Part shown: positions 1 through 64,000 of the stretch, one piece after another
Numbering within the stretch: the stretch's first letter is position 1
Layout of the letters: each line of letters starts with the position of its first letter
Assembly: GCA_963772455.1 (NCBI GenBank)
Contig: CAVYXJ010000010.1
Coordinates: 256,001 to 320,000, forward strand
DNA length: 64,000 nt
Origin: Candidatus Bathyarchaeota archaeon
GTDB taxonomy: Archaea; Thermoproteota; Bathyarchaeia; Bathyarchaeales; Bathycorpusculaceae
Reading direction: 5' to 3'
Translations under genes and position numbers: made by a program
The notes under the pieces: generated by a model
Seen by the model: only the letters and a program-made list of their open reading frames with translations
What the model was told of the DNA's origin: nothing
Databases searched by the model: none

Positions 1-19
1 GGTTACGGCGTCTTTTCTT

Positions 20-238
20 TTGGGAATAATTCCGTTGCTAAGAATATTGTGGATTGTTTCAGGATTAACTCTTCTGGGAATGTTTGTTTACTTTGTTTAT
101 TCAGCGGTGAAAATATCTGTTAAATTTCACGATTGGACTTCAATGCGGTTAATTGTGCTTTATTTTGTGCGGTCGGTAGCGTGGTTTGTTGGTGCAGTTA
201 TAACCACGGCAAGATATCTGACGGGGAAGGACAGGTAA
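20..238 (+). CDS. Small membrane protein, possibly the 3' part of a gene starting before the window
   Basis: Two hydrophobic segments; the stop abuts the ATG of the next gene. Confidence 0.45.
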   Translation: MGIIPLLRILWIVSGLTLLGMFVYFVYSAVKISVKFHDWTSMRLIVLYFVRSVAWFVGAVITTARYLTGKDR

Positions 239-1435
239 ATGACGCATAAAGTCTGCTTCATCACGCCTGAGTACTGGCCGCTCTCTGGCGGAACAGGTGC
301 GTACGTTTACTACCTCTCAAACGAACTCATGAAGAACGGCTACAGAATCCAAATCGTCACGGGGTCAAATCAAACCCAAGACATCCAAGTCAATCCACAG
401 CTCGACGTTTCTTTCCTGAAAATCCCCAAGATCCCAGTCGTTAAATCTTTTATGCTTGCAGCCGCCAGCAGTCGCAAACTAAGCAGTATTCGCAGCACGG
501 CCAATGTGGACATTACTCATCCACAGTTGCCCTTAACGCCCAACTTTGCAGTTCCGCCCAGCTTCGGCAAAGCCCTCATCTGCACTGTTCACTCCACATG
601 GAAAGGCGAAGCTGAAGCCATCCGCGGCGAACCCTACAGCCGCCTCAACGCGAACGAAAAGTTCCTTGTAAGTTTTAATTGGTTTTTGCGGTTCTTCGAA
701 GAAGGTATGCTTTCAAGGGCACGCAAGATTATTGCTGTTAGCAACTTCACGAAATGGGAGCTCACAAACTACTACAAGATTCCGGCCCACAAAATTCAAG
801 TTATCCACAACGGCGTGGACATTAAAAAGTTCCAGCCAGCCGTCGACAAAAGAAAAGTCAAGGTGGCGATGGGGCTTAACCCCGATGACTTAGCCATTGT
901 CTCGGTTGGGCGTCTTTATGCCCGTAAAGGGCTCTTTACCCTAATCGAATCCATGCCCGATGTCATCAAGAAGTTTCCTAAAGCCAAATTCATCGTCAGC
1001 GGCAAAGGACAAAGCGATGAAATGCACAAACTCAACGCTTACGCTGAGCGTTTAGGAGTCAGAGGCAACATTGTCTTCACAGGTTACACTCCCGATCGAG
1101 AATTGCCAAAACTCTACCAAGCTGCAGACGTTTTCGCTTTTAGCACCTTCTATGAGCATCACCCGTTTGCCGTGTTGGAAGCATTGGCAACAGGCTTGCC
1201 TGTGGTCACCACCACCGTGGGGGGTATTCCCGAAACTATCGACAGCGGTAAAAACGGTTATCTGGTTGAGCCTTTTAACCCGCGGCAATTTAGTGAAAAA
1301 ATCCTGCGCTTACTCGAGAATCCCGCTGAGGCACAAGAGATGGGTAAAAAAGCGCGGCAGACCGTGGAGCAGCAGTTGGATTGGCGTATTGTAGTTAAAG
1401 AAGCCATGAAGGTTTATGATAAAGTGCTAGAATAA
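239..1435 (+). CDS. Glycosyltransferase family 4 (GT-B)
   Basis: PEYWPLSGG N-terminus, IHNGVD, VGRL..RKG, LEALATGLPVV motifs. Confidence 0.93.
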   Translation: MTHKVCFITPEYWPLSGGTGAYVYYLSNELMKNGYRIQIVTGSNQTQDIQVNPQLDVSFLKIPKIPVVKSFMLAAASSRKLSSIRSTANVDITHPQLPLTPNFAVPPSFGKALICTVHSTWKGEAEAIRGEPYSRLNANEKFLVSFNWFLRFFEEGMLSRARKIIAVSNFTKWELTNYYKIPAHKIQVIHNGVDIKKFQPAVDKRKVKVAMGLNPDDLAIVSVGRLYARKGLFTLIESMPDVIKKFPKAKFIVSGKGQSDEMHKLNAYAERLGVRGNIVFTGYTPDRELPKLYQAADVFAFSTFYEHHPFAVLEALATGLPVVTTTVGGIPETIDSGKNGYLVEPFNPRQFSEKILRLLENPAEAQEMGKKARQTVEQQLDWRIVVKEAMKVYDKVLE

Positions 1436-1536
1436 TCCTAAGTTCCGGCAGACCAGACACTGACAGAATTGACAAAAGCATGTTAATAATGTTTAAGGGC
1501 ATTCTTCCTGCTTTGATAGCCGGTTGGTTATTTCGT

Positions 1537-2115
1537 TTGAGGGGTAAGTTATGGTCAATCGAGCAAGAGCGGCAACTTCGAAAGCTCGTCGCAGAGGGAG
1601 TTGGTATTGCCGAGATTTCTAATGTTATGGGTAAGACGCGTGTTTCTGTGAGGTCTAAAATGTACCATTTAGGTTTGACTGTAGTTGATGCAGCAGCAGT
1701 TTCCCCGACTGTTGCTGTATCAGTTGCATCAATTGCATCAGTTGCATCAACTCCTGAACCCATTATCGACCATGCACCCCTTGATCATGTCCCCTCTCAG
1801 GTTCCAATTATAGACCATCAACCCACTGTTAGCTCTGCATCTGCGCCTTGTCATAGTGAGGTTGACGCCGTTGCAGCTCAAGTCAAGGAGAATGCACCTT
1901 TGCCTACCATTGAGGAGCAGCTTCATGTTTTGAACGCTGCGATACTAGAATTGCGAAGGCCAGGTATTAGCCGGGCTGAAGTTGCAAGGAACTCAAAGAT
2001 TATTGATGGCGTAAAAGTCTACAATGAACTTTTCGCTAAATTTGTCGATTACCGAGGGCTCGAAACTAAAGTCTTGGAGTTAGAAAAACGGCTTGCCAAC
2101 GAAAAAAACCCGTAA
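1537..2115 (+). CDS. HTH protein, putative terminase small subunit
   Basis: N-terminal W..EQERQLRKL...IAEISNVMGKT..SVRSK HTH, low-complexity linker, C-terminal coiled coil; overlaps the large terminase start; TTG 1537 chosen as start. Confidence 0.6.
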   Translation: MRGKLWSIEQERQLRKLVAEGVGIAEISNVMGKTRVSVRSKMYHLGLTVVDAAAVSPTVAVSVASIASVASTPEPIIDHAPLDHVPSQVPIIDHQPTVSSASAPCHSEVDAVAAQVKENAPLPTIEEQLHVLNAAILELRRPGISRAEVARNSKIIDGVKVYNELFAKFVDYRGLETKVLELEKRLANEKNP

Positions 2116-3553
2116 TGTGCAGAGTCGTCGCAGATTCAACGCCAAAGAGATCCAAGCGCACTGGCAAAACCTGGACGAAGCATACAGAATTCGCCAGCAA
2201 GCCACACACGCAAAAATCGAAGCAGTTAAGGGTGACACGGCAGCGTTCTTCCAGCAAATCTGCCGCCTAAAATCCTTCAGCTACCAGTTGGAACTCGCAA
2301 AACTGTACCGTGAAAACCAGTTTTTGGCAGTTAGGTGGCCAAGGCAGACAGGCAAGAGCACTTCAATCGGTGGGTTGCTTTTGCAGGATGCCTACGAGAA
2401 CCCTGATCTAAACATTGGTTTTATTGGTCCAAGTTGGCGCCAAACTAAACGGAATCTTCGGCTGGTAGCGGGTTTTTGCCGCAACCTTCCCCAAGGAAGC
2501 TGCCATATCCAGAAAACCAGAATTAGCTTCAAAAATGGCTCAGTCATCGAAGCCTTCCCTAATAATTCTGATACAATCAGGGGCAACACATTTCATCGAC
2601 TTTGGTGGGATGAAACCAATTTTACAGCAGGAGATGAAGACCTCTACGACGCCATCCTATTTACTTTGACCACTACAAACGGCAAGTTAATAGCGAGTAG
2701 CACACCGTTTAATCGTGATTCACTATTCTGGAAAATGTGTAACCACAAGAACTATGCAGATTTTGTTAAGCAACATTTCAGCTGGGAGAAAGCTCTGGAT
2801 CCTTTGGGACCTTTGTATCCTGAGATGGTTGAACGCATCCGTAGGCAGTTTGGGGATGACCCTGCCAGGTGGCGCCGGGAGATGGAGGCTGAGTGGTCAG
2901 AGGACGAAGATGTCTGGTTGCACCAGAGCCTGATTGTTTCTTGTATTGGCACTTCCCAAAACTGTGGAGTTGACCTTGAAGCATTCGATCCGGAAAAAAA
3001 TTATCGTGGCAATTTTTTTGGAGGCTTAGATCTGGCTCAGACACGTGACTTTTGCGTATTTAGCGTAATAGAAAACCTCAACGGCAAACTGTATCTGCGG
3101 TTTTTGAAGATTTTTCATCAACCTACCACATATGCGCATGTTTTGGGATTTATCAAGCAGATTCAAGATCGCTTTGGCGGTTTTGACAAAATCCGTGTTG
3201 ATTATACGCGTGAAGGACCAAGCATCATCGCTGATATGGTAAATTCTGGCATAGATAACGCTGAAGGTGTAACCTTTAGTGTGCCACGAAAAAGCGAGAT
3301 GGCAAGTTTGCTAAAGCAGCGAATGTCAAACAACAAGTTTTTCTATCCACTTCTAAATTGGGAAAAACCCTATCGAGGAGACATCTGCACCGAGTTAAAC
3401 ATTGAACGCTTCGACTTACGCAAAGACGGCACCATAGGCTACTCACACCCCAATGGCACCCACGACGATGTCTTTTGGAGCATAGCATTAGCCGTATACG
3501 CAACAACCGACATGGCACCAGAACAATTCTTAACAGTAATTCCCCGAAGCTGA
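2093..3553 (+). CDS. Terminase large subunit (Terminase_6-like ATPase plus RNase H-like nuclease)
   Basis: Walker A PRQTGKS, Walker B LWWDE, motif C SSTP, nuclease GLDLA and HDD motifs. Confidence 0.9.
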   Translation: MPTKKTRNVQSRRRFNAKEIQAHWQNLDEAYRIRQQATHAKIEAVKGDTAAFFQQICRLKSFSYQLELAKLYRENQFLAVRWPRQTGKSTSIGGLLLQDAYENPDLNIGFIGPSWRQTKRNLRLVAGFCRNLPQGSCHIQKTRISFKNGSVIEAFPNNSDTIRGNTFHRLWWDETNFTAGDEDLYDAILFTLTTTNGKLIASSTPFNRDSLFWKMCNHKNYADFVKQHFSWEKALDPLGPLYPEMVERIRRQFGDDPARWRREMEAEWSEDEDVWLHQSLIVSCIGTSQNCGVDLEAFDPEKNYRGNFFGGLDLAQTRDFCVFSVIENLNGKLYLRFLKIFHQPTTYAHVLGFIKQIQDRFGGFDKIRVDYTREGPSIIADMVNSGIDNAEGVTFSVPRKSEMASLLKQRMSNNKFFYPLLNWEKPYRGDICTELNIERFDLRKDGTIGYSHPNGTHDDVFWSIALAVYATTDMAPEQFLTVIPRS

Positions 3554-3574
3554 GGACTAAGTTAAGGCTAATTA
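3290..3574 (+). repeat. Direct repeat copy 1: terminase 3' end plus about 20 bp downstream
   Basis: Aligns with 4550-4833; coding part is ungapped at offset 1260. Confidence 0.9.
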
Positions 3575-3732
3575 TTTGGGGTTGGGGCGCCCGTGATACT
3601 AAAAAGTCTTGATAGCTAAATTCTTGCTTACTGATGACCTCTGATACTCTCTTGCATTAAATGAACTCAAATTTCTAACTAGCGATAAAGAATTTGAGAG
3701 GGCTAGTCAGTGTTGAATATTAAGAGACGGTT

Positions 3733-4188
3733 TCATGCTTTCATTTTTCTTGAAGTATCTTTAGGTATCGGATTTTCTAGTATGAGATCGCGCTCTTTGC
3801 AAAGTCTTTCAATATGATGGTCGTTGCTTATGATTACTGATATTTCGTTGATTTCTGCTGTCGCAATCAGGTTTGCATCAAAAGACCTGACCTTGTGAAC
3901 TTTGGCTATCTCCAAGGCTTTTCGGGCGATATCCACAGTTAATGGTAAGAACCTTATTTTTGCGCTTCTTGTTAACCCATCAAGCTTGTATGCGGCTTCC
4001 TCTCTTTCCACCTGATAATCTCCTACGAGGGCATGAAAAGTCTCCAGTAAACTAGTAGTGGCGATTGCTACTCTTGTTTTTCCATGTACGGCACTCTGCA
4101 GAAGCGGCCAACAATATGGGTGAGCATCGTGTTTCTCGAAGAGAGCGTAGGTAAGTATGTCTGCGTCGAGTATTCTCATCGTTTCCAT
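3733..4188 (-). CDS. vapC: PIN-domain toxin (VapC family)
   Basis: ILDADIL, LLETF, SFDANLIATA, ISNDHH acidic PIN residues. Confidence 0.88.
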   Translation of the reverse strand: METMRILDADILTYALFEKHDAHPYCWPLLQSAVHGKTRVAIATTSLLETFHALVGDYQVEREEAAYKLDGLTRSAKIRFLPLTVDIARKALEIAKVHKVRSFDANLIATAEINEISVIISNDHHIERLCKERDLILENPIPKDTSRKMKA

Positions 4189-4412
4189 GCCTTCTCCCTT
4201 GAGAAAGCCTTCTTTCCTGATTCAGGATTTCCTGTTTTGCAGGGCTCTCTTAGAGAACGGATTGCCGAGTCGTCTTCATCGGTCAATGGAATTAGTTCAA
4301 TAGTATTTTCTCGAGCTACTAATTCCAGTTTGCAATCATCTGAAAGGCCATACTTTTCTCTGACTTCTTTTGGTATAACTATTCGTCCTTGTTTGTCAAT
4401 TGCAACTTCCAA
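4176..4412 (-). CDS. AbrB/MazE/SpoVT-family antitoxin
   Basis: IDKQGRIVIPKEVREKYGL signature; overlaps the toxin start. Confidence 0.9.
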   Translation of the reverse strand: MEVAIDKQGRIVIPKEVREKYGLSDDCKLELVARENTIELIPLTDEDDSAIRSLREPCKTGNPESGKKAFSREKAWKR

Positions 4413-4549
4413 GTGGAATCACCATTTACCATTACCACTATTCTTGGATATAGCTTTTAACCTTTACTGTAGACGGAAATCGCGCCCTTCGCAAAGTCGT
4501 AGGAAATGGTGATCGTTGCTTGGAGTTATGGCTTCATTGTATCTCTAGC

Positions 4550-4833
4550 AAAAGCGAAATGGCAAGCCTACTAAAACAACGCATGCAAAACCAACAATTC
4601 CGCTTTCCCCTGCTCACTTGGGAGAAGCCCTACCGAAGCGACATATGCAGTGAACTCAACGTTGAAAAATACCAACTTCGCAAAGATGGCAACATAGGAT
4701 ACAGCCACCCCAACGGCACCCACGACGACGTCTTCTGGAGCATAGCATTAGCCGTATACGCAACAACAGACATGGCGCCTGAACCTTTCTTAACAGTAGT
4801 TCCCCGAAGCTAAGACTAAGTCAGGGCTAATTA
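4550..4833 (+). pseudogene. Second, diverged copy of the terminase large subunit C-terminus (about 87 codons); direct repeat copy 2
   Basis: KSEMASLLKQRM...HPNGTHDDVFWSIALAVYATTDMAPE..LTV.PRS matches the end of 2093..3553; no homology upstream of 4550. Confidence 0.88.
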
Positions 4834-4844
4834 CCTGCGTTAGT

Positions 4845-4871
4845 TGGGCTGCTGGGATTTGAACCTAGGAC
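4845..4871 (-). pseudogene. Degenerate tRNA 3'-end fragment (possible att scar)
   Basis: Minus strand reads GTC-CTAGG-TTCAAAT-CCCAG-CAGCCCA: T-loop consensus with a 4/5 paired T-stem; no 5' half. Confidence 0.5.
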
Positions 4872-6715
4872 AATTGAGGCTGACTCTCTGTCAACATCGG
4901 TTCCACGTCCGCCCATGGCAATTCATATATTTGCGGATTTTAAGGCTGGTGCATCATTGACTCCATCACCTGTCATTGCAACAACTTCGCCACTGGCTTT
5001 GAATGCATTGACTATTCGTAACTTTTGTTCTAGGACAACACGTGCAAAGATGTTTACTGTTTTGCATTTTGATTTTAACTCTTCATCGCTCATTAATTCA
5101 AGCTGAGGTCCAGTGATGCAATTCTCGGGAGATCTTAACCCTATTTGACGACCAATATTCTGCGTAGTTAATGGGTAATCTCCAGTAATCATAACTACTC
5201 GAATACCTGCGGCATAACATTCTTTCACTGCGCTGTCTACATTGGGTCGTACAGGATCAGCAAAACCTATGAGTCCTAGAAAGCTAAATTCAAAACCATG
5301 TTGTTCAATGGGTAATTCTGATTTTTTAAATGTGGCTTTTGCTACACCAAGTACCCTGAGGCCGTCTCCTGCTAATGTCTGAACGTTTTCGGACATTTGG
5401 TTAAGTTTTTTCTTGTCAAAGTGACAAAGATCCGCTATTGCTTCTCGAGCACCTTTTGAGGCAATTATGTAGTCTTGTCCATTGGGTGAAACCCAAACGT
5501 TAGACATCGCAAGTAGTTTGTGGGAGAGGGGTACTCCTGTAGTAGTTTCCAATCATCATGGATATGTTCAGATGTTGCGAATTCGCCTTCTGTGAAGGTT
5601 CGGATAGCTTTTTCCATTGAGTCAAACGGATCTTCTTTACATGCTAGAACACTAAATTCCACTAATTCGTTGCAGAGATCAGGTGGTGATTTGGTGTCAA
5701 CCGGTATATTGTATATTTTATCCTCAGCTACAAACTTGCTTACTGACATTTTGTTTTGCGTTAAAGTTCCTGTTTTGTCAACGCACAAAACGGTTGCTCC
5801 GCCAAGATTCTCGATTGCATGTACTTGTCTAGTTAACACATTTTTCTTAGACATACGCCAGGCGCCTAAAGCTAGAAAAATTGTTAGAACAACAGGAAAC
5901 TCTTCCGGCAGAATTGCCATAGCTAACGTGATTCCAGCTAAGATGCCTTCAATCCAGTCAAAACGGGTCAATCCGTAAACAATTATAATTATTGTGCATA
6001 AAGTAAGACCGACCAAGGCACTGTTTCTAACAATATGGCTTATTTCCTTCTTTAGTCTGGTTTCATCTCTCTCAACTTTTTGGAGAACAGTTCCGATTTT
6101 TCCCATCTCAGTTCTTGGACCAGTGCTTTTGACTTCTGCAATAGCTTGACCTTGAATCACTACGGTGCCAGAATAAGCAAAGGGCAAATCGTCGCCCCCT
6201 GATCGATAAGTTTGTTGTTCACCCTTTCAGGCGACTTTTCTGACTGGAATTGATTCTCCCGTTAGAAGTGATTCATCGACCATTAAATTGTTGGATGAAA
6301 GCAAAAGACAGTCTGCTGGGACGCGATCCCCTTCTGATAGAACAATGGTATCTCCGAAAACCACGTCACGCCCGGGTATTCTTTTTTGTTCACCATCCCG
6401 GATTACTACCAATGCTCTTGGACTAGAAATATTTTTTAATGCATCGAGTGCTTTTTCGGTTTTTTGTTCTTGATAGACCGTTATGCCGATTATGACGAAT
6501 ACAAAGCTTAGGAGAACTGCGCCTTCTGTTACATCTCCTAATAGGAAATAAAAGCTACCGCTAGCGATTAGTAATATGAAAATTGGTTCTTTAAGGATAC
6601 TTAAGCCTATTCGGAAAATACTCCGTTTTCCCGAGGCAGGCAATTCATTATAACCTGTTTCTTTCAACCTGGTGGAAGCTTCGTTACTTGAAAGCCCAGT
6701 TATGGAATTATTTGT
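4866..6715 (-). pseudogene. Cation-transporting P-type ATPase (P2-like), disrupted and 3'-truncated
   Basis: LTGES, PEEFP, DKTGTLT, MITGD, TGDGVNDAPALK motifs; in-frame TGA at 6227 and 4923, frameshift near 5530, no start codon seen, C-terminal membrane domain missing. Confidence 0.9.
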
Positions 6716-6872
6716 TTAGATGTTAATAAGTTGGTAAATGGGACTGATCGTGTTTGTATTTCATGTTGTTTGCCGCTTGTTTTTTTCTTGAGTATGATTG
6801 GTTTTTAGTATCCAATGACAGTTTTGTTGTTATCTCACTGTCTAAGGCGCTGAACTCAACCATAGTTGTTGA

Positions 6873-7403
6873 TTACCCTGCCATCCCACATTTGGGACAT
6901 TTAATTAGTGCTTCATCAAAGACTTCGCGGCAAGATACGCATCTAATTTTTACTATGACCTCTTTTTTCAATTGTTCATGATAATTTCTTTGAGATGAAA
7001 ATATTTCATGCGCATCCATTTTTTGTTTTATTTCTTCAATAAGTTGATCATGATTCAATGAGGATTTTCTTTTAGAGATTACGTTTGAAAGTATCGACAT
7101 AACAATTTCTGCTCCTTCTCCGAAGTCACCTTCTTCGTTGGAGTTTTGTTCTTCGTCGTTTGATGGGTATTTCCATTCAATTGAAAATTCAGTTTTAGCT
7201 TGTAAGGCTACGAAGTAGAATTCGATTTCTCCTTTTTGCATAAAACTTTCTTTGTATTCTACAAGTAAATATGATGATTCAACTGATTTTTTGGTTTTTA
7301 GCTTCTTAAGTCCAATACTTGTCAATACGGTCTGAAGTTTTGAAAATGTTTCTTCAGTATTCTTGGAGGTAATGAACTTTTTTCGTATAGTGGATTGTGA
7401 CAT
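6873..7403 (-). CDS. Hypothetical protein with C-terminal zinc ribbon (paralog of 8686..9147)
   Basis: CVSC...CPKCG; GGTGA-like RBS upstream; shares a 95-bp identical block with the paralog. Confidence 0.75.
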   Translation of the reverse strand: MSQSTIRKKFITSKNTEETFSKLQTVLTSIGLKKLKTKKSVESSYLLVEYKESFMQKGEIEFYFVALQAKTEFSIEWKYPSNDEEQNSNEEGDFGEGAEIVMSILSNVISKRKSSLNHDQLIEEIKQKMDAHEIFSSQRNYHEQLKKEVIVKIRCVSCREVFDEALIKCPKCGMAG

Positions 7404-7463
7404 TTCAATTCACCAATGTACTTTTTTCTTCTTATCCTTGGTTGAGGGTATATGTAATAATTG

Positions 7464-7478
7464 CTCACTCGGAAGGAG
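7464..7478. promoter_or_regulatory. Putative operator CTCNNTCSGANNGAG, copy 1
   Basis: ctcactcggaaggag; gapped palindrome repeated at 9207 and 10291. Confidence 0.6.
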
Positions 7479-7645
7479 TCTTGCTTAAATCCATTCGAAG
7501 AACCTAATTTGATCAATTGGTAGGTGTCATTGTGTGTCATCTCGAAATAATCAAAATTAAGAGGCGAAATTTGTTCTAAGGTTACTTAATTCAATTCGGA
7601 ACCCATTCAAAGTAGAAGTGCGGCATTTTCACGGAGAAAATTGAT

Positions 7646-8584
7646 TTGACTGAAAATCAGAAAGAGTGGCGTTCACGCTCTAAAGAACAATCGTTAGCTT
7701 ATGGTGGACAAGCACTAATCGAAGGTGTAATGATACGATCCAAAACGCATTTGGTTTCCTGTGTAAGAAATCCTAAAAAAGAAATAGTGACCGATATAAA
7801 ACAAATAAATCCTATTTCGGATAAATATAGGATTTTAGGGTGGCCATTTTTTAGAGGTATGGTAAATATGGTTGAAAGCTTCTTCCTTGGCGTGAAAAGT
7901 TTGATGTTTTCAGCAAGCGCTGCCTTTGAAATTGAAGCCAAAGAAGGAAAAGAACCCGAAAAGATTCAGTTTGGCTGGATGGAAACTACTTTGCTTGTTT
8001 CCGGCGTTTTAGGCATAACAGCTATTTTCTTTTTGGTTCCCTTCCTTTTGTCTACTTGGCTAAAGCTATCTGGTATTGTTTTCAATTTAGTTGAAGCGAT
8101 CATACGTCTGGCTATGTTTGTAGCATACTTATCAGTTATTTCCTTGTGGGGGCAATACAAGCGAGTGTTGATGTATCATGGTGCAGAACATAAAGCAATA
8201 CATGCCCACGAAGCAGGGGCTACTATGGATGTTGAACATGTAAAGAAATACTCGCGACTTCATCCTAGATGCGGCACAAGTTTTCTCTTTATAGTATTAA
8301 TGATTAGCATCATCTTGTTCACTATATTGCCAAACCTCGGCTTTACAACCAATTTTGCGTATCGTCTGTTGCTAATCCCAGTTATCGCCGGAATTTCCTA
8401 TGAGTTGCTGCGATTAAGCGGGAAATATAAAGACTCACCCATTACAAAAATTTTAATCTCCCCTGGTTTAGCATTCCAAAGATTAACTACAAAAGAACCT
8501 TCCGACGATATGATAGAAGTGTCTATCAAAGCAGTTGTTGAAGTAAACAAACTGATTTGTTTGAGTTTGAAGGATAAAAAATAG
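7646..8584 (+). CDS. DUF1385 (YqhQ-like) membrane protein
   Basis: YGGQALIEGVMIR, YHGAEHK, HPRCGTSF, LTTKEP motifs. Confidence 0.92.
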   Translation: MTENQKEWRSRSKEQSLAYGGQALIEGVMIRSKTHLVSCVRNPKKEIVTDIKQINPISDKYRILGWPFFRGMVNMVESFFLGVKSLMFSASAAFEIEAKEGKEPEKIQFGWMETTLLVSGVLGITAIFFLVPFLLSTWLKLSGIVFNLVEAIIRLAMFVAYLSVISLWGQYKRVLMYHGAEHKAIHAHEAGATMDVEHVKKYSRLHPRCGTSFLFIVLMISIILFTILPNLGFTTNFAYRLLLIPVIAGISYELLRLSGKYKDSPITKILISPGLAFQRLTTKEPSDDMIEVSIKAVVEVNKLICLSLKDKK

Positions 8585-8685
8585 AAATAAGTGTAGTCGT
8601 ATGTGTGTTAAAACTTCAGAAGGGTGGAAATGTCTTCAGAACTCACGAGATTTTTCCTTTCCATAAATTCTTGTCTTTAACTATA

Positions 8686-9147
8686 TTAGATTCCACTAAA
8701 CCCGCACTTTGGGCATGTACCTAAGGTTTCCTCATAAGCTTCAAGGCAAGCTCGGCATTTAATTTTCACTGATTCATCTTTTTCGAATTGGTTATCTTCT
8801 AGATTTCTTGAAGAAAACAGCTCTGTGGAATTCATTTTAAGCCTAATTTCTTCTATTTCTTTACAACGAGTTTCTTCATCCTGAGAGGATTGCTTTTTTT
8901 TTGATGGGTAGCTCCAATCAATTGAAAATTCAGTTTTAGCTTGTAAGGCTACGAAGTAGAATTCGATTTCTCCTTTTTGCATAAAACTTTCTTTGTATTC
9001 TACAAGTAAATAGGATGGTTCAACGGATTTTTTGGTTTTAAGATTTTTCAGCCCAATGGTGGTTAGTACTTTCTTTGCTAGAAAAAAGGTTTCTTCAAGA
9101 TTCTTGGAAGTCAAGAAATTTTTTCTTATAGTAACTTGTGAAGACAA
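8686..9147 (-). CDS. Hypothetical protein with C-terminal zinc ribbon (paralog of 6873..7403)
   Basis: CRAC...CPKCG; direct similarity to the paralog. Confidence 0.75.
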   Translation of the reverse strand: MSSQVTIRKNFLTSKNLEETFFLAKKVLTTIGLKNLKTKKSVEPSYLLVEYKESFMQKGEIEFYFVALQAKTEFSIDWSYPSKKKQSSQDEETRCKEIEEIRLKMNSTELFSSRNLEDNQFEKDESVKIKCRACLEAYEETLGTCPKCGFSGI

Positions 9148-9206
9148 GGGAAATTCACCTATGTGGCCTCTTTTAATGCATTTGTATCAGCTATATGTAA
9201 TGATTG

Positions 9207-9221
9207 CTCACTCGGAAGGAG
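9207..9221. promoter_or_regulatory. Putative operator CTCNNTCSGANNGAG, copy 2
   Basis: ctcactcggaaggag, identical to copy 1, between divergent genes. Confidence 0.6.
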
Positions 9222-9323
9222 GTTGTCTTATATTCAATCAGGACTTATTTTTTGGTTTAAATACGGCTTAAGCTTCAACATTTGTTGGATTTGGAGATTT
9301 AGTCTAGTGAATCGTGAAAACTT

Positions 9324-9995
9324 ATGATGACAGAGGAGAAGGTAGCTTCAAAAATTGCAGAATTAATGGAGACCTTAGACCAAATCAAGAAATACAAAGC
9401 TGTCACAAAATCCTTGAAGAAATTCGGGGTTATAGTCGGAGGCTCGGTAACGGTCTTCTTTGCGATTTTGACATTGTTTGAGGTATTAGAATTTGAGCAT
9501 GTTCTAAATACAACTTCGTTTTTTGTTGTAGCTTTCTTGTCGCTGTTAATTCCGATTACTGGACTGTTCGGTGGGATGTTTTTTATGCGCAAACAAATCA
9601 ATTCAGTAAAAGAAGGGGAATGGAGGCAGGATGTTTCTAAGGGATTTTCCTCTAACCTAAAATTGTTAGTTGATATGAATTGGGATAGAACACTCCAAGA
9701 CATATCTAACGGACGACTTGGATATTCTATCTATGGGCTAATTAAGGTAGGAACGTACATAATTGTTACAGTTTCGGCATTTGAGCTTTTTTGGAACGGG
9801 CTTACCCTTGTTTTGTTTCAAAGTATAGTGTCTGCGGGTGCCATATTTTGGGGTTTGTTTGGGGTTTTGCTTGTGATTGTATTGTTAGCTAATGATCTTG
9901 TGAAGCGTTATAGAGAGTTGCGTGCATTAGATACGCTTGTTTGGGAATTGCGGTGGTTTAGCTTTGAGTTTGGGAGAGCAGAATTCCAAACCTGA
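9324..9995 (+). CDS. Hypothetical membrane protein (about 4 TM segments)
   Basis: Hydrophobic segments; overlaps the downstream regulator. Confidence 0.75.
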   Translation: MMTEEKVASKIAELMETLDQIKKYKAVTKSLKKFGVIVGGSVTVFFAILTLFEVLEFEHVLNTTSFFVVAFLSLLIPITGLFGGMFFMRKQINSVKEGEWRQDVSKGFSSNLKLLVDMNWDRTLQDISNGRLGYSIYGLIKVGTYIIVTVSAFELFWNGLTLVLFQSIVSAGAIFWGLFGVLLVIVLLANDLVKRYRELRALDTLVWELRWFSFEFGRAEFQT

Positions 9996-10260
9996 CCTCT
10001 ATGTCGTCGCTAGAATTATAGAGGCGATTAAGGAGAAAAATAAGCTAAACAGGACCGCTCTGGCTACCTCCACTGGATTAGCTTATGATAGGCTTGTGCG
10101 GTATCTTTCTTGGATGTCTGATAAGGGTTTTGTTAAGATAGATAATGAAGGATTGGTTCACTTAACAAAAGAAGGCGTTCAGGCGTACGATGAGTTGGTT
10201 CGTTGGATTCTAATGCATGTTGGTCAGCTAAAGTTTGGAAGACTTGGACCTAGAACATAG
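9970..10260 (+). CDS. Winged-helix transcriptional regulator
   Basis: RTALATSTGLAYDRLVRYLSWM..KGFV...VHLTKEG wHTH pattern; start uncertain. Confidence 0.82.
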   Translation: MGEQNSKPDLYVVARIIEAIKEKNKLNRTALATSTGLAYDRLVRYLSWMSDKGFVKIDNEGLVHLTKEGVQAYDELVRWILMHVGQLKFGRLGPRT

Positions 10261-10290
10261 AACTTGGAAAGAAATGTTTTTGGTGGTTAA

Positions 10291-10305
10291 CTCCTTCGGA
10301 GTGAG
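10291..10305. promoter_or_regulatory. Putative operator CTCNNTCSGANNGAG, copy 3
   Basis: ctccttcggagtgag, one mismatch from the reverse complement of copies 1 and 2. Confidence 0.55.
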
Positions 10306-10322
10306 TTCGCCTTTTATTCGAT

Positions 10323-12239
10323 GTGCCGATGGATTTAGAAGGCGTCTTAAAAGTGCAATTGACAAACAGTTGGGAATTCATTAGAAATAGCCGTGCACAA
10401 TTGATCATATGTTCAACTTTTTTGTTTTCTTTTTTGGCTATTTTTATTATTTTTTTTCCACCAAATTTGTGGATTGCTAACATAGTTGGTTTTTTCAGCT
10501 ACTTCACTAATACCTTGGCTTTATTGTTAGCCATTGGATATGTTGGTCTTTTTGTTATTGTCTTTGCTGAAACAGGGTTGTTTTTTGGGTTCTTTTTGCC
10601 TGGTGATAGCTTGCTTTTGGCAGCAGGTATACTTTCGAGTCAAAATCTTTTCAATGTTTTTGGAATTATGGTAGTTGTAATTTTGGCTGCCATAATTGGA
10701 GATAATTTTGGTTATTGGTTTGGGAGAAGGGTTGGTCCAGTGTTTATTAAAAGAGAATCTCGCTTTTTGAATGCACAAAGGGTTGAATCTGTCAGGGTTC
10801 TCTTTGAGAAGCATGGTTCAAAGGCCATTGTTTTTGCGCGTTTTGTACCTATTGCACGAACATTTGCACCTATTCTTGCAGGGGCAAGTAAAATGAAAGT
10901 CTCAAGTTTCTTTTATTATAATGTAGTTGGAGCGTTGCTGTGGGGCATAACTATGCCAATGCTTGGCTACACTTTGGGAAGGGTTATTCCAGATATCCAA
11001 CAATACATTTACCCTATTATCGCTTTAATTATTGTTTTTTCGGTTCTTCCTTGGGTGATCAAACCCATTTCTAGAATTGGAAAGTCTTTTCTTTCTGGGA
11101 GAAAGAAACCCTCAAATGTTTCGTTTGCGTCTGCAGCTAACTCTTCAAGAATTATAAGTAGTGCCGAGGTACGACAAGAGCTAAAAACTCAAAGCAGATC
11201 AAAACGAACCCTGAAGATCGCTATTCAAATCATTGCTATGGCGGCAATTTTTGGGGTACTATTATGGTATGTAGGTGTAGGTTCTCTCTATGACGCCTTG
11301 TTAAACATCAAAGTAGAATACTTGTTTTTGGCGTTCTTGATGTATTTTGGAATTAACGTTTTGTTTACAGTGCGGCTTAGACGTGTTTTAGCTAAAGATG
11401 GCGTCAAAACATCTTTTGGAAAAACACTCTTGGCCCAGTATGCAGGTATGTTAACTAGCGACGTTACTCCCGGACGCTCAGGATATATTCTAACACCGGT
11501 TTATCTTCGAGATCAAAATGTGCCCACATCAAAGGGGCTTTCAAGCATTTTGGGTATTCAAACAATTGAGTTTCTGTTCAAAGTGTTAGGCGGATTGGGT
11601 GCAGTAATTTTCCTAGTAAAAACGGTGCCTACGCAAACATGGAATATGCTATTTCCTCAAACGGTTGCAGGAATCAATATTGGTATATTAATTGCGGGAT
11701 TAGGCATAATTTTGATGCTTGTTGGAGCTATTGTGTTGGCTGCTTTTACCTGGTCTAAAAGGGCTATTACCCTGTTTGATCGGGTTGCAAATTCAAAATA
11801 TCTTAAAAGGTTTACGGGGGGTTTAATGGGTAAACTTGAAGAATACAAAGAAAGCTCCCACAGTACCCGCCGAGCAATCCCGGAAATTATTGGGTTAACA
11901 GTGATATGTTGGATTCTCAAGGGGTTTGAATGGTACTTTTTGGGTTTAGCCTTGGGAATTACAAATGTGCCGTTGATTGCCTATTTTCTTATACATCCGT
12001 TGGTAACGGCGTTAGCGTTTGTTCCTATAACTCCTGCTGGAGCTGGCGTACAAGAATTCGGAATCATCGGAGTTCTTGGTCTTCTAGGCGTTGGGGTTGG
12101 TCCGGCTGGGGTTTTCGCTTTACTTGCTCGCGGTTTACTCATAATTGAAGATCTTATAGGAATACCACAGATCGTTAAATCAACAAGCAATATTTTTTCA
12201 AGCAAACCTGTTTTGGATAATCAGTTGAAAAACGGGTAG
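10323..12239 (+). CDS. DedA/VTT domain fused to a lysylphosphatidylglycerol-synthase-TM (UPF0104 flippase-like) domain
   Basis: FAETGLFFGFFLPGDSLL and ARFVPIART (DedA); VTPGRSG and PITPAGAGVQE (LPG synthase TM family). Confidence 0.85.
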   Translation: MPMDLEGVLKVQLTNSWEFIRNSRAQLIICSTFLFSFLAIFIIFFPPNLWIANIVGFFSYFTNTLALLLAIGYVGLFVIVFAETGLFFGFFLPGDSLLLAAGILSSQNLFNVFGIMVVVILAAIIGDNFGYWFGRRVGPVFIKRESRFLNAQRVESVRVLFEKHGSKAIVFARFVPIARTFAPILAGASKMKVSSFFYYNVVGALLWGITMPMLGYTLGRVIPDIQQYIYPIIALIIVFSVLPWVIKPISRIGKSFLSGRKKPSNVSFASAANSSRIISSAEVRQELKTQSRSKRTLKIAIQIIAMAAIFGVLLWYVGVGSLYDALLNIKVEYLFLAFLMYFGINVLFTVRLRRVLAKDGVKTSFGKTLLAQYAGMLTSDVTPGRSGYILTPVYLRDQNVPTSKGLSSILGIQTIEFLFKVLGGLGAVIFLVKTVPTQTWNMLFPQTVAGINIGILIAGLGIILMLVGAIVLAAFTWSKRAITLFDRVANSKYLKRFTGGLMGKLEEYKESSHSTRRAIPEIIGLTVICWILKGFEWYFLGLALGITNVPLIAYFLIHPLVTALAFVPITPAGAGVQEFGIIGVLGLLGVGVGPAGVFALLARGLLIIEDLIGIPQIVKSTSNIFSSKPVLDNQLKNG

Positions 12240-12970
12240 CTGAATCGATTAATAGAACTGCTTTTTTAAACTGCTTAGGGAAAAGGAACAAGCATTTTTG
12301 AAGGGCTTGTAACCTTAACTTGCTGTTAGTGTATAACAAGATTATGGTCAATTTCCCATCCGAAACTAATAGGTAACTTATTCCCTGCAAAACTGCAGAT
12401 TTTAGGCTTGTAAAGAAATATTTTATTTCAGAGAAAGCATTGAGCTGCAAACATGCTGTTATTTGTTGTTTAATTCTGGTATCGCTGCAATCGCAATTCG
12501 ATGCAATACTAGCATTGCTAGTATAAAGAAAGCGACTATAAATCAACAAATCAAAAACTATCTTTCCCCTTTTTTAGTCTTAAAATATGCATTGGAGAAG
12601 AATGGGGCTGAGTAGGCTCTGGTTAAAATTTACAATAGTAGCTATAGAGAGTTTGCATTTTCTCTCTTTTCTCCTAATTTGGTGCCGGAGCCTCAGCAAA
12701 CCTCACTTTTTTCGATTGCAAATTTAACAATATATGTAACTATGTTATTCGATGGCATTGAGAAAAAGGCATTAAGTGAACTCCAGCGACAAACCTAAAA
12801 AGCGTAATCACCGTAATGACAACAGCAAAGAGGTCTAGCAGATTCCAAAACAACCCAAAATCGCATCCATTACTGAACAGGAATATCTTGACTTACTCAA
12901 GAAAAACCAAAAACTAACCATTATCAAAACAACTCTTGAACAAACACTCAACAACAAAAATCATGGAAAA

Positions 12971-13660
12971 ATGTTCAGCATTGTTACAGCGACATGGAAT
13001 CCAATTTCAGGTTGTCTTTACAACTGCAACTACTGCTGGGCGAAAAACTTGGCGCTAACAAAACTCAAAACTAGCAAAAGATACATTAATGGATTTAAGC
13101 CGAGTTTGAATGACTCAGAATTTAAAGCTAAATTCCACAAAGGCGACCTTATTTTTGTGGCTGACATGGGAGACATGTTCGCCGATTTTACTCCTGAAAA
13201 ATGGATTAAACAAGTATTAGACCATATTAGACAATTTCCCGAAGCAGACTTTCTATTCATGACAAAAAACCCTCAGAGATACCTTGAACTTTTACCTTTT
13301 ATTCCAGATAACGCAATTCTAGGCGCAACTATTGAAACAAACATTGACTCAATTATTACTCAAGACAAAGTGTCGAATGCCCCCCTTCCCAGTGAACGCG
13401 CTAAAGCAATGAAGGCTTTAGATTGGAAAAGAAAAATTGTTTCAGTAGAACCTATCCTTCAGTTTGACCTTGAAATATTTTCTAAATGGATTGAAGATAT
13501 CGACCCATTTATTGTGTATGTAGGTTACGACAATTATTGTCATAAACTGCGTGAGCCTACATTGAAGCAAACAACAGATTTACTCAATACACTGTCAGAC
13601 AATTCACTGGTAATTAGGAAAACCATTCGTCCTTCATGGTCTGAAATGTGCTCTTCATAA
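12971..13660 (+). CDS. DUF5131 (phage Gp37/Gp68-like) radical SAM-type protein
   Basis: TWNPISGCLYNCNYCWA, IFVADMGDMF, FMTKNPQR, GATIE, VSVEPIL. Confidence 0.88.
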   Translation: MFSIVTATWNPISGCLYNCNYCWAKNLALTKLKTSKRYINGFKPSLNDSEFKAKFHKGDLIFVADMGDMFADFTPEKWIKQVLDHIRQFPEADFLFMTKNPQRYLELLPFIPDNAILGATIETNIDSIITQDKVSNAPLPSERAKAMKALDWKRKIVSVEPILQFDLEIFSKWIEDIDPFIVYVGYDNYCHKLREPTLKQTTDLLNTLSDNSLVIRKTIRPSWSEMCSS

Positions 13661-13681
13661 TAATCTGATTGAGGAATAAAC

Positions 13682-14632
13682 ATGCCAGCTAAAATTCCAA
13701 CCTCAGAATGGCTAAAAGATAAACTGAATAGACTGGAAGAAATGACAGAAGTTGTTAAAAAAATTAGCCCTGAATTCTATTCAGAAGTTGACCCAGATTA
13801 TGGCTTTTGGTCTATAAAGAAAGAAATTGCGTTAATGTACTGGTCTTATCCCTTTCAACATATAGCAAAAAACCACTTTGAATCATTCTATTACATTGAC
13901 CTGTTCGCTGGGTCAGGATTAATGAAGGCTGAAAACAGTTTTTTTGTTGGTTCACCTGTTGTCGCTGTAAGCTCAACAATTAAAGATAAAGGATTTAGCA
14001 AATACATCTGCATTGAACAAGCTGAAGATCGAAAAGTAGTCCTTGAAAAACGCCTCAATAAAGCCTGTGAACAACATCAGACATGCGATCCAACGGTGAT
14101 TCAAGGCGACTGTAACAAGGAAATTCTTAACGTGTTAAGGGAACATGCACCTAAAGGAAACACGTGTTTTTTGGCTTTTGTTGATCCACAGAGTTATTCT
14201 CAGTTAAATTGGAGTACTTTAGAGACTTTAATGAGTTATGGAAAAGGCGACATAATCCTAAATTTCCCAACCATGGGACTTACGCGGAATTTGAATAATG
14301 CAGAGTGTAGGCGTTCAATCTCAGCTTTTGTTGGTGATGATTTATGGCCAGAAGAGATTGGGCAACTTAAAATCGATGATTTTTTGGATTATTTCATGAG
14401 CAAGATGAAACGGTTCAGAAGTGAAGTTCATAGTTTAAAGGTTAAAGATGAAAAAAATCACCGATTGTTCGATTTGGTTTTTGCTACAGGTTCGACTGGA
14501 ATGAATAATGCATTAGCTGATTTAACTGAGAAGTTGGATGCATTTAACACTAAAACTATCAAGGGATTGTATTCTGTAGTTGCCAAAGGACAAACTCAAA
14601 TGCAGGATTTTTACAGCCAACAGTTACTTTAA
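13682..14632 (+). CDS. tcmP: Three-Cys-motif partner protein TcmP (SAM-dependent methyltransferase fold)
   Basis: WSIKK, YIDLFAGSG, GSP, GDCN, AFVDP, WSTL, LVFAT; directly downstream of DUF5131. Confidence 0.85.
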   Translation: MPAKIPTSEWLKDKLNRLEEMTEVVKKISPEFYSEVDPDYGFWSIKKEIALMYWSYPFQHIAKNHFESFYYIDLFAGSGLMKAENSFFVGSPVVAVSSTIKDKGFSKYICIEQAEDRKVVLEKRLNKACEQHQTCDPTVIQGDCNKEILNVLREHAPKGNTCFLAFVDPQSYSQLNWSTLETLMSYGKGDIILNFPTMGLTRNLNNAECRRSISAFVGDDLWPEEIGQLKIDDFLDYFMSKMKRFRSEVHSLKVKDEKNHRLFDLVFATGSTGMNNALADLTEKLDAFNTKTIKGLYSVVAKGQTQMQDFYSQQLL

Positions 14633-14910
14633 AAATTAATGTCTCAAAATTGTAAGAAGTTAACTAGAAATTTTCCAGGGTCCTTTGAGTGCGTCCATAT
14701 GACCCAGTCAAAGACATGAAAATCCATAGCCCAAAAATTGTTCGAAGATTTGAGCAGCTCAACTGGGTTAAGGCTCAAAGTTGGTTTCGACCATGCTTTA
14801 GGTTTGCAGCGCTTTTACACTACGTTACAATTGATTAGTGAGGATGGGAAAAAACAACTATGCCATCTTGTTTTCAGTAATATTACAATTTTGTCTGTTT
14901 ACTATTCGTA

Positions 14911-15047
14911 ACTCAACCCACAAGCCGAGGATTTGATTCCTGAGTGCAAATATAGCTTAGGTGGCTTGCAGCATGCTAGCGCGCGTACCCCAACACCATG
15001 TTGGCTTCTAGTAGCAGAGGCCGCAAGCGGATCCTCAAAGCCTAAGC
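14911..15047. ncRNA. Candidate structured RNA or DNA element (multi-stem junction)
   Basis: Nested helices gcttagg/cctaagc, tgctag/ctagta, ccaaca/tgttgg, gagg/cctc, ccg/cgg in a GC-rich patch of AT-rich intergenic DNA. Confidence 0.35.
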
Positions 15048-15291
15048 AATAACACTAATACGTAAACTATCCCAAAAGCCCTTCTCGATGAATACCCATA
15101 ACCTAGAATTCTAGGAATTTCTAGTGATTTCAAAGAACAAGTAATTTATAGAATTGATTAAATTCATTGTGTAATTATTTAATTTTTATTTATTGCAAAA
15201 TCACTAATCAAATTACAGATTACTTCAGATTACTTTGTTACTAGATAAAATTACTTATTAATTTCTAGAAGTATGGTTATTAATAATAAGA

Positions 15292-16317
15292 ATGCTGAAT
15301 AATATGACTATTGAACACCTAAAAACGTGTCCCTGCGAATTTGGCTGCAGAGAAAAGCGATCTACTGTTGTAAATTTAGTTTTAGAAAAGGGAACTTGTT
15401 CAGTCAGAGAATTGCACGATTTTCTCGATGGCAAAATTGGTGTATACGCTTTCAGAAGCAGCATTGAATACTTGTGTACAGGACAATGCAAACTAGTTGG
15501 AGTATATGGTTTATGTGCCGGTCAAAAGCCTCCTCAAATTGGGAGACGCGGAAGGCTGCTCTATCGAAGAACAATGGCCTCTGAAACCCTCCAAGAAGTT
15601 ATAGTTGGGCTTCTATCACCGCTTCAAAAAAGAATATTGGACAAGTTTACTTTGCTAAATCGACGTATTTTTTATTTCACAGCATATGATCTACGTCGGC
15701 TAATTCCATCTTCCGGAAATGAGGTTGAATATGCTGTAAAAAGGCTAATCACGTTGGGCTTATTGAATAAATTAACTTTTAACGGAATAGTTTTTTATGT
15801 TAAACCTTCGAACGTATCGCGCCTAGTGCTTCAAGAAAGACAAGCAATACTTGACGACAAAACAGAATATGCAGTTATAAAAATAGTACACGAATTAATT
15901 ATGAATCTTTACCCAGCAAATACTATAACTGGTTATACTGATAGAATTCGCCCTCACACCCAAGACATATTAACTGTCACCGGCGGGATGGCTTTTGACA
16001 TTTTCTATCAGTTCCGCGACCCAATAGCAGAGCGAAATTACCTAGCAATTGACGTTTACACTAGAATCCCTGTTACAGGTTTTATGGTTCATTCTTTTAC
16101 TAAAAAAATCGAATGGGCAAAGACAGTAACACGGAAAAAAACAACCAACTACCTCAAAGACAAGACTTATGGAATAATAGTTTATAGAAATGCTACGAGA
16201 AATGCAATAATAATAGCAAATAGAGTTGGCCTAAAGTTTCTCAGGTTACGAGACATCAAAGTTGATTATAAACAACTTCGTAATGAAATTGAAAATCAGA
16301 TTTCAACGAATCCTTAG
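15292..16317 (+). CDS. wHTH-containing protein with C-terminal restriction-endonuclease-like (Mrr/PD-(D/E)XK-type) domain
   Basis: Two wHTH-like segments; C-terminal AFDIF...LAIDVY...YGIIVYRNATRNAIIIANRVGLKFL pattern. Confidence 0.55.
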   Translation: MLNNMTIEHLKTCPCEFGCREKRSTVVNLVLEKGTCSVRELHDFLDGKIGVYAFRSSIEYLCTGQCKLVGVYGLCAGQKPPQIGRRGRLLYRRTMASETLQEVIVGLLSPLQKRILDKFTLLNRRIFYFTAYDLRRLIPSSGNEVEYAVKRLITLGLLNKLTFNGIVFYVKPSNVSRLVLQERQAILDDKTEYAVIKIVHELIMNLYPANTITGYTDRIRPHTQDILTVTGGMAFDIFYQFRDPIAERNYLAIDVYTRIPVTGFMVHSFTKKIEWAKTVTRKKTTNYLKDKTYGIIVYRNATRNAIIIANRVGLKFLRLRDIKVDYKQLRNEIENQISTNP

Positions 16318-16576
16318 CATTTATGTTGAAGCTAACTACCCTAATTTGAACACTCTTGTTGGACTACCCAATTTGGTCCCAAAGTTTCATGGATGTATAT
16401 GCCAATATGATTAAACGGAGTTTCAAAGGTGCTTTAATGCCAACTAGGACAAAGCAATAACCGCACATACACGCGACTATACTTAGGCAAAGCTCAGAAA
16501 ATAAATGGTTGGTACATGAGATCCCCATTATTGTTTTACCCTACGCCATAGACTGAGACAATTAAAACCCCTAAAG

Positions 16577-16855
16577 GTGAATTGGGCTTTGCACTGATGC
16601 ACTATCGAAAGACCAAGCATGGTCGAATTCACTAAAAAAGATAGTAATAGTTGACCCACGCTGTTTCTCGAGACAAATTTTTGTCTAGGGTTTTTTATGT
16701 CAATACCCAAACGGACATTGTTCTATCACGAATCGAGAGTATAAGGAAGCAAGGGTAAACTAACAATAAGCTAGTAGGATACCTATACCAAAAAATAGAG
16801 TGTTAAGCCTTTTCTTGCTTGTCTCTATCTTGCTCAGTTCGTGATAGACATTTGG
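16577..16855. ncRNA. Candidate structured element or MITE-like long hairpin
   Basis: tctatcacgaa/ttcgtgataga, aagcaag/cttgctt, taaca/tgtta nested; further stems gtgaatt/aattcac and gacca/tggtc. Confidence 0.3.
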
Positions 16856-16887
16856 ATGCGCGACTCAAGGTTTTTCTATATCATTAG

Positions 16888-17844
16888 TTACCCAATTTCG
16901 ACAGGTGTACCTCGATAAGCCATTGTGACCTTTTGAAAGAGCTTTACTATGTCTAGTGAGCAGAAAAGCGCTTTTGTTAGGTATTCATGTTGGTAAATCA
17001 TCATCTGTGCCTTCACGGGCAAATCGATTCTGGGTGGCTCAAATTTGCGTGCAACCTCCGCCACCTGCAAGCCATCGATGCCGATGTCTTCCTCGCGCAT
17101 GCCAGTCTTGTTGGCGATGTAGCCAAGGTAGGTTTTTTTCCAGTCCAACATCATTACTTTTGCGGCGACTATGTCCACCGCTAAAGCGTCGTCACCGGTA
17201 AGCATCAAATCCATCTTGACGGGTTTGCCTTTGGTGGGTCCGTTGCCTTCGATGCCGATTCGTGCATCCATTATGGTTAGTTGCGGCTTGAAAAGCGAGT
17301 AGAGTCGGTACATGACTTCAGGCAGGTAGGGGTGAAGGTAGATGCGTTTGTTGCTGGGTACGCAGCCGAAGAGGTTTTTGATGGCGCCGCTGTAAGCCAT
17401 AAACTCATGCGTCTTCATCAAGGGCAAATCCACCACCGCATCGGCGTCCAGCACAGTTTTTGGTAGAAACAGCCGTTTGAGGGGGCAGCCGTCTGGGAAT
17501 TTGACTTCGACGACTTTGTCTTCGGAGAGGTTGATGGCTTTGCCGCCTGCGGATTCCACGGCTTTCTGCATGCCTGTTTTGTCAAACGCGGTCCAGCAAG
17601 GATAGTTAAAGCCGTTGGATTCGCCTACGACAACTTCGCTGTTGCCGTCCCTTAATAGCCCGACGAGTTGATGCATAACCTGTGGGCTTGTTACTACGCC
17701 TGGCAAGTATTCGGGGTGGCTAAGGTTTGGCTTTATGAAAATCTTTCTTTTGCCATGTAACCCTGAGTCGGCGACGGCTTGGGCGACGATGCTGCTTACG
17801 TCGTCTCCTGCACGGTAAATCGTGACTTTGTGTGGGTTAGGCAT
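16888..17844 (-). CDS. DUF362 domain protein
   Basis: IFIKPNL, GVVTSP, LPLMKTH, GAIKNLFG, IEGNGP, D.LAVD motifs. Confidence 0.9.
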   Translation of the reverse strand: MPNPHKVTIYRAGDDVSSIVAQAVADSGLHGKRKIFIKPNLSHPEYLPGVVTSPQVMHQLVGLLRDGNSEVVVGESNGFNYPCWTAFDKTGMQKAVESAGGKAINLSEDKVVEVKFPDGCPLKRLFLPKTVLDADAVVDLPLMKTHEFMAYSGAIKNLFGCVPSNKRIYLHPYLPEVMYRLYSLFKPQLTIMDARIGIEGNGPTKGKPVKMDLMLTGDDALAVDIVAAKVMMLDWKKTYLGYIANKTGMREEDIGIDGLQVAEVARKFEPPRIDLPVKAQMMIYQHEYLTKALFCSLDIVKLFQKVTMAYRGTPVEIG

Positions 17845-19263
17845 GTTTTGACTTCACTCCTTGGAGGCATCCGGGGTCGCCGTTTAACATGTCTCCACTG
17901 TGGTATGCTGCGGAACGTGCTCGGCAGCCGCCGCAGATGAATTTGTAGGTGCATTTGCCGCAGGTACCCTTAAGGTTTGCTCGGTTGCGGAAGGCGTTGA
18001 ACAGCGGCGCGTTTAGCCAGATGTCCTGGAACTTTTCTGTCCTCAGGTTCCCGACGTTCACGGGCAAAAATACACACGGGTGGACATCGCCCTTTGGTGA
18101 GATTGAGCAGTAGAGTCTTCCTGCGCCGCATCCGCCGATGAATTCGCCAAGGGGGACGGCTTTTTTTGTGACTTTGACGGTTTGCATGTGAGCCATTGAC
18201 ATGGTGACTTCGTCTGTTCCCGCTGGACCCTGACATTGCAAGGCGACGCGAGCTAATTGGGGCGCCGTGGCTAGGATGGTTGTTTTGCAGCCCGCTGACA
18301 TCCGATTCAGCAGATAACGCATAACGTCCTCGCGTTCCTGCGGTGAGAGGTCTTGGTCGAAGTGGGCTTTGCCGCGTCCAGTCGGGATAAAATTGAAGTA
18401 GGTGAAGCGTTCCGCATGGATTTTCTCGGCTAAATCGATAATGGCAGGCAGCTCAGCCATGTTGTTCTTACCAACAGTAGTCGCGATGCAGACGCAAAGA
18501 TCCGCTTCAACGCAGTTTTTGAGTCCTGCAATAGCTTTGTCAAAGGTGCCTGGAACCCCGCGGAAGTCATCGTGGGTTTTAGCACAGGCGCCGTCGATGC
18601 TGACGTCGATGTAGTTGACTTTGGCTTCTTTAATTTTAGCTACGTTTTCTTTGGTGAGGAGCGTGCCGTTGGAAGCCAGCGAAACGTAGAGTCCGCGGTC
18701 GGAGGCATGTCGCGCAACTTGGAAGAAGTCTTTGCGCGTGAGAGGTTCTCCTCCCGAGAAAGCCAGAGCCGTCACGTGTGCATCGGCTAATTGATCGACA
18801 ACCGCCAAAGCCTGCTTAGTGGACAACTCCTCTTCCTCCACAGCGCCGCTGTTACTGTAGCAGTGTTTGCACTGTAAGTTGCATTTGTGAGTGAAATCCC
18901 AAACCACCAGAAACGGCGCAGTCAGCGAAATGGGTTTTTTGATGCCAAAATAATCAAATGATTGAACCAAATTTATAACCGCTGCTCGTGCATATCGGTC
19001 AGTTAAGAGTTTCTCGGCTTTCTCACGCTTAAATCCGAGGCCTTTTCGGAGGAACTCTATCCAGAAACCGATAATCTGAGAGTACAAACCGCTGCATTTG
19101 TCGCATTTGCGAGTCGATTTTGCCGCCGTAATCATCCAAAGCTGCTTCAAGGACTGTTCTGCCACATTTGCCGCATTTTTTTAGCGAGAGTTGGAGCATC
19201 TTCTTAGTCATTGGCAGGGAGATGACTGCGTTCCAGAAATGTGTCGTGGCTAAGGATGCTCAT
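17837..19263 (-). CDS. Radical SAM/SPASM protein with N-terminal CxxC pairs (two apparent frameshifts near 19110 and 19250)
   Basis: CNLQCKHC, FSGGEP, GCGAG, HPCVF, CGKC...CGGCRAR; N-terminus KKCGKC...LEAALDDYGGK is in another frame. Confidence 0.85.
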
Positions 19264-19460
19264 TTAGTTTCTCCAATTGTGGCTTTGGTAGTTAATTGGA
19301 TTGTTGGGATGTTAAATATTTCTCTAATCGAGATTCAGATTCAAAAAGCTGCAAAAAGGCAAGTTACTAGAGACGAATGCTTTGCCGAGTGTTTTTGATG
19401 CGTTTTTAGTGCTTTAAAGAGTTCGAGCTTGATAATAGGGGCTATAGGGAAAAAGGAGGT

Positions 19461-20084
19461 TTAGAGCTTCTTTGTTTTCAGCATAATGTTTTGGGCTATT
19501 TCCAGGTCTTTGGTTGTATTGATGTTTAGCAGAACCTCGATTTCTTCTGTGATTATGGCGCTTGTTTCGATTTTGCCTTCGCCGAGGATTTTAGTGCCAT
19601 TTATAATGTTGACTCCTGAAACAGCGTACCAAACTCCCTTGTATTCGTCGGTGGAGGAGATAGATAAGCCCAAATCTTGCCTTGCTTTGATGGGGACAAA
19701 GACCGCCAAGAAATCTTTTCCGCAGACCTCAAAGGCATCGATGATTTTGTCAAGCTCCTGTCCTGTTATGGCTGGAACATCGGAAGGCATAGTGAGTATT
19801 GGGCCAGTCAAATTTGCCTTCGAAACGGCTTGTTTTAGGTCGTTGTGATAACCTTTGGCGTCTGTATGCAGGATCTTCCAGCCTTTTTTTTGGCAGTATT
19901 GTTCGGTTTGCGGGGTGTTCGTGCTTGTTATGACGTAGAACTCGGAAACCTTCTTTGCCTCCAAGATTGCTTCTGCTACCCAATCAATCAGCGGTTTACC
20001 CAGAAACGGCAACAACGGCTTCTCCGTTGACAAACCCATCCTTGAACCTTTTCCGCCAGCCATCACAAGTACAGGAACCTTCAT
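19461..20084 (-). CDS. CobY-like nucleotidyltransferase (paralog 1)
   Basis: VMAGGKGSRMG..EKPLL, PSDVP, GVNII, NINT..DL. Confidence 0.85.
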   Translation of the reverse strand: MKVPVLVMAGGKGSRMGLSTEKPLLPFLGKPLIDWVAEAILEAKKVSEFYVITSTNTPQTEQYCQKKGWKILHTDAKGYHNDLKQAVSKANLTGPILTMPSDVPAITGQELDKIIDAFEVCGKDFLAVFVPIKARQDLGLSISSTDEYKGVWYAVSGVNIINGTKILGEGKIETSAIITEEIEVLLNINTTKDLEIAQNIMLKTKKL

Positions 20085-20941
20085 AGTAGAATCAGCACCA
20101 CCACAACAAACAAAACCAGTACAACTGCCCTTCCAACTTCGTTGGTTGCTCCAATCATGTCGCCCGAAACGCCGCCAAAGACGCTGTTCGAAACTATGTT
20201 CATCACGTACGCCACTGGAATGCTAGCAAACACCAAGGCAATTGCGGCTAGACCAGCTATTGGGTAACCTGAAAAGTAGAAAACTGGGTAAACAATCAAG
20301 GGAGACATTAAGTAGGCTGCGAAGTTGAGTTTCCTTTTGGCTTTCGCAAGAAAAATCGAGCCTAATCCTTTATGGGAGGGTTTGCCGACCCAAACGATTG
20401 TCACCATTGAAAGCTTAGCTGAAACCTCAGCCAAAAATATTACTGAAAAAACAAGAAACAAATTCGTCGTTATGTTCAGTGTTAGCCAGTTAGTTAAGAA
20501 TAAACCTGCAAAAGCTAAAAACTCAACGACTAACGCCAGTACTGCGCCAGCACTTGTGACTGTCCAAGCATGCGCCTTCATTTTTCGATCCTGAACATTT
20601 CTTAAGCCAACAGCGTTTCCTAAATCGATTAAGCCGTCGAAATGCTGTAGTCCAGTTATTACGCTAAGGAAAGCTATGGTCATTGCTGCGGGAATAATGG
20701 CTCCAAAAAGCCCAACGGGCAAAGCTACAAAGCTGTTAGCTAAACCCAAAAGAAAACCAACGATAACGCTTGAGCCGACAAAGTAAGCTGCGCCAAGCAA
20801 ACCGATGAAGCCACCTATGAATGGAAAAAGCCACATGTTTTCTGCCGTCGTGAAAATGAAATCTTCTTTCCTCCCAACCGGAATTATGGTGAGGAAAGAC
20901 AGCAAATCCCTAAAAGTTTTTATAGTTTTCACAGGCGACAT
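20081..20941 (-). CDS. CobS-like membrane phosphotransferase (divergent paralog 1)
   Basis: LSFLTIIP, FPFIG, TGLQHFDGLIDLGN, GGVSGDMIGATNE; ATG 20941 chosen as start. Confidence 0.82.
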   Translation of the reverse strand: MSPVKTIKTFRDLLSFLTIIPVGRKEDFIFTTAENMWLFPFIGGFIGLLGAAYFVGSSVIVGFLLGLANSFVALPVGLFGAIIPAAMTIAFLSVITGLQHFDGLIDLGNAVGLRNVQDRKMKAHAWTVTSAGAVLALVVEFLAFAGLFLTNWLTLNITTNLFLVFSVIFLAEVSAKLSMVTIVWVGKPSHKGLGSIFLAKAKRKLNFAAYLMSPLIVYPVFYFSGYPIAGLAAIALVFASIPVAYVMNIVSNSVFGGVSGDMIGATNEVGRAVVLVLFVVVVLILL

Positions 20942-20989
20942 ATACCTACAACCTTCCCAATAGGGAATATAGACTTTGTCGTGACTTGG

Positions 20990-21919
20990 ATGGCTGACTT
21001 GAAAGGGAAAAAAGTGTTCGTTACTGGTGGAGCAGGTTTTATAGGCTACCACCTTTGCAATAAACTGTCAACTCTCACTGATGATTTGACGATTTACGAT
21101 AACTTATCAAGCGGTAAAATGGAAAATGTCAAAGACAATCCTAAAGCCAAATTCGTTGAAGGCGATATTTTAGACGTTAAAAAACTCTGCAGTCAACCAA
21201 AGTCAGACTTGATTTACCATTTAGCTGCACAAGTAGTTGTTCCTTACTCGATGGAGAATCCGTTGATAGATTTTGAAATTAACGCCAAAGGAACCCTTTG
21301 TGTTCTTGAGAAAGCGCGAAAAGACGATGCGAAACTGGTTTTTGCCTCAAGCGCCGCAATCTACGGCAACCCAACACAGTTGCCAACCTCCGAAGATTAC
21401 GGTTTCCATCCATTCTCATGCTACGGATTATCAAAGGTTGTGGGCGAAGAATACTGCCAAATGTACCGTGAACAATACGGTTTAGACATTGTAATCACAA
21501 GGTTCGCCAACGTTTATGGACTAAGATGCCACGGCGTTATCCATGACTTTCTCGAGAAACTCGCTAAAAACCCAAACAAACTCGAAATCATAGGCACCGG
21601 GCAACAATCACGCGATTTGGTGCACGTCTCCGATGTTGTGGATTTGCTGGCTAAAGTTGGCTCACTTGAATCTGCCAACGGACAAACATACAACGTAGGT
21701 CTTGGCAAAACAACAAAGATAATCGATTTAGCTAAACTGATGCTTCAGATTCTCAACCTTCAAGATAAAACCGTCGTAACAACCACCGGTGTGTCTTGGC
21801 AGGGCGACATCGTCACCATATGGTTTAACAATCAAAAAGCCAGAAAAGAATTGAATTGGAATCCAAAGGTCACTTTAGAAGAAAGCATAAAAGAAGTCAT
21901 CGCCGCGAGGAAACTCTAG
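20990..21919 (+). CDS. NAD-dependent epimerase/dehydratase (GalE-like)
   Basis: VTGGAGFIG, HLAAQ, SSAAIYG, YGLSK. Confidence 0.92.
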   Translation: MADLKGKKVFVTGGAGFIGYHLCNKLSTLTDDLTIYDNLSSGKMENVKDNPKAKFVEGDILDVKKLCSQPKSDLIYHLAAQVVVPYSMENPLIDFEINAKGTLCVLEKARKDDAKLVFASSAAIYGNPTQLPTSEDYGFHPFSCYGLSKVVGEEYCQMYREQYGLDIVITRFANVYGLRCHGVIHDFLEKLAKNPNKLEIIGTGQQSRDLVHVSDVVDLLAKVGSLESANGQTYNVGLGKTTKIIDLAKLMLQILNLQDKTVVTTTGVSWQGDIVTIWFNNQKARKELNWNPKVTLEESIKEVIAARKL

Positions 21920-21921
21920 AA

Positions 21922-22797
21922 ATGACCGCTGCCGCGCCAGCGAAAGGATTAATCGCTCTTCTGCGGCTTCCCTACTGGCTCATGACTGGCGGGTTATCAG
22001 TTTTAACAGCTTTTGCAATCACAAAAACCATGATTGCTCCCCAAACAATCCTGCTTATTTTCTTCTCTATGGCGTTCATAACCTCTGCTGGCTTTGCCAT
22101 AAACGATTATTTCGACCGAGAAAGTGATGCGGTAATCAAGCCAAAACGCCCTATTCCTTCAGGAGCATTATCGCTTAAACAAGTAGTGGCTGTTTCAAGC
22201 ATACTCTTCGCTTTAGGATTAGTTATGGCAGCTTTGATTAATTGGCTTAGTTTCGCGATCATCGCCGTTGATTCGCTGTTGCTGCTGGTTTATTCTTACA
22301 TGGTGAAGCGCAAGTCTGGTTTTGTTGCTAACATTTTGGTCGGCATTCTAACAGGAACGGCGTTCATGTATGGGCAAGCCACAATAACCAATCCTGCAAT
22401 TGTGAATTTGGTTTCGTTAAGCTTGTACCCAATAGCTTTTGGCACCATCGGCGGTAACGTGCTTCGGGACATCTTGAGCGTGGAAGGCGACTCCAAAGTT
22501 GGATACCCAACCCTGCCCCAGAAAATCGGCAACATAAGCGCAGCCAAAGTCGGCGCTCTATTTTTCCTCTTGACAGGTATACTTGCACCCCTTCCATATT
22601 TCATAGGAAATTTTACTTTCTACTATCTGCCGCTAATTCTGCTCTGGAGTGTCCTGTTAATCTACGCTTCAATTCGACTAGTAACATCATGTTCAACCGT
22701 TCAGAACGTCCGCAAGTATGAACGCATAGTTACAATGTCGATGATTCTGCTGCCTCTGGCTTTGATAGTTGAAGCTGTGCTTGGATGGTTGATATGA
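21922..22797 (+). CDS. UbiA prenyltransferase, DGGGP synthase-like
   Basis: INDYFDRESDAVIKPKRPIPSG and RDILSVEGD..VGYPTLP motifs. Confidence 0.88.
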   Translation: MTAAAPAKGLIALLRLPYWLMTGGLSVLTAFAITKTMIAPQTILLIFFSMAFITSAGFAINDYFDRESDAVIKPKRPIPSGALSLKQVVAVSSILFALGLVMAALINWLSFAIIAVDSLLLLVYSYMVKRKSGFVANILVGILTGTAFMYGQATITNPAIVNLVSLSLYPIAFGTIGGNVLRDILSVEGDSKVGYPTLPQKIGNISAAKVGALFFLLTGILAPLPYFIGNFTFYYLPLILLWSVLLIYASIRLVTSCSTVQNVRKYERIVTMSMILLPLALIVEAVLGWLI

Positions 22798-24261
22798 GCG
22801 AAACCAAAAGTATCTGCCCTGACTGCCAAAAGAAAATAGATGCTCAACTCTCTCAAACCAATGGCAAAATCCAAATCACAAAACAATGCCCTGAACATGG
22901 CGAATTCAAAGCAACCCATTGGCAAAGCGTGCCAATATACAATCACATGCAAAAATACGATCAGTACCAGTACCTTGGCGACTTGAACGCGCCAAAAAAC
23001 CCTGATGGGTGCCCTTACAAATGCGAAACTTGTACTGAACATGCTTCTGGAACAGTGATTGGCGTCATTGACGTAACCAAACGTTGCAACTTTAAATGTG
23101 CAGTATGTTTTTCAACTTTTCCAGATCAAGAAGGGGATTATGAACCCACCAAAGAAGCACTCGTAAACATGCTCAAGTTCGCAAGCAAAGCTAACCCTAA
23201 ACCCCCAGCAATTCTATTCTCAGGCGGTGAACCCCTTGAACGCGAAGACATGCCTGAAATCATAGCCGCTGCGCATAAACTGAAATTCATGACTATCTTG
23301 GCGACAAACGGGACACATTTGGTGGATACGCCGGGATTAGCCAAGAGGCTCAAAGACAGCGGCTTAAACATAGTTTATTTATCGTTTGACAGTTTTCATG
23401 AAGAGTTCAACAGAAAGGTTAGAGGACGAGAGCTTCTTAGACATGAAACTTAAGGCTATAGACGTTTGCCGCAAATACGACATGGAAATAATCCTCGTTA
23501 ACACCTTGATGAAGAGTCTTAACGACAAAGAAGTAGGCGACATGATCCGATTCGCCGCCAAAAACACTGACATAGTCCGAGGTTTAATTTTTCAACCTAT
23601 CGCCTTTACAGGCAGAGCAACAGAGAATCCATTCCGCGAGAACTTTCGTGAATGGTCTTTTGCTGAGGATGTGGAAAGCCAAACTCAAGGCGAAATAAAA
23701 TCCACTGATTTGTATCCTATGTCCGTTATGACTTCGCCGATTAAAATAATGCGTAAGTTCATGCAGAAACCTTGGCCATTGTTCTCATGCAGCCCGCAGT
23801 GCGGAATTGTCAATTGGGTTTACGTTTCTAAAAGCGGCAAAATGTTTCCAATCAACCGCTTCGTAAACTTTGACCGCTTTTTCAATAGTATTCGCAAAAC
23901 TGCTGAAAACGCAGAGTCAAAAGGTAAAATTTCCTTGCTATCCTCACTTTTCATGGCTTCTATGTTGTCAATGGATATGTTCTTAGTTACCAAAGAAGTC
24001 GGTATGCCAACTCTGATGAAGTCAATTATGAAAATGCATCTTTCGCCATCTTATCAGTCGCTGGGTAAAATCCGTCGCAGAATATTCCTGTTGGGCTGCA
24101 TGGCGTTCATGGATTCTTACAACTTTGACGTTAATCGTGTCCGACGATGCGTAGTGCACTACATCACGCCAGATCTTAAAATAATTCCATTCTGCGCCTA
24201 CAACAACGTCCATCGAGTCGCCATCGAGAAAGCATATGCCCAAAGACACAAGAAAGCTTAA
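22794..24261 (+). CDS. tes: Tetraether synthase (Tes/GDGT-MAS)-like radical SAM protein (frameshift near 23439)
   Basis: CPDC...CPEHG, GCPYKCETCTEH, IDVTKRCNFKCAVCF, FMDSYNFDVNRVRRCVVHY, IIPFCAYN; ATGA overlap with UbiA. Confidence 0.8.
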
Positions 24262-24308
24262 CTTTGCAACATACGCTTTTGAGTTATTCTGAATTTGAAC
24301 AACGAAAT

Positions 24309-24818
24309 TTAGCTTATCACACTAATTTTTAGAACGCAGGAATTTGGAGTTAAAACCAAGACGCCGTTTTTCATTTGCCAAAGTTCAAATTCAACTGAGT
24401 AGTCGCCAACCTGATTAAGAGTGATTGATGCTGAGTCTTGCCAAGTTTCCCCATCCTTCAAACTTAAATCATAAGTCTTGGTCGGCTGTGTACCTGGAAA
24501 ATTTGGAGAAATTTTTGATTGAACTTGATACGTTTGGGTGTCTGTGCCTCCCATGTGATTTACAACATTAACGTATACGATGAAGGTGTTATTCTGGTTA
24601 ACAACAAGAGTAGAAGGAAAGTCAACGGCTTTTTTCTGGGCATCAAGCAAATAAATTGTGTTATAGGGCTCTGCTTGTGGTCTGAATACTACATAATAAC
24701 CTATGACTGTGGCGGAAACAATGATTAAAGCAAGAAAAATAGCAACAGCGAAGCCTTTCTCTTCATCTAAACCGATTTTTCTTCCAATTCTCTTGACACT
24801 TTCGAATTGTATCCGCAT
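24309..24818 (-). CDS. DUF1616-like membrane-anchored protein
   Basis: One TM, then EPYNTIYLL, VNVVNHMG, VEFELW. Confidence 0.7.
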   Translation of the reverse strand: MRIQFESVKRIGRKIGLDEEKGFAVAIFLALIIVSATVIGYYVVFRPQAEPYNTIYLLDAQKKAVDFPSTLVVNQNNTFIVYVNVVNHMGGTDTQTYQVQSKISPNFPGTQPTKTYDLSLKDGETWQDSASITLNQVGDYSVEFELWQMKNGVLVLTPNSCVLKISVIS

Positions 24819-25509
24819 CCAAAAGCCCCTTAAAGATAGTGCTAAATATCTGAATCCCAGACTTAAATGGTTTAAGCTTGGTTTTCCCATATTCTCGGTG
24901 CTTATAAGTTGTTGGAACTTCCACCATTGTGTAACCTTCTTTAGCGAATTGAATCAGCATTTCGGTGGCAAATGCCATGTCATCCTCTTTTAGTTTTACT
25001 TTGTCTATAGCTTCATGGGATATTGCCCGGAAGCCAGATTGTGAATCACTTAAGAATTGGCTGTAGCAGAAGTCAAAGCAGAAAGTGATTACTTTGTTGC
25101 CTAAAAAGTTGAAGAAACCCATGGCTTTTTTCGGATCATACATGCGTGTGCCCAAAACCATGTCTACATCTTTCGTAATCATATGGTCTATTAAGCGGTT
25201 TATGTGTTTGAACTCGTAAGTGCCGTCTGCGTCAACCATGATAATGATGTTGCCTTTCGCGTTCTTCATTCCAGTTCGCAATGCAACTCCGTAGCCGCGT
25301 CTGGGTTCAATAATTAATCTGCAAAAATCAGTATCCTTTACAATTTCAATAGTTCCATCAGTTGAATTGCTATCTACTACAATTATTTCTTTGGGGTAAT
25401 GTACATTGTTATTGATAGTGGTAACAGCTTCCAATATGGTGCCAGCTTCGTTTAGTGTTGGAATGATGACTGAAACTAGATCAACTTTAGATGTCATGGT
25501 AAACCCCAT
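24763..25509 (-). CDS. Glycosyltransferase family 2 (DPM1-like)
   Basis: VIIPTLNE, VVDSNSTDGT, GYG, DADG, DSQSGFRA. Confidence 0.92.
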   Translation of the reverse strand: MGFTMTSKVDLVSVIIPTLNEAGTILEAVTTINNNVHYPKEIIVVDSNSTDGTIEIVKDTDFCRLIIEPRRGYGVALRTGMKNAKGNIIIMVDADGTYEFKHINRLIDHMITKDVDMVLGTRMYDPKKAMGFFNFLGNKVITFCFDFCYSQFLSDSQSGFRAISHEAIDKVKLKEDDMAFATEMLIQFAKEGYTMVEVPTTYKHREYGKTKLKPFKSGIQIFSTIFKGLLDADTIRKCQENWKKNRFR

Positions 25510-25539
25510 TTGCTAAGGCTAATAGATGCGCTAGTCTGG

Positions 25540-26697
25540 TTAAATAAGCTCTTCGTATATTTTGACAAGTGAATCAACATTCCTATCCCAGCTATGTTTC
25601 TCTTCCATCATCGCTCGAATCTTGGGTGTGCGTGAAGACAAATCCATCTTTGAGTAATCTACAATTGCCTCTGCCAGTTGCTCTGGCATGTTAGGAGGAA
25701 CCAATTTTCCATACTCCTCAGTTAATATTTCCCCGATTCCACCCACATCCGTTGCTACTACAGGCAATCCACAGGCCATGGCTTCTTCGGCAACCAAAGG
25801 TAAGCCTTCACCAGATTTCGATGGCACCACAAAAAAGTCTGCAGTATTATAGTAAAAGGGTAAATCGTTACTTGAGACAAAACCAGCAAAAATAACATTT
25901 TTCTCTATTCCCAGCTGTTTTATCCTTTCTTGGGCGTTGTCTTTGTTTGGACCTATTCCAACAATTAGAAAAGTGATGTTTGGGTTCTTTTTAACTGCAA
26001 TGTTCGCAGCTTCAATTAGAGTATCGATGCCGTTTTTGTAAACAATTCTTCTGACTGTTAAAACAACAATTGCGTTTTGGGAAATTCCCAATTTCTTCCT
26101 CATTTCTTCTCGCTTGCCAGCGATGGGGCGAAAATGCTCCAAGTCTACGCCGTTATGCATTACGATGACTTTCTTTGGATCCGCGCCCAAACTTAAAACA
26201 TAATTTTTGGTTGCATTGCTTACGGTGATTATTTTGTCTGCTAGTTTAAGCGTTTGCCTTCCAACTGCAAGGTCATTTAGACGTTCTACGGTTTCAAACA
26301 TGTTGTCATATTCGATGAATGTGTTATGTTGGGTTAGGACAAAGGGTTTCGAGTACCGTTTAGCCAGTTTTCCCATTATAAGCGAAGTAAGATATGGGTG
26401 GCCATGTGCATGCACTATATCACATGATTGTACAGCGTTGAGGAAAGTTTCAAGACTTGCCACGGAAGGAATAGTGTAAGGTATCCCAAGTCGATATCCT
26501 GTGTTCAACGATTCATAACAATCAACTTTTACTCCTTTTATGACGTAGCTTTTGGGAGTATTCATCCTGTTTGTAACTACAAATGGATCATAGTTTCTGT
26601 TGAGTAGACGTCTGCTTTGTTCATAAACAACGGTTTGTATTCCGCCCACCTGCGGCAGGTAGATGTTTGTGACAATACACAGACGTGTTTTAGCCAT
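25540..26697 (-). CDS. Glycosyltransferase family 4
   Basis: PQVGG, HNGVD, EGLPLVAEEAMACGLPVV. Confidence 0.92.
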   Translation of the reverse strand: MAKTRLCIVTNIYLPQVGGIQTVVYEQSRRLLNRNYDPFVVTNRMNTPKSYVIKGVKVDCYESLNTGYRLGIPYTIPSVASLETFLNAVQSCDIVHAHGHPYLTSLIMGKLAKRYSKPFVLTQHNTFIEYDNMFETVERLNDLAVGRQTLKLADKIITVSNATKNYVLSLGADPKKVIVMHNGVDLEHFRPIAGKREEMRKKLGISQNAIVVLTVRRIVYKNGIDTLIEAANIAVKKNPNITFLIVGIGPNKDNAQERIKQLGIEKNVIFAGFVSSNDLPFYYNTADFFVVPSKSGEGLPLVAEEAMACGLPVVATDVGGIGEILTEEYGKLVPPNMPEQLAEAIVDYSKMDLSSRTPKIRAMMEEKHSWDRNVDSLVKIYEELI

Positions 26698-26757
26698 GCT
26701 TGAATTCCTCGCTCAACATAGTATTATAATGTTATGGAACCCTCAGGCACCCTTTAA

Positions 26758-27738
26758 TTATTGAACTAAACCTTGAGTTGCGTATGGTACCGCATTAGTA
26801 AACGGTGTCCAGGCGTTAAAACATGTATTATCCACATTCAAATTTTTGACAGCGGAAATTAATTCAAAAATTCCTTCATCTAAAGACACTTTAGCACGGT
26901 AACCCAAAGTCTCTATTTTAAGTGTTGAAAGAATGTAATTTCGCTTATCCCAATGATAATCCGATTCTGCTACATGCAAATCGTAATCAACTTGTTTTTT
27001 TATTCGTTGAGCAATTTGTTCTTTTGTAAACGTTAACCTTGATGAACCAACATTGAAAATTTCACCCTCCATCGATTTTCTGTTGTTAATCGCAAACAAT
27101 ATGCTCCTTGAAATATCGCGAACGTGAATCACGGACCTAATTGATCTTTCGCCGTAAACCATCAGGGCTTTGTGTTTGACGGCTTCATACACAAACTGAT
27201 TAACCAACAGATCCAGCCGCATCCGATACGAAACTCCAAATGCAGTGGCAAACCTAAGAGTAACAACGTTTTTTCTTTCAGAAAATATTTTTTCAGCTTC
27301 AAATTTGGTTCTTGCATAGTGTGATTGCGGAGTGGGTACCCTTTTCTCTGTACAATCTAACCCATTAAGTACGCCATATACGCTTCCTGTGGAAGCAAAA
27401 ATTAGAAGTTGATCATCGGACAAATACCTGTTTATTTTTCTGGAGGCATTAACATTTACGTCAGTTGCCTGTTCCCTGTTGCCTTCACACAAAGGTTCAC
27501 CAACAATCGCCGCCAGATGCACCACGACATCTTTATTTTCGATAAGAGTTTTGATTAATTTATCATCCCTAACATCTCCTTTAACGAACTCAAACCCACG
27601 TTTGCCCACATTAACACAAATCCCTTGCATCCCCCAGGTTAAATTGTCCAGAACAGTTACTTCATGTCCTTCTTTGAGTAGCTCAGGGACAAGCGTAGAA
27701 CCAATGAAGCCTGCACCTCCAGTAACAAGAATTCTCAT
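26758..27738 (-). CDS. NAD-dependent epimerase/dehydratase
   Basis: VTGGAGFIG, HLAAIVG, YARTK, RLDLLVN. Confidence 0.9.
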   Translation of the reverse strand: MRILVTGGAGFIGSTLVPELLKEGHEVTVLDNLTWGMQGICVNVGKRGFEFVKGDVRDDKLIKTLIENKDVVVHLAAIVGEPLCEGNREQATDVNVNASRKINRYLSDDQLLIFASTGSVYGVLNGLDCTEKRVPTPQSHYARTKFEAEKIFSERKNVVTLRFATAFGVSYRMRLDLLVNQFVYEAVKHKALMVYGERSIRSVIHVRDISRSILFAINNRKSMEGEIFNVGSSRLTFTKEQIAQRIKKQVDYDLHVAESDYHWDKRNYILSTLKIETLGYRAKVSLDEGIFELISAVKNLNVDNTCFNAWTPFTNAVPYATQGLVQ

Positions 27739-27899
27739 CTCAACACCTGGTCAATTTATAGCAAGGTTAAGGTTTTAATGACTTTTCGTACACAACTCTT
27801 GACTAAACTTAGTCCATTTTTCTTGACTGACAAAATCATATTTGCAAACAATAAAACAAGGTGAACCTTGAAGTTGAAATTCCAAGAAAAATTGTTTTT

Positions 27900-29012
27900 T
27901 TACCAACCAGCTTTAACTGTTCCAATTATGTATTTCAAATCTTCTAAAGTTAAATCCTCATGAATGGGCAAGCAGATAAAATCTCTATCAATTCTATCTG
28001 TATTAGGCAAATCTGTTCTTTGTTGACCAAAAATTGAGAACACATCATTTCTGTAACTCTGCACGTTCAACTCTATGCCTTTAATGCGCATGGTTTCTAA
28101 GAATTTTTGTCTCCGCTCAACATGAATTGGATAGAGGAAATAGGCACTTTTGCTGTCCGCCCTATATTCCATAAGCTTAACCCCCCTTATCCCTTGCAGT
28201 TCCTCATCATAGATTTTGGCTTTTTCACTTCGTTGAGCCAAGATTCTATCGACATAGCTGAGCTGCTCTCTGCCAATGGCGGCAAGAAAACTATTCATCC
28301 TCATCTTATAACCGACCTCAATGATGTCTTGCGTATATGCTCCGGTTAATGCATCTCTTTTTTGACGATCCATCCCAAACCAGGATCTCCTATTAGCCGC
28401 TTGAAAAATACTCTCGCTATTGGTAGCCAACATGCCTCCATCTCCAGTTGTTATGTGTTTAACCGCGGCAAAAGAGTAACAAGCAAACGAAGAGTTGCAG
28501 CCTATGAAGTTGTCTTGGTAAGTTGCGCCGATTGCGTGGGCACAATCTTCAATTAACGCTAAATTATGCGTTTGGGCTATTTCTCTGAGTTCGGTTAGGT
28601 CACATGGATATCCTAAGTTATGTACACAAATGATTGCTTTGGTTTTTTTTGTGATTCTTTTTTCAATATCTGAAACGTCGATATTTGCGGTTTCATAGTT
28701 AACATCCACAAAGATTGGCGAAGCGAACTGTTCAAGAATTGAAGTGTTGGTGGCAACCATAGTGAAGGCTGGAGATATTACCTCGTCGCCTGGTCCCACG
28801 CCTGCAATAGCAAGGGATAATCTTAGCGCTGAAGTGCAGGAATTCAGTGCTACAGCAAATTTAACGTTGAATTTTTCCGCGAAAGCTTTCTCAAATAAGG
28901 TTGTTTCTATTCCAACATTGAGCCATTTGCCTTGTAAGGTTTTTGACGCTACATCAATTACGCTCTGTGGCATATGTGAACTGAAAATGTTGATTTTTCT
29001 TTGCGGTGCCAT
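27900..29012 (-). CDS. DegT/DnrJ/EryC1/StrS sugar aminotransferase
   Basis: NSCTSAL, IEDCAHA, SFAAVKHITTGDGG. Confidence 0.93.
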   Translation of the reverse strand: MAPQRKINIFSSHMPQSVIDVASKTLQGKWLNVGIETTLFEKAFAEKFNVKFAVALNSCTSALRLSLAIAGVGPGDEVISPAFTMVATNTSILEQFASPIFVDVNYETANIDVSDIEKRITKKTKAIICVHNLGYPCDLTELREIAQTHNLALIEDCAHAIGATYQDNFIGCNSSFACYSFAAVKHITTGDGGMLATNSESIFQAANRRSWFGMDRQKRDALTGAYTQDIIEVGYKMRMNSFLAAIGREQLSYVDRILAQRSEKAKIYDEELQGIRGVKLMEYRADSKSAYFLYPIHVERRQKFLETMRIKGIELNVQSYRNDVFSIFGQQRTDLPNTDRIDRDFICLPIHEDLTLEDLKYIIGTVKAGW

Positions 29013-29097
29013 GATTCTTGTTAAGATGAATTCTTATTAAATTCTTGCTAACAAGCGGTTAATTGCTATTCTAAGAAATAGGGTAGGCAAAAATCAT

Positions 29098-29580
29098 TTA
29101 CGGTTTAGCTTGCTTACCTTTCAGTGCATTTGTATAAACATTCGAAGATGCTCCAGCCACCAATGCGCCAATTGCATCATTTGTCAGGGGAGGCAACTTC
29201 TTAAGGATGCCAGGTTTAGCCTGATCAAATCGAACGAACTCAAACATAGCTCTTGATCCTCCAATGTATGTGGCGATGGCTATGCCAATAAGTTCATCTG
29301 CGACAAGACCGGGTCTGCCCAAAAATCTCTCTTTTGATAACCCTGGGATTCGCCCGTTTTCAGCTTCTTCTTGGGCAAGGAAAGCGGCAACAATGAGGGT
29401 TGAAACGTTTACATCTGTTAAGATGTCAAGGAATTCATCTTTAAGCAATTCGATGGCCTTTTCTTGTGTTTCTACACCTGGGTGGGGAACGTACATTTCA
29501 AGTGCGCTCTCGATTAGGCTTTGCAATGTGATGCCTTTGCCTTCTAAGTAAGTTAACAATGGCGGGTTTTGCTTATTCAT
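29098..29580 (-). CDS. cobZ: Alpha-ribazole-phosphate phosphatase CobZ (PgpA-like)
   Basis: DVNV, LVADELIG..IA.YIGG, FEFVRFDQAKPGIL; next to cobT/cobS/cobY. Confidence 0.78.
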   Translation of the reverse strand: MNKQNPPLLTYLEGKGITLQSLIESALEMYVPHPGVETQEKAIELLKDEFLDILTDVNVSTLIVAAFLAQEEAENGRIPGLSKERFLGRPGLVADELIGIAIATYIGGSRAMFEFVRFDQAKPGILKKLPPLTNDAIGALVAGASSNVYTNALKGKQAKP

Positions 29581-29884
29581 GCGTTAAACCTCAAGTTTTA
29601 GAGGTACAGACTGTTTTAAGTGTTGTGTGGCTTTATTTACAATAACGCATAAATGAAAAGTTGGATAAACCAATAAATTTAAAATATTTTAATTAGCTGA
29701 AAATCGAAAATATTTATCTTGCTATAACCAAACTTTTATCAAAAAAGAATTTGAATAACTATTTGAATAGTAAATAAGCAGTTTTTTATACAAGCGTCCA
29801 CAATTAAAAATCAATATCAAAATCACCTAAAAACCATTAATTAAACAATTGGTTAAGAGTGAAAAATAGAGGAGATAAAACTGA

Positions 29885-30556
29885 ATGAAAGTTGTTGCTT
29901 CATGGAGCGGCGGAAAAGACAGTGCTTATGCATATTATTTGGCAACCCAGCAAGGCCATCAAGTAATCAACACTTTTACTATGATGATGAGTGAATCTAA
30001 ATCAAACTTCCACATGATACCATCAGGAATCTTGGATTTGCAAGCCGAATCCATCGGGATTCCATTAATCAAAAAAACCACTTCTCCGCAGAATTATGAG
30101 AAAGACTTCAAAGAGGTCCTAATGCAGTGCAAAGCAAAAGGTGCAGAAGGCTTAGTCACAGGCGACATTTACGAAGTCGCTGGACACGAAGAAGGCTGGC
30201 TTGGACGAGTCTGCAAAGAAATCGGTTTAACACCCGTAAAACCATTATGGATGGGCGATACAAAACAAATTTACCTTGAATACCTCAAAACAGGATTCAA
30301 AGCAACAGTTGTACGCACAAAATTGGATAAGCTTGGAATAGATTGGCTTGGAAAAGTGCTGGACCGAAAATTCTACGATGACATCTTAAAACTCGGCAAC
30401 GTTGACCCCTGCGGCGAAGGCGGCGAATACCACACCGTAATCACCGACGGACCCACCTTTAAGAAAAAGATTGAAATTGAGGAAACACAGAAACATAAGC
30501 TTGAAGGCGGCTTTGGATACTTGGAAATAAAAAAATTCAAAGCAGTGCCCAAGTAA
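29885..30556 (+). CDS. Diphthine-ammonia ligase (Dph6)-like PP-loop ATPase
   Basis: SWSGGKDS, TGDI, PLW, DPCGEGGEYHT. Confidence 0.88.
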   Translation: MKVVASWSGGKDSAYAYYLATQQGHQVINTFTMMMSESKSNFHMIPSGILDLQAESIGIPLIKKTTSPQNYEKDFKEVLMQCKAKGAEGLVTGDIYEVAGHEEGWLGRVCKEIGLTPVKPLWMGDTKQIYLEYLKTGFKATVVRTKLDKLGIDWLGKVLDRKFYDDILKLGNVDPCGEGGEYHTVITDGPTFKKKIEIEETQKHKLEGGFGYLEIKKFKAVPK

Positions 30557-30567
30557 AGGGAAACCCC

Positions 30568-31656
30568 ATGGATATACTAATTGCGAATAATGAACTCAAA
30601 GCAAAAGCCTTCTTAGACGAAATTGAAGGCAAAAAACCCCTCTTCATCTGTACCATCGCGACCACCGAAACAGGGAAAATACCCGGTTTATCGGCGGCTG
30701 GAATGAACCCAGATTTTACTGATTTTACTCCGCCAGCAGACGCAGAACTGCTGCTTTTAGGAAAATGCAAATCGATTGCCGGGGTGCCGATAACGCCTGA
30801 CGGAATTCCGACACCAGGATTGATAACGATGTCGGCTTTACGTTTAGCAGACATACCTGTAATGGTTGTTAATGGTGGTGTGAAAGTTAAACCCCAGATT
30901 CCCTACATTGACTTGGGAGGTAGCAGTGGCAGAGATATCCGAACGGGCAATTCCGTCGATAACGTGGAAGAAGTTATTGAACGAGCAAAGATTTTAGGGG
31001 AACAAATGGCTAAAGTGTCGGATTACTTAGTTATTGGCGAGAGCATTCCTGGAGGAACAACAACTGCACTGGGTGTTCTGTCTGCTTTGGGAGTAAATGC
31101 ACAGGGAAAAGTAAGTAGCACCTTACCGGAAAACCCACACAATCTAAAAGCTGAAGTTGTTGCCGCTGGCTTAAAAGCTGCAAAAGAAAAATTCGGCAGT
31201 CTAAAAAATAACCCCATACAAGCGGTTTCCTGCGTAGGCGACCCAATGATGGCGGCTATGGCTGGCTTAGTTATTGGTGGAGCAAAACAGTCGCCTGTAT
31301 TGATGGCTGGTGGAACCCAAATGACTGCTGTTTTAGCAATAATTAACGCTTTAAACCCAGAAGCGCTGTGCAATGTGGCTGTGGGCACGACACGTTGGGT
31401 GGCAAAAGACAAACACTCCGACATCTGCGGCATAGTAAAACAATTCTGCGACGTACCCATTCTGGCGGCTGACCTAGATTTTGGTCCCTCAAAGTATCCA
31501 GGCTTGAGAATTTACGAAACAGGGCTCGTCAAAGAAGGCGTAGGCGCAGGCGGCGCATCAATTGCAGCCATGTCCAAACTTGGTGGCGCCGTCACGAAGG
31601 ATATACTTCTTAAGGAAATAGAGCGTAATTATGCTCTATTGATGAGCATAAAGTGA
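30568..31656 (+). CDS. cobT: Archaeal-type nicotinate-nucleotide:lower-ligand-base phosphoribosyltransferase
   Basis: IPGLSAAG, TPPADAE, GESIPGGTTTA, AGGTQM, VKEGVGAGG. Confidence 0.9.
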   Translation: MDILIANNELKAKAFLDEIEGKKPLFICTIATTETGKIPGLSAAGMNPDFTDFTPPADAELLLLGKCKSIAGVPITPDGIPTPGLITMSALRLADIPVMVVNGGVKVKPQIPYIDLGGSSGRDIRTGNSVDNVEEVIERAKILGEQMAKVSDYLVIGESIPGGTTTALGVLSALGVNAQGKVSSTLPENPHNLKAEVVAAGLKAAKEKFGSLKNNPIQAVSCVGDPMMAAMAGLVIGGAKQSPVLMAGGTQMTAVLAIINALNPEALCNVAVGTTRWVAKDKHSDICGIVKQFCDVPILAADLDFGPSKYPGLRIYETGLVKEGVGAGGASIAAMSKLGGAVTKDILLKEIERNYALLMSIK

Positions 31657-31663
31657 CTCGGGT

Positions 31664-32447
31664 TTGGTTGTTAAAGAGCTAAAGAATCTTTTTTCTTTCT
31701 TAACCGTTTTCCCAGTTGCCATGGACAAAGACTTACTTACGGACTGCGCACGAAACATGTGGGCTTTCCCATTAATCGGTGCTTTTCTTGGGTTACTAGC
31801 TGGCTTGTTCGGGTGGGTGGCATACCAGTTCTTGCCTGGTCTTGTTGTCGGCGCTTTGACGTTGGCTCTACTTCTATGGATGACTGGATTGCATCATACG
31901 GATGGGCTGTTGGACTTTGGCGACGGCATAATGGTGCATGGTTCCGCTGAACGTAAAATTGAAGTTATGCATGACCAGTTGACAGGTGCAGGCGCCATTG
32001 GACTGACTTTTATGACCTACATTATCACTGCTTTCGCATTTGCTGAACTCGGCAGGACTATAGTTCATTGGGAGTTTAGCATTACCCTTAATTTTTCCCG
32101 CTTTAATTGTGATTGAGTTATGCGCAAAATTGTCGATGGTTATAGTTGCTCGGGCAGGAAAATCTGTTCATCAAGGCATGAACTCACCGTTTCTGGAAGC
32201 CATGCATGGAAGCAAGGGCAATTTGCGTTTGGTTGCAGCAATACTGATTTCTTTAGCGATTGCTTTGCCACTTTTGCATTGGGCAGGAGTCTTCACCATT
32301 CTGGCAGGCTTAATAACGGGATTAGTGATGGTTGCAGTTGCACATAAACACTTTAAAGGCGTTACAGGCGACGTTTTTGGAGCCACTAACGAGTTGGCGC
32401 GGATGATTTGCGCCGTTGTTTTGTTGGCGGTAATTGCATGGGTATAG
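31664..32447 (+). CDS. cobS: Cobamide synthase CobS (frameshift near 32070)
   Basis: SFLTVFP, GLHHTDGLLDFGDG, MHDQLTGAG, GVTGDVFGATNE across two frames. Confidence 0.87.
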
Positions 32448-33053
32448 TTGCGCTCGTTATGGCTGGTGGCAAAGGCACACGTATGCGAATTGCAGAAGAG
32501 AAACCACTGGTTAAAGTCTGTGGCAAACCCGTTATCGAATACGTACTTGCAGCATTAAAGGACTGCCAAAAAAATCGACTCCATCATTGTCGCCACTTCT
32601 AGTTGTACACCCAAAACCACCCAACTAATGAAGCAACTCGGAGTCCAAGTTATCGAAACCCCTGGCAAAGACTACGTTTCCGACATGGGCTACGCTGTTC
32701 AAACCCTCAAACTCGGCATTTTCTTAGCCATCGCCGCTGATCTACCACTGGTCAAGGGTGAAATGATAGATTCTGTCGTGGAACGATATGAGGACTGCGG
32801 AAAACCTGCATTGACAGTTGCGGTTCCGCTGGAAATCAAAGCTAAACTCGGCATGTGCATCGGATATTCTTTCAAAGCCGACGACCAAGATGTTGTACCT
32901 GTCGGAATCAACGTTATCGATGGGCACAAACGGTATGGTGACGAGTGGCTTGACCAAGATATCTATTTGATGGAGATCGAGGAATTAGCAGTCAATATTA
33001 ATACGGTGCAGGAACTTCAACTGGCTGAACGGTTACTGTCTCAAAAAACATAG
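32438..33053 (+). CDS. cobY: GTP:adenosylcobinamide-phosphate guanylyltransferase CobY (frameshift in A-run near 32570)
   Basis: MAGGKGTRM...EKPL, TPGKDYVSD, AADLP, VNINT. Confidence 0.85.
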
Positions 33054-33232
33054 AAAAGCGGTATCTGGTTCTAAACTTTTCTTCACTCAAAATAAGTTCA
33101 AATTTTCAATATATTAATGAGCGTTGTAAACGTGAATACAACTTGCCACTCTTAGACTATTGTGCTTACTTACCTCCATAAGCTACTTCATTGGGTTCCT
33201 ATTAGGATCCAAATATTAACCCAAAAATGATG

Positions 33233-34112
33233 CTATGATGTTTTTGGTTGTTTAGTTTCGATAACTTCTTTCAGTGTTTCCTTCATTTTTCTTGCATCAA
33301 CATCTAGAAATGGGTGATTCGCAAATCATTGTTGGATGCAACCCAAAATCCACAATTACTTCAGCGAGCAATCTGAATTCTGGTCCATACCTTTCTTCGT
33401 CGAGGGTGTGGTGACATTTTTCGCCTTGACTTGAAAACTCTATCTTTGAGAAGTGACAATGCATGTTCCTGAGCGTTTCTGTTCCAAGCTTTAACTCGAC
33501 TTTTTCGGCGATTGCGCGGAAGTCCTCGACTTTTTTGAGGGCGCCTAGGTGTAACGCGTGCAGGTGACCCCAGTCAATGACTAGTTGTGTGCCTTCGACT
33601 TCTTGGCAGATGGTTAAGATTTCGTCGATGGTGCCCACTTGGGATTTCTTACCCATGGTTTCTGGTCCAAGCTTGGCTTTTAACCCGAGAGCTTTCATTT
33701 CTGTGCTGATTTCTTTGAGGGCGACTATGCAGGTTTTAAGGGCGTAGTCTTTTTCGAATTTACCGTAAAAACCAGTATGGAAAACAACGACGTAGGCGCC
33801 CATCCAGTCGGCGGCGGTGGCGCAAGCTATTAGGCGCCGTTTGCTGGCTTCCACAACCTCTTTTTTGCCTGACAGGTTAACAAAGTAGGAGCCGTGCATG
33901 CTTAGTTTAACATCGTTTTTTCTTGATTCATCCCCAAGTTTTCGTGCGTCTTCTATTTTCATCTGCGGCTTAGGTCCCCAGCGTGAAGCTTGATACTCAA
34001 AAGCGTCTAATCCCTCTTCATGCAGAAGCTTGGGTACGTCAGCCATAGTTGCGCCTAGAAGCCTGAACATTGGTGGAACGCCTGCTGGTCCAAAACGAGT
34101 TTGCTCTGCCAT
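33233..34112 (-). CDS. Endonuclease IV-like TIM-barrel protein (frameshift near 33310)
   Basis: RFGPAG, HGSYFVNL, FHTG, ETMGK, DWGH, HCHFS, ICESP. Confidence 0.88.
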
Positions 34113-34285
34113 TCTAATCCCTTTCACCCTTTAGGTCACGTTGGCAATATTGTTTTCTCTTAAAATGCGATAGTGAAGAAGGATAACAGTTAGAGAAAAA
34201 AGATTAGGGAATCTAAACATTTGACTATCCAAAAATTTTTGATTCCATTCGCGTTTAATGTGACAGTTGGATTGAGATCCATCTA

Positions 34286-35068
34286 TTATAATAACTGAGT
34301 GATTGTTGGGATCGATACAAAAAAGTGCACGTAAACAGCTATAGCCAATATTCCAAAAGCAATTGCTAATAATGTATAGTCGCCTTTGTGTAACTTAAGT
34401 AAATACAAGTTTGTGCGTTTTTTTGTGGCTCCCCATGCTCGTGACTCCATTGCCTCCGCTAGCTCCAAACTCCTGCGAATGGCACTAACAATCAACGGGA
34501 TAAGTACAGGTACATAATTTCTAATTCTTTTAAGCAAGCCACCCTTCTCGAGCTCCAATCCACGGGCTTTCTGGGCATCCATAATTGTCTGGGCTTCCTC
34601 AGCTAAAACAGGAACAAAACGCACTGCAGTCGTAAAGGCAAAAGCGAATTCGTAGGGCACGCGTGATTCCTCCAGAGCCAAACCTAAGTGATCTGGTGAA
34701 GTGGTTAGGAAAAAAACTGAAAACGACTCAACGAGCACGACAAAGCGCAAAGTCATTGCTGCTGCATTCTCCACATTTTGAGCCGTCAACAAGTACCCTG
34801 AAGTGAAATAGGTTGTGCCAACGTTAACTACGAAAATGAATGTGGCAAGAAAAGCTGCTCCACGTAGTGAACGTAGCCACTGCCTCTGAACACGTGCTAA
34901 AAGAACAAAAGGTATCTGCATAAAGAACAAGAGAAGCAACGGAATAATCTGGAAAAAGAGAATAGCTACGATAAAGATAGCGATGACATACACGAACTTT
35001 ATTCGGGGGTCTAGATTGTGGATTGGAGAGTAAACTTTTCTGAACCTTAGACCGTCAAAAACGCTCAT
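34286..35068 (-). CDS. ecfT: ECF transporter transmembrane T component
   Basis: LDPRIK, RFVP, AQKARG, AMESR. Confidence 0.92.
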   Translation of the reverse strand: MSVFDGLRFRKVYSPIHNLDPRIKFVYVIAIFIVAILFFQIIPLLLLFFMQIPFVLLARVQRQWLRSLRGAAFLATFIFVVNVGTTYFTSGYLLTAQNVENAAAMTLRFVVLVESFSVFFLTTSPDHLGLALEESRVPYEFAFAFTTAVRFVPVLAEEAQTIMDAQKARGLELEKGGLLKRIRNYVPVLIPLIVSAIRRSLELAEAMESRAWGATKKRTNLYLLKLHKGDYTLLAIAFGILAIAVYVHFFVSIPTITQLL

Positions 35069-35892
35069 ATGCCCTGTTTGCTCTCCTTGGCTTTCAATAT
35101 GATTGCTTTGGCTTCGTAAATATCAATTATGTCCTTGGGAAAACCTAGTGGCTCAAGTTTATTGAAAACTTGAGCTATCTGTGGCAACACAATTGACGAT
35201 AACTCTAAAAGTGCTGGGTCAGTGAGGATTTCTTTTCCGACACCATCCGCAACGATCTTGCCATCTTTCATCAATACTACACGTGGGTTGCATTCTGCCA
35301 CAAACTCCACATCGTGCGTCACAGTTACAACTGTTTTCTTCTGCGACTGCATCTGAATGATGAATTGGCGAAGCTTCTCCTTCTGCTCATGGTCCTGCCC
35401 AATAGTTGGTTCATCTAAAATCAACGTTTTTGGGTCCCAAGCTAAAACCGAAGCCAACGCCACCCGTTTTCGTTCCCCCCCGCTAAGCAAGAAAGGTGAG
35501 GTTTTTCTGTACTGAGTTAACGACATCAGGTTCAAAGCCCAAGTAACTCGTTCTTCGATAACTTCTGTTTTGAAACCGAAGTTTTTGAGGGCAAAAGCGA
35601 TTTCTTCTTCGACTGTTTCGCTGAATAGTTGGTGATCAGGGTTTTGGAAAACGAAGCCCACGTTTCGCGCTAAGGCTGCAACGCTTGACTTAGTTGTTTC
35701 AACGCCATCTACGCGGACTTTACCTTGTGAAGGCTTCAATAATCCGTTAAAGTGTTTGACAAGGGTTGATTTTCCAGCACCGTTCTGCCCCATAATGGCG
35801 ACAAATTCGCCGTCTTGGATGGTTAGTGAGACGCCTTTTAGAGCTTCGACTTTGTTGGGGTAAGAATAGCGGATGTCTTGTGCCTCAATCAT
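35065..35892 (-). CDS. ecfA: ECF transporter ATPase
   Basis: GQNGAGKS, FQNPDHQ, LSGGE, LDEPT. Confidence 0.92.
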   Translation of the reverse strand: MIEAQDIRYSYPNKVEALKGVSLTIQDGEFVAIMGQNGAGKSTLVKHFNGLLKPSQGKVRVDGVETTKSSVAALARNVGFVFQNPDHQLFSETVEEEIAFALKNFGFKTEVIEERVTWALNLMSLTQYRKTSPFLLSGGERKRVALASVLAWDPKTLILDEPTIGQDHEQKEKLRQFIIQMQSQKKTVVTVTHDVEFVAECNPRVVLMKDGKIVADGVGKEILTDPALLELSSIVLPQIAQVFNKLEPLGFPKDIIDIYEAKAIILKAKESKQGI

Positions 35893-36740
35893 TTGGGCGA
35901 TAGCTCCTTAATCAATTGATCAGCTAATTCCTCAGAGGATAACGGGGTTCTGTCATCTAGATTTAAGCCTTCTTTTTTGAGCATCTGATAAAGCAGTGTC
36001 GCCTTTGGAATTCCAACTCCGATTAAACGGGTTTCCTCTGAGCTTAGGATTTGCCTTGGATCGCCTTCAAACCGCACTTTTCCTTCATCCATAACGATGA
36101 GGTGATTAGCATATTTGGCTGTCAAATCCAAACGGTGCTCAACAAGGATGACCGTGATTCCTTGCTCCTTGTTTAATCTATAAATTACCTCAAATATTTT
36201 CTCAGCACTTAGCGGGTCAAGAAAAGAAGTAGGCTCATCTAAAACGATGACTTCTGGCTCCATTGCAAGCACAGATGCAATTGCTACGCGTTGCTGTTGT
36301 CCCCCTGAGATTTCGTGGGGTGAACGTTCGCGTATATCATAGATGCCTGTTTGGTTGAGTGCCCAATCAACTTTTCTTCGCATTTCCTCACGTGGAACCC
36401 CCATATTTTCCAATCCAAATGCCACATCTTTTTCAATTGATAATGCGAAAAGTTGGTTTTCAGGGTTCTGGAATACCAAACCAACGTGTTTTGCCATCTC
36501 GTAGGTGTGATGTTTAAGCGTGTCAATTCCAGAAACAGAAATTTCACCTTTTAATTCGCCTTGATAAAAATGAGGAACCAATCCGTTGAAGCATCGGCAC
36601 AAAGTTGTTTTTCCACAACCACTTGGACCAGTAATCAAAACAAATTCTCCTTTCTCTACTCTAATTGAAACATCCACAATTGATGGTCTTGTGGCACCTG
36701 GATAGGTGTAAGAAAGGTTTTTTGTTTCAATTATTGCCAT
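35889..36740 (-). CDS. ecfA: ECF transporter ATPase
   Basis: GPSGCGKT, FQNPENQ, ISGGQ, LDEPT. Confidence 0.92.
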   Translation of the reverse strand: MAIIETKNLSYTYPGATRPSIVDVSIRVEKGEFVLITGPSGCGKTTLCRCFNGLVPHFYQGELKGEISVSGIDTLKHHTYEMAKHVGLVFQNPENQLFALSIEKDVAFGLENMGVPREEMRRKVDWALNQTGIYDIRERSPHEISGGQQQRVAIASVLAMEPEVIVLDEPTSFLDPLSAEKIFEVIYRLNKEQGITVILVEHRLDLTAKYANHLIVMDEGKVRFEGDPRQILSSEETRLIGVGIPKATLLYQMLKKEGLNLDDRTPLSSEELADQLIKELSPK

Positions 36741-36792
36741 ATTTATTGTGCCTGCTTAAATTAAGCGTGAGAGTTTGCTCATTTAAGCGTAA

Positions 36793-37788
36793 CTACGCAG
36801 TTTTGGCTATTTTCTGTTTTAAAAGTACAAGACATTGTTTAAGCGCTTCTTGGATTTCGCCTGTCCCGCTTACACCTGAAGCCATAGCATGTCCACCGCC
36901 AACCCCATGCAAATACTCGCCAAGCGGTGCAGCAATATCAACCCCTAAATGAACACCTGCTAACTCATTGAATTGACGCGTTGACCTCAAACTCAACTCA
37001 ACTTTTCCATTCTTTTTCCCTGCTACAGCCGACATATGCGCCCCTAAATCAACAAGAGCTTTGGCAGCAGGAGCCTGATAAGCACTAACATGAGAAAGTG
37101 CAATAATCCAACCTTCAACCTTTATGATTTTTGCTCTCTTGCAAGCCTTCAGCTTCGCAACCCGCTCAGAAGGGTCTATTGGTAGGGCAAACTGTGCCAA
37201 TGTTTGCTGAGCATCTATACCTTTGACAACTAATTTAGCAATAATCTCAAAAGTCGGCGAATTAGCCAACGCAAAATGCCTAGTATCAAAGGCTATGCCG
37301 ATAAACAGTGCTTTTGCCTCGTTAAGGTTAGGCTCAACTTCCGCTTGGCTGAAAAGTCGATAGATTAATTCGCAGTTAGCAGCTGCTTTTTCGTCTACTA
37401 AGCAGAACTTGCATGTTTGCATCGTTTCAGGGCTGGGTGCATGGTGGTCGATGATTAGTTTGGGTGAAGGAGATTTCTTTATGATATTGGCAAATTCATC
37501 TAGTTGCTCAACTGTGTTCATGTCTAAGAGTACTATGGCTTCTGCTGATTCAATGTTGGGTTTAAGGTTCACAGTTATGGGCATGCGTTCAAACAGTACT
37601 TTAGCTGGCTTGTTGACTCCCTGTGGACAGCCAATCTCTATGACTGCGTTTGGCAAAAAACGTTTAAGCAAACCTTGCAATGCGTAAGCTGAACAAATCG
37701 CGTCAGCGTCAGCACTACGATGACAAAGTAAAAGAATGAATGATGCCTTTGCATCTTCTAAAACTTGAAGTAATTCTTTAAAGCTCAT
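36793..37788 (-). CDS. DHH/DHHA1 phosphoesterase
   Basis: HRSADADA, IDHH, DTRHF, GGGH. Confidence 0.9.
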   Translation of the reverse strand: MSFKELLQVLEDAKASFILLLCHRSADADAICSAYALQGLLKRFLPNAVIEIGCPQGVNKPAKVLFERMPITVNLKPNIESAEAIVLLDMNTVEQLDEFANIIKKSPSPKLIIDHHAPSPETMQTCKFCLVDEKAAANCELIYRLFSQAEVEPNLNEAKALFIGIAFDTRHFALANSPTFEIIAKLVVKGIDAQQTLAQFALPIDPSERVAKLKACKRAKIIKVEGWIIALSHVSAYQAPAAKALVDLGAHMSAVAGKKNGKVELSLRSTRQFNELAGVHLGVDIAAPLGEYLHGVGGGHAMASGVSGTGEIQEALKQCLVLLKQKIAKTA

Positions 37789-38081
37789 TTTATCTTTCTC
37801 AAAAAGTTTTCAGTAGCTTTGTGTGCCTCATTCACTGCATCTTTAACCAAAGTATCAGCATCAACACTTTTCGTTTGGGGGTCTAAAATAAGGTCGATTT
37901 CAACTGTTACATTTACTGGTTTTGACCCATCAGCTTCAACGCTAATATCTAAGCGATGAATATCTTTGTTAGAAACTTTGGATAAAACATATTTTCTGGC
38001 GGCGTTTTCGGCGGTGGAGCAAAGATTTTCAATTTGCTCAGTGGTTAGCTCTGGGAATCCGAGCTCTACCACAAGCTTCAC
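37785..38081 (-). CDS. DUF3194-like protein
   Basis: Size, acidic composition and conserved position between pfdB and the DHH gene. Confidence 0.65.
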   Translation of the reverse strand: MKLVVELGFPELTTEQIENLCSTAENAARKYVLSKVSNKDIHRLDISVEADGSKPVNVTVEIDLILDPQTKSVDADTLVKDAVNEAHKATENFLRKIK

Positions 38082-38082
38082 C

Positions 38083-38457
38083 TTAAGATAGGGGTTGACC
38101 AGAGACGGGACTTAGGTCTTCTTGTAGTTTGGTTTGTGCTTCTTTAACTTGGCTGCGTATGCGTTCTTCTTGTCTTGTCATTACAGTGCTTCTTGTATCT
38201 AAAAGCGATTTGCGCTCTGCAAGTTCTTCGTTTACTTTTGGTTTTTCTGCCTTAACAAGTAGCGAGCCAATTGCTTTGTAGATGACTGCGTCATCAGGTG
38301 TTTTTTGTAGCTCAGCTAAGGTTTGTTCGACCTCGGTTTTTTCCATGTCAACCTGCTGTTTCTGCGCTAAGATAGATTGTAAGGTTTGCTGCAGTTGTTG
38401 AAGCCTGAGAAGTCGTTCTTGAACGTTAGGCGGTAATTTTGAAATTTCGTCACTCAC
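38083..38457 (-). CDS. pfdB: Prefoldin beta subunit
   Basis: LPPNVQ, coiled coils, IYKAIGSLLVK. Confidence 0.93.
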   Translation of the reverse strand: MSDEISKLPPNVQERLLRLQQLQQTLQSILAQKQQVDMEKTEVEQTLAELQKTPDDAVIYKAIGSLLVKAEKPKVNEELAERKSLLDTRSTVMTRQEERIRSQVKEAQTKLQEDLSPVSGQPLS

Positions 38458-38537
38458 TTTTTATTCCTTCCGTACCAGCAATAAGATAAGCTCTTAATTA
38501 AGCATTTCCAACCTAAAACGCGGTTGATTTGGGCATG

Positions 38538-39827
38538 TTAAATTGCTGTAGCGTTCCAATAGTATACTTTCTGGTAAGCCACGTTTGTAATAGGGTATGT
38601 TGAATCCTCATAAACTATGTCTAAGTTGACGCCGTAATAGTATATGCACATAGCAGTTACGACTGCAACCTGATTTGTTCGGTTGTCAGTTAACCAGAAA
38701 CCCCACACGGTATCATTGGGGTTGCGTAGGCCCCAACCGAAGTTTTTGGGCAAAACCAAGGCAGCTTGAGGGCTGCTTAAATCGGCATATTGTTTGGTGG
38801 TTATATCGTTCCAGAATCTTTGGAGCGCAGCAAAATGGTCATCTGTGAGGGTTCCGTAGACGCCCCCTTCGTAGGGGTAATTGAAAACGGCGATGTATTT
38901 TGCTCCCGCTTGATATGACATTAACATCTGATTGTAAATTTCATCCCCACTATCAAGGTAGGGCGGCGAACGATACTTCCAGGTAATCATTGTTCCCCAC
39001 TCTTTATCCTGCAACCTAGCAGCTCCTTTAACTAAGGCAATTTGCTCCGCAATACTAACATTCCAGCCTAACTCTGCGAACATAACATCATATCCGCCTT
39101 TGTAATCCCACCAATACAAACCATAATCCGACGTAAAGGTTCGAATACCGGCGGCTGTCAGGTTTTCAATACCAGGATCATGGGTGATAACATAATCCAT
39201 GAAAAACTCAGCTTCTAATTCATAATCGTCGGGGGATGGTTTAGTTCCGTTTTCGACGTAAGCAGCTAGTTTCAGAGCAATCTCATTTAGTGATCGCAAG
39301 GCTGGAAAACTGCTGTTGCCAAGGTGCTTCATGGTTTCCTCATAGAATTGTCTCCAACTGCCATCCAATTGAATGCCTCCTGGTTCATCGTTATAGTAAA
39401 TGCCTAAGAATTTGTCCCCCCATCTCTGTGTCCACTGCTGTTTTATGCCCTCAAGAGAAGCTTGATCCCAAAACCAATTAGAAGAGTCATACTCATTTTT
39501 AACTCCCAAATTAACAATAATGTATAAACCCTTGCCGACAGCGTAATCGCACACTTCCTCAACCTTTGACTGATCAGCGCTTATTGGGTTTCTACCCGAA
39601 TCCAAAATAAATAAGTTAGTATAACTTTTCACTTTGTCGATGAGTTGTTTTGCCTGGTCTGTCGTGTTTCCACAAAATGCGACACCCACATAAGCATTGG
39701 GTTGAGCTTTGATTTGGTTGCCATTAGAAGACGACAAGTAAACTGTAAATATCGAAACAGCTAAAATTACAATTAGGAATGTTGGAACCAAAAATTTCCT
39801 AACCCGATTAGAGCTGCTCATGCCCAA
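38538..39827 (-). CDS. Membrane-anchored or secreted hypothetical protein
   Basis: N-terminal TM, then an aromatic-rich domain with FLGIYYNDEPGG. Confidence 0.75.
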   Translation of the reverse strand: MGMSSSNRVRKFLVPTFLIVILAVSIFTVYLSSSNGNQIKAQPNAYVGVAFCGNTTDQAKQLIDKVKSYTNLFILDSGRNPISADQSKVEEVCDYAVGKGLYIIVNLGVKNEYDSSNWFWDQASLEGIKQQWTQRWGDKFLGIYYNDEPGGIQLDGSWRQFYEETMKHLGNSSFPALRSLNEIALKLAAYVENGTKPSPDDYELEAEFFMDYVITHDPGIENLTAAGIRTFTSDYGLYWWDYKGGYDVMFAELGWNVSIAEQIALVKGAARLQDKEWGTMITWKYRSPPYLDSGDEIYNQMLMSYQAGAKYIAVFNYPYEGGVYGTLTDDHFAALQRFWNDITTKQYADLSSPQAALVLPKNFGWGLRNPNDTVWGFWLTDNRTNQVAVVTAMCIYYYGVNLDIVYEDSTYPITNVAYQKVYYWNATAI

Positions 39828-39958
39828 ACCTTACTATACAATATAGTTACTCTATCCTTAAGGTTTTACCCAAATCACTTTTTATGAAAATCAGAGAATT
39901 TTGTGAAGTCTTTTTAAGTATCCAAACATTAACCAAGAACACAAGAGGCGAAGGACAA

Positions 39959-40330
39959 GTGGAACGCGCCAAAGTCGTAAAGGAAGAAGTGCAAGAGAAA
40001 GACATTCGTTTTCTAGCAGTTTATGTGGAAGCTAAAAACTCAATCATGATTATGCTGAGTGAAAAAGAAGACAAGCTTGGTACTTTGGCAATCGCTGTTC
40101 CAAAACCCAAAGACCTTCTTGGCTCAGTAACTTCATCTGTGCTCTTAGGTGATAAGAATGTTATTTCAGCACGGATGTTTGCGGAACTTGTTGCTTCTAA
40201 GAAAGGTAAAATCGCTATGGTATCAGTCTATCTTGAAACAGTAACTGAACTGCAAGCACAATCATTCTTTATGCATCTTATCGACAAATTGATTAAAAGT
40301 GAAAGCCATAAAGAACCCACAGCAATCTAA
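39959..40330 (+). CDS. Proteasome assembly chaperone PAC4-like protein
   Basis: KLGTLAIAVP...SSVLLG...ARMFAE...KIAMVSV pattern; GTG start chosen. Confidence 0.55.
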   Translation: MERAKVVKEEVQEKDIRFLAVYVEAKNSIMIMLSEKEDKLGTLAIAVPKPKDLLGSVTSSVLLGDKNVISARMFAELVASKKGKIAMVSVYLETVTELQAQSFFMHLIDKLIKSESHKEPTAI

Positions 40331-40354
40331 CTTTTTCTGCAAAGTGAAATTGTA

Positions 40355-40850
40355 ATGATTTGCAAACTAACAAACATTAACTTTCAAGATATTTTAACCG
40401 TGATAAACGACGCTGCCACTGCTTACAAAGGCAAAATACCAAAGGATAGATGGAAAGAACCATACATGACTGCCCAAGAACTAAAAGAAGAAATTCTAAG
40501 CGGCATTCACTTCTATGGCTATTTAGAAAATAACACTTTAATCGCAGTTATGGGGATTCAACTTGTCAACGATGTTACATTAATCAGACATGCATACACT
40601 CTGACAAACCACCAGCGAAAAGGCATAGGGGAAAAACTCTTAAAATCATCTGCTAATTTTAGCCCAAACGGAAAGGATTCTTGTTGGAACTTGGGAAACC
40701 GCGACCTGGGCAGTCAGATTCTATGAAAACCATGGATTTAGACTTCTTTCAAGAGAAGAAACAAATAAAGTCCTAAAGAAATACTGGAACATTCCTGCGC
40801 GACAAATAGAGACTTCAGTTGTGCTTGAACATGATAGGAACCCCCAATGA
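40355..40850 (+). CDS. GNAT acetyltransferase (frameshift near 40643)
   Basis: HQRKGIGEKLL; continues in another frame as ILVGTW...AVRFYENHGF. Confidence 0.85.
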
Positions 40851-41908
40851 AAACCCTCGTAGTAAAAGTAAACCCAGAAAAACCCGACCCAAAAAAAATC
40901 CAATTGGCAGCCAAAATAATCCAAAAAGGGGGATTAGTTGCATTTCCAACAGAGACAGTTTATGGCTTAGGAGCAGACGCGCTTAACAAAACAGCTGTGT
41001 TGGCACTCTTTGAAGCTAAGAAACGACCGTTGGATAATCCACCAATCATTCATGTGGCTGAGTTAGCGGAAGTCTATAGATTAGTTGATGAGGTGCCCGC
41101 AAAAGCTCTGATTTTGATGGAAAAATTTTGGCCTGGACCATTAACACTAATCTTTAGACGTTCAAACATAATGTCCCGAAAGAAACGGTTGCAGGCTTGG
41201 ATACAGTTGCGATTCGTATGCCAAAACACAAAGTAGCCCTTGAACTAATCAAACTAAGTCGTTGTCCAATTGCGGCACCAAGTGCAAACCTCGCCGGCAA
41301 ACCCAGTCCGACCATCGCACAACACGTTTACGAAGACCTCAATGGAAAAATCGACGCTATAATAGATGGTGGAGCAACGAACATCGGAGTAGAATCTACC
41401 GTCGTAGACTTGAGTGTAGATCCACCGATGCTTCTTCGACCAGGTGGCACATCTTTTGAAGCGTTAAAGAAAGTCTTGGGCGACATTAAACTTCATGTTT
41501 TCGTCCAAGCTGAACAAGAGTTAACGCTTCAGGAGATAAGGTCGCCTGGAATGAAACACAAGCATTATGCGCCAAAAGCAGAAGTTATTCTTATAGAAGG
41601 AAATGTTTTAGCAGTTATAAGCAAAGTAAAAGAATTATCAGAATCATACAGGCAGAAAAGGGAAAAAAGTAGGAATCCTCGCCACCGATGAAACCCAAAC
41701 TGCTTACAAAGAAGATGTAGTTAAATCGCTTGGCAGCCGCTCTAACTTGGCTTCTGTTGCTCAAAACTTATTTCGCCTTCTAAGAGAAGTTGACGCAGAA
41801 AACGTTGATGTCATAATTGCTGAGGGTGTATCTTCCGACGGACTTGGCTTAGCAGTGATGAATAGACTCCGAAAAGCATCAGGTTACCACATAATTAAAG
41901 CCAAATAG
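40847..41908 (+). CDS. sua5: Threonylcarbamoyl-AMP synthase Sua5 (frameshifts near 41170 and 41657)
   Basis: VAFPTETVYGLGA, KKRPLDNP, APSANL, SPGMKHKHYAP, GLGLAVMNRLRKA over three frames. Confidence 0.92.
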
Positions 41909-42054
41909 CCTTTTTGTTTCCATAGTTACTTTTTTAAAATGTATAATTGCGATGTTTGATCATACGTACAATCACATATTCTTAAATTCTCGCCAAATAA
42001 AGAAATTATGTTGAATTATTTTTAGAAAATGTGCCTTCTTAAGGTGGTGATTGT

Positions 42055-42213
42055 TTGCCTCCAAGGGGTATTGAAAGTGAAAAAAGAAAAAGGCAGTACG
42101 AGCACATCAAAGAATCTGAGCTTAAAAGAGGTGCGTCTGAAGAAGATGCAGAACGCATTGCAGCTGCAACCACGAATAAAACCAAGAAAGAAAAGGGCGA
42201 AACAAAGAGCTAA
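42055..42213 (+). CDS. 52-aa basic small protein (not in the ORF track)
   Basis: MPPRGIESEKRKRQYEHIKESELKRGASEEDAERIAAATTNK...; strong RBS aggtggtga; TTG start. Confidence 0.75.
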   Translation: MPPRGIESEKRKRQYEHIKESELKRGASEEDAERIAAATTNKTKKEKGETKS

Positions 42214-42340
42214 TCCTTCCAGATTTTGAAACAGGTAAATCCTGTCGAATATATGCTTAGGCTGGGAAAAATTTATATCTAAAGGTTTGATTGTTCCGTT
42301 TAGAATCTAATAACTCTAAAGGAAATATTTGGTGAAAAAC

Positions 42341-44014
42341 ATGTCTCAAGGTAGTGGAAACATTCCAATTCTAGTACTAAAAGAAGGCACCGGCCGATCA
42401 AGTGGTCGAGAAGCACAAAAAAACAACATAATGGCTGCAAAAATAGTGGCTGAAGCAGTTAAATCTACACTCGGTCCATGCGGAATGGATAAAATGCTCG
42501 TGAGTAGCATGGGCGATGTTGCAATAACCAACGACGGCGCAACCATCATGAAAGAGCTTGACGTTCAGCATCCAGCAGCAAAAATGCTCGTTGAAGTTGC
42601 AAAAGCACAAGATAATGAAGTTGGCGACGGAACAACAACCGCAGTCATTCTAGCGGGAGAATTACTTGCAAAAGCTGAAGGCTTGCTTGATAAAAATATA
42701 CATCCCACTGTTATAATTGAAGGATACAAAAAAGCAAGTGAAGAAGCACAGAAAATTCTAGAAAAAATAGCTATTCCCGTTACATTCGAGGATGAAAAAA
42801 CCCTTAGGAATATTGCAATTACATCCATCTCAAGCAAAAGCATAAACGTTGCAGAAGACCATTTTGCAAAAATAATAGTTGAAGCTGTAAAACAAGTTTC
42901 TGAAAAAACAGGAAACAAGTATGTCTCTGATATCGACCTGATAAAAGTCGTTAAGAAACATGGCCAAAGCCTAGATGAAACAGAACTTGTGAAAGGCATG
43001 GTCCTTGACAAAGAAGTCGCTAGTTCAGGTATGCCAAAACTAATTGATGGTGCAAAAATCGCTCTTCTAAATGCTAAATTAGAAATTGAGAAAACAGAGT
43101 TTGACGCTAAAATTAACATTGAAAGTCCAGATCAGATGAAGATGTTCCTTGACGAAGAAGAACGTATGTTAAAAGAAATGGTTACTGCTATTACCAAATC
43201 AGGTGCCAATGTTATTTTCTGTGAAAAAGGCATCGACGACATGGTGCTGCACTTCCTTAGCAAAGCAGGCGTTTTAGCCGTTAAAAGTGTCAGTAGCAGC
43301 GATATGGAAAAACTCTCTCGTGCCACAGGAGCAAGTATAGGTGCAAGTGTAAAAGACTTAACACCTGACGCACTTGGCAAAGCTAAACGCGTTGAAGAAG
43401 TCAAAATCGGCGATGACAAATTAATATACATCCGCGACTGCAAAAACCCAAAAGCAGTGACAATAGTTATTAGAGGTGCATCAAACCACGTAATAGATGA
43501 AGCAGAACGTTCACTGCACGATGGCTTATGCGTAGTACGTAATGCAATTGAAGATGGCAAAATCGTCGCAGGCGGCGGCGCACCCGAAGCAGAATTAGCA
43601 AAGAACCTTCGCGCTTTCGCAGTGAAAGTTGGCGGACGCGAGCAACTTGCAGTTGAAGCATTCGCAGACGCAGTTGAAGAAATCCCGCTTACACTTGCGG
43701 AGAACGCAGGCTTAGACCCCATAGACATCATGGTTGCACTAAGATCACAGCACGAGAAAGCAAACAGCCAAGTTTTCGGCATCGATGTAACTACTGGTAA
43801 AATCGTAAACATGTGCGACAAAATGATTATTGAACCACTCCGAGTCAAGCAGCAAGTTATCAAATCTGCAACCGAAGCAACCAACATGATATTGAAAATC
43901 GACGACTTAATTAGCATCAAAGGCGGCGGAAAGATGCCCCAAATGCCACCAGGAATGGGAGGCATGGGCGGCGGCATGGGTGGAATGGGCGGTATGGGCG
44001 GAATGCCCTACTAA
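42341..44014 (+). CDS. ths: Thermosome (group II chaperonin) subunit
   Basis: [32 protein letters not shown]-repeat tail. Confidence 0.96.
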
Positions 44015-44271
44015 GCCAAAACTTCTTTTCTTTATTATATTTATTAAGATTAGAAAGTCATTTATTTTTGTTTTATTTTTCGACCTCACAATTTCCCTAA
44101 ATGGGCAGATGATAGAGAAAACAAAGTTTTCCTTCCATTAAATTGTTCCAAGTGAAATTTTAGGGTGAACATTGCTCCTATCTTGGCTTCTCCATTAAGT
44201 TTATGTGACCAAAAGTTGGGTGTCTCCCAAAAATAATTAAGTGCCGAGCAACAATGAAATGAAAGAACACC

Positions 44272-44988
44272 ATGAAACACGTAAAGATTTCCGCCTTCGA
44301 TCTCCCTGATGCATGGTTCAAAGTGCTCAGCAACATATGGAAAGAAGGTGACATTTACCCGGTTGGCTTTGGGTCCGAAGAAACCGAAACCAAAAAACTC
44401 AATTTAACTATCGAAATTAGTCATCCTGAAAATAGACCTCTTGTTAGCGACAAAGCCCCTTGCGATTTTAAGTACGTCCAAGGTTATGCGCTGGAATATT
44501 TATGGTGTGGCGAAAAACAAGAGGATGAAACTTACACTTATGGTAGCAGGCTTAACCATCCCATAAACCAAGTAGAAGAAGCTATCAAGAGGTATGTCGA
44601 AGAGCAAAGAGACCGTCAAGTTACAATGGTTATAAGGCTTCCCACTGATATAAAAAAATTCGATGAAAACCATAAGAAAAGTGAACCGCCATGTTTAAGT
44701 CTCATTGATACTGAAATCCTTGATAACCGTATGCATCTAACTTGTTATTTTCGCAGCTGGGACTCTTTTGGCGGGTTGCCTGCTAACATTGCCGGGCTCC
44801 AACTTTTCAATGAAGCCTTCGTAAACGAAATAAACGAACGCGGTAATCTATCGCTGAAAACTGGTAAACTAATTTTCCATTCAAAGAACTGTCACATTTA
44901 CCAACGCCAATATAACCTTGTGAAGGACCTTTTGGAACCCAAAGATACTCCGAAAAGAATCGCTAAAACATTAAAAGGTGAAAGCTAA
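44272..44988 (+). CDS. thyA: Thymidylate synthase, archaeal type
   Basis: YTYGSRL, EPPCL, FRSWD, PANIAG, HIY. Confidence 0.85.
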   Translation: MKHVKISAFDLPDAWFKVLSNIWKEGDIYPVGFGSEETETKKLNLTIEISHPENRPLVSDKAPCDFKYVQGYALEYLWCGEKQEDETYTYGSRLNHPINQVEEAIKRYVEEQRDRQVTMVIRLPTDIKKFDENHKKSEPPCLSLIDTEILDNRMHLTCYFRSWDSFGGLPANIAGLQLFNEAFVNEINERGNLSLKTGKLIFHSKNCHIYQRQYNLVKDLLEPKDTPKRIAKTLKGES

Positions 44989-46361
44989 GTTCCCTTGGTT
45001 GTTGGATAACCAAGATTATTCCAAGCCGTCATGCCCCCCAAGACGTTACTGACCTTAACAAACCCTTTTCGTTCAAGTATGCTTGCTCCTATGCTGGAGC
45101 GGTTGCCTACAGAGCAAGTTACCGCAATTTGTTTGCCTTTGGGCAGTGAATCCGTCTTTTGTTGTAAATCGGCAAAAAATATTCTGGTCGCTTTTTCAAC
45201 AAAGCCATCTTCTTCCCATTCAGGTGGATCCCTTACATCTAAAAGCAAAACTTCACCCTTGGTCAATCGGTCCTTGAGTTCCGTCACCGAAATGGTATCG
45301 AAACTTCTAATGGTTTTACCTGCTTCCTGCCACTCATTCATGCCCCCACAAAGATACCCGCACATATTATCAAATCCAAGCCGCCTCAACCTTGGTGTTG
45401 CCAAATCTATGTCGCTTGGTCGTTCATGGATAAAGATGATATATTGGTTGATATCAAGAATCCATCCTGGGTAGACACTGGTTCCTCCAAGCCATAAGCT
45501 AAGCGAATTTGGAATGTGTGAACCTGCAAAAGCGTAGGGCAAGCGAGTGTCAATTATTATCATATTTTGTTTATGCATTTCTTCCTCAAATTCAAGTAGT
45601 GAGAGGGGTCTTGGGTAAGATAGCTCACTTAGAAGCGGAGGACCGTTTAAGTTGAGCTCCTCCATTTTCTTGAAGTAACGAGGAACCACTAATTCTTCAG
45701 CGACCAGTTTTTTGATGAATTCTTCTTTACTTAGCTGAAGGTAGGGGTTGGTTTTCTTTTCAAATCCCAGAGTGGTTGGTTCCATTCCGCTTATACCTTG
45801 TCCGCAAACGCTGCCCGCTCCATGCGCAGGATAAACTAGCACATGGTCGCCCAGAAGCAACAACTTTTCGTGTAGACTGAAATAGAGTTTTTCAGCTTGA
45901 ATCGTTCGTGTACTTTTACCGTATAGGTCTATTCTTCCCACGGAGCCAGCGAAGAGAGTATCGCCGGTGAAAACCATCTGCGGTGTAACGTTTCCAGACT
46001 GATAAACAAAATAGCACATGGATTCATTCGTATGACCTTCAGTGCATATTGCTTTGATTTTCATATTGCCAAAACTTAAGCCATCTCCTTCGGATAGGAA
46101 GTTTTCACCATACTTGAAGTTCAGTTCCTTGCTATGCCCAATTTCTGCGTTAGTCATATTCTGCAATTCGAGTGAGCCAATTGCATAATCTTCGTTTCGA
46201 TGCGTTTCCAAAATATGTTTAATTTTAGTACATTCTTCCTTAGCAATTTGAGCATAGATTTCGCAGTCTCGACGTGGATCAATTACGACTGCTTCTTTCT
46301 CACTGGATAGGTAGTAGCTGTTGTGGGCTAATCCCTCAGACTTTATGATTCTCAAGTTCAT
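44985..46361 (-). CDS. MBL-fold hydrolase with two rhodanese domains
   Basis: THRNEDY, GHT, FTGD, HGAGSVCG, CSVGNRS. Confidence 0.9.
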   Translation of the reverse strand: MNLRIIKSEGLAHNSYYLSSEKEAVVIDPRRDCEIYAQIAKEECTKIKHILETHRNEDYAIGSLELQNMTNAEIGHSKELNFKYGENFLSEGDGLSFGNMKIKAICTEGHTNESMCYFVYQSGNVTPQMVFTGDTLFAGSVGRIDLYGKSTRTIQAEKLYFSLHEKLLLLGDHVLVYPAHGAGSVCGQGISGMEPTTLGFEKKTNPYLQLSKEEFIKKLVAEELVVPRYFKKMEELNLNGPPLLSELSYPRPLSLLEFEEEMHKQNMIIIDTRLPYAFAGSHIPNSLSLWLGGTSVYPGWILDINQYIIFIHERPSDIDLATPRLRRLGFDNMCGYLCGGMNEWQEAGKTIRSFDTISVTELKDRLTKGEVLLLDVRDPPEWEEDGFVEKATRIFFADLQQKTDSLPKGKQIAVTCSVGNRSSIGASILERKGFVKVSNVLGGMTAWNNLGYPTTKGT

Positions 46362-46535
46362 TTTTGTCACCGATAAAATACATTTCCTCAAGAGAAGGCA
46401 AGTGAATGATTGATCTTTCGTGAAAACTTGCTAATTAATTATTACAGAGTTAATGATTTATTTCTTTCCAAACTAAATATTCCACGATTAAATCTTTATA
46501 GAACAAAAACGCCTAGATTAAACAAGGTAAAGTGT

Positions 46536-47048
46536 ATGGGTCACAATACGGCGACTTGGAAACTGCTCGAAGAAATGCTAATTGAATTAAAGAAAAAAGG
46601 AGTCACCATTCCATCTCCTATTATGGAGGATTTGAGAGCTGCCAAATCAATGATTAAACTTTCTTGTATTAAAGGCGGCGGTGACGCTATCGAGAGAGCT
46701 GAAGAATACACTGCAAACGTTGAAGGTTACTTGATAAATGAAGCTCAAAAAATATTTGGCTCTGAAACTGCTGATCAATGGCTAAGGCGCCTGGAAGAAG
46801 CCAATACTGAAGTCTGTGAAGAGACAATAACAGAAAACAACTTCGTAACGGGAGTTCCCAGAGATCAAAAATGGGTTCGAGTTGAACCTATAGAGACATT
46901 GCCGAAACAAAGGATTTTGCAACTTGCAAACGAACATAAACTTCAAGTAAAAATGCAAAATGATGGGCGCCTAGTAGTTTACGGTCAAAATGAAGATATC
47001 AAAATATTTCTAAAAAAAATAACAGCTGAAGCAGCTGTTAAGAAATAA
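46536..47048 (+). CDS. DUF2096-like protein
   Basis: WKLLEEMLIELKKKG...DLRAAK, GVPRDQKWVRV. Confidence 0.7.
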   Translation: MGHNTATWKLLEEMLIELKKKGVTIPSPIMEDLRAAKSMIKLSCIKGGGDAIERAEEYTANVEGYLINEAQKIFGSETADQWLRRLEEANTEVCEETITENNFVTGVPRDQKWVRVEPIETLPKQRILQLANEHKLQVKMQNDGRLVVYGQNEDIKIFLKKITAEAAVKK

Positions 47049-47196
47049 AAAATAGAAATAATTTGCAATAGATCTTTTTCTTAATGGGGCTGGTGTAGGA
47101 AAAAGAGATTTTATCTTTTCATAGTCAATATTGTCTATTTGTTAATTTGTTATTAGTTTCGATATGTTTTTTATTATAAATTGACAATGCTCTTCT

Positions 47197-48456
47197 GTGG
47201 CAACTGTTTTGGTGAAACTTAAGGGATTTCAAAAATTAACATTTGTTGATCAGGCACTTCAGACGTGGTTCAGTGCATTGCAGATTGGCAAGCCCAACGT
47301 TGATGAGGTACCGCTTCGCGAAGCATTAGGTCGCGTACTAGCTGAAGATCTTATCGCTCATGAAGCTTTGCCCCGTTTTGATAAATCAGCTATGGATGGC
47401 TACGCAGTTAAATCAGTTGATTTGGTAAGTGCAACACAATCCAAACCCGTAGTTCTGCAAATAATCCAAGCAGGTCAGGTAAATTCTAAAGAAGCTATGC
47501 AGGTTTGGACGGGAAATCCCATTCCTAATGGCGCAGACGCAGTTGTTATGATTGAAGATACCACGAAGTGTGGAGAGCATTTGCAAGCTTGGGGTCAACT
47601 TGCACCCTGGACCAACATTTCTAAGATTGGTGAGGATATTAAACAAGGCGACCTACTTGTTGAAGCTGGCACACGTTTGAATCCATATCATCTAGGATTA
47701 GCTGCTGCACTAGGGCACTCAAATCTCAAAGTTACTCATAAACCAAGAATCGCTATCATTGCAACCGGCAACGAAATAGTTGAAGTAGCAACCGATCGAG
47801 CGAGTAATCAAATTTTTGATTCAAACAAAACCATGATTTCGGCTATGTGTCATGAACTTGGCGCAGAAACAACTGACTTTGGAATCGCAAAAGATAAAAT
47901 TGATGAAATTAGCCAAAAAATAGAAAACGCCATTAAAACTAACGATGCTGTTATCACTACTGGAGGAACCAGTGTTGGCGGCTTAGATTTAGTTCCTGAA
48001 GTAGTAAATAAGTTGGGAAAACCTGGAGTAATAGTGCATGGTGTTGCACTTCGTCCGGCCATGCCAACTGGAGTGGCAATGCTTGAAGGTAAACCTGTTC
48101 TGATTTTGTCAGGCAATCCAGTTGCTGCAGTTATCGGTTTTGAAGTATTCGGCAGACCTTTAATTTCCAAACTGTTAGGGATGGCACATACCGAATTTAG
48201 ACCCACGATCAAAGCTGTTTTGAAACGAAAAATTACAAGTGTTTTGGGGAGAAAAACTTATGCTCGAGTTCGAGTCACTTTGGAAGACGGAGATTTATTT
48301 GCTGAACCGGTTAGCGTCAAAGGGTCAGGATCAATATCTACAATGACTCAAAGTAACGGTTATCTTATTGTTCCAGAAAACCGTGAAGGAATTAGTGAAG
48401 GCGAAACAATATTTGTTCAAATGTTCGGCCTCTTAGAGGTAGTGAATAATGTTTAG
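47197..48456 (+). CDS. moeA: Molybdopterin molybdotransferase MoeA
   Basis: SAMDGYAV, TGNE, TTGGTSVG, LSGNP. Confidence 0.92.
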   Translation: MATVLVKLKGFQKLTFVDQALQTWFSALQIGKPNVDEVPLREALGRVLAEDLIAHEALPRFDKSAMDGYAVKSVDLVSATQSKPVVLQIIQAGQVNSKEAMQVWTGNPIPNGADAVVMIEDTTKCGEHLQAWGQLAPWTNISKIGEDIKQGDLLVEAGTRLNPYHLGLAAALGHSNLKVTHKPRIAIIATGNEIVEVATDRASNQIFDSNKTMISAMCHELGAETTDFGIAKDKIDEISQKIENAIKTNDAVITTGGTSVGGLDLVPEVVNKLGKPGVIVHGVALRPAMPTGVAMLEGKPVLILSGNPVAAVIGFEVFGRPLISKLLGMAHTEFRPTIKAVLKRKITSVLGRKTYARVRVTLEDGDLFAEPVSVKGSGSISTMTQSNGYLIVPENREGISEGETIFVQMFGLLEVVNNV

Positions 48457-49699
48457 AAAACTCATGACTCTTAATGAAGCAAAAAAAACTATTAACGACA
48501 ATTTTAAACCTGTTTCTTTAGGTGAAGAAGACGCCGTACTTTTGGAAGCTTTCAATCGCGTTCTCAACCAAGATGTAGTTTCAACTTTGGATATTCCTCC
48601 GTTTAGCCGTTCAACCGTCGACGGATATGCAGTAAAATCCAAAGACACATTTGGAGCCGATGAAAACGAACCTATAAAATTGAAGGTTACTGGCGCGATT
48701 TGTGCCGGTGAACAGCCTAATGTTATGGTTGCAGATGGCGAAGCGGTTGAAATTGTTACCGGAGCTCCCATGCCTGAAGGAGCTGACGCAGCTGTAATGG
48801 TTGAGGATACTGAGCGAGAAGATACTCAATTAAATGTGTTTACCCCGATTACGGCTAACCAGAATGTTATGAAGAAAGGCTCAGACATTAAAAATGGTGA
48901 TGTAGTGCTCAAGAAAGGGCAATTGCTGGGTTCTTCGGAGATTGGTGTTTTAGCAGCTTTGGGTTTAACTAAAGTTAAGGTCGCCAAAATTCCTATAGTA
49001 GCCGTTTTATCCACTGGTGATGAAATCACCGAACTAGGAAAAGAATTGCCAGCAGGAAAAATCTATGATATTAATGCTTACAGCATTAGTACTGCCGTAA
49101 TTGAAAGTGGCGGAAAACCCGTTTATTTCGGCGTAGTTCCAGACGACAAAGCAGCTTTAACAAAAGTTTTGCAGACAGCAATAACTTCTGCGGATATGGT
49201 TATTACTTCGGGCGGTGTCTCTGTTGGTCCACGCGATTATACTCCGCAAATCTTGGATTCACTGGGTAAACCTGGAATAGTAGTTTATGGAATTGCAGTT
49301 AAGCCTGGCAAACCTACAACCATTGGATTTATTGGGGATAAACCGATTTTTTCATTGCCAGGGCATCCAACATCTGCTTTGTTGATTTTCTATTTGCTTG
49401 CGAGGCCATTGATTCAACAGTTGGCAGGAAGACCTGTGGTGGGCATGAAGGTTGTTAGAGGTTTTGCCGGTTCAAGAATGTTTAGTGCTAAAGGCAGACG
49501 CACTTTTGTTATGGTTAAAATAGAGTTTGACCAGAATTGCCGTTTAATTGCAGAACCTGTAGAATCTGGGGCTTCAGGTGCAATTACGACATTATCAAAA
49601 GCTGACGGATTTGTGGAAATTGCCGAGAACGAGCAGTTTATTGATGTTGATGAAGAAATTGAGATTTTTCTCTTCCGGGGCTCTGCGAATAAAGTTTAG
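48449..49699 (+). CDS. moeA: Molybdopterin molybdotransferase MoeA (second paralog)
   Basis: STVDGYAV, STGDE, TSGGVSVG, KPGKP, LPGHP. Confidence 0.92.
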   Translation: MFRKLMTLNEAKKTINDNFKPVSLGEEDAVLLEAFNRVLNQDVVSTLDIPPFSRSTVDGYAVKSKDTFGADENEPIKLKVTGAICAGEQPNVMVADGEAVEIVTGAPMPEGADAAVMVEDTEREDTQLNVFTPITANQNVMKKGSDIKNGDVVLKKGQLLGSSEIGVLAALGLTKVKVAKIPIVAVLSTGDEITELGKELPAGKIYDINAYSISTAVIESGGKPVYFGVVPDDKAALTKVLQTAITSADMVITSGGVSVGPRDYTPQILDSLGKPGIVVYGIAVKPGKPTTIGFIGDKPIFSLPGHPTSALLIFYLLARPLIQQLAGRPVVGMKVVRGFAGSRMFSAKGRRTFVMVKIEFDQNCRLIAEPVESGASGAITTLSKADGFVEIAENEQFIDVDEEIEIFLFRGSANKV

Positions 49700-50043
49700 T
49701 CTTTTCTCTTCAATAAAAGATACGCTGTGAACATCCAAGTTAAAACGGCAAAAACAAGCATGCTTGCTGCAACTATAATGTTGCTTAACCCAATTGAGAA
49801 CAGAACATCTAATGAAAAGACTGTGTTTACAATGAATAATATTGCAACTAACCAAGGTGCCCAACCTCTCTTTACAAAAAGACTGTAAGCTGTTATCAAA
49901 CTAAAAATTCCAAGAAACCCTAAATGAGGTGGATAACCTGTTAAAGGCAAAAAAGCCAAAAAAATTAGTCCCGTGACTGCATAGAAGGCAATAGATGCAA
50001 GTTGGAAGGGCTTAAAATTTTTTAGTCGTTTTGATAGGGACAC
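49696..50043 (-). CDS. Small membrane protein
   Basis: Four hydrophobic segments; RBS-like aggcga upstream. Confidence 0.7.
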   Translation of the reverse strand: MSLSKRLKNFKPFQLASIAFYAVTGLIFLAFLPLTGYPPHLGFLGIFSLITAYSLFVKRGWAPWLVAILFIVNTVFSLDVLFSIGLSNIIVAASMLVFAVLTWMFTAYLLLKRKD

Positions 50044-50319
50044 AGTTATTCGCCTTTACCTTATGCAGTATGGTATAATTAATAAATTTAATGTATTAGA
50101 TAGGAAAAATAATTTAGAGTTAGTTTGAAAATCTAATCATAGAATTTGATTATAAAATGAGCCATCAAGCTTTTTTCTAAAAATTGACCCCTATAGTTTT
50201 GGTACTGAAATAGATCTCGATAATTAAGCTCTGATACCTTGAAATTGAATTAGAGCGGTTGTCTCTGATTTTTATATTTTAAAGTCACTACAGTTAATGT
50301 TGTTGGAGGACTTGATTGT

Positions 50320-50898
50320 TTGTCTAAGGCATCAGAAACAGTAATTTTAACAATTGGTCATTCAACCCGCACGCTCGAAGAATTTGTACAGATTCTTGAG
50401 GTTTATGGTGTAACACTAGTTATCGACGTGCGTACAGTTCCTCGAAGTAGACATAACCCCCAGTTTAACAAAGAAACTCTGCCAACCACCCTCAAACATT
50501 ACGGCGTAAGATACATCCATATACCCGAAATCGGCGGTTTACGACATCCAAAACACGAATCAGTTAACACGGCTTGGAAAAACAGCGGCTTCCGAGGATA
50601 CGCAGACTATATGCAGACCCAAGAATTCACGGATAACCTGCTAAAAATAGTGGCTTTGGCTAGGGAAAACCGTTTGGCATTAATGTGTGCAGAAGCGCTG
50701 CCTTGGCGTTGCCACCGCAACCTCATATCGGACGCCTTATTGGTTAGGCACATAAAAGTTGAACACATAATAAGCAAAGACAGCATTATTAACCATGAAC
50801 TCAACTCGTTAGCTCAAGTCCAAGGAACAAAAATAACTTATCCATTGTTCACCAAAGAAACTCCGCAGAGAACTCTGGGAGATTTTGGAACGGCTTGA
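50320..50898 (+). CDS. DUF488 family protein
   Basis: TIGHSTR, DVRTVPRSR, LMCAE..WRCHR. Confidence 0.92.
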   Translation: MSKASETVILTIGHSTRTLEEFVQILEVYGVTLVIDVRTVPRSRHNPQFNKETLPTTLKHYGVRYIHIPEIGGLRHPKHESVNTAWKNSGFRGYADYMQTQEFTDNLLKIVALARENRLALMCAEALPWRCHRNLISDALLVRHIKVEHIISKDSIINHELNSLAQVQGTKITYPLFTKETPQRTLGDFGTA

Positions 50899-50909
50899 TT
50901 TTTTGTCGA

Positions 50910-52256
50910 TTATTTCTTCTGTAGTTTTGCGATGAAAAAGCCATTGCATTGGTGAATGTGGGGGTAGAGTCTTTGGCACTGGGTTAAGCCGTTTAGTCCT
51001 GGCAATCCAATTTTAGGTTCGATTTCCAATAAAGAGAAATCAAGGTGTTCTTTTAGGAACCTCTCAATTATATTTTCGTTCTCTTCGACCGTTATGCTGC
51101 ACGTAGAGTAAGCCAAAATTCCCCCTTTAGCTACTTTTTCTGCACAATTGTTTATCATTTTCCACTGAATCTCTGACATGTTTTGAATTGACATTGGGCT
51201 CAAACGCCATTTAGATGAGGGTTGTTTGGCAAATACTCCTGTGCTGGTACAGGGTGGATCCAAAATAATAAGGTCTGCCTCGCCAAGCAATGGTACCGAA
51301 ACAGTGGCATCTGCTACAATGGGTTCAGCAATAATAGTTTTCATCCGAGTGGTTTCTTTTTTCCACGTTTTCATACGTTTAGATGAGAAATCGATAGAGT
51401 AAATGTTGCCTTGATTTTGCATGAGTTGCGCTAAAAATGTTGTTTTTGCACCTGGTGCCCCACAAACATCAAACACCTTATTACCTGATTTGGGGTTTGC
51501 AACTTGGGTGGCAAAGCAACTTGCCTTGTCTTGCACATAGAATAAACCCTCTGCATAACTTGGCAAAGCGTTTAAGGGTTTTTTAGAAGAAATAACCTTG
51601 TAAGTGTAATTTAACTGAGGGATTTTCTCTAAAACGACTCCTTCTTGATTGAGCTTTTTTACAGTTTCTTCTTCAGATTCCTTTAAGGTATTTATGCGGA
51701 CGTATCCAGGAGGCGGAATCATGCTGCCATTTAATAACGCGATAGCTTCGTCGTGTCCAAATAACTTGAGGCAATATTCAACGAACCATAAAGGATGAAA
51801 AGTTTGAAGACTGATTTTTTCTGCTTCGTCAACACCTGCCATAATGGATGAAAATTTTTTCGTAAGCAAAAAGCCCAAAAATGGTTCGATTTCACGCATC
51901 TCTTCCCAGCCAAGAATGGCTCTACCCATGCCAGCGATATTTTCAGCTTCTTTTTGATTAATTTTATCAAAATTTTTGACTAAGCGTGTTTGATAAACAT
52001 ACAAACGCAGGAAAGCTTGGATTCCCATATCATATTCGTTGACGCTTTTAGGTGCAACTACTTCATTTATGAATTTGTCGATTAAATTTTTTCGACGTTC
52101 TGTCTCAACGACTAAACCATAAGCGAAACGAATGGCGCTAGGGTCTTTGATGGATAGTTGTTTTACTGTCTTCATCAATGCTGAACGCTCGTTAAGTCGG
52201 CGCATTTCTATCCAGCTAAGGGTTTCTATGGCAACAGTCCAAGCGTCACGTAACAA
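50910..52256 (-). CDS. RsmB/NOP2 RNA m5C methyltransferase
   Basis: VQDKAS, DVCGAPGAKT, LDPPCT, YSTCS, GFFIA. Confidence 0.92.
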   Translation of the reverse strand: MLRDAWTVAIETLSWIEMRRLNERSALMKTVKQLSIKDPSAIRFAYGLVVETERRKNLIDKFINEVVAPKSVNEYDMGIQAFLRLYVYQTRLVKNFDKINQKEAENIAGMGRAILGWEEMREIEPFLGFLLTKKFSSIMAGVDEAEKISLQTFHPLWFVEYCLKLFGHDEAIALLNGSMIPPPGYVRINTLKESEEETVKKLNQEGVVLEKIPQLNYTYKVISSKKPLNALPSYAEGLFYVQDKASCFATQVANPKSGNKVFDVCGAPGAKTTFLAQLMQNQGNIYSIDFSSKRMKTWKKETTRMKTIIAEPIVADATVSVPLLGEADLIILDPPCTSTGVFAKQPSSKWRLSPMSIQNMSEIQWKMINNCAEKVAKGGILAYSTCSITVEENENIIERFLKEHLDFSLLEIEPKIGLPGLNGLTQCQRLYPHIHQCNGFFIAKLQKK

Positions 52257-52651
52257 AATCAGTTCACACAAAGCTACCAAATGCAACCGTACTAAATAAG
52301 AATTCAAAATCTGTGGCTATATTTGTTTGGAAAAAGGAACGTATCATATTAAAAATGGCGGCGAATGGTAACTAATTTAGGGCGTAAGCTATGCCAAGAA
52401 GGGGTTGTAGAGATAGGTTGAACGCTATCAGCTTATCAACTTTTCGCTTAAACTACAACAGAAATGGAAAAGTTGAGTTAAAATCATCAAGGCAAAAGTA
52501 TACCAAACACAGGAGGGAAAAAAATTGGATGATCGCTTTTTATGCGTTTGATAGCATCTTTTTGCTGAACAACCAATAGGAGATTCCACGTTTTTTTAGT
52601 CACTAAGCATTTTAGGTGCCATGTGCCATATTTGGGCAAGGTTAACTGGGG

Positions 52652-55372
52652 ATGCCGCGTACTCTCTTAGATTATTGCATTAGCGAACAAACTAAACCAG
52701 TCGTTAGAGAGGCGGTTAAAACTCCTGTTTCAGTCGTGCCCATCCAACTTCAAGAAACTGTAACAGTTAAGCAAAAAAAGCGAGGACAACGTCAACCTTA
52801 TCCGCCAGTATGCCCAGAAAACCTTAAGCAATCATACTTTGTTTCTGCATCTTATGATGGACGCCAAAAGAAGGCTGTAATTAAACTCTACGAACCAGAA
52901 TCGGGTCAAATTTTTTTCTGGTATGACAATACGGGGCACAAGCCATATTGCTTAACCAACCTAAAACCCTTTGAACTAAACAAAATCGACAGGCTAACCC
53001 ATCATGAAGGCTTCGACAGCCTCGAAGTTACTGAAAGATACGACCCGCTTCTAAATCAGACTGTTAAAGTTACAAAAATAATCGCCAAAGATCCCTTAGC
53101 AATCGGCGGTAGACCTCAGGGTACCATCAGAGATATCATACCTGAAGATTACCCTCGTGTGTGCGATACCCACATTGAATCTTCGGACATTAAGATTTGG
53201 GAATCAAAAATCAAGTATTACCAATCGTACATTTACGATAAGCAGCTTCAGCCAGGAATGATTTACGAGGTAAAGGATGGTCACTTGCTTCCTAAAGTGC
53301 TCGAAGAAGCAACTGAGAACCTCAACAAAATCCGAAGCCTGTTCAAAGAATGCTCTGAGGAGGAACGTGAATATGCGGAAATGTGGGCTAGACTGCTTGA
53401 GTATCCCGCTCCGAAGTTCCGCAGGGCAGCCCTAGATATCGAAGTATATTCACCACTTTCGACAAGGATGCCTGACGCACGGGAAGGCGCCTGCCCAGTA
53501 ATAGCTTGTTCCATTTACAGTTCTGACGGCGAAAAACGGGTTCTTGTCCTCAAACGTGAAGGTATGCGGGAGGGCAACGTGCATTTAGCGCCGGATATCG
53601 AGGTTGAGTACTGCGAAACAGAAGAAGATCTTTTGCGCAAAGTCTTCGATGTAATCTGGGATTACCCGTTCATTTTAACTTTTAACGGTGACGACTTCGA
53701 CTTACGATACCTAGTTCACCGTGCTTACAATTTGGGGATCTCCAAAAAAGAAATTCCAATAGACATTGGCAAAAATACCTGCGGTCTCAGATATGGCATA
53801 CATATCGACCTTTACAAATTCTTCTTCAATCGTAGCATCCAAATTTATGCTTACGGGGGACGATACAAAGATGTCAGTCTCGGCGACGTTGGCAACGCAT
53901 TGTTGGGTGTAGAAAAAATCCATCTTGAAAAAGAATTTGGCAACCTAAACTACAGTGAACTCGCAGCTTACTGTCTTCGCGATTCAGAAATTACCTATAA
54001 ATTGACAAGTTTTGAAGACGACTCTGCGATGAAACTCATATTGGTTCTTGCTAGAATCAGTAGTATGCCCATGGAAGACGTGAGTCGACAAGGTGTTAGT
54101 CGTTGGATACGCAACTTCATGCACCGCGAACACCGCAAACGCGGTATTCTAATCCCAAACGGTGAAGACATCCTGACAAAGAAGGGCAAATCTACTTCGA
54201 CCGCTGTTATTAAAGGCAAAAAATACAAGGGAGCAATTGTCGTTGATCCCATTCCCGGCGTACATTTTAACGTGGCTGTAATGGACTTTCCTAGTCTATA
54301 TCCCTCAATCATTAAGGTGTGGAACCTTGGTTACCAATCAATCTGCTGCGAGCACCCGGGATGCAAGAGCCACACCATACCTGACACTCCGCATTGGTCT
54401 TGCCTAGAGAAACGTGCCCTCGAAAGCTTGCTCATCGGGTCGCTGCGGGATTTGCGTGTGCGTTGGTACAAGAGTCGAGCCAAAGATAAGACCCTTCAGC
54501 CTGAACTTCGCAGTTGGTACAACATAACTCAAGGCGCGCTTAAAGTCATTTTGAATGCTAGTTATGGCGTCTTTGGAGCTGATAGCTTTGATCTCTATTG
54601 TCCACCAGTTGCAGAAGCCACAGCAGCCATTGGACGTTATAGTATTACTCAAATCTTGAATCATTCAAAAACTGTCGGCATAACAGTTCTCTATGGGGAT
54701 ACTGATAGCTTATTTCTTAAGAACCCCACCAAAGAACAGATCGAAGATGTTGTACACTACACCGAGCATGAACTGGGAATGGGCATAGACGTTGACAAAA
54801 CTTACAGATATGCCGTTTTCAGCTCACGTAAAAAGAACTATCTCGGTGTACTTGAAGACGGCACAGTCGATGTTAAAGGCTTAACGGGCAAGAAAAAACA
54901 CATTCCAACGTTCATTAAAGGCGCCTTCAACATGATGAAAGACAGGCTTGCAAAAGTTAAAAACCCTGAAGATTTCGAAAAAGCAAGAAAAGACATTGCA
55001 AATATAGTTCGGGAGCGCTACAACATCCTCAAGCGACGGGAATGGGGAGATATGAGCGAACTTGCTTTTCACGTGGTTTTAGGTGATGAGGTTGCAAGTT
55101 ACACAAAAACGACACCGCAACATGTGAAAGCAGCAAAAATTCTGCAGGCAAGCGGCAAGGAACTGCGTGCAGGTGACCTGATTAGCTTTGTCAAAGTAAA
55201 TAGCAATAAAGATCATGTAAAACCAGTTGAATTGACTTCAAGAAATGAAGTGGACGTTGACAAATATATCGCTTATTTGCAATCGACTTTTGATCAGGTT
55301 CTTGATGCGCTGGGCTTGAGTTTTGATGAAATTATTGGGTTAACTCGGCTTGAAAGTTTCCTTGGCGCCTAA
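52652..55372 (+). CDS. polB1: Family B DNA polymerase, PolB1 type
   Basis: WYDNTGHKPY, DIEV, FNGDDFD, DFPSLYPS, KVILNASYG, YGDTDS; no intein. Confidence 0.93.
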   Translation: MPRTLLDYCISEQTKPVVREAVKTPVSVVPIQLQETVTVKQKKRGQRQPYPPVCPENLKQSYFVSASYDGRQKKAVIKLYEPESGQIFFWYDNTGHKPYCLTNLKPFELNKIDRLTHHEGFDSLEVTERYDPLLNQTVKVTKIIAKDPLAIGGRPQGTIRDIIPEDYPRVCDTHIESSDIKIWESKIKYYQSYIYDKQLQPGMIYEVKDGHLLPKVLEEATENLNKIRSLFKECSEEEREYAEMWARLLEYPAPKFRRAALDIEVYSPLSTRMPDAREGACPVIACSIYSSDGEKRVLVLKREGMREGNVHLAPDIEVEYCETEEDLLRKVFDVIWDYPFILTFNGDDFDLRYLVHRAYNLGISKKEIPIDIGKNTCGLRYGIHIDLYKFFFNRSIQIYAYGGRYKDVSLGDVGNALLGVEKIHLEKEFGNLNYSELAAYCLRDSEITYKLTSFEDDSAMKLILVLARISSMPMEDVSRQGVSRWIRNFMHREHRKRGILIPNGEDILTKKGKSTSTAVIKGKKYKGAIVVDPIPGVHFNVAVMDFPSLYPSIIKVWNLGYQSICCEHPGCKSHTIPDTPHWSCLEKRALESLLIGSLRDLRVRWYKSRAKDKTLQPELRSWYNITQGALKVILNASYGVFGADSFDLYCPPVAEATAAIGRYSITQILNHSKTVGITVLYGDTDSLFLKNPTKEQIEDVVHYTEHELGMGIDVDKTYRYAVFSSRKKNYLGVLEDGTVDVKGLTGKKKHIPTFIKGAFNMMKDRLAKVKNPEDFEKARKDIANIVRERYNILKRREWGDMSELAFHVVLGDEVASYTKTTPQHVKAAKILQASGKELRAGDLISFVKVNSNKDHVKPVELTSRNEVDVDKYIAYLQSTFDQVLDALGLSFDEIIGLTRLESFLGA

Positions 55373-55484
55373 ACCCGATAGAAGCCTCTTCTATCTTAGT
55401 CTTCTTTATTATTGCACATTTCATAATGCATTGAATTCAAAATATTATCTTAAGGATTAAATTTCACAAAACTAATTTTTAAAA

Positions 55485-56375
55485 TTAAAAAAGTCGGATG
55501 ATGACTCCTAGCAACGTAAAAAATGCAACTATGATAGCGATTATTTGCACAATACGCCGCTCGGTCATCGGTCGCTTGTAAGCTATTACCGTTACGAGGC
55601 TTTTTCTGCCGTCTGAGCAAAGTTTTTCGCCGTCGAAGGTGACTTTGGCTCTTTTGCGAGTGAAGAAGATGGCAAGCAAAATAATGGATGAATTGAAGAT
55701 GAAGGGTAACATAGAGATTAAGAGGCTGACTTTTAGGTCTGATATTACTGCAAAAGATGCAATGGTTATTCCTATTGCAAATGAACCTGCATTTCCCACG
55801 AAAATCTTTCCTCGAACGTTAAAAAAAGCTAAGATTAGCCAGAAGAATAGTGGTCCAACCATAAGGATGTAAGTGGGTGAGAACGACATTAACCCCAATA
55901 TAACTATGGCTGGACAAATGGTTTCGAGCCCGTTTAATCCTCCAAGCTGGTTAACAGTGTTTGTAATTATCATGACGATTAGTGGAACGATGAGGAAAAC
56001 GTAGTATGCGCCAAAATGAATTGTTCCCAAAAATGGAAGGGCGATTGAATCTCGAATAGCCTCGATCTGTAAACCTTCAAATGCATAATACATCAACGGT
56101 AACGCTGCAATAAGGGGCATGAACGCTTTGTATCGCCATTTCAAATCCATAAAATCATCTAAAAGACCCATAAAACCGCCGAACAAAATGCAAACCGCCA
56201 AAGTTAACGCGGCAGAAACACCATTTACTGAAGTGTCTAATTCTAAAGTGAAAACTCTGTTCAAGAAATAAATTGAGAAAAGATAAACGATAGTGGTTAG
56301 GACAAAAAGAACTCCTAAACCGTTGGGGATTAAAGGTCGACCAACTTTGTGTTGATCTGGGACCTTTGGAAACAC
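55485..56375 (-). CDS. UDP-GlcNAc:dolichyl-phosphate GlcNAc-1-phosphotransferase-like (MraY/GPT/AglH family)
   Basis: GLLDDF, NTVNQLGGLNGLE, IFVGNAG; downstream of aglB. Confidence 0.82.
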   Translation of the reverse strand: MFPKVPDQHKVGRPLIPNGLGVLFVLTTIVYLFSIYFLNRVFTLELDTSVNGVSAALTLAVCILFGGFMGLLDDFMDLKWRYKAFMPLIAALPLMYYAFEGLQIEAIRDSIALPFLGTIHFGAYYVFLIVPLIVMIITNTVNQLGGLNGLETICPAIVILGLMSFSPTYILMVGPLFFWLILAFFNVRGKIFVGNAGSFAIGITIASFAVISDLKVSLLISMLPFIFNSSIILLAIFFTRKRAKVTFDGEKLCSDGRKSLVTVIAYKRPMTERRIVQIIAIIVAFFTLLGVIIRLF

Positions 56376-56390
56376 TTCTATGCTTCCTTC

Positions 56391-58676
56391 TTAGGGCGGT
56401 GTGATGCCGTGGTCGGCGTTATATTTTGCCCAGTCAATTTCGTAGATTGCAATTATTGGTACTAAGCCGCCGTATTGTGTTGGGGCTGTTTGTTCTCCCG
56501 CAAAGTATGCGTATTTGAAATAGGTAGGCACTGTTGTTGTTTGGTCCGGTGAAACGTCGATTCCCAAACTGGTCATAGTGCTAGCATAATGTACTTCTGC
56601 GTAATTCAATAATTCAAACACGGTGCAGTTCAAGCCTTGATCATTCCATTGCCATCGACCAGTATTTGGGTCACTTGCGCCAAATTGGCTTTCATTAGTC
56701 CATGCTTTTGCAGGGTTCATGTAGCCTTGATCTATTAGTCTGGTTTGGGCTTGTCCTGAAATTCTTGCCATCCATACCCATTTGCCTTCGTCACCATATC
56801 CGGCTGGACTCACAATATACGATGATGAACCGCTTGTTGCTTGTTGTACTTGAAGCACTTCAAAGACGGCAATGTATTTGACGCGTGATTGACCGTAATT
56901 GTTTAGCATCGCCATTGATTGGTTTTCATTACCCATGAATATGAAACCTACGTTCTCTATTTGGGTGCTGTTTACTGTTGTGTTATCTGCAAAGCTAGTT
57001 ACGTTTCCAAGGTCCGCTAACCAGTTGCCGTAATCCCACCACATTACTACTGCGTCTGTTGATTGAACGTTGGTCTTCATCCAGTTTACTGCGTCAAGCC
57101 ATGCAGTTACTGGTGCGCTTAGACCTGCTCCACCCAATGGAAGGCTTGATCCACTGATGGCTGTTGGTACATAAGCTTGTGAGACTGATCTTGGCATTCC
57201 ACCGGTTTGAGGTGAAAACGCTAAGTTTGTTACTAGAATGAGGAATATTACAAAGACTGCGACTCCGCTGTATTCTTTGCTTACTCTTGCCATTCTACGT
57301 TTGGATTTTGCCAGAGTTTTTGGTGCTTCTTGAAGCAGAGTGAAGAATGGCTTTAGCAAACTGATGATACCTATTGCAGCAATTATAGCGAAGACTGGTG
57401 CGAAGAGAACCAGGAGACGAACCATTGAAGTTGCAAAGTATAATGAAGTTACAGCGAATAGCATTAGGAAGATGTTTCTGTTTGTTGGATTTCTAAGAAC
57501 GAAGTATAACCCTACAAGGAAGAATAGTATGGATATGCCTAATTCTATGTATAGATTTCCCCATGCTGAGATTCTCTGTTCTGCCACTGAATCGATAAGT
57601 GGTGAAGCTGCCCTAATGAATGGATCTAAAACTGTGATGAATTTTCCAGCTATTCCGCCAAGTAAGCCTGTTACTGCTGCTGTAATTATTCCGCCAATTA
57701 TTATGACTGTTGAGGCGATTGCTAAAGTGAGTTTGTTCTTTGCGGATATGTTGTTTCGGAGAATTTCTGCGAGAATGAGCACTAGAAATACTGCTACAAC
57801 CGGGACTATTGCGCCTGAGGTTAAGTAGCTTAATGAGATGTAGGGAACTTTTGTTCCAATAAATAATGCTAAACCAAAAACTATGCTGTAGTTGATGAGT
57901 AGTCTTGGAGTATATCTCTTTAGTAGAACTAAGACGAACACGAATAAGACCGCTAGATCAATTAAGTAATAAGCTGCTCCCCAGCCTGCGATGAAATATC
58001 CTAATGCTGCTGCAGCGCCTAAAGAGTATAATAATGATGAACGAAGTGACTTGTTGGCGTCAATTGACCTTAGGAACAAGAATATGAACAATACTAGCCC
58101 AAGTACGCCAGGTACCTCAGTATCGAAAAATCCTAAAGAACTTCTTTGTAAGAACGATGGTGCTAATGCAAGAAATAGTGCAGCAAATAAACCGACTGCT
58201 TTTCCGCCCATGTCTTTGCCGACAAAGTAGAGTACTAAGCATGAGACTACAGCTATTAAAGCTGGCATGATTGAGCAGAAAGTCATTAAATCAATTTTTG
58301 CACCGAATAATGAGACAACTTGGAAAAGTACTGCTGCTGTCATAGGTAAAGCAGGCAATGAAGTGGACATGTCTAATCCATCTGGATACCATTTTTGAGT
58401 GTTAATCCAGTGGGTTGGCCAATAAGGCGAGAGTAAACCATTTTGTACCATGTGTTGTGTGATACTGAATTGATAATAGGGGTCAAACTCATTTAGAAGA
58501 GCTGTGCCACCAGACAAGTTTTCCCAACGTAACGGTAAAATACGAATTGTGAATGCAACAAATAAAATCATTACTAACGCTGCAAAAGCAATGATTGTAC
58601 CGTGACTTACCTGAATTCTTAATCTGCTAAAAATTGATAAGCCGTTACCGAGTTTTTCCTTAATTCCTTCGCCCAC
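56391..58676 (-). CDS. aglB: Oligosaccharyltransferase AglB/STT3
   Basis: EFDPY, GFFDTE, SVAEQ, WWDYG, DNTT, DEGKWVWM. Confidence 0.95.
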   Translation of the reverse strand: MGEGIKEKLGNGLSIFSRLRIQVSHGTIIAFAALVMILFVAFTIRILPLRWENLSGGTALLNEFDPYYQFSITQHMVQNGLLSPYWPTHWINTQKWYPDGLDMSTSLPALPMTAAVLFQVVSLFGAKIDLMTFCSIMPALIAVVSCLVLYFVGKDMGGKAVGLFAALFLALAPSFLQRSSLGFFDTEVPGVLGLVLFIFLFLRSIDANKSLRSSLLYSLGAAAALGYFIAGWGAAYYLIDLAVLFVFVLVLLKRYTPRLLINYSIVFGLALFIGTKVPYISLSYLTSGAIVPVVAVFLVLILAEILRNNISAKNKLTLAIASTVIIIGGIITAAVTGLLGGIAGKFITVLDPFIRAASPLIDSVAEQRISAWGNLYIELGISILFFLVGLYFVLRNPTNRNIFLMLFAVTSLYFATSMVRLLVLFAPVFAIIAAIGIISLLKPFFTLLQEAPKTLAKSKRRMARVSKEYSGVAVFVIFLILVTNLAFSPQTGGMPRSVSQAYVPTAISGSSLPLGGAGLSAPVTAWLDAVNWMKTNVQSTDAVVMWWDYGNWLADLGNVTSFADNTTVNSTQIENVGFIFMGNENQSMAMLNNYGQSRVKYIAVFEVLQVQQATSGSSSYIVSPAGYGDEGKWVWMARISGQAQTRLIDQGYMNPAKAWTNESQFGASDPNTGRWQWNDQGLNCTVFELLNYAEVHYASTMTSLGIDVSPDQTTTVPTYFKYAYFAGEQTAPTQYGGLVPIIAIYEIDWAKYNADHGITPP

Positions 58677-58766
58677 CTTAAGTCATCTCTTCCAAACGTA
58701 TATTGCGATTGTACTATTTTACACATTGGTGATTTATTTATGGCTTTCCAAAACCAAATCGAATGA

Positions 58767-59459
58767 CTAAGAGGAATTGGTCACATGAATAATAATCCAA
58801 GGACTATACCTAACTACCCGTTGCAGACCAAAAAAGTTCTCAAATCTTGCAAGAACAGATACTAGTTTGCTCTCAGAAGTCCTTCCAAACGGAAGCCAGC
58901 TGTAGCCAATTTTCTTTTTAACTAAGAATCCAGTAATAAATAGACATTTTATAACTTCCTTGTATGAATGACGATAAGATTTTCCTTGCATCGCCTTCAA
59001 CTTTGCTTTAAGGCTTGATTTATTGCCAAAAGATAATACGCTGGAACCATTGGTTTTCAAAGTACGTTTACATTCACTTAGGGCTTGGTCCAGTTCAGGA
59101 ATGTAATCTAAGACTTCAATCATAAAAACAACATCAAAAACGCCGTTCCTTAATGGAAGCTGTCGAGCATCTGCCTGGATAACGGCAACTGATTTATTCT
59201 TTTGTCTGAGTCTCTTTAGAGCATAAGAATTGACATCAACGCTTATAACAGTGGCTTTATTGTTTGCCGCAAAAAGCGAGAAACGGCCAGCTTCAGCGCC
59301 AACGTCCAATACAGTGATGTTCGATTGGGATAGGTTTATGGATTTAGAAATAAAATCTGTTTCAACTTTAGTGAGATATTTACCCATTTTGGTCTTGGCA
59401 GCGAATTCCCAGTGGGTTTCTGCAGATAGGTCAAGTGAGTTACTCAAGGATGTAGTCAA
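58767..59459 (-). CDS. Class I SAM-dependent methyltransferase
   Basis: VLDVGAEAG, QADARQLP, FDVV; start moved to TTG 59459 because of the upstream small gene. Confidence 0.82.
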   Translation of the reverse strand: MTTSLSNSLDLSAETHWEFAAKTKMGKYLTKVETDFISKSINLSQSNITVLDVGAEAGRFSLFAANNKATVISVDVNSYALKRLRQKNKSVAVIQADARQLPLRNGVFDVVFMIEVLDYIPELDQALSECKRTLKTNGSSVLSFGNKSSLKAKLKAMQGKSYRHSYKEVIKCLFITGFLVKKKIGYSWLPFGRTSESKLVSVLARFENFFGLQRVVRYSPWIIIHVTNSS

Positions 59460-59626
59460 CGCTTGGCAATGGGCTTGACTTCCACTTCCATTGGCAGCAA
59501 GGATAGTTTTCGGTCGCATTTTGGGCATTTTCCTCCGTGTTGCGCAATGACTTCATCTGGCGGTTTAAGATCTTTGCCTTCATACAAAATATGTTTACAA
59601 CCATGGCAGATTACACGTTGCGGCAT
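59456..59626 (-). CDS. 56-aa zinc-ribbon protein (not in the ORF track)
   Basis: MPQRVICHGCKHILYEG...KCPKCDRKL; stop overlaps the next start. Confidence 0.8.
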   Translation of the reverse strand: MPQRVICHGCKHILYEGKDLKPPDEVIAQHGGKCPKCDRKLSLLPMEVEVKPIAKR

Positions 59627-59759
59627 TTAAATCCCCAGTAATTACATGGATGAGGCTTATTTATTGGTTGCTTAGAAATTATTTTTCGTTCAAATGATGT
59701 TTATTGTAAAGCTTTTAAAGTGATTTACATTGGAATGTTAAAGTGTGGTTTGACGGCGT

Positions 59760-61832
59760 TTGGATAAATATACTTTAATTATTACAGAAAAACCTGATGC
59801 TGCAAACAGAATAGCAATGGCTGTTGATGTTGTTGGAAAACCAAAAAAGATAGTTAGCAATGGGGTTCCATATTATCAAGCGTATCGTGAGGGTAATATA
59901 GTGGTGGTTCCTTCGCTGGGGCACCTGTATACTTTGGCAAGCAAACATGAAGGGCGTATCTACCCTGTTTTTGATTATCAGTGGGTTCCACGATACAAAG
60001 CTGAACGTGGAGCATCCAGAATTCGAGTTTGGTTAAAAGTAATTGCTCAATTAGCGAAAAATGCGGATGGATTTGTAGATGCATGCGACTTTGATATTGA
60101 AGGCAGCATAATAGGTTACAACATACTCAAATATGCTTGCGGCCACAAAGAAAAATCGGCTAAACGCATGAAATACTCAACCCTGACAAAAGAAGAACTC
60201 CAAGAATCATACGCTAACTTGTTGCCTTCTTTGGATTTTGCTCAAATTGAGGCTGGATTAACTCGCCATGAAATCGATTGGTTATACGGCATAAACTTAT
60301 CGAGGGCATTAACCCAAGCTGCCCATAGCTTCAGTGGACAATATGCTACTTTAAGTACTGGCAGAGTACAAGGGCCAACATTGAGGTTTTTAGAAATCCG
60401 TGAAAAAACCATTAACTGCTTTGTCCCTACACCTTATTGGAAAATAACTGCGAAAATAAGTATTAACGATGTTGTTTTTTTAGTCGAATATGAAAAAATC
60501 CTTGAAAGCAAAACATTAGCAACAGCTGTAAAGGACGCCTGCAAAACTAAAGAAGGTCAAATAGAAACAGTAAACGTAACAGAGTTTTCGCTGAATCCTC
60601 CTGAGCCTTTTGACCTTGGTTCATTGCAAAGAGAAGCTTATCGAATATTCAAGTACACCCCAATTCGTTCCTCAAGCATTGCCCAACGCTTGTATACAGA
60701 TGCGTTGATTTCTTATCCTCGAACAAGCAGTCAAAAACTTCCCCCTTCAATAGGCTATAAAACAATACTTAAAAAACTTGGAAAATCACCCGCGTATTCT
60801 AAACATATATCTGAACTACTATCTAAATCGACTTTGACGCCCAACGAAGGCAAAAAGTTAGATCCTGCTCACCCTGCTATTTACCCAACTGGAAATCTTC
60901 CTGAAAAGTCACTTGACGCGGCAGAAAGAAACATCTTTGATTTAGTCGTTAAGCGGTTTTTAGCTGTCTTTGGAGATCCAGCAATCAAGCAAAGCATCGT
61001 TGTGGTCATAAATATCAACGAAAATATGTTTCGTTTGAATGCAACCCGAACTTTGATAGGTGGATGGCTTCATTTCTACAAGCCATACATTGAATTGAAG
61101 GATGATTCTTTACCCCTTCTAACTAAGGGACAGACCGTAAGCGTTAAGCAGATAGTTTTAAGTGATTATTTTACTAAGCCCCCTGCTCGTTATAACCCCC
61201 GAAGTTTACTGCTGAAAATGGAAAAAGAAGAAATAGGGACAAAAGCAACGCGGGCAACAACAATCCAAACTCTCTACGATCGAAAGTACATGAACGGAAC
61301 AGGGAACTTCCATATTAGCGACCTTGGCTTTGAAATAATCGAAGTTCTCTCAGATTATTGTCCAACTATTGTATACCCAGAAATGACACGATTACTTGAA
61401 TCAAAAATGAACGACATTCAACAAGGTATTGAAACCAAACAAAACGTATTGCAAAACGCCCTTGAAGAACTAAAAAAAGTTACCAGAGAGCTTAAAGAAA
61501 AAGAAATAGAGATAGGACCAAAGCTAAGTCAACGGCTACAAAAAAGTAAACCCAAAGAAAAAACCGTTGGAGCCTGTCCAAAATGCAATGACGGTAAACT
61601 AGTGATTTTACGCTCAAAAAAAACAGGTAAACGTTTTATCGGCTGCACAAACTATTTTGAAAACAAATGCAACACGGCTTTTCCATTACCTCAAACTGGG
61701 ACAATTAAACCACTACGAAGTATATGTAAAAGCTGTGGTACACCGATAATCGCTGTATATTTAAGATCCAAGAGAATTTGGAGGTTGTGTCTTAATCCAA
61801 ATTGCCCCTCAAAAGGAGTCTCCAAAAAATGA
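59760..61832 (+). CDS. topA: DNA topoisomerase IA
   Basis: ITEKP, GHL, DFDIEG, STGRVQGP, ISYPRT, C-terminal Zn ribbons. Confidence 0.95.
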   Translation: MDKYTLIITEKPDAANRIAMAVDVVGKPKKIVSNGVPYYQAYREGNIVVVPSLGHLYTLASKHEGRIYPVFDYQWVPRYKAERGASRIRVWLKVIAQLAKNADGFVDACDFDIEGSIIGYNILKYACGHKEKSAKRMKYSTLTKEELQESYANLLPSLDFAQIEAGLTRHEIDWLYGINLSRALTQAAHSFSGQYATLSTGRVQGPTLRFLEIREKTINCFVPTPYWKITAKISINDVVFLVEYEKILESKTLATAVKDACKTKEGQIETVNVTEFSLNPPEPFDLGSLQREAYRIFKYTPIRSSSIAQRLYTDALISYPRTSSQKLPPSIGYKTILKKLGKSPAYSKHISELLSKSTLTPNEGKKLDPAHPAIYPTGNLPEKSLDAAERNIFDLVVKRFLAVFGDPAIKQSIVVVININENMFRLNATRTLIGGWLHFYKPYIELKDDSLPLLTKGQTVSVKQIVLSDYFTKPPARYNPRSLLLKMEKEEIGTKATRATTIQTLYDRKYMNGTGNFHISDLGFEIIEVLSDYCPTIVYPEMTRLLESKMNDIQQGIETKQNVLQNALEELKKVTRELKEKEIEIGPKLSQRLQKSKPKEKTVGACPKCNDGKLVILRSKKTGKRFIGCTNYFENKCNTAFPLPQTGTIKPLRSICKSCGTPIIAVYLRSKRIWRLCLNPNCPSKGVSKK

Positions 61833-62053
61833 ATTGTAAACTTTGTTGTCGTGAAGCTGTTGAAAACGGTTTTTGTAAATTGCATTTGAAGTCTTACAAA
61901 AACGTGCTTTTAAAATTTAGGGTTTGGGCAGCTGCTTCGAACGTTTCTTGGATGGAGTATTTAGTGGAGATTCAGAAAAATTCATTAACTGGAGTATGGG
62001 CTAAAGAAGTAGCAAAGTACCTAATTGAGGAAGAGGATACCAAAAATGACTAG
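61829..62053 (+). CDS. Small Cys/His-containing hypothetical protein
   Basis: CKLC...FCKLH; ATGA coupling to topA. Confidence 0.7.
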   Translation: MNCKLCCREAVENGFCKLHLKSYKNVLLKFRVWAAASNVSWMEYLVEIQKNSLTGVWAKEVAKYLIEEEDTKND

Positions 62054-62477
62054 TAAAATAAAGAAGAGTTCTTCTGATATGTCTTTTTCGCTAAGCCGAT
62101 GGTTCCGAAGAGTTTCAACTACCGCACCTTCTGCATTCATAGTAACATTAGTTGGAATGTCATATGCCCTATTCCTTTTTGGAGGCGGTCTATTTGCTTT
62201 AATTAATCAACCTATTACATCATTCTACAATAGCAACACTGGGCAATTCTTTTTCCTATACCCAGACATTAGCAATCAATTCGTATCAGATACTTTAATT
62301 TCAGTATCGCTCTATGCAATGGGCTTCATTGGTTTACTCGCAATTTACCAAAGTACCAAAAGTGCATATAAACCAAGACAAGCCTACATGATGCTAATCG
62401 TTGGAGTCGCCCTTCTGCTATTAGCATATGTGTTCTTGGAAGGTTCGATCTCATTCAAAATAAACGGCGGCAGATAA
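62046..62477 (+). CDS. OST3/OST6/DC2-like three-TM protein
   Basis: FLFGGGLFALINQP...NQFVSD...LYAMGFIGL resembles the eukaryotic OST accessory subunit pattern. Confidence 0.6.
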   Translation: MTSKIKKSSSDMSFSLSRWFRRVSTTAPSAFIVTLVGMSYALFLFGGGLFALINQPITSFYNSNTGQFFFLYPDISNQFVSDTLISVSLYAMGFIGLLAIYQSTKSAYKPRQAYMMLIVGVALLLLAYVFLEGSISFKINGGR

Positions 62478-62490
62478 TTTTTTAGCCGTT

Positions 62491-62994
62491 TTACCAAGGA
62501 TTTCTTTTTAACTTCATTTTATAAGCTAAGAAATTAGTGAATAAGTGAATTGGTGGAGTAATTAATAACACAGTCAATGCTACTTCCCAGCCAATCAGTG
62601 CTAAAGGAAGCGAGAAAACTACAGCCCCAACCACAAAGTCAATTTGGTCAACAACGGGTAAAAGTCCTCCTGGAGCAATGCTTAATCTACGTTTTATGAA
62701 AGCACCTGTTAAATCGCCTAAAAGTGCACCCAACGGAATAAGAAAGGCGAATATGATTGGGTAATTCTGAAACCCGAAAATGGCTCCTTCGGCTAACCCC
62801 ACACCAAAACCAACTCCCCAACCAAAAAAGAAACCTCGGAATGTTTTGTTATTCCCAAAAATTCGTTTGCCATCCATAAAATTCTTGCCAAAATCCATTT
62901 TGGTTCCACCTCCAGCAAGCACAGGCGTTCCGTTGGCGCAGTAAGCTGGGAAAATGAACTTCAAAGCTTCAACAATTATTAGAGCTATATCCAT
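62491..62994 (-). CDS. carS: CDP-archaeol synthase
   Basis: PAYCANG, DGKRIFGNNKTFRG, GDL.GAFIKRRL, DQIDF, K.K..PW. Confidence 0.93.
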   Translation of the reverse strand: MDIALIIVEALKFIFPAYCANGTPVLAGGGTKMDFGKNFMDGKRIFGNNKTFRGFFFGWGVGFGVGLAEGAIFGFQNYPIIFAFLIPLGALLGDLTGAFIKRRLSIAPGGLLPVVDQIDFVVGAVVFSLPLALIGWEVALTVLLITPPIHLFTNFLAYKMKLKRNPW

Positions 62995-63011
62995 TGGGTT
63001 TCAACCGTTGA

Positions 63012-63713
63012 TCAGTGGAATTGAGTATCTTGTATTCCAGCTTCTCCTATTTGTACATAACACGTTACTTCTTCTTGAATTTCCTGTGCTTTTTCCAAAA
63101 CTACTTTAATTGTTTGAGGGTTATTGGTTGGTTTAAGGGCTATTATTGTGTCGGACCAGAATTTTAAAACTCGCGTCGCCACTGGTCTAACACTTGTACT
63201 TTGGTCGTTGAAGACGCTTCGTACTTGGCTTGTGATTATTACTGGAATTTTTTTTATTTTTGTGGTTTGCGCCAAAATAGCAAGTTGTCGGTTTAATTCT
63301 CGGTTAACCCCGAATGTTTTGGATTTAATTGAAGACTCAGAAACTTTTGCTCCGTAGAGCGACGTAAATGTATCTATTATTATTAATCCAACGTTTGTGC
63401 TTGTATAGTCGTTAATTTGGTCTATAAGCGCTATTTGTTCCTTAAAATTTTTGGGTTTCACCAGAATGATTCGCTCAGCAACTTCCTCAAATCGGTCTTC
63501 TGAAATTTGAAATAACCTTTTAGCATAGAAACTATTGTCACAATCAATAAAAAGCACTTTCAGGTTTTGGATAGCGCAATTAACAGCGCATTGAATTGCA
63601 AGGGTTGTTTTTCCAGTTTCAGGTTCACCGTAAATCAATGTGATTGTTTCAGGCAAGATGCCTCCTCTAAGGCTTGTGTCAATGCATTTGCAGCCTGTCT
63701 GAATAATAACCAT
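63012..63713 (-). CDS. radB: RadB-like RecA-family ATPase
   Basis: TGC..ID..L.GG, YGEPETGKT, IIIDT, ITSQV. Confidence 0.82.
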   Translation of the reverse strand: MVIIQTGCKCIDTSLRGGILPETITLIYGEPETGKTTLAIQCAVNCAIQNLKVLFIDCDNSFYAKRLFQISEDRFEEVAERIILVKPKNFKEQIALIDQINDYTSTNVGLIIIDTFTSLYGAKVSESSIKSKTFGVNRELNRQLAILAQTTKIKKIPVIITSQVRSVFNDQSTSVRPVATRVLKFWSDTIIALKPTNNPQTIKVVLEKAQEIQEEVTCYVQIGEAGIQDTQFH

Positions 63714-64000
63714 GCTTCACACGTCGAAGATTATTAACTGAAGCTAATAATGTATTTTGCACTTAAATCTATACTTTAAGGTTGCCATATGAAAGAAAAA
63801 GAGGCAGAGGCAACCGTTCAAGGTAAATCCTATTTTCTCATAGTTGCAAATTAAAAGAAAGATATTCCTTTATAGTGCTGCCAAGCGTCCAATGCCATGA
63901 GTGCATTTTATACAGTTGTAGCATGGTCGTAGGCACCCTAGACTATTCAGGAAAGAAACACTATATTTAAAAGAAAATAATTTGTCAAGAGTAGAAGAAA

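Follow-up and report, generated by a model that had tools for sequence, protein, structure and literature searches.

A DUF5131-TcmP gene pair and a probably separate hairpin-associated gene with a predicted nuclease fold lie side by side in a Bathyarchaeia chromosome

The window analysed here is a 64,000-nt stretch of a Candidatus Bathyarchaeota contig, and three co-oriented open reading frames on its plus strand (Table 1) proved to be real, as an earlier sequence-only reading of the same DNA had proposed. That reading also placed them in an AT-rich island, a description that holds in a modest form: positions 12240-16887 have 36.4% GC, less than any other 4.6-kb stretch of the window, although positions 6000-12239 have no more than 37.9%. 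Gene 1 and gene 2 are 21 nt apart, while gene 3 lies 659 nt beyond gene 2 with a promoter-like motif of its own, and the three genes, co-oriented as they are, are not one operon. The interval before gene 3 contains a conserved hairpin and repeat array (14953-15287) that did not figure in the sequence-only reading. No integrase, tRNA or boundary repeat was found in the island, and none of the five intergenic fragments tried matched a known family.

Table 1. Genes and conserved elements of the low-GC stretch, in window positions
Feature	Position	Strand	Description
Gene 1, DUF5131 (Gp37/Gp68) radical-SAM-type protein	12971..13660	+	229 aa; PF07505; CX3CX2C lineage
Gene 2, TcmP, class I SAM-dependent methyltransferase-like	13682..14632	+	316 aa; IDLFAGSG motif, DP motif
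Imperfect hairpin	14953..15049	+ (tentative)	~95 nt; four helices; RNA or single-stranded DNA
Conserved linker	15050..15105		ends in CATAACC, the inverted-repeat left arm; aligns in the window and L001-L004
AT-rich spacer	15104..15272		74-87% AT, 60-171 nt across loci; GTAAT in left half, ATTAC in right half
ATGGTTATTAA motif	15273..15287	+	inverted-repeat right arm; overlaps TATA-like box
Gene 3	15292..16317	+	341 aa; predicted Cys-containing wHTH, second wHTH-like domain and PD-(D/E)xK-fold domain

Gene 1 scored 66.6 bits against PF07505 (gathering cut-off 28.9) and gene 2 scored 112.7 bits against TIGR04474 (cut-off 53) with its three-cysteine partner 21 nt away, so the DUF5131 and TcmP labels proposed earlier both stand above curated cut-offs. 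Against TIGR04471 (rSAM mobile pair protein A), gene 1 reached 26.5 bits, below the cut-off of 355. Its reading frame is open upstream to 12839, and this upstream stretch is conserved in relatives. The cysteine motif of gene 1, C15-x3-C19-x2-C22, does differ from the CX6CX2C spacing that the accessible text of PMC9477430 gives for the DUF5131 main cluster, but it marks a whole lineage: 119 of the 120 close relatives listed carry CX3CX2C. These are the best 120 of 181 relatives, at 62-96% identity, and eight distant plasmid or phage relatives varied in the first spacing (CX3 in three, CX6 in three, CX8 and CX2 in one each). Judged from these sequences, CX3CX2C is a lineage trait and no ground for excluding gene 1 from DUF5131. 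For gene 2, a profile of eight sequences matched the RsmD-like methylase 2fhp (E 8e-5) and, weakly, RlmJ; a single-sequence structure model had a pLDDT of 34 and was not used.

Genes 1 and 2 are adjacent and resemble the PADLOC candidates PDC-M30 and PDC-M41. Gene 1 matched PDC-M41B/M30B (E 5e-18/7e-17) and gene 2 matched PDC-M41A/M30A, with moderate best-model scores of 44-63 bits. The accessible text of the PDC paper treats PDCs as candidates still to be studied and leaves M30 and M41 unnamed in its main text, and no anti-virus assay of either was found in the accessible PDC literature. The gene order is the same on pCAR1.3 and an Acetobacter plasmid; relative to the known pair, the window copy has CX3CX2C for CX6CX2C and a short TcmP. 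Among the TcmP loci fetched, a radical-SAM/DUF5131 gene was adjacent in seven of seven and gene 3 in none. The literature searched, mostly open-access and with one paper naming DUF5131, contained no statement that DUF5131-TcmP modifies nucleic acids nor any function for TcmP, and nucleic acid modification by the pair is something we infer. Genes 1 and 2 (module A) would make up a two-gene defence or mobile-element cassette with no need of a third gene, in which the [4Fe-4S] DUF5131 protein would perform radical chemistry on a nucleic acid or nucleotide target and the RsmD/RlmJ-like TcmP would methylate such a target.

The sequence-only reading had instead joined all three genes in one system, with gene 3 reading or cutting according to the DUF5131-TcmP modification. 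The genes are adjacent, co-oriented and alike in GC content (37.1, 36.4 and 37.0% for genes 1, 2 and 3), as such a system would be. One TcmP relative has a C-terminal extension with a weak GMT-wHTH match (E 0.009, below cut-off), and because the window TcmP lacks this extension, a wHTH acting in trans is conceivable; however, the other six of the seven TcmP proteins lack both the wHTH match and gene 3. The co-occurrence check came out against the proposal: no DUF5131 or TcmP was found by tblastn and HMMs within 10 kb of gene 3 at any of five other gene 3 loci, all from Bathyarchaeia (L001-L005). As a control, an HMM made from the window's DUF5131 protein and its 120 close relatives picked up the DUF5131 gene at E <= 5e-14 in 9/9 loci that were annotated with it or fetched for it. 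In L001, tblastn gave one weak TcmP-like match 5.8 kb off (E 0.002, 24% over 78 aa), which the HMM did not confirm. Gene 3 was also absent from 13 of 13 non-Bathyarchaeia DUF5131/TcmP loci, a weak test because every gene 3 with a known host comes from Bathyarchaeia.

The two parts of the locus also differ in how far their relatives diverge, since all 120 listed DUF5131 relatives have at least 62% identity compared with 9 of 44 gene 3 relatives, and the 659-nt gap between them holds a separate conserved upstream region. The linkage count covers the five other loci that could be placed, a minority of the 83 distinct gene 3 relatives and none of the 120 close relatives of the DUF5131 protein, and a rare three-gene linkage may exist. 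A three-gene system is not supported and we consider it highly improbable; a known pair and a separate hairpin-nuclease unit is the better reading of the window. On this reading, two independent modules came to lie next to each other in the 4.6-kb stretch, flanked by a pair of convergent host genes on a Bathyarchaeia chromosome, and that the modules are separate is very probable.

The neighbours of gene 3 change from locus to locus. A type I R-M system lies beside it in L002 and L005, an OLD/AriA-type ATPase in L002, a TIR-APAZ and short pAgo (short Argonaute) pair in L003, and a weakly matching VRR-NUC-like gene is near it in L001. L002 also has a tRNA-Leu att-like fragment, and L001 and L004 have integrase remnants (labelled by eye and with PF16795). 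Of the defence system proposed in the sequence-only reading, a loose defence association is what stands, carried by the PDC-M30/M41 matches of genes 1 and 2 and by these defence genes beside gene 3 relatives.

The AlphaFold model of gene 3 (pLDDT 88.9, pTM 0.84) has two wHTH-like domains followed by a restriction-endonuclease-like fold, and fold comparisons with this model bear out the wHTH and REase-like architecture proposed from the sequence. The predicted core spans residues ~185-327 and matches VC1899, Can2, AF1548 and NucS/EndoMS at Z 7.6-8.1, near the level that the tool terms a common arrangement, with rmsd 2.7-3.7 over 105-116 residues. The best eight VIA rows were all REase-fold chains (Z 6.5-8.1), and Foldseek gave a probability of 1.0 for NucS/EndoMS. 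The top ESM Atlas match (0.94, 527 aa) represents 121 members, mostly archaeal, with HTH_24 in 14%, and a viral fold search returned partial wHTH or REase matches and nothing more. The true start is probably at 15304, and four cysteines (C13, C15, C19, C66) are conserved in the N-terminal wHTH-like domains. No match above noise was found in Pfam, NCBIfam, PADLOC, PHROGs or PDB sequences, and HMMs for Mrr_cat (PF04471) and Replic_Relax (PF13814) matched neither gene 3 nor 40 aligned and 24 divergent members. A search for longer fused forms of 654-2000 aa found none, which is weak evidence, and the mostly open-access literature searched contained no description of the protein family or of the hairpin.

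The nuclease-like domain carries E192, D236, D254, Y256, R258 and K272. Its acid ligands, at helix 1, strand 2 and strand 3, are kept in 46/47 (E192), 47/47 (D236) and 46/47 (D254) aligned members, and K272, which lies in the helix that follows strand 3, is conserved in 46/47. The apparent motif was correctly read as D...DVY and not (D/E)xK: D236 is followed by D254-V-Y256, and the motif-lysine position, two after the second acid, is Y in 40, F in 4, H in 2 and a gap in 1 of the 47, with no lysine there in the 72 pattern-matching sequences out of 83 relatives. The accessible text of PMC3424549 describes migration of the lysine into the second core helix (the PD-ExX-K pattern), and the conservation of E192, D236, D254 and K272 fits this pattern. 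Of the two options named in the sequence-only reading, a variant or an inactive nuclease, inactivity is not favoured; gene 3 may be active, since it retains the acids and has a conserved lysine one helix further on. Its C-terminal domain would be a metal-dependent nuclease whose lysine has migrated. With NucS/EndoMS, AF1548, Can2/Card1 and Mrr-like nucleases it shares the core fold and the three acids. It differs from them in the tyrosine that replaces the motif lysine, the conserved helix-2 lysine, two N-terminal wHTH-like domains where others have CARF or OB, and the absence of an HMM match.

Such a protein could act alone as a modification-dependent (type IV, Mrr-like) nuclease that reads a mark on foreign DNA with its winged helices, the hairpin doing no more than regulate it. 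Among the named clusters of the ESM Atlas, those of Mrr_cat look most similar to it (0.83-0.86, leads only), and no methyltransferase gene is adjacent to gene 3 at L001, L003 or L004. According to the accessible text of PMC11037411, stand-alone winged-helix nuclease fusions often act in this way, and the DpnI-family enzymes described there likewise combine a winged helix and a nuclease without a dedicated methyltransferase; gene 3 has the reverse of the PD-(D/E)XK-wH domain order, two wHTHs and a conserved upstream hairpin. We regard this activity as improbable, given the negative Mrr_cat HMM and the existence of a 95-nt structure more conserved than gene 3 itself, which it leaves unexplained. 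Among the structural matches listed, none was a domain-level DpnI-type match or a Replic_Relax-type chain.

DNA homology between the window and L001 begins at this hairpin (14952) and stops in the final codons of gene 3, and no conserved sequence was found after the stop. The hairpin is present in 4/4 loci with an intact gene 3 (the window, L001, L002 and L003) and in neither of two broken ones, L004, where gene 3 is frameshifted by one extra base in an A run that could be a sequencing error, and L005, where it is cut by a DDE transposase. Its unpaired elements GCGCGCG, GAG and GGAUCCU are conserved, and its identity is 70-91% in 6/6 pairwise comparisons, whereas the four-fold degenerate sites of gene 3 are 30-50% identical. 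By this measure, constraint on the hairpin is stronger than on gene 3, whose silent sites are near saturation. In the four-sequence alignment 94% of cells pair, double-sided compensatory changes occur in 5/30 pairs (all five from L003), and the covariation score was reached by 1 of 500 shuffles. Folding of the alignment gave z -5.7, and -5.2 for the other strand, against 500 column shuffles, both well above shuffles. Folded singly, the window hairpin is unremarkable (z -0.63 and +0.09), only L003 being significant. G-U wobbles at pair positions, five on the plus strand versus three on the minus strand, give a weak strand bias.

Searches for known counterparts of the hairpin were negative. At gathering threshold Rfam 15 found tRNAs and nothing else in the window and L001-L004, the best chance matches of the hairpin itself being far below cut-offs (E 0.9 and 4.1), and a covariance model of the hairpin found no further copy in the 236 kb searched nor, with filters off, in L004 or L005. 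Inspection by eye showed no conserved promoter or terminator from which a hairpin transcript could start or at which it could end, and a sigma-70 scan, which is not apt for archaea, gave chance-level counts. A tRNA was rejected by ARAGORN and Rfam, and a coding sequence by indels that break the frame among copies. An integron attC site was also rejected, because by eye the arms of the hairpin stand in the reverse order of the attC R''/R' boxes. A terminator of the upstream gene was likewise rejected, as upstream genes vary in identity and orientation.

Between the hairpin and gene 3, all ten GTAAT copies over five loci fall in the left 40% of the spacer and all eight ATTAC copies in the right 40%. 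The ATGGTTATTAA motif is found in all five loci whose upstream region is intact. In four of them it stands 31-33 nt ahead of the gene 3 ATG, and in only one is it in frame with gene 3; it is probably the promoter/operator of gene 3. The winged helices of gene 3 would bind the inverted repeats over their own promoter, resulting in autoregulation.

Autoregulation could be the whole function, with gene 3 a transcription factor that serves defence islands and senses nucleic acids through its REase-like domain, and the hairpin a cis-regulatory element. The TATA-like box is overlapped by an inverted repeat, the modelled wHTH matches that of MecI/BlaI (Z 6.5) and those of Fur-type repressors, and the HTH-fused PD-(D/E)XK families COG1395 and COG5482 are suggested regulators in the accessible text of PMC3424549. 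A sensor of this kind is difficult to reconcile with an acidic triad and helix lysine that are fully kept, and the neighbouring defence genes keep no fixed orientation to the array: in L001 they diverge from it, in the window and L002 they lie upstream in the same direction, and in L003 they are downstream. A purely regulatory role is doubtful at best.

The same repeats could instead belong to a unit that serves small integrative elements as an origin at the DNA level, in which gene 3 would be initiator- or relaxase-like, its winged helices binding the arrays and its nuclease domain nicking the hairpin as a replication or transfer origin, with defence genes as cargo. The GTAAT/ATTAC arrays converge in the AT-rich spacer between inverted repeats, the motif recurs a third time in the hairpin's apical stem (CAACACCAT versus CATAACCAT), wobbles occur on both hairpin strands, and att-like and integrase sequences lie near three of the five gene 3 loci. 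HTH and PD-(D/E)XK fusions tied to plasmid replication or relaxation exist (Replic_Relax; accessible text of PMC3424549), and gene 3 shares with Replic_Relax, COG1395 and COG5482 an HTH fused to an REase fold. It differs from them in the missing HMM match, its occurrence, as far as the host is known, in Bathyarchaeia only and the structured element at its flank. Neither gene 3 nor the hairpin was found in 72,556 plasmid and 50,697 phage records, collections in which elements from Bathyarchaeia are probably rare; the ORF subset scanned beside gene 3 contained no recognisable helicase, primase or transfer gene, and the window island itself lacks an integrase, tRNA or boundary repeat. Taken as a whole, an origin unit is unlikely but deserves serious consideration.

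Hairpin, repeat array and gene 3 (module B) are best read as an unclassified, self-contained unit, its hairpin inherited together with gene 3, that occurs repeatedly in integrated islands beside changing defence cargo. Its hairpin would be a small structured RNA that binds the gene 3 nuclease and restrains or scaffolds it, and module B would be a stand-alone defence/addiction module. Given two separate modules, we favour this RNA-partner mechanism tentatively, and two modules with such a partner are, as a whole, the best explanation we can offer, though somewhat short of probable. RNA-partnered nucleases such as type III toxin-antitoxin systems and IscB/omega-RNA have a structured non-coding element directly upstream on the same strand. 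Module B resembles them in its conserved structured element directly upstream of gene 3, with unrelated sequence beyond the 5' edge. It differs in that the hairpin is single-copy, has no array of repeated RNA units and no Rfam similarity, and is known here from DNA alone, and in that the nuclease fold is unrelated. A more specific possibility, that the hairpin is a guide-taking small-RNA scaffold loaded into the gene 3 protein with the guide drawn from the unrelated sequence past the conserved edge, has in our view a very slim chance of being right.

The DUF5131-TcmP pair is already known, whereas the gene 3 family and the hairpin have no Pfam, NCBIfam, PADLOC, PHROG or Rfam assignment in our searches. 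A three-gene system would have given a handle on the DUF5131-TcmP pair, and that handle fails; what remains is a compact unit in which a structured non-coding element accompanies a nuclease site that is unusual but seems complete. If the hairpin is a DNA origin, the unit would serve the replication or transfer of the integrated elements in which Bathyarchaeia defence genes reside. If it takes a guide, it would belong to a Bathyarchaeia PD-(D/E)xK nuclease that is guided or licensed by RNA, has a fold unrelated to Cas, TnpB, IscB or Argonaute and spreads among defence islands as a 1.35-kb cassette. If the hairpin is an RNA partner, module B would be a new RNA-nuclease pairing in an abundant uncultured class of archaea.

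All three ORFs of the sequence-only reading were confirmed at their positions (table). That reading had joined them in one system, with gene 3 (wHTH plus restriction-endonuclease-like) as reader or effector of a modification made by gene 1 (DUF5131) and gene 2 (TcmP). Of 41 pattern matches in a GTDB scan, five were confirmed as gene-3 loci (L001 to L005), all titled Bathyarchaeia or Bathyarchaeota and each taken with 10-kb flanks. Searches by tblastn and HMM placed DUF5131 or TcmP within the flanks of none of the five: tblastn returned one weak match (E 0.002), and the HMMs reached best E values of 0.046 and 0.36 across 1774 six-frame segments. As a positive control, the DUF5131 HMM recovered its gene in nine control loci (E <= 5e-14). 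All 13 DUF5131/TcmP loci lacked a match to the gene-3 HMM at E <= 1, a weak test because none of these loci is from Bathyarchaeia. With 0/5 loci, a small sample, the three-gene model is therefore unsupported, and we consider it very improbable. Genes 1 and 2 on one side and gene 3 on the other are two modules with different distributions.

Coordinates of features in the window and, where named, at other gene-3 loci
Feature	Position	Strand	Remark
P-type ATPase-like gene	4923-6667		three ORFs; label by eye
Paralogous small genes	6873-7403; 8686-9147		C-terminal zinc ribbon in each; on either side of DUF1385 gene
DedA/LPG-synthase-type gene	ends 12239	+	left neighbour of the three ORFs
Gene 1, DUF5131	12971-13660	+
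Gene 2, TcmP	13682-14632	+
DNA homology to L002	14950-15119		82%; part of the match
DNA homology to L001	14952-16304		full span
Hairpin, ~95 nt	14953-15049
GCGCGC; GGATCC	14979-14984; 15029-15034		invariant 6-nt palindromes, unpaired, 4/4 copies
CAACACCAT	14991-14999		near copy of repeat arm (CATAACC..), apical stem-loop
Inverted-repeat arms	15097-15105; 15273-15281
Gene 3	15292-16317	+
DUF362 gene	ends 16888	-	right neighbour of the three ORFs
Radical-SAM-like gene	22785-24261		two ORFs; label by eye
tRNA-Leu 3' fragment, L002	13003-13027		att-like
tRNA-Leu 3' fragment, L004	5875-5899; 8603-8690		att-like
L002 homology begins, L004	9853		at hairpin 3' end; hairpin itself absent
Frameshifts, L004	10482-10492		gene 3 and nearby integrase; possibly sequencing error
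Genes immediately downstream of gene 3, L003	11687-15772		TIR-APAZ, short prokaryotic Argonaute, nucleoside-deoxyribosyltransferase-like; Bathyarchaeota genome

The supposed AT-rich island held up in composition, since 12240-16887 is the window's lowest 4.6 kb (36.4% GC), and is modest as an island, the left neighbourhood being near-equal at 37.9%. A search of both ends of this stretch for tRNAs, integrases and boundary repeats came up empty. Thermosome, RadB and archaeal topoisomerase I, among the 20 of 58 long ORFs scanned, mark the window as archaeal. The two split genes in the window are pseudogenes or assembly errors.

Gene 1 scores 66.6 bits against the DUF5131 model (cut-off 28.9) and 26.5 bits against TIGR04471, far under the cut-off of 355; gene 2 scores 112.7 bits against TcmP (cut-off 53). 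RadicalSAM.org (PMC9477430, in excerpt) places DUF5131 in Megacluster-5-2, next to spore photoproduct lyase (5-3), and assigns it CX6CX2C, so the remark that the CX3CX2C of gene 1 is unusual for the family was correct. CX3CX2C occurs in 119 of 120 gene-1 relatives among those listed (181 found), and eight plasmid or phage relatives, picked for spread from 174 matching records, comprise three CX3, three CX6, one CX8 and one CX2; on these counts the short spacing is a trait of a lineage. In the region 12817-12970 the gene-1 reading frame has no stop from 12839 onward; what it encodes there is conserved in many relatives, but it offers no ATG, GTG or TTG. The ATG at 12817 looks like the beginning of a relative with 94% identity, yet is out of frame. 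Gene 1 may use a non-canonical start codon, or this upstream extension may be in decay.

A profile of eight TcmP proteins matches an RsmD-like methylase (E 8e-5) and, weakly, RlmJ (E 0.2-0.8), and it is reasonable to infer from their folds that the DUF5131-TcmP pair modifies nucleic acid. Our literature search returned no demonstration of such modification; two papers list TcmP in tables only. Genes 1 and 2 match the A and B models of the PADLOC candidates PDC-M30 and PDC-M41, part of a set that was compiled from genes lying inside BREX, DISARM and type I R-M systems, then put forward for later study (bioRxiv 10.1101/2024.01.29.577857, in excerpt). A DUF5131 or radical-SAM gene adjoins TcmP at 7/7 TcmP loci examined, and TcmP is present at 2/8 loci selected by DUF5131. 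On four haloarchaeal plasmids TcmP is partnered by longer radical-SAM proteins instead of DUF5131, two of them matching spore-photoproduct lyase weakly; two of the four loci carry two radical-SAM genes.

Gene 3 matched no curated family in profile databases and has 83 distinct relatives (sets of 44 and 43, four in common). An alignment of 40 sequences yielded a confident structure model (pLDDT 88.9). Residues ~13-97 resemble wHTH repressors (MecI, Z 6.5, rmsd 2.8, 68 aligned); residues ~105-180 have wHTH-like secondary structure and a single structural match (DsrD, Z 5.6). Residues ~185-327 match REase-fold chains: VC1899 (Z 8.1, rmsd 2.7, 110 aligned), Can2 (8.0, 2.9, 112), AF1548 (7.8, 3.4, 105), NucS (7.8, 3.2, 108) and EndoMS (7.8, 3.5, 116), middling Z values whose best rows are concordant. 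The model and its matches support the predicted wHTH plus restriction-endonuclease-like architecture. Cys13, Cys15, Cys19 and Cys66 are conserved and may bind zinc. An ESM Atlas cluster of 527-aa proteins (121 members, mostly archaeal, feature score 0.94 to gene 3), not recognised among the sequence-search matches, may be a larger sister family.

Among 47 aligned members E192 is kept in 46, D236 in 47, D254 in 46 and K272 in 46, while position 258 is R in 44 and K in two. The canonical (D/E)xK lysine is indeed missing, replaced by Y, F or H. Of 83 relatives, 72 fit the motif pattern, with K at the motif position in none and in the following helix K in 71 and R in one; the remaining 11 lie outside the pattern and hence outside these counts. 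Since members of this superfamily are described whose lysine has moved to the second core helix without loss of catalysis (PMC3424549, in excerpt), the predicted site is more likely variant than dead. Of the "variant or inactive" nuclease proposed, the first half is favoured and the second less likely, acids and helix lysine being kept. A type IV nuclease acting alone (cf. PMC11037411, in excerpt) is a quite improbable reading of gene 3.

Neighbours of gene 3, labelled from selected ORFs (two sets of 21 scanned), differ from locus to locus: a weak VRR-NUC-like gene at L001, type I R-M and an OLD/AriA-type ATPase at L002, TIR-APAZ and short Argonaute at L003, which we take to be SPARTA-like, tRNAs, integrase and transposase at L004, and type I R-M and transposase at L005. 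The tRNA-Leu fragments of L002 and L004 mark integrated elements targeting tRNA-Leu.

Upstream of gene 3 lie, in order, the hairpin, a linker ending in the inverted-repeat arm CATAACC, an AT-rich spacer (60-171 nt across loci) and the mirror arm ATGGTTATTAA, which overlaps a TATA-like box. Within the spacer, 10/10 GTAAT copies fall in the left 40% and 8/8 ATTAC copies in the right 40%. Because ATGGTTATTAA lies 31-33 nt before the ATG in 4/5 loci and is in frame with gene 3 in only 1/5, it is probably promoter DNA, and the true start would be 15304; for 12 of 44 database proteins the annotated start is the ATG upstream of 15304. The apical loop of the hairpin is complementary to ATGGT in the right arm, and their variants do not co-vary.

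The hairpin is present at 4/4 loci with intact gene 3 (window, L001, L002 and L003) and at 0/2 with broken gene 3. Its identity to the window copy at the three other loci is 91, 89 and 71%, with 80, 58 and 44% for the protein and 50, 32 and 30% at four-fold degenerate sites. The consensus has 30 pairs in four helices, with 94% of cells paired, and double-sided changes at five of the 30 pairs were equalled by 1/500 shuffles, in four sequences of which L003 supplies every double change. On both strands, no column-shuffled alignment folded as stably as the real one (z -5.7 and -5.2); the window copy folded singly was no better than shuffled sequences, and G-U wobbles (5 vs 3) slightly favour the + strand. 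Rfam, plasmid and phage sequences held no match. Judged from these alignments, the hairpin is under constraint and co-inherited with gene 3. Its two palindromes could be dimerisation or protein-binding sites.

The iteron-like arrays, a third occurrence of the repeat motif within the apical stem, and the precedent set by Replic_Relax speak for a DNA origin with gene 3 as initiator- or relaxase-like protein, the main rival reading, which we think unlikely. Gene 3 as a regulator is an improbable reading. Unpaired loops conserved over 95 nt suit RNA, and the hairpin is absent solely where gene 3 is broken, so we favour, tentatively, a small RNA restraining or scaffolding the nuclease in a stand-alone defence or addiction module. 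The winged helices would bind the inverted repeats at gene 3's own promoter, and the hairpin would partner a metal-dependent nuclease. Type III antitoxins, IscB omega-RNA and attC sites offer comparisons; titles and listings in our literature search gave no account of a hairpin partner of gene 3. Genes 1 and 2 add a new member to the already known DUF5131-TcmP pair of putative function, and gene 3 with its upstream element falls within the HTH-PD-(D/E)xK kind as a new variant.

Follow-up and report, generated by a model that had tools for sequence, protein, structure and literature searches.

We analysed a window of 64,000 nucleotides (CAVYXJ010000010.1:256001-320000) from the genome of a Candidatus Bathyarchaeota archaeon (GCA_963772455.1, hereafter G000), in which seven genes lie in two divergent arms (Table 1). 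Window sequence and Pfam/NCBIfam searches recovered all seven where the original prediction had placed them, and the gap between the arms, predicted at about 50 bp, measures 48 bp. The tight coupling proposed for epimerase, UbiA and Tes-like gene was likewise borne out: 2 nt separate the epimerase stop from the UbiA start, and UbiA and the Tes-like gene overlap by 13 nt. On the other arm, the CobS-like and CobY-like genes overlap by 4 nt. Two reading frames run beyond the start chosen here: the CobS-like frame extends to 21052, while its homologues begin at MSPVK, and that of the radical SAM/SPASM enzyme reaches a GTG at 19165, while the alignment of its relatives begins at about residue 14. 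The SPASM enzyme stays below the NCBIfam cut-off of every family (AhbD 302 bits versus 500, NirJ 256 versus 515), and the epimerase below that for GalE (162.8 bits versus 262). The canonical cobZ/cobT/cobS/cobY cluster, expected about 10 kb away, was found at a distance of 8-10 kb.

Table 1 Features of the window, with positions counted from its first nucleotide.
Feature	Position	Strand	Basis or remark
GT4 glycosyltransferase (GT4')	239..1435	+	Pfam Glycos_transf_1/Glyco_transf_4; outermost gene of module B
DUF362 protein	16888..17844	-	Pfam PF04015, 170 bits
Radical SAM/SPASM enzyme, AhbD/NirJ-like	17837..19135	-	Pfam Radical_SAM + SPASM
CobY-like NTP_transf_3 nucleotidyltransferase	19461..20084	-	Full-length alignment to M. 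jannaschii CobY
CobS-like membrane protein, motif HxDxxxDxxN	20081..20941	-	Pfam CobS, 94.6 bits
Divergent intergenic region, 48 bp	20942..20989	.	Read from sequence
NAD-dependent sugar epimerase/dehydratase (GalE-like)	20990..21919	+	Pfam Epimerase, 181.8 bits
Second UbiA prenyltransferase, DGGGPS-like	21922..22797	+	NF009523 178.9 bits, NF009521 170.8 bits
Second Tes homologue (radical SAM), split by 1-nt insertion	22785..24261	+	Halves 206.4 + 248.6 bits to NF045702
DUF1616 membrane protein, AglJ-like GT2 and GT4, flanking module A	24309..26697	-	Pfam and NCBIfam
Canonical cobamide loop cluster	29098..33053	.	NCBIfam and Pfam
Canonical CobZ	29098-29580	-	
DUF71/Dph6-like, in canonical cobamide cluster	29885-30556		
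Canonical CobT	30568-31656		
Canonical CobS, split into two frames	31664-32447		
Canonical CobY, split into two frames	about 32438-33053		

The Tes-like gene consists of two overlapping open reading frames (22785-23453 and 23386-24261) because of one extra T near position 23433. This base is absent from all 18 aligned relatives and from relatives' contigs in two public sequencing runs. Canonical cobS and cobY (two frames each), the housekeeping Tes gene, a P-type ATPase and an amidohydrolase are split as well; therefore, either the assembly is prone to indels or the genome carries pseudogenes. That the module is decaying in G000, where the frameshifted Tes-like, canonical cobS and canonical cobY genes would then be true pseudogenes, would fit an extra base unique to this genome among 19 aligned sequences and the several further split genes. 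We nevertheless consider this unlikely, as the genes hit are unrelated and, like the housekeeping Tes, look essential, which is what an indel-prone assembly would give, and as other assemblies (L022, L023 and L034) split the same genes at different sites. Among the sequencing runs searched, none contained this strain; the best shared only a 0.33 fraction of the sampled words.

The genes for UbiA and the Tes-like protein are extra paralogues of archaeal lipid enzymes. The best solved relative of the cluster UbiA is digeranylgeranylglyceryl phosphate synthase (DGGGPS; PDB 6M31, 113.8 bits, versus 51.6 bits for chlorophyll synthase), its best NCBIfam families are DGGGPS-type, and it has the UbiA fold (Pfam UbiA, 120.9 bits) with both Asp-rich motifs visible in the 6M31 alignment. 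It falls short of the DGGGPS equivalog cut-offs (178.9 versus 269 bits for NF009523, 170.8 versus 296 for NF009521). A housekeeping UbiA, encoded on contig C11, scores 242.6 and 181.6 bits to the same two families. The cluster UbiA is 27-32% identical to the housekeeping DGGGPS-type copies, and the cluster copies form their own clade, with a single branch separating 39 cluster from 30 housekeeping rows (SH-aLRT 100). The Tes-like protein resembles the tetraether synthase Tes/GDGT-MAS (M. jannaschii MJ0619, PDB 7TOL; NF045702) over its full length and combines an N-terminal Zn_ribbon_HMPTM domain with a Radical_SAM core (Pfam). Its f7 orthologue aligns to 7TOL at 426 bits over query residues 10-494, and three intact orthologues reach 462.1, 492.6 and 496.3 bits to NF045702, above the Tes equivalog cut-off of 450. 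The housekeeping Tes, encoded elsewhere in the genome (C10:13.6-15.1 kb), is itself split into two frames of 550 and 115 bits. Compared with the housekeeping Tes of the same genomes, the cluster protein scores lower (462-496 versus about 665 bits) and, unlike it, is always translationally coupled to the second UbiA. In the Tes tree, 37 cluster rows are separated from 20 housekeeping rows by one branch (SH-aLRT 100), and the cluster copies are thus not orthologous to the housekeeping enzyme. Both the presence of housekeeping copies and the separate UbiA and Tes clades had been put forward as checks on the original prediction, and both came out in its favour.

We then compared 40 loci fetched around CobS-like matches in other genomes: 19 from the same genus, 12 from other genera of family f1 and nine from family f7. 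In 40/40 loci the CobS-like gene has UbiA, Tes-like and CobY-type genes around it, and in 36/40 the epimerase, so that the predicted conservation of the neighbourhood holds in two families that belong to a single Bathyarchaeia order and of which one includes Ca. Bathyarchaeum. Given this recurrence, the five-gene core arrangement is not due to chance. Gene order and strand differ between f1 and f7, two deeply diverged families with orthologues 42-48% identical, but the genes stay neighbours despite the inversions. The wider surroundings are kept as well: the DUF1616/GT2/GT4 set adjoins the Tes-like gene in f1 and the epimerase in f7, DUF362 and the SPASM gene are still adjacent in f1, f7 and genome G494, and GT4', 42% identical to its f7 counterpart, directly adjoins DUF362 in relatives. 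Altogether, the island holds six glycosyltransferases, DUF1616 and other membrane proteins. In a sample of 401 genomes from the class, 75-76 have both the CobS-like and the Tes-like gene and 321 have neither. The CobS-like gene occurs alone in two genomes, both times at a contig end, and the Tes-like gene in two to three fragmented assemblies. This sample spans close kin and physically linked genes, and the few independent events behind the co-occurrence are counted against a lipid role.

The CobS-like protein belongs to the family of cobamide 5'-phosphate synthase CobS, with which it shares the Pfam CobS domain and, on a hydropathy scan, the look of a polytopic membrane protein. The 40 locus rows and five representatives form a clade of their own (SH-aLRT 99), distinct from 23 canonical Bathyarchaeia rows out of 24, while the last of these (L085, from f7) takes another position in the tree. 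Hence, the protein does not nest among canonical CobS, as the original prediction had required. Relatives are scarce, with 15 clusters at E<=1e-30 among 1.84 billion proteins. At 101.5 bits the protein stays below the TIGR00317 cut-off of 110; in five genomes, its relatives score 68-98 bits to this family and the canonical copies 140-176 in four of the five. Shared with canonical CobS are the loop-2 H, D and D, further E, K, NE and R residues, and the loop-6 motif GxxGDxxG (G257, G260, D261, G264). The canonical MHD..TG stretch reads AHxWxVT in the paralogue, which, unlike canonical CobS, also has an insert of about 19 residues that is hydrophobic. A further trait in common with canonical CobS is the CobY-type gene that always comes next. 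The third Asp of HxDxxxDxxD, present in 143/143 canonical rows, is Asn in 45/45 CobS-like rows. Of the latter, 71% show Ala where 99% of the canonical rows have another Asp, and 84% show Thr at a position that is Gly in 100% of the canonical set. In a study of Salmonella CobS (PMC8092220), D82A, D86A, D89A and D229A each abolished function, and by this account the paralogue lacks an essential residue because of its Asp-to-Asn change.

Taken together, the locus points towards a product not described so far, either a membrane lipid or a lipid-linked compound. Tentatively, and with slightly less than even confidence, we propose an accessory pathway for a membrane-spanning (glyco)lipid, to which the CobS paralogue would add a phosphodiester-linked group. 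The seven genes form the centre of a larger island of two modules. Module A (epimerase, second DGGGPS-type UbiA and second Tes, flanked by GT4, GT2 and DUF1616) is most likely responsible for an additional ether lipid that spans the membrane: UbiA would make a prenyl ether, the Tes homologue would afterwards join isoprenoid tails via a C-C bond, and the resulting lipid would probably gain sugar head groups. Module B, with the CobS-like protein, a putative CobY-type guanylyltransferase, a CobD-type PLP enzyme, a small membrane protein, three further glycosyltransferases, DUF362 and the SPASM radical SAM enzyme, may supply a GDP-activated phospho-alcohol. Using this donor, the CobS paralogue would create a phosphodiester link to a hydroxyl on a membrane-bound (glyco)lipid, which would take the place of alpha-ribazole phosphate as the acceptor. 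We infer the substrates, the product and the joining of both modules in one pathway. The Kennedy pathway, the IPCT/DIPPS system and the CDP-glycerol/CDP-ribitol teichoic acid enzymes, all pairs of a nucleotidyltransferase and a membrane phosphotransferase, share a two-step scheme: the soluble partner produces an NDP-activated phospho-alcohol, which the membrane partner then passes on to a hydroxyl, yielding a phosphodiester. The CobY/CobS-like pair would follow the same logic. The CobS-like protein, a CobS family member, has no homology with the membrane enzymes of those systems, and GDP is the probable nucleotide.

The CobY-like partner aligns over its full length (residues 5-203, E about 1e-19) to M. 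jannaschii adenosylcobinamide-phosphate guanylyltransferase CobY (3RSB and 2MZB), with which it has the nucleotide-binding motifs in common, including the nucleotide/GTP-binding GGKGxRMG, and it forms the sister clade of the CobY that adjoins canonical CobS in Bathyarchaeia. Both CobY types are present in G000 and its genus. The CobY-like gene is the sole member of its family in G347 (97% complete), G040 (97%), G229 (92%) and G494 (69%), which carry a full (G347, G040 and G229) or partial (G494) canonical-type CobS match. This distribution suggests that the CobY-like protein fills the CobY role in these four genomes, where it probably still makes adenosylcobinamide-GDP. Moreover, in four genomes of the same genus a recent copy of canonical CobY replaces the CobY-like gene beside the CobS-like gene, and the two CobY types therefore look interchangeable. 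Both observations were counted against a lipid function. The idea of a repurposed and redundant CobY/CobS pair thus survives in part: the separate clade and the motif change of the CobS-like protein speak for repurposing, but its partner is not generally redundant.

Nor is the pair tied to UbiA and Tes alone, since it is part of a wider module that also comprises the CobD-type gene, DUF362, the SPASM enzyme and three glycosyltransferases. A third lineage, known from metagenomes, encodes the CobS-like protein, the CobY-like protein and canonical CobS in one operon string, with no UbiA, Tes or epimerase gene within up to 9 kb of flank, and G494 has module B with the pair, lacks the UbiA/Tes module and retains only the housekeeping Tes. 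These pairs without UbiA and Tes also weigh against a lipid product, as do the CobD-type gene, which is the only such gene in f7, the second CbiB close by in some genomes, and the canonical-type CobS match in nearly every genome with a CobS-like gene. A serious rival, albeit a rather unlikely one in our judgement, holds that the CobS paralogue is cobamide-related, as a second enzyme of the cobamide-synthase type that either joins adenosylcobinamide-GDP from a shared CobY to a different acceptor or yields a different form of cobamide. In that case, the lipid genes would be mere neighbours, kept close by ancestry or by the cobamide need of nearby B12-dependent radical SAM enzymes. Such a role would account for the operon with canonical CobS, for the CobY-like protein as the sole CobY in f7 and g24, for the canonical CobY copy next to the CobS-like gene in four genomes and for CobD2 and, in some genomes, CbiB2 within the module. 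It would also agree with the retention of most invariant CobS residues, with the B12-binding radical SAM genes that adjoin the module, and with the near coincidence of any cobS gene with the island in f1 and f7. However, the invariant Asn matches the position of the Salmonella D89A null mutant (PMC8092220), and canonical CobS was never seen to be lost in favour of the paralogue. Furthermore, inversions in the two deeply diverged families have not parted the pair from UbiA and Tes, and in f7 the CobS-like gene is found within 2-5 kb of Tes, with canonical CobS 47 kb off.

The many sugar-related genes allow yet another explanation, in which the island serves a cell-surface glycan on a polyprenyl/dolichol-type carrier or the N-glycans of an S-layer. 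The UbiA and Tes copies would be responsible for making or modifying the carrier, with the CobS paralogue attaching a phospho-alcohol to a sugar, comparable to teichoic-acid or phosphocholine decoration systems. The AglJ-like GT2 genes (162-166 bits to TIGR04182, below its cut-off), GT4 genes resembling BshA, MshA and Agl16, DUF1616, the GalE-like epimerase and, in G000, a DegT aminotransferase would all suit such a function, and the natural acceptor in the CobS reaction is indeed a sugar hydroxyl. We regard it as quite improbable, since all glycosyltransferase matches stay below their family cut-offs and the loci scanned revealed no oligosaccharyltransferase. Tes itself also speaks against this reading: to our knowledge, its homologues serve only to couple the chains of membrane lipids tail to tail, and the cluster copy scores above the equivalog cut-off for Tes.

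The original prediction had described seven genes in two divergent arms as a candidate tetraether-lipid modification cluster with a repurposed, redundant CobY/CobS pair. All seven were confirmed as real genes, and their positions are listed in the table. The DUF362 protein belongs to the same Pfam clan as the N-terminal domain (DUF2088) of LarA, the nickel-pincer lactate racemase (PMC11770544). The cluster is an undescribed, conserved arrangement of known kinds of enzymes; in the open-access literature searched, we found neither a paper describing it nor one joining CobS/CobY with archaeal lipid and UbiA.

Features of the cluster, the canonical cobamide genes and the low-GC stretch (positions in the window)
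Feature	Position	Strand	Remark
DUF362 protein	16888-17844	-	
Radical SAM/SPASM enzyme	17837-19135	-	325 bp between CobY-like gene and this gene
CobY-family nucleotidyltransferase	19461-20084	-	4-nt overlap with CobS-like gene
CobS-family membrane protein	20081-20941	-	homologues begin at MSPVK; upstream GTG is not the start
GalE-like epimerase	20990-21919	+	first of plus arm, 48 bp from CobS-like start
DGGGPS-like UbiA	21922-22797	+	
Tes homologue	22785-24261	+	two overlapping ORFs in this genome
Canonical cluster CobZ, DUF71/Dph6-like, CobT, CobS, CobY	29098-33053		
Terminase large subunit	2093-3553		low-GC stretch
P-type ATPase, three pieces	4923-6667		low-GC stretch
DedA + flippase-like fusion	10323-12239		low-GC stretch
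DUF5131	12971-13660		low-GC stretch
TcmP-like gene	13682-14632		low-GC stretch

Forty loci were fetched around matches to the CobS-like gene; of these, 19 belong to the host genus, 12 to further genera of its family (f1) and nine to Ca. Bathyarchaeum (genus g16) of family f7, both families belonging to one Bathyarchaeia order. In all 40, the CobS-like gene has a CobY-type gene, the UbiA and the Tes homologue as neighbours, and 36 also have the epimerase (it is missing from L056, L057, L058 and L062). This neighbourhood is kept in f1 and f7 with different layouts, two divergent arms in f1 and five co-oriented genes in f7, where Tes and the CobS-like gene are separated by 2-5 kb of variable gene content and the SPASM-side block is inverted. 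In a class-level sample of 401 genomes, 77 had the CobS-like type (E<=5e-35), with one further partial match, and 78 had the Tes-like type (E<=3e-77); both occurred together in 75-76 genomes and neither in 321, although these counts represent few independent co-occurrence events because the genomes are close kin and the genes are linked. Two genomes have the CobS-like gene without the Tes-like gene, both at contig ends, and the 2-3 with the reverse pattern are fragmented assemblies. Genera g7 and g17 are examples of relatives without the island.

Further copies of both lipid-type genes are present elsewhere in the host genome: a Tes on the same contig (C10:13.6-15.1 kb), 37% identical to the cluster copy, and a UbiA on contig C11 with 30% identity. 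The Tes model NF045702 gave 550+115 bits for this housekeeping Tes versus 206+249 bits for the cluster copy (each in two frames), and NF009523 gave 242.6 versus 178.9 bits for the respective UbiA proteins. Unbroken orthologues of the cluster-type Tes reach 462-496 bits, above the Tes cut-off of 450, and for an f7 orthologue the alignment with the solved GDGT-MAS spans the full length (426 bits). The nearest solved relative of the cluster UbiA is DGGGPS (113.8 bits), chlorophyll synthase scoring only 51.6 bits. In both trees, a single branch with an SH-aLRT support of 100 parts the cluster copies from the housekeeping copies (37 from 20 rows for Tes, built without the split L022, L023, L034 and L041; 39 from 30 rows for UbiA, built without the split L022 and the duplicate L042). 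Judged from their sequences, the cluster UbiA and Tes (UbiA2 and Tes2) are extra paralogues of lipid-type genes. Together with the epimerase and the flanking GT4, GT2 and DUF1616 genes they constitute module A, for which prenyl-ether formation followed by radical tail-to-tail coupling is a predicted chemistry well grounded in homology; the glycosyltransferases and the epimerase would be compatible with glycosyl head groups.

What, then, might the CobS paralogue do? It shares 33-34% identity with the canonical CobS, i.e. that of the ordinary cobamide genes, of the same genome. An exhaustive search of 1.84 billion representatives returned only 15 clusters at E<=1e-30, and an ESM Atlas look-up with this protein yielded generic CobS clusters only. 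In a 188-row tree, the 40 locus rows and five representatives form one clade (SH-aLRT 99), whereas 23 of the 24 canonical CobS rows from Bathyarchaeia fall elsewhere, among other representatives. The canonical CobS of Ca. Bathyarchaeum (L085; G040 C1:430850-431950), 47 kb from the island, branches apart from the other Bathyarchaeia CobS and may have a separate origin. Residues were contrasted between 143 canonical and 45 CobS-like rows. The third Asp of the HxDxxxDxxD motif is Asp in 100% of the former and Asn in 100% of the latter; the Asp of MHD (99% in canonical CobS) is Ala in 71% of the CobS-like rows, a Gly that is present in 100% of canonical CobS is Thr in 84%, and the CobS-like rows carry an extra hydrophobic insert of ~19 residues. 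The His and the first two Asp of the motif, E172, K176, GxxGDxxG, N267-E268 and R271 are retained. For the Salmonella enzyme, loss of function was reported for the variants D82A, D86A, D89A and D229A, and contact of loop 2 with the corrinoid substrate was suggested by the authors (PMC8092220). Compared to CobS, the paralogue thus lacks one defining feature but retains most of the catalytic frame, a pattern expected of a changed substrate rather than of decay. Most likely, a phosphodiester would still be made from a GDP-activated donor, with a different substrate. As the paralogue is strictly conserved despite loss of an essential Asp, it most likely represents cobamide loop-assembly chemistry adapted to another reaction, in which case CobS annotations in these genomes would over-call cobamide synthesis.

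The pair had been predicted to be redundant for cobamide synthesis and repurposed, against which several observations speak. The CobY-like gene is the sole CobY-family gene in the genomes G347, G040, G229 and G494, each of which has a canonical-type CobS match (only partial in G494). Its clade, made up of 27 f1, nine f7 and ten metagenomic rows, and the canonical CobY clade are sister groups. In four genomes of the host genus (L032, L037, L038 and L039 from G008, G017, G018 and G006) the CobY beside the CobS-like gene falls in the genus's canonical CobY clade, which looks like a recent replacement of the paralogue by the canonical copy. Furthermore, 16 contigs of a metagenomic lineage (P0134 type) carry the string CobS-like, CobY-like, canonical CobS with a CbiB or DUF71 gene nearby, and no UbiA, Tes or epimerase was found within their flanks of up to 9 kb; directly upstream, some have GT4, DUF1616 and a B12-binding radical SAM gene. 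A genome of this type was sought in two samples of 401 genomes each and not found: at the order level (E<=1e-60) the only match was the 47%-identical G494, and at the phylum level (E<=1e-45) there were only three f7 genomes with 41-44% identity. G494 (69% complete) has module B, i.e. the CobS/CobY-like pair and the block around the DUF362 and SPASM genes, and its Tes is of the housekeeping type only. No strong CobD match other than the CobD-type gene of module B (CobD2) was found in f7; CobD and CbiB are each present twice in the host genome and its genus. Together, the sole-CobY genomes, the CobY replacement, the P0134-type string, G494 and the CobD/CbiB data suggest that adenosylcobinamide-GDP would still be the product of the CobY partner in many genomes and that the CobS paralogue originated inside a cobamide loop-assembly cluster. 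This context is the main reason to keep a cobamide-related role of the CobS paralogue as a strong rival to a function in lipid synthesis.

Two observations favour placing the paralogue in the lipid pathway: despite inversions, it has remained next to module A in two families that diverged deeply, and the canonical CobS of f7 is 47 kb distant from it. We regard the lipid-pathway reading as a whole as tentative and a little short of an even chance. Of the interpretation originally offered, the lipid-type paralogues, the distinct CobS clade and the conserved neighbourhood stand, whereas the redundant, repurposed pair is only partly supported. The cobamide context also allows a further idea, which we consider a long shot: the paralogue would join adenosylcobinamide-GDP, supplied via CobD/CbiB/CobY, to a hydroxyl of a dedicated membrane-spanning (glyco)lipid, supplied via UbiA2, Tes2 and the glycosyltransferases, giving a membrane-anchored corrinoid. 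Prenyl tails of heme O/A and chlorophyll are installed by UbiA enzymes; to our knowledge, there is no known prenyl-tailed or lipid-linked cobamide.

Bathyarchaeia tetraether lipids serve as sediment biomarkers, and the genes for their modification are only now emerging. Heterologous expression led to the identification of each of Tes, Gms, Ted and Hgs (bioRxiv 10.1101/2025.10.20.683597; PMC11214058). A second DGGGPS/Tes pair restricted to one lineage offers a concrete candidate for lipids that lack an explanation. A review attributes butanetriol tetraethers to a genus of the Bathyarchaeia (PMC12694404), BDGTs were reported from a Bathyarchaeia enrichment (Dong et al. 2025, Nat Microbiol, as cited in PMC13003381 and PMC12694404), and sediments rich in Bathyarchaeota contain extended tetraethers whose source is unresolved (PMC13003381). 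Butanetriol and extended tetraethers are candidate products, with nothing in the analysis tying the cluster to either. Methanomassiliicoccus is described as a BDGT producer (PMC13003381). The CobS-like protein was rejected as a general requirement of BDGT producers, as no close clade member was found outside these lineages among 1.84 billion representatives; UbiA2/Tes2 may still take part in BDGT synthesis.

The break in the Tes homologue of the host genome is caused by one extra T near 23433. Overlapping tblastn pieces in relatives had raised the idea of a conserved programmed frameshift or split Tes, which is ruled out by a junction DNA alignment with a single frame in 18/18 relatives; contigs of relatives from two public runs also have one base fewer there. 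L024 and L045 are among the loci with intact orthologues. Further split frames affect canonical cobS and cobY (31664-33053; cobS is unbroken in relatives), the housekeeping Tes (L041), an amidohydrolase (L133:1254-2835) and the P-type ATPase (4923-6667). Indel errors are the likelier cause because other assemblies (L022, L023, L034) have the same genes split at other positions. The source strain was absent from the public sequencing runs searched, the best of which shares 0.33 of sampled words. Contigs of a peat RNA library cover parts of DUF362/SPASM, the epimerase and the Tes 3' end, which is no proof of transcription, and their gaps are uninformative.

Common to f1, f7 and G494 is a block consisting of the CobD-type PLP enzyme and a small membrane protein, GT2', GT2'' and GT4', and DUF362 with SPASM; the GT genes are divergent from the first pair and convergent with the last. 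In the host genome it spans from C10:252.8 kb into the window (GT4' at 239-1435), and an insert of ~15 kb (~1500-16800; GC 0.37 versus 0.44-0.48 around) parts GT4' from DUF362, which are neighbours in relatives. This stretch has the appearance of an integrated mobile element or of what is left of a provirus. On the other flank, DUF1616, GT2 and GT4 follow the Tes homologue. Between GT4 and CobZ lie a second epimerase and a DegT-type aminotransferase (26758-29012); neither had a match of at least 40% identity in the 19 loci of the host genus, in which GT4 and CobZ are direct neighbours. The DUF71/Dph6-like ATP pyrophosphatase paralogue between CobZ and CobT (29885-30556) scores 142.7 bits, below the Dph6 cut-off of 197.3; relatives and the metagenomic lineage likewise have it next to cob genes. 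A 2012 comparative study predicted that some DUF71 proteins form a B12-salvage subgroup (PMC3541065). Over the whole window, Rfam gave no family at gathering score, hence no cobalamin riboswitch, and ARAGORN no tRNA. The region immediately upstream of module B (L133; C10:236001-256000) encodes three B12-binding radical SAM proteins, none of which reaches a family cut-off, together with a class I methyltransferase and a double AsnC/NirDL-like protein. It also carries another CbiB, the more divergent of the two (227 bits versus 298 for the copy on C5). In several relatives and in the loci L107/L108, the module is likewise bordered by B12-binding radical SAM genes.
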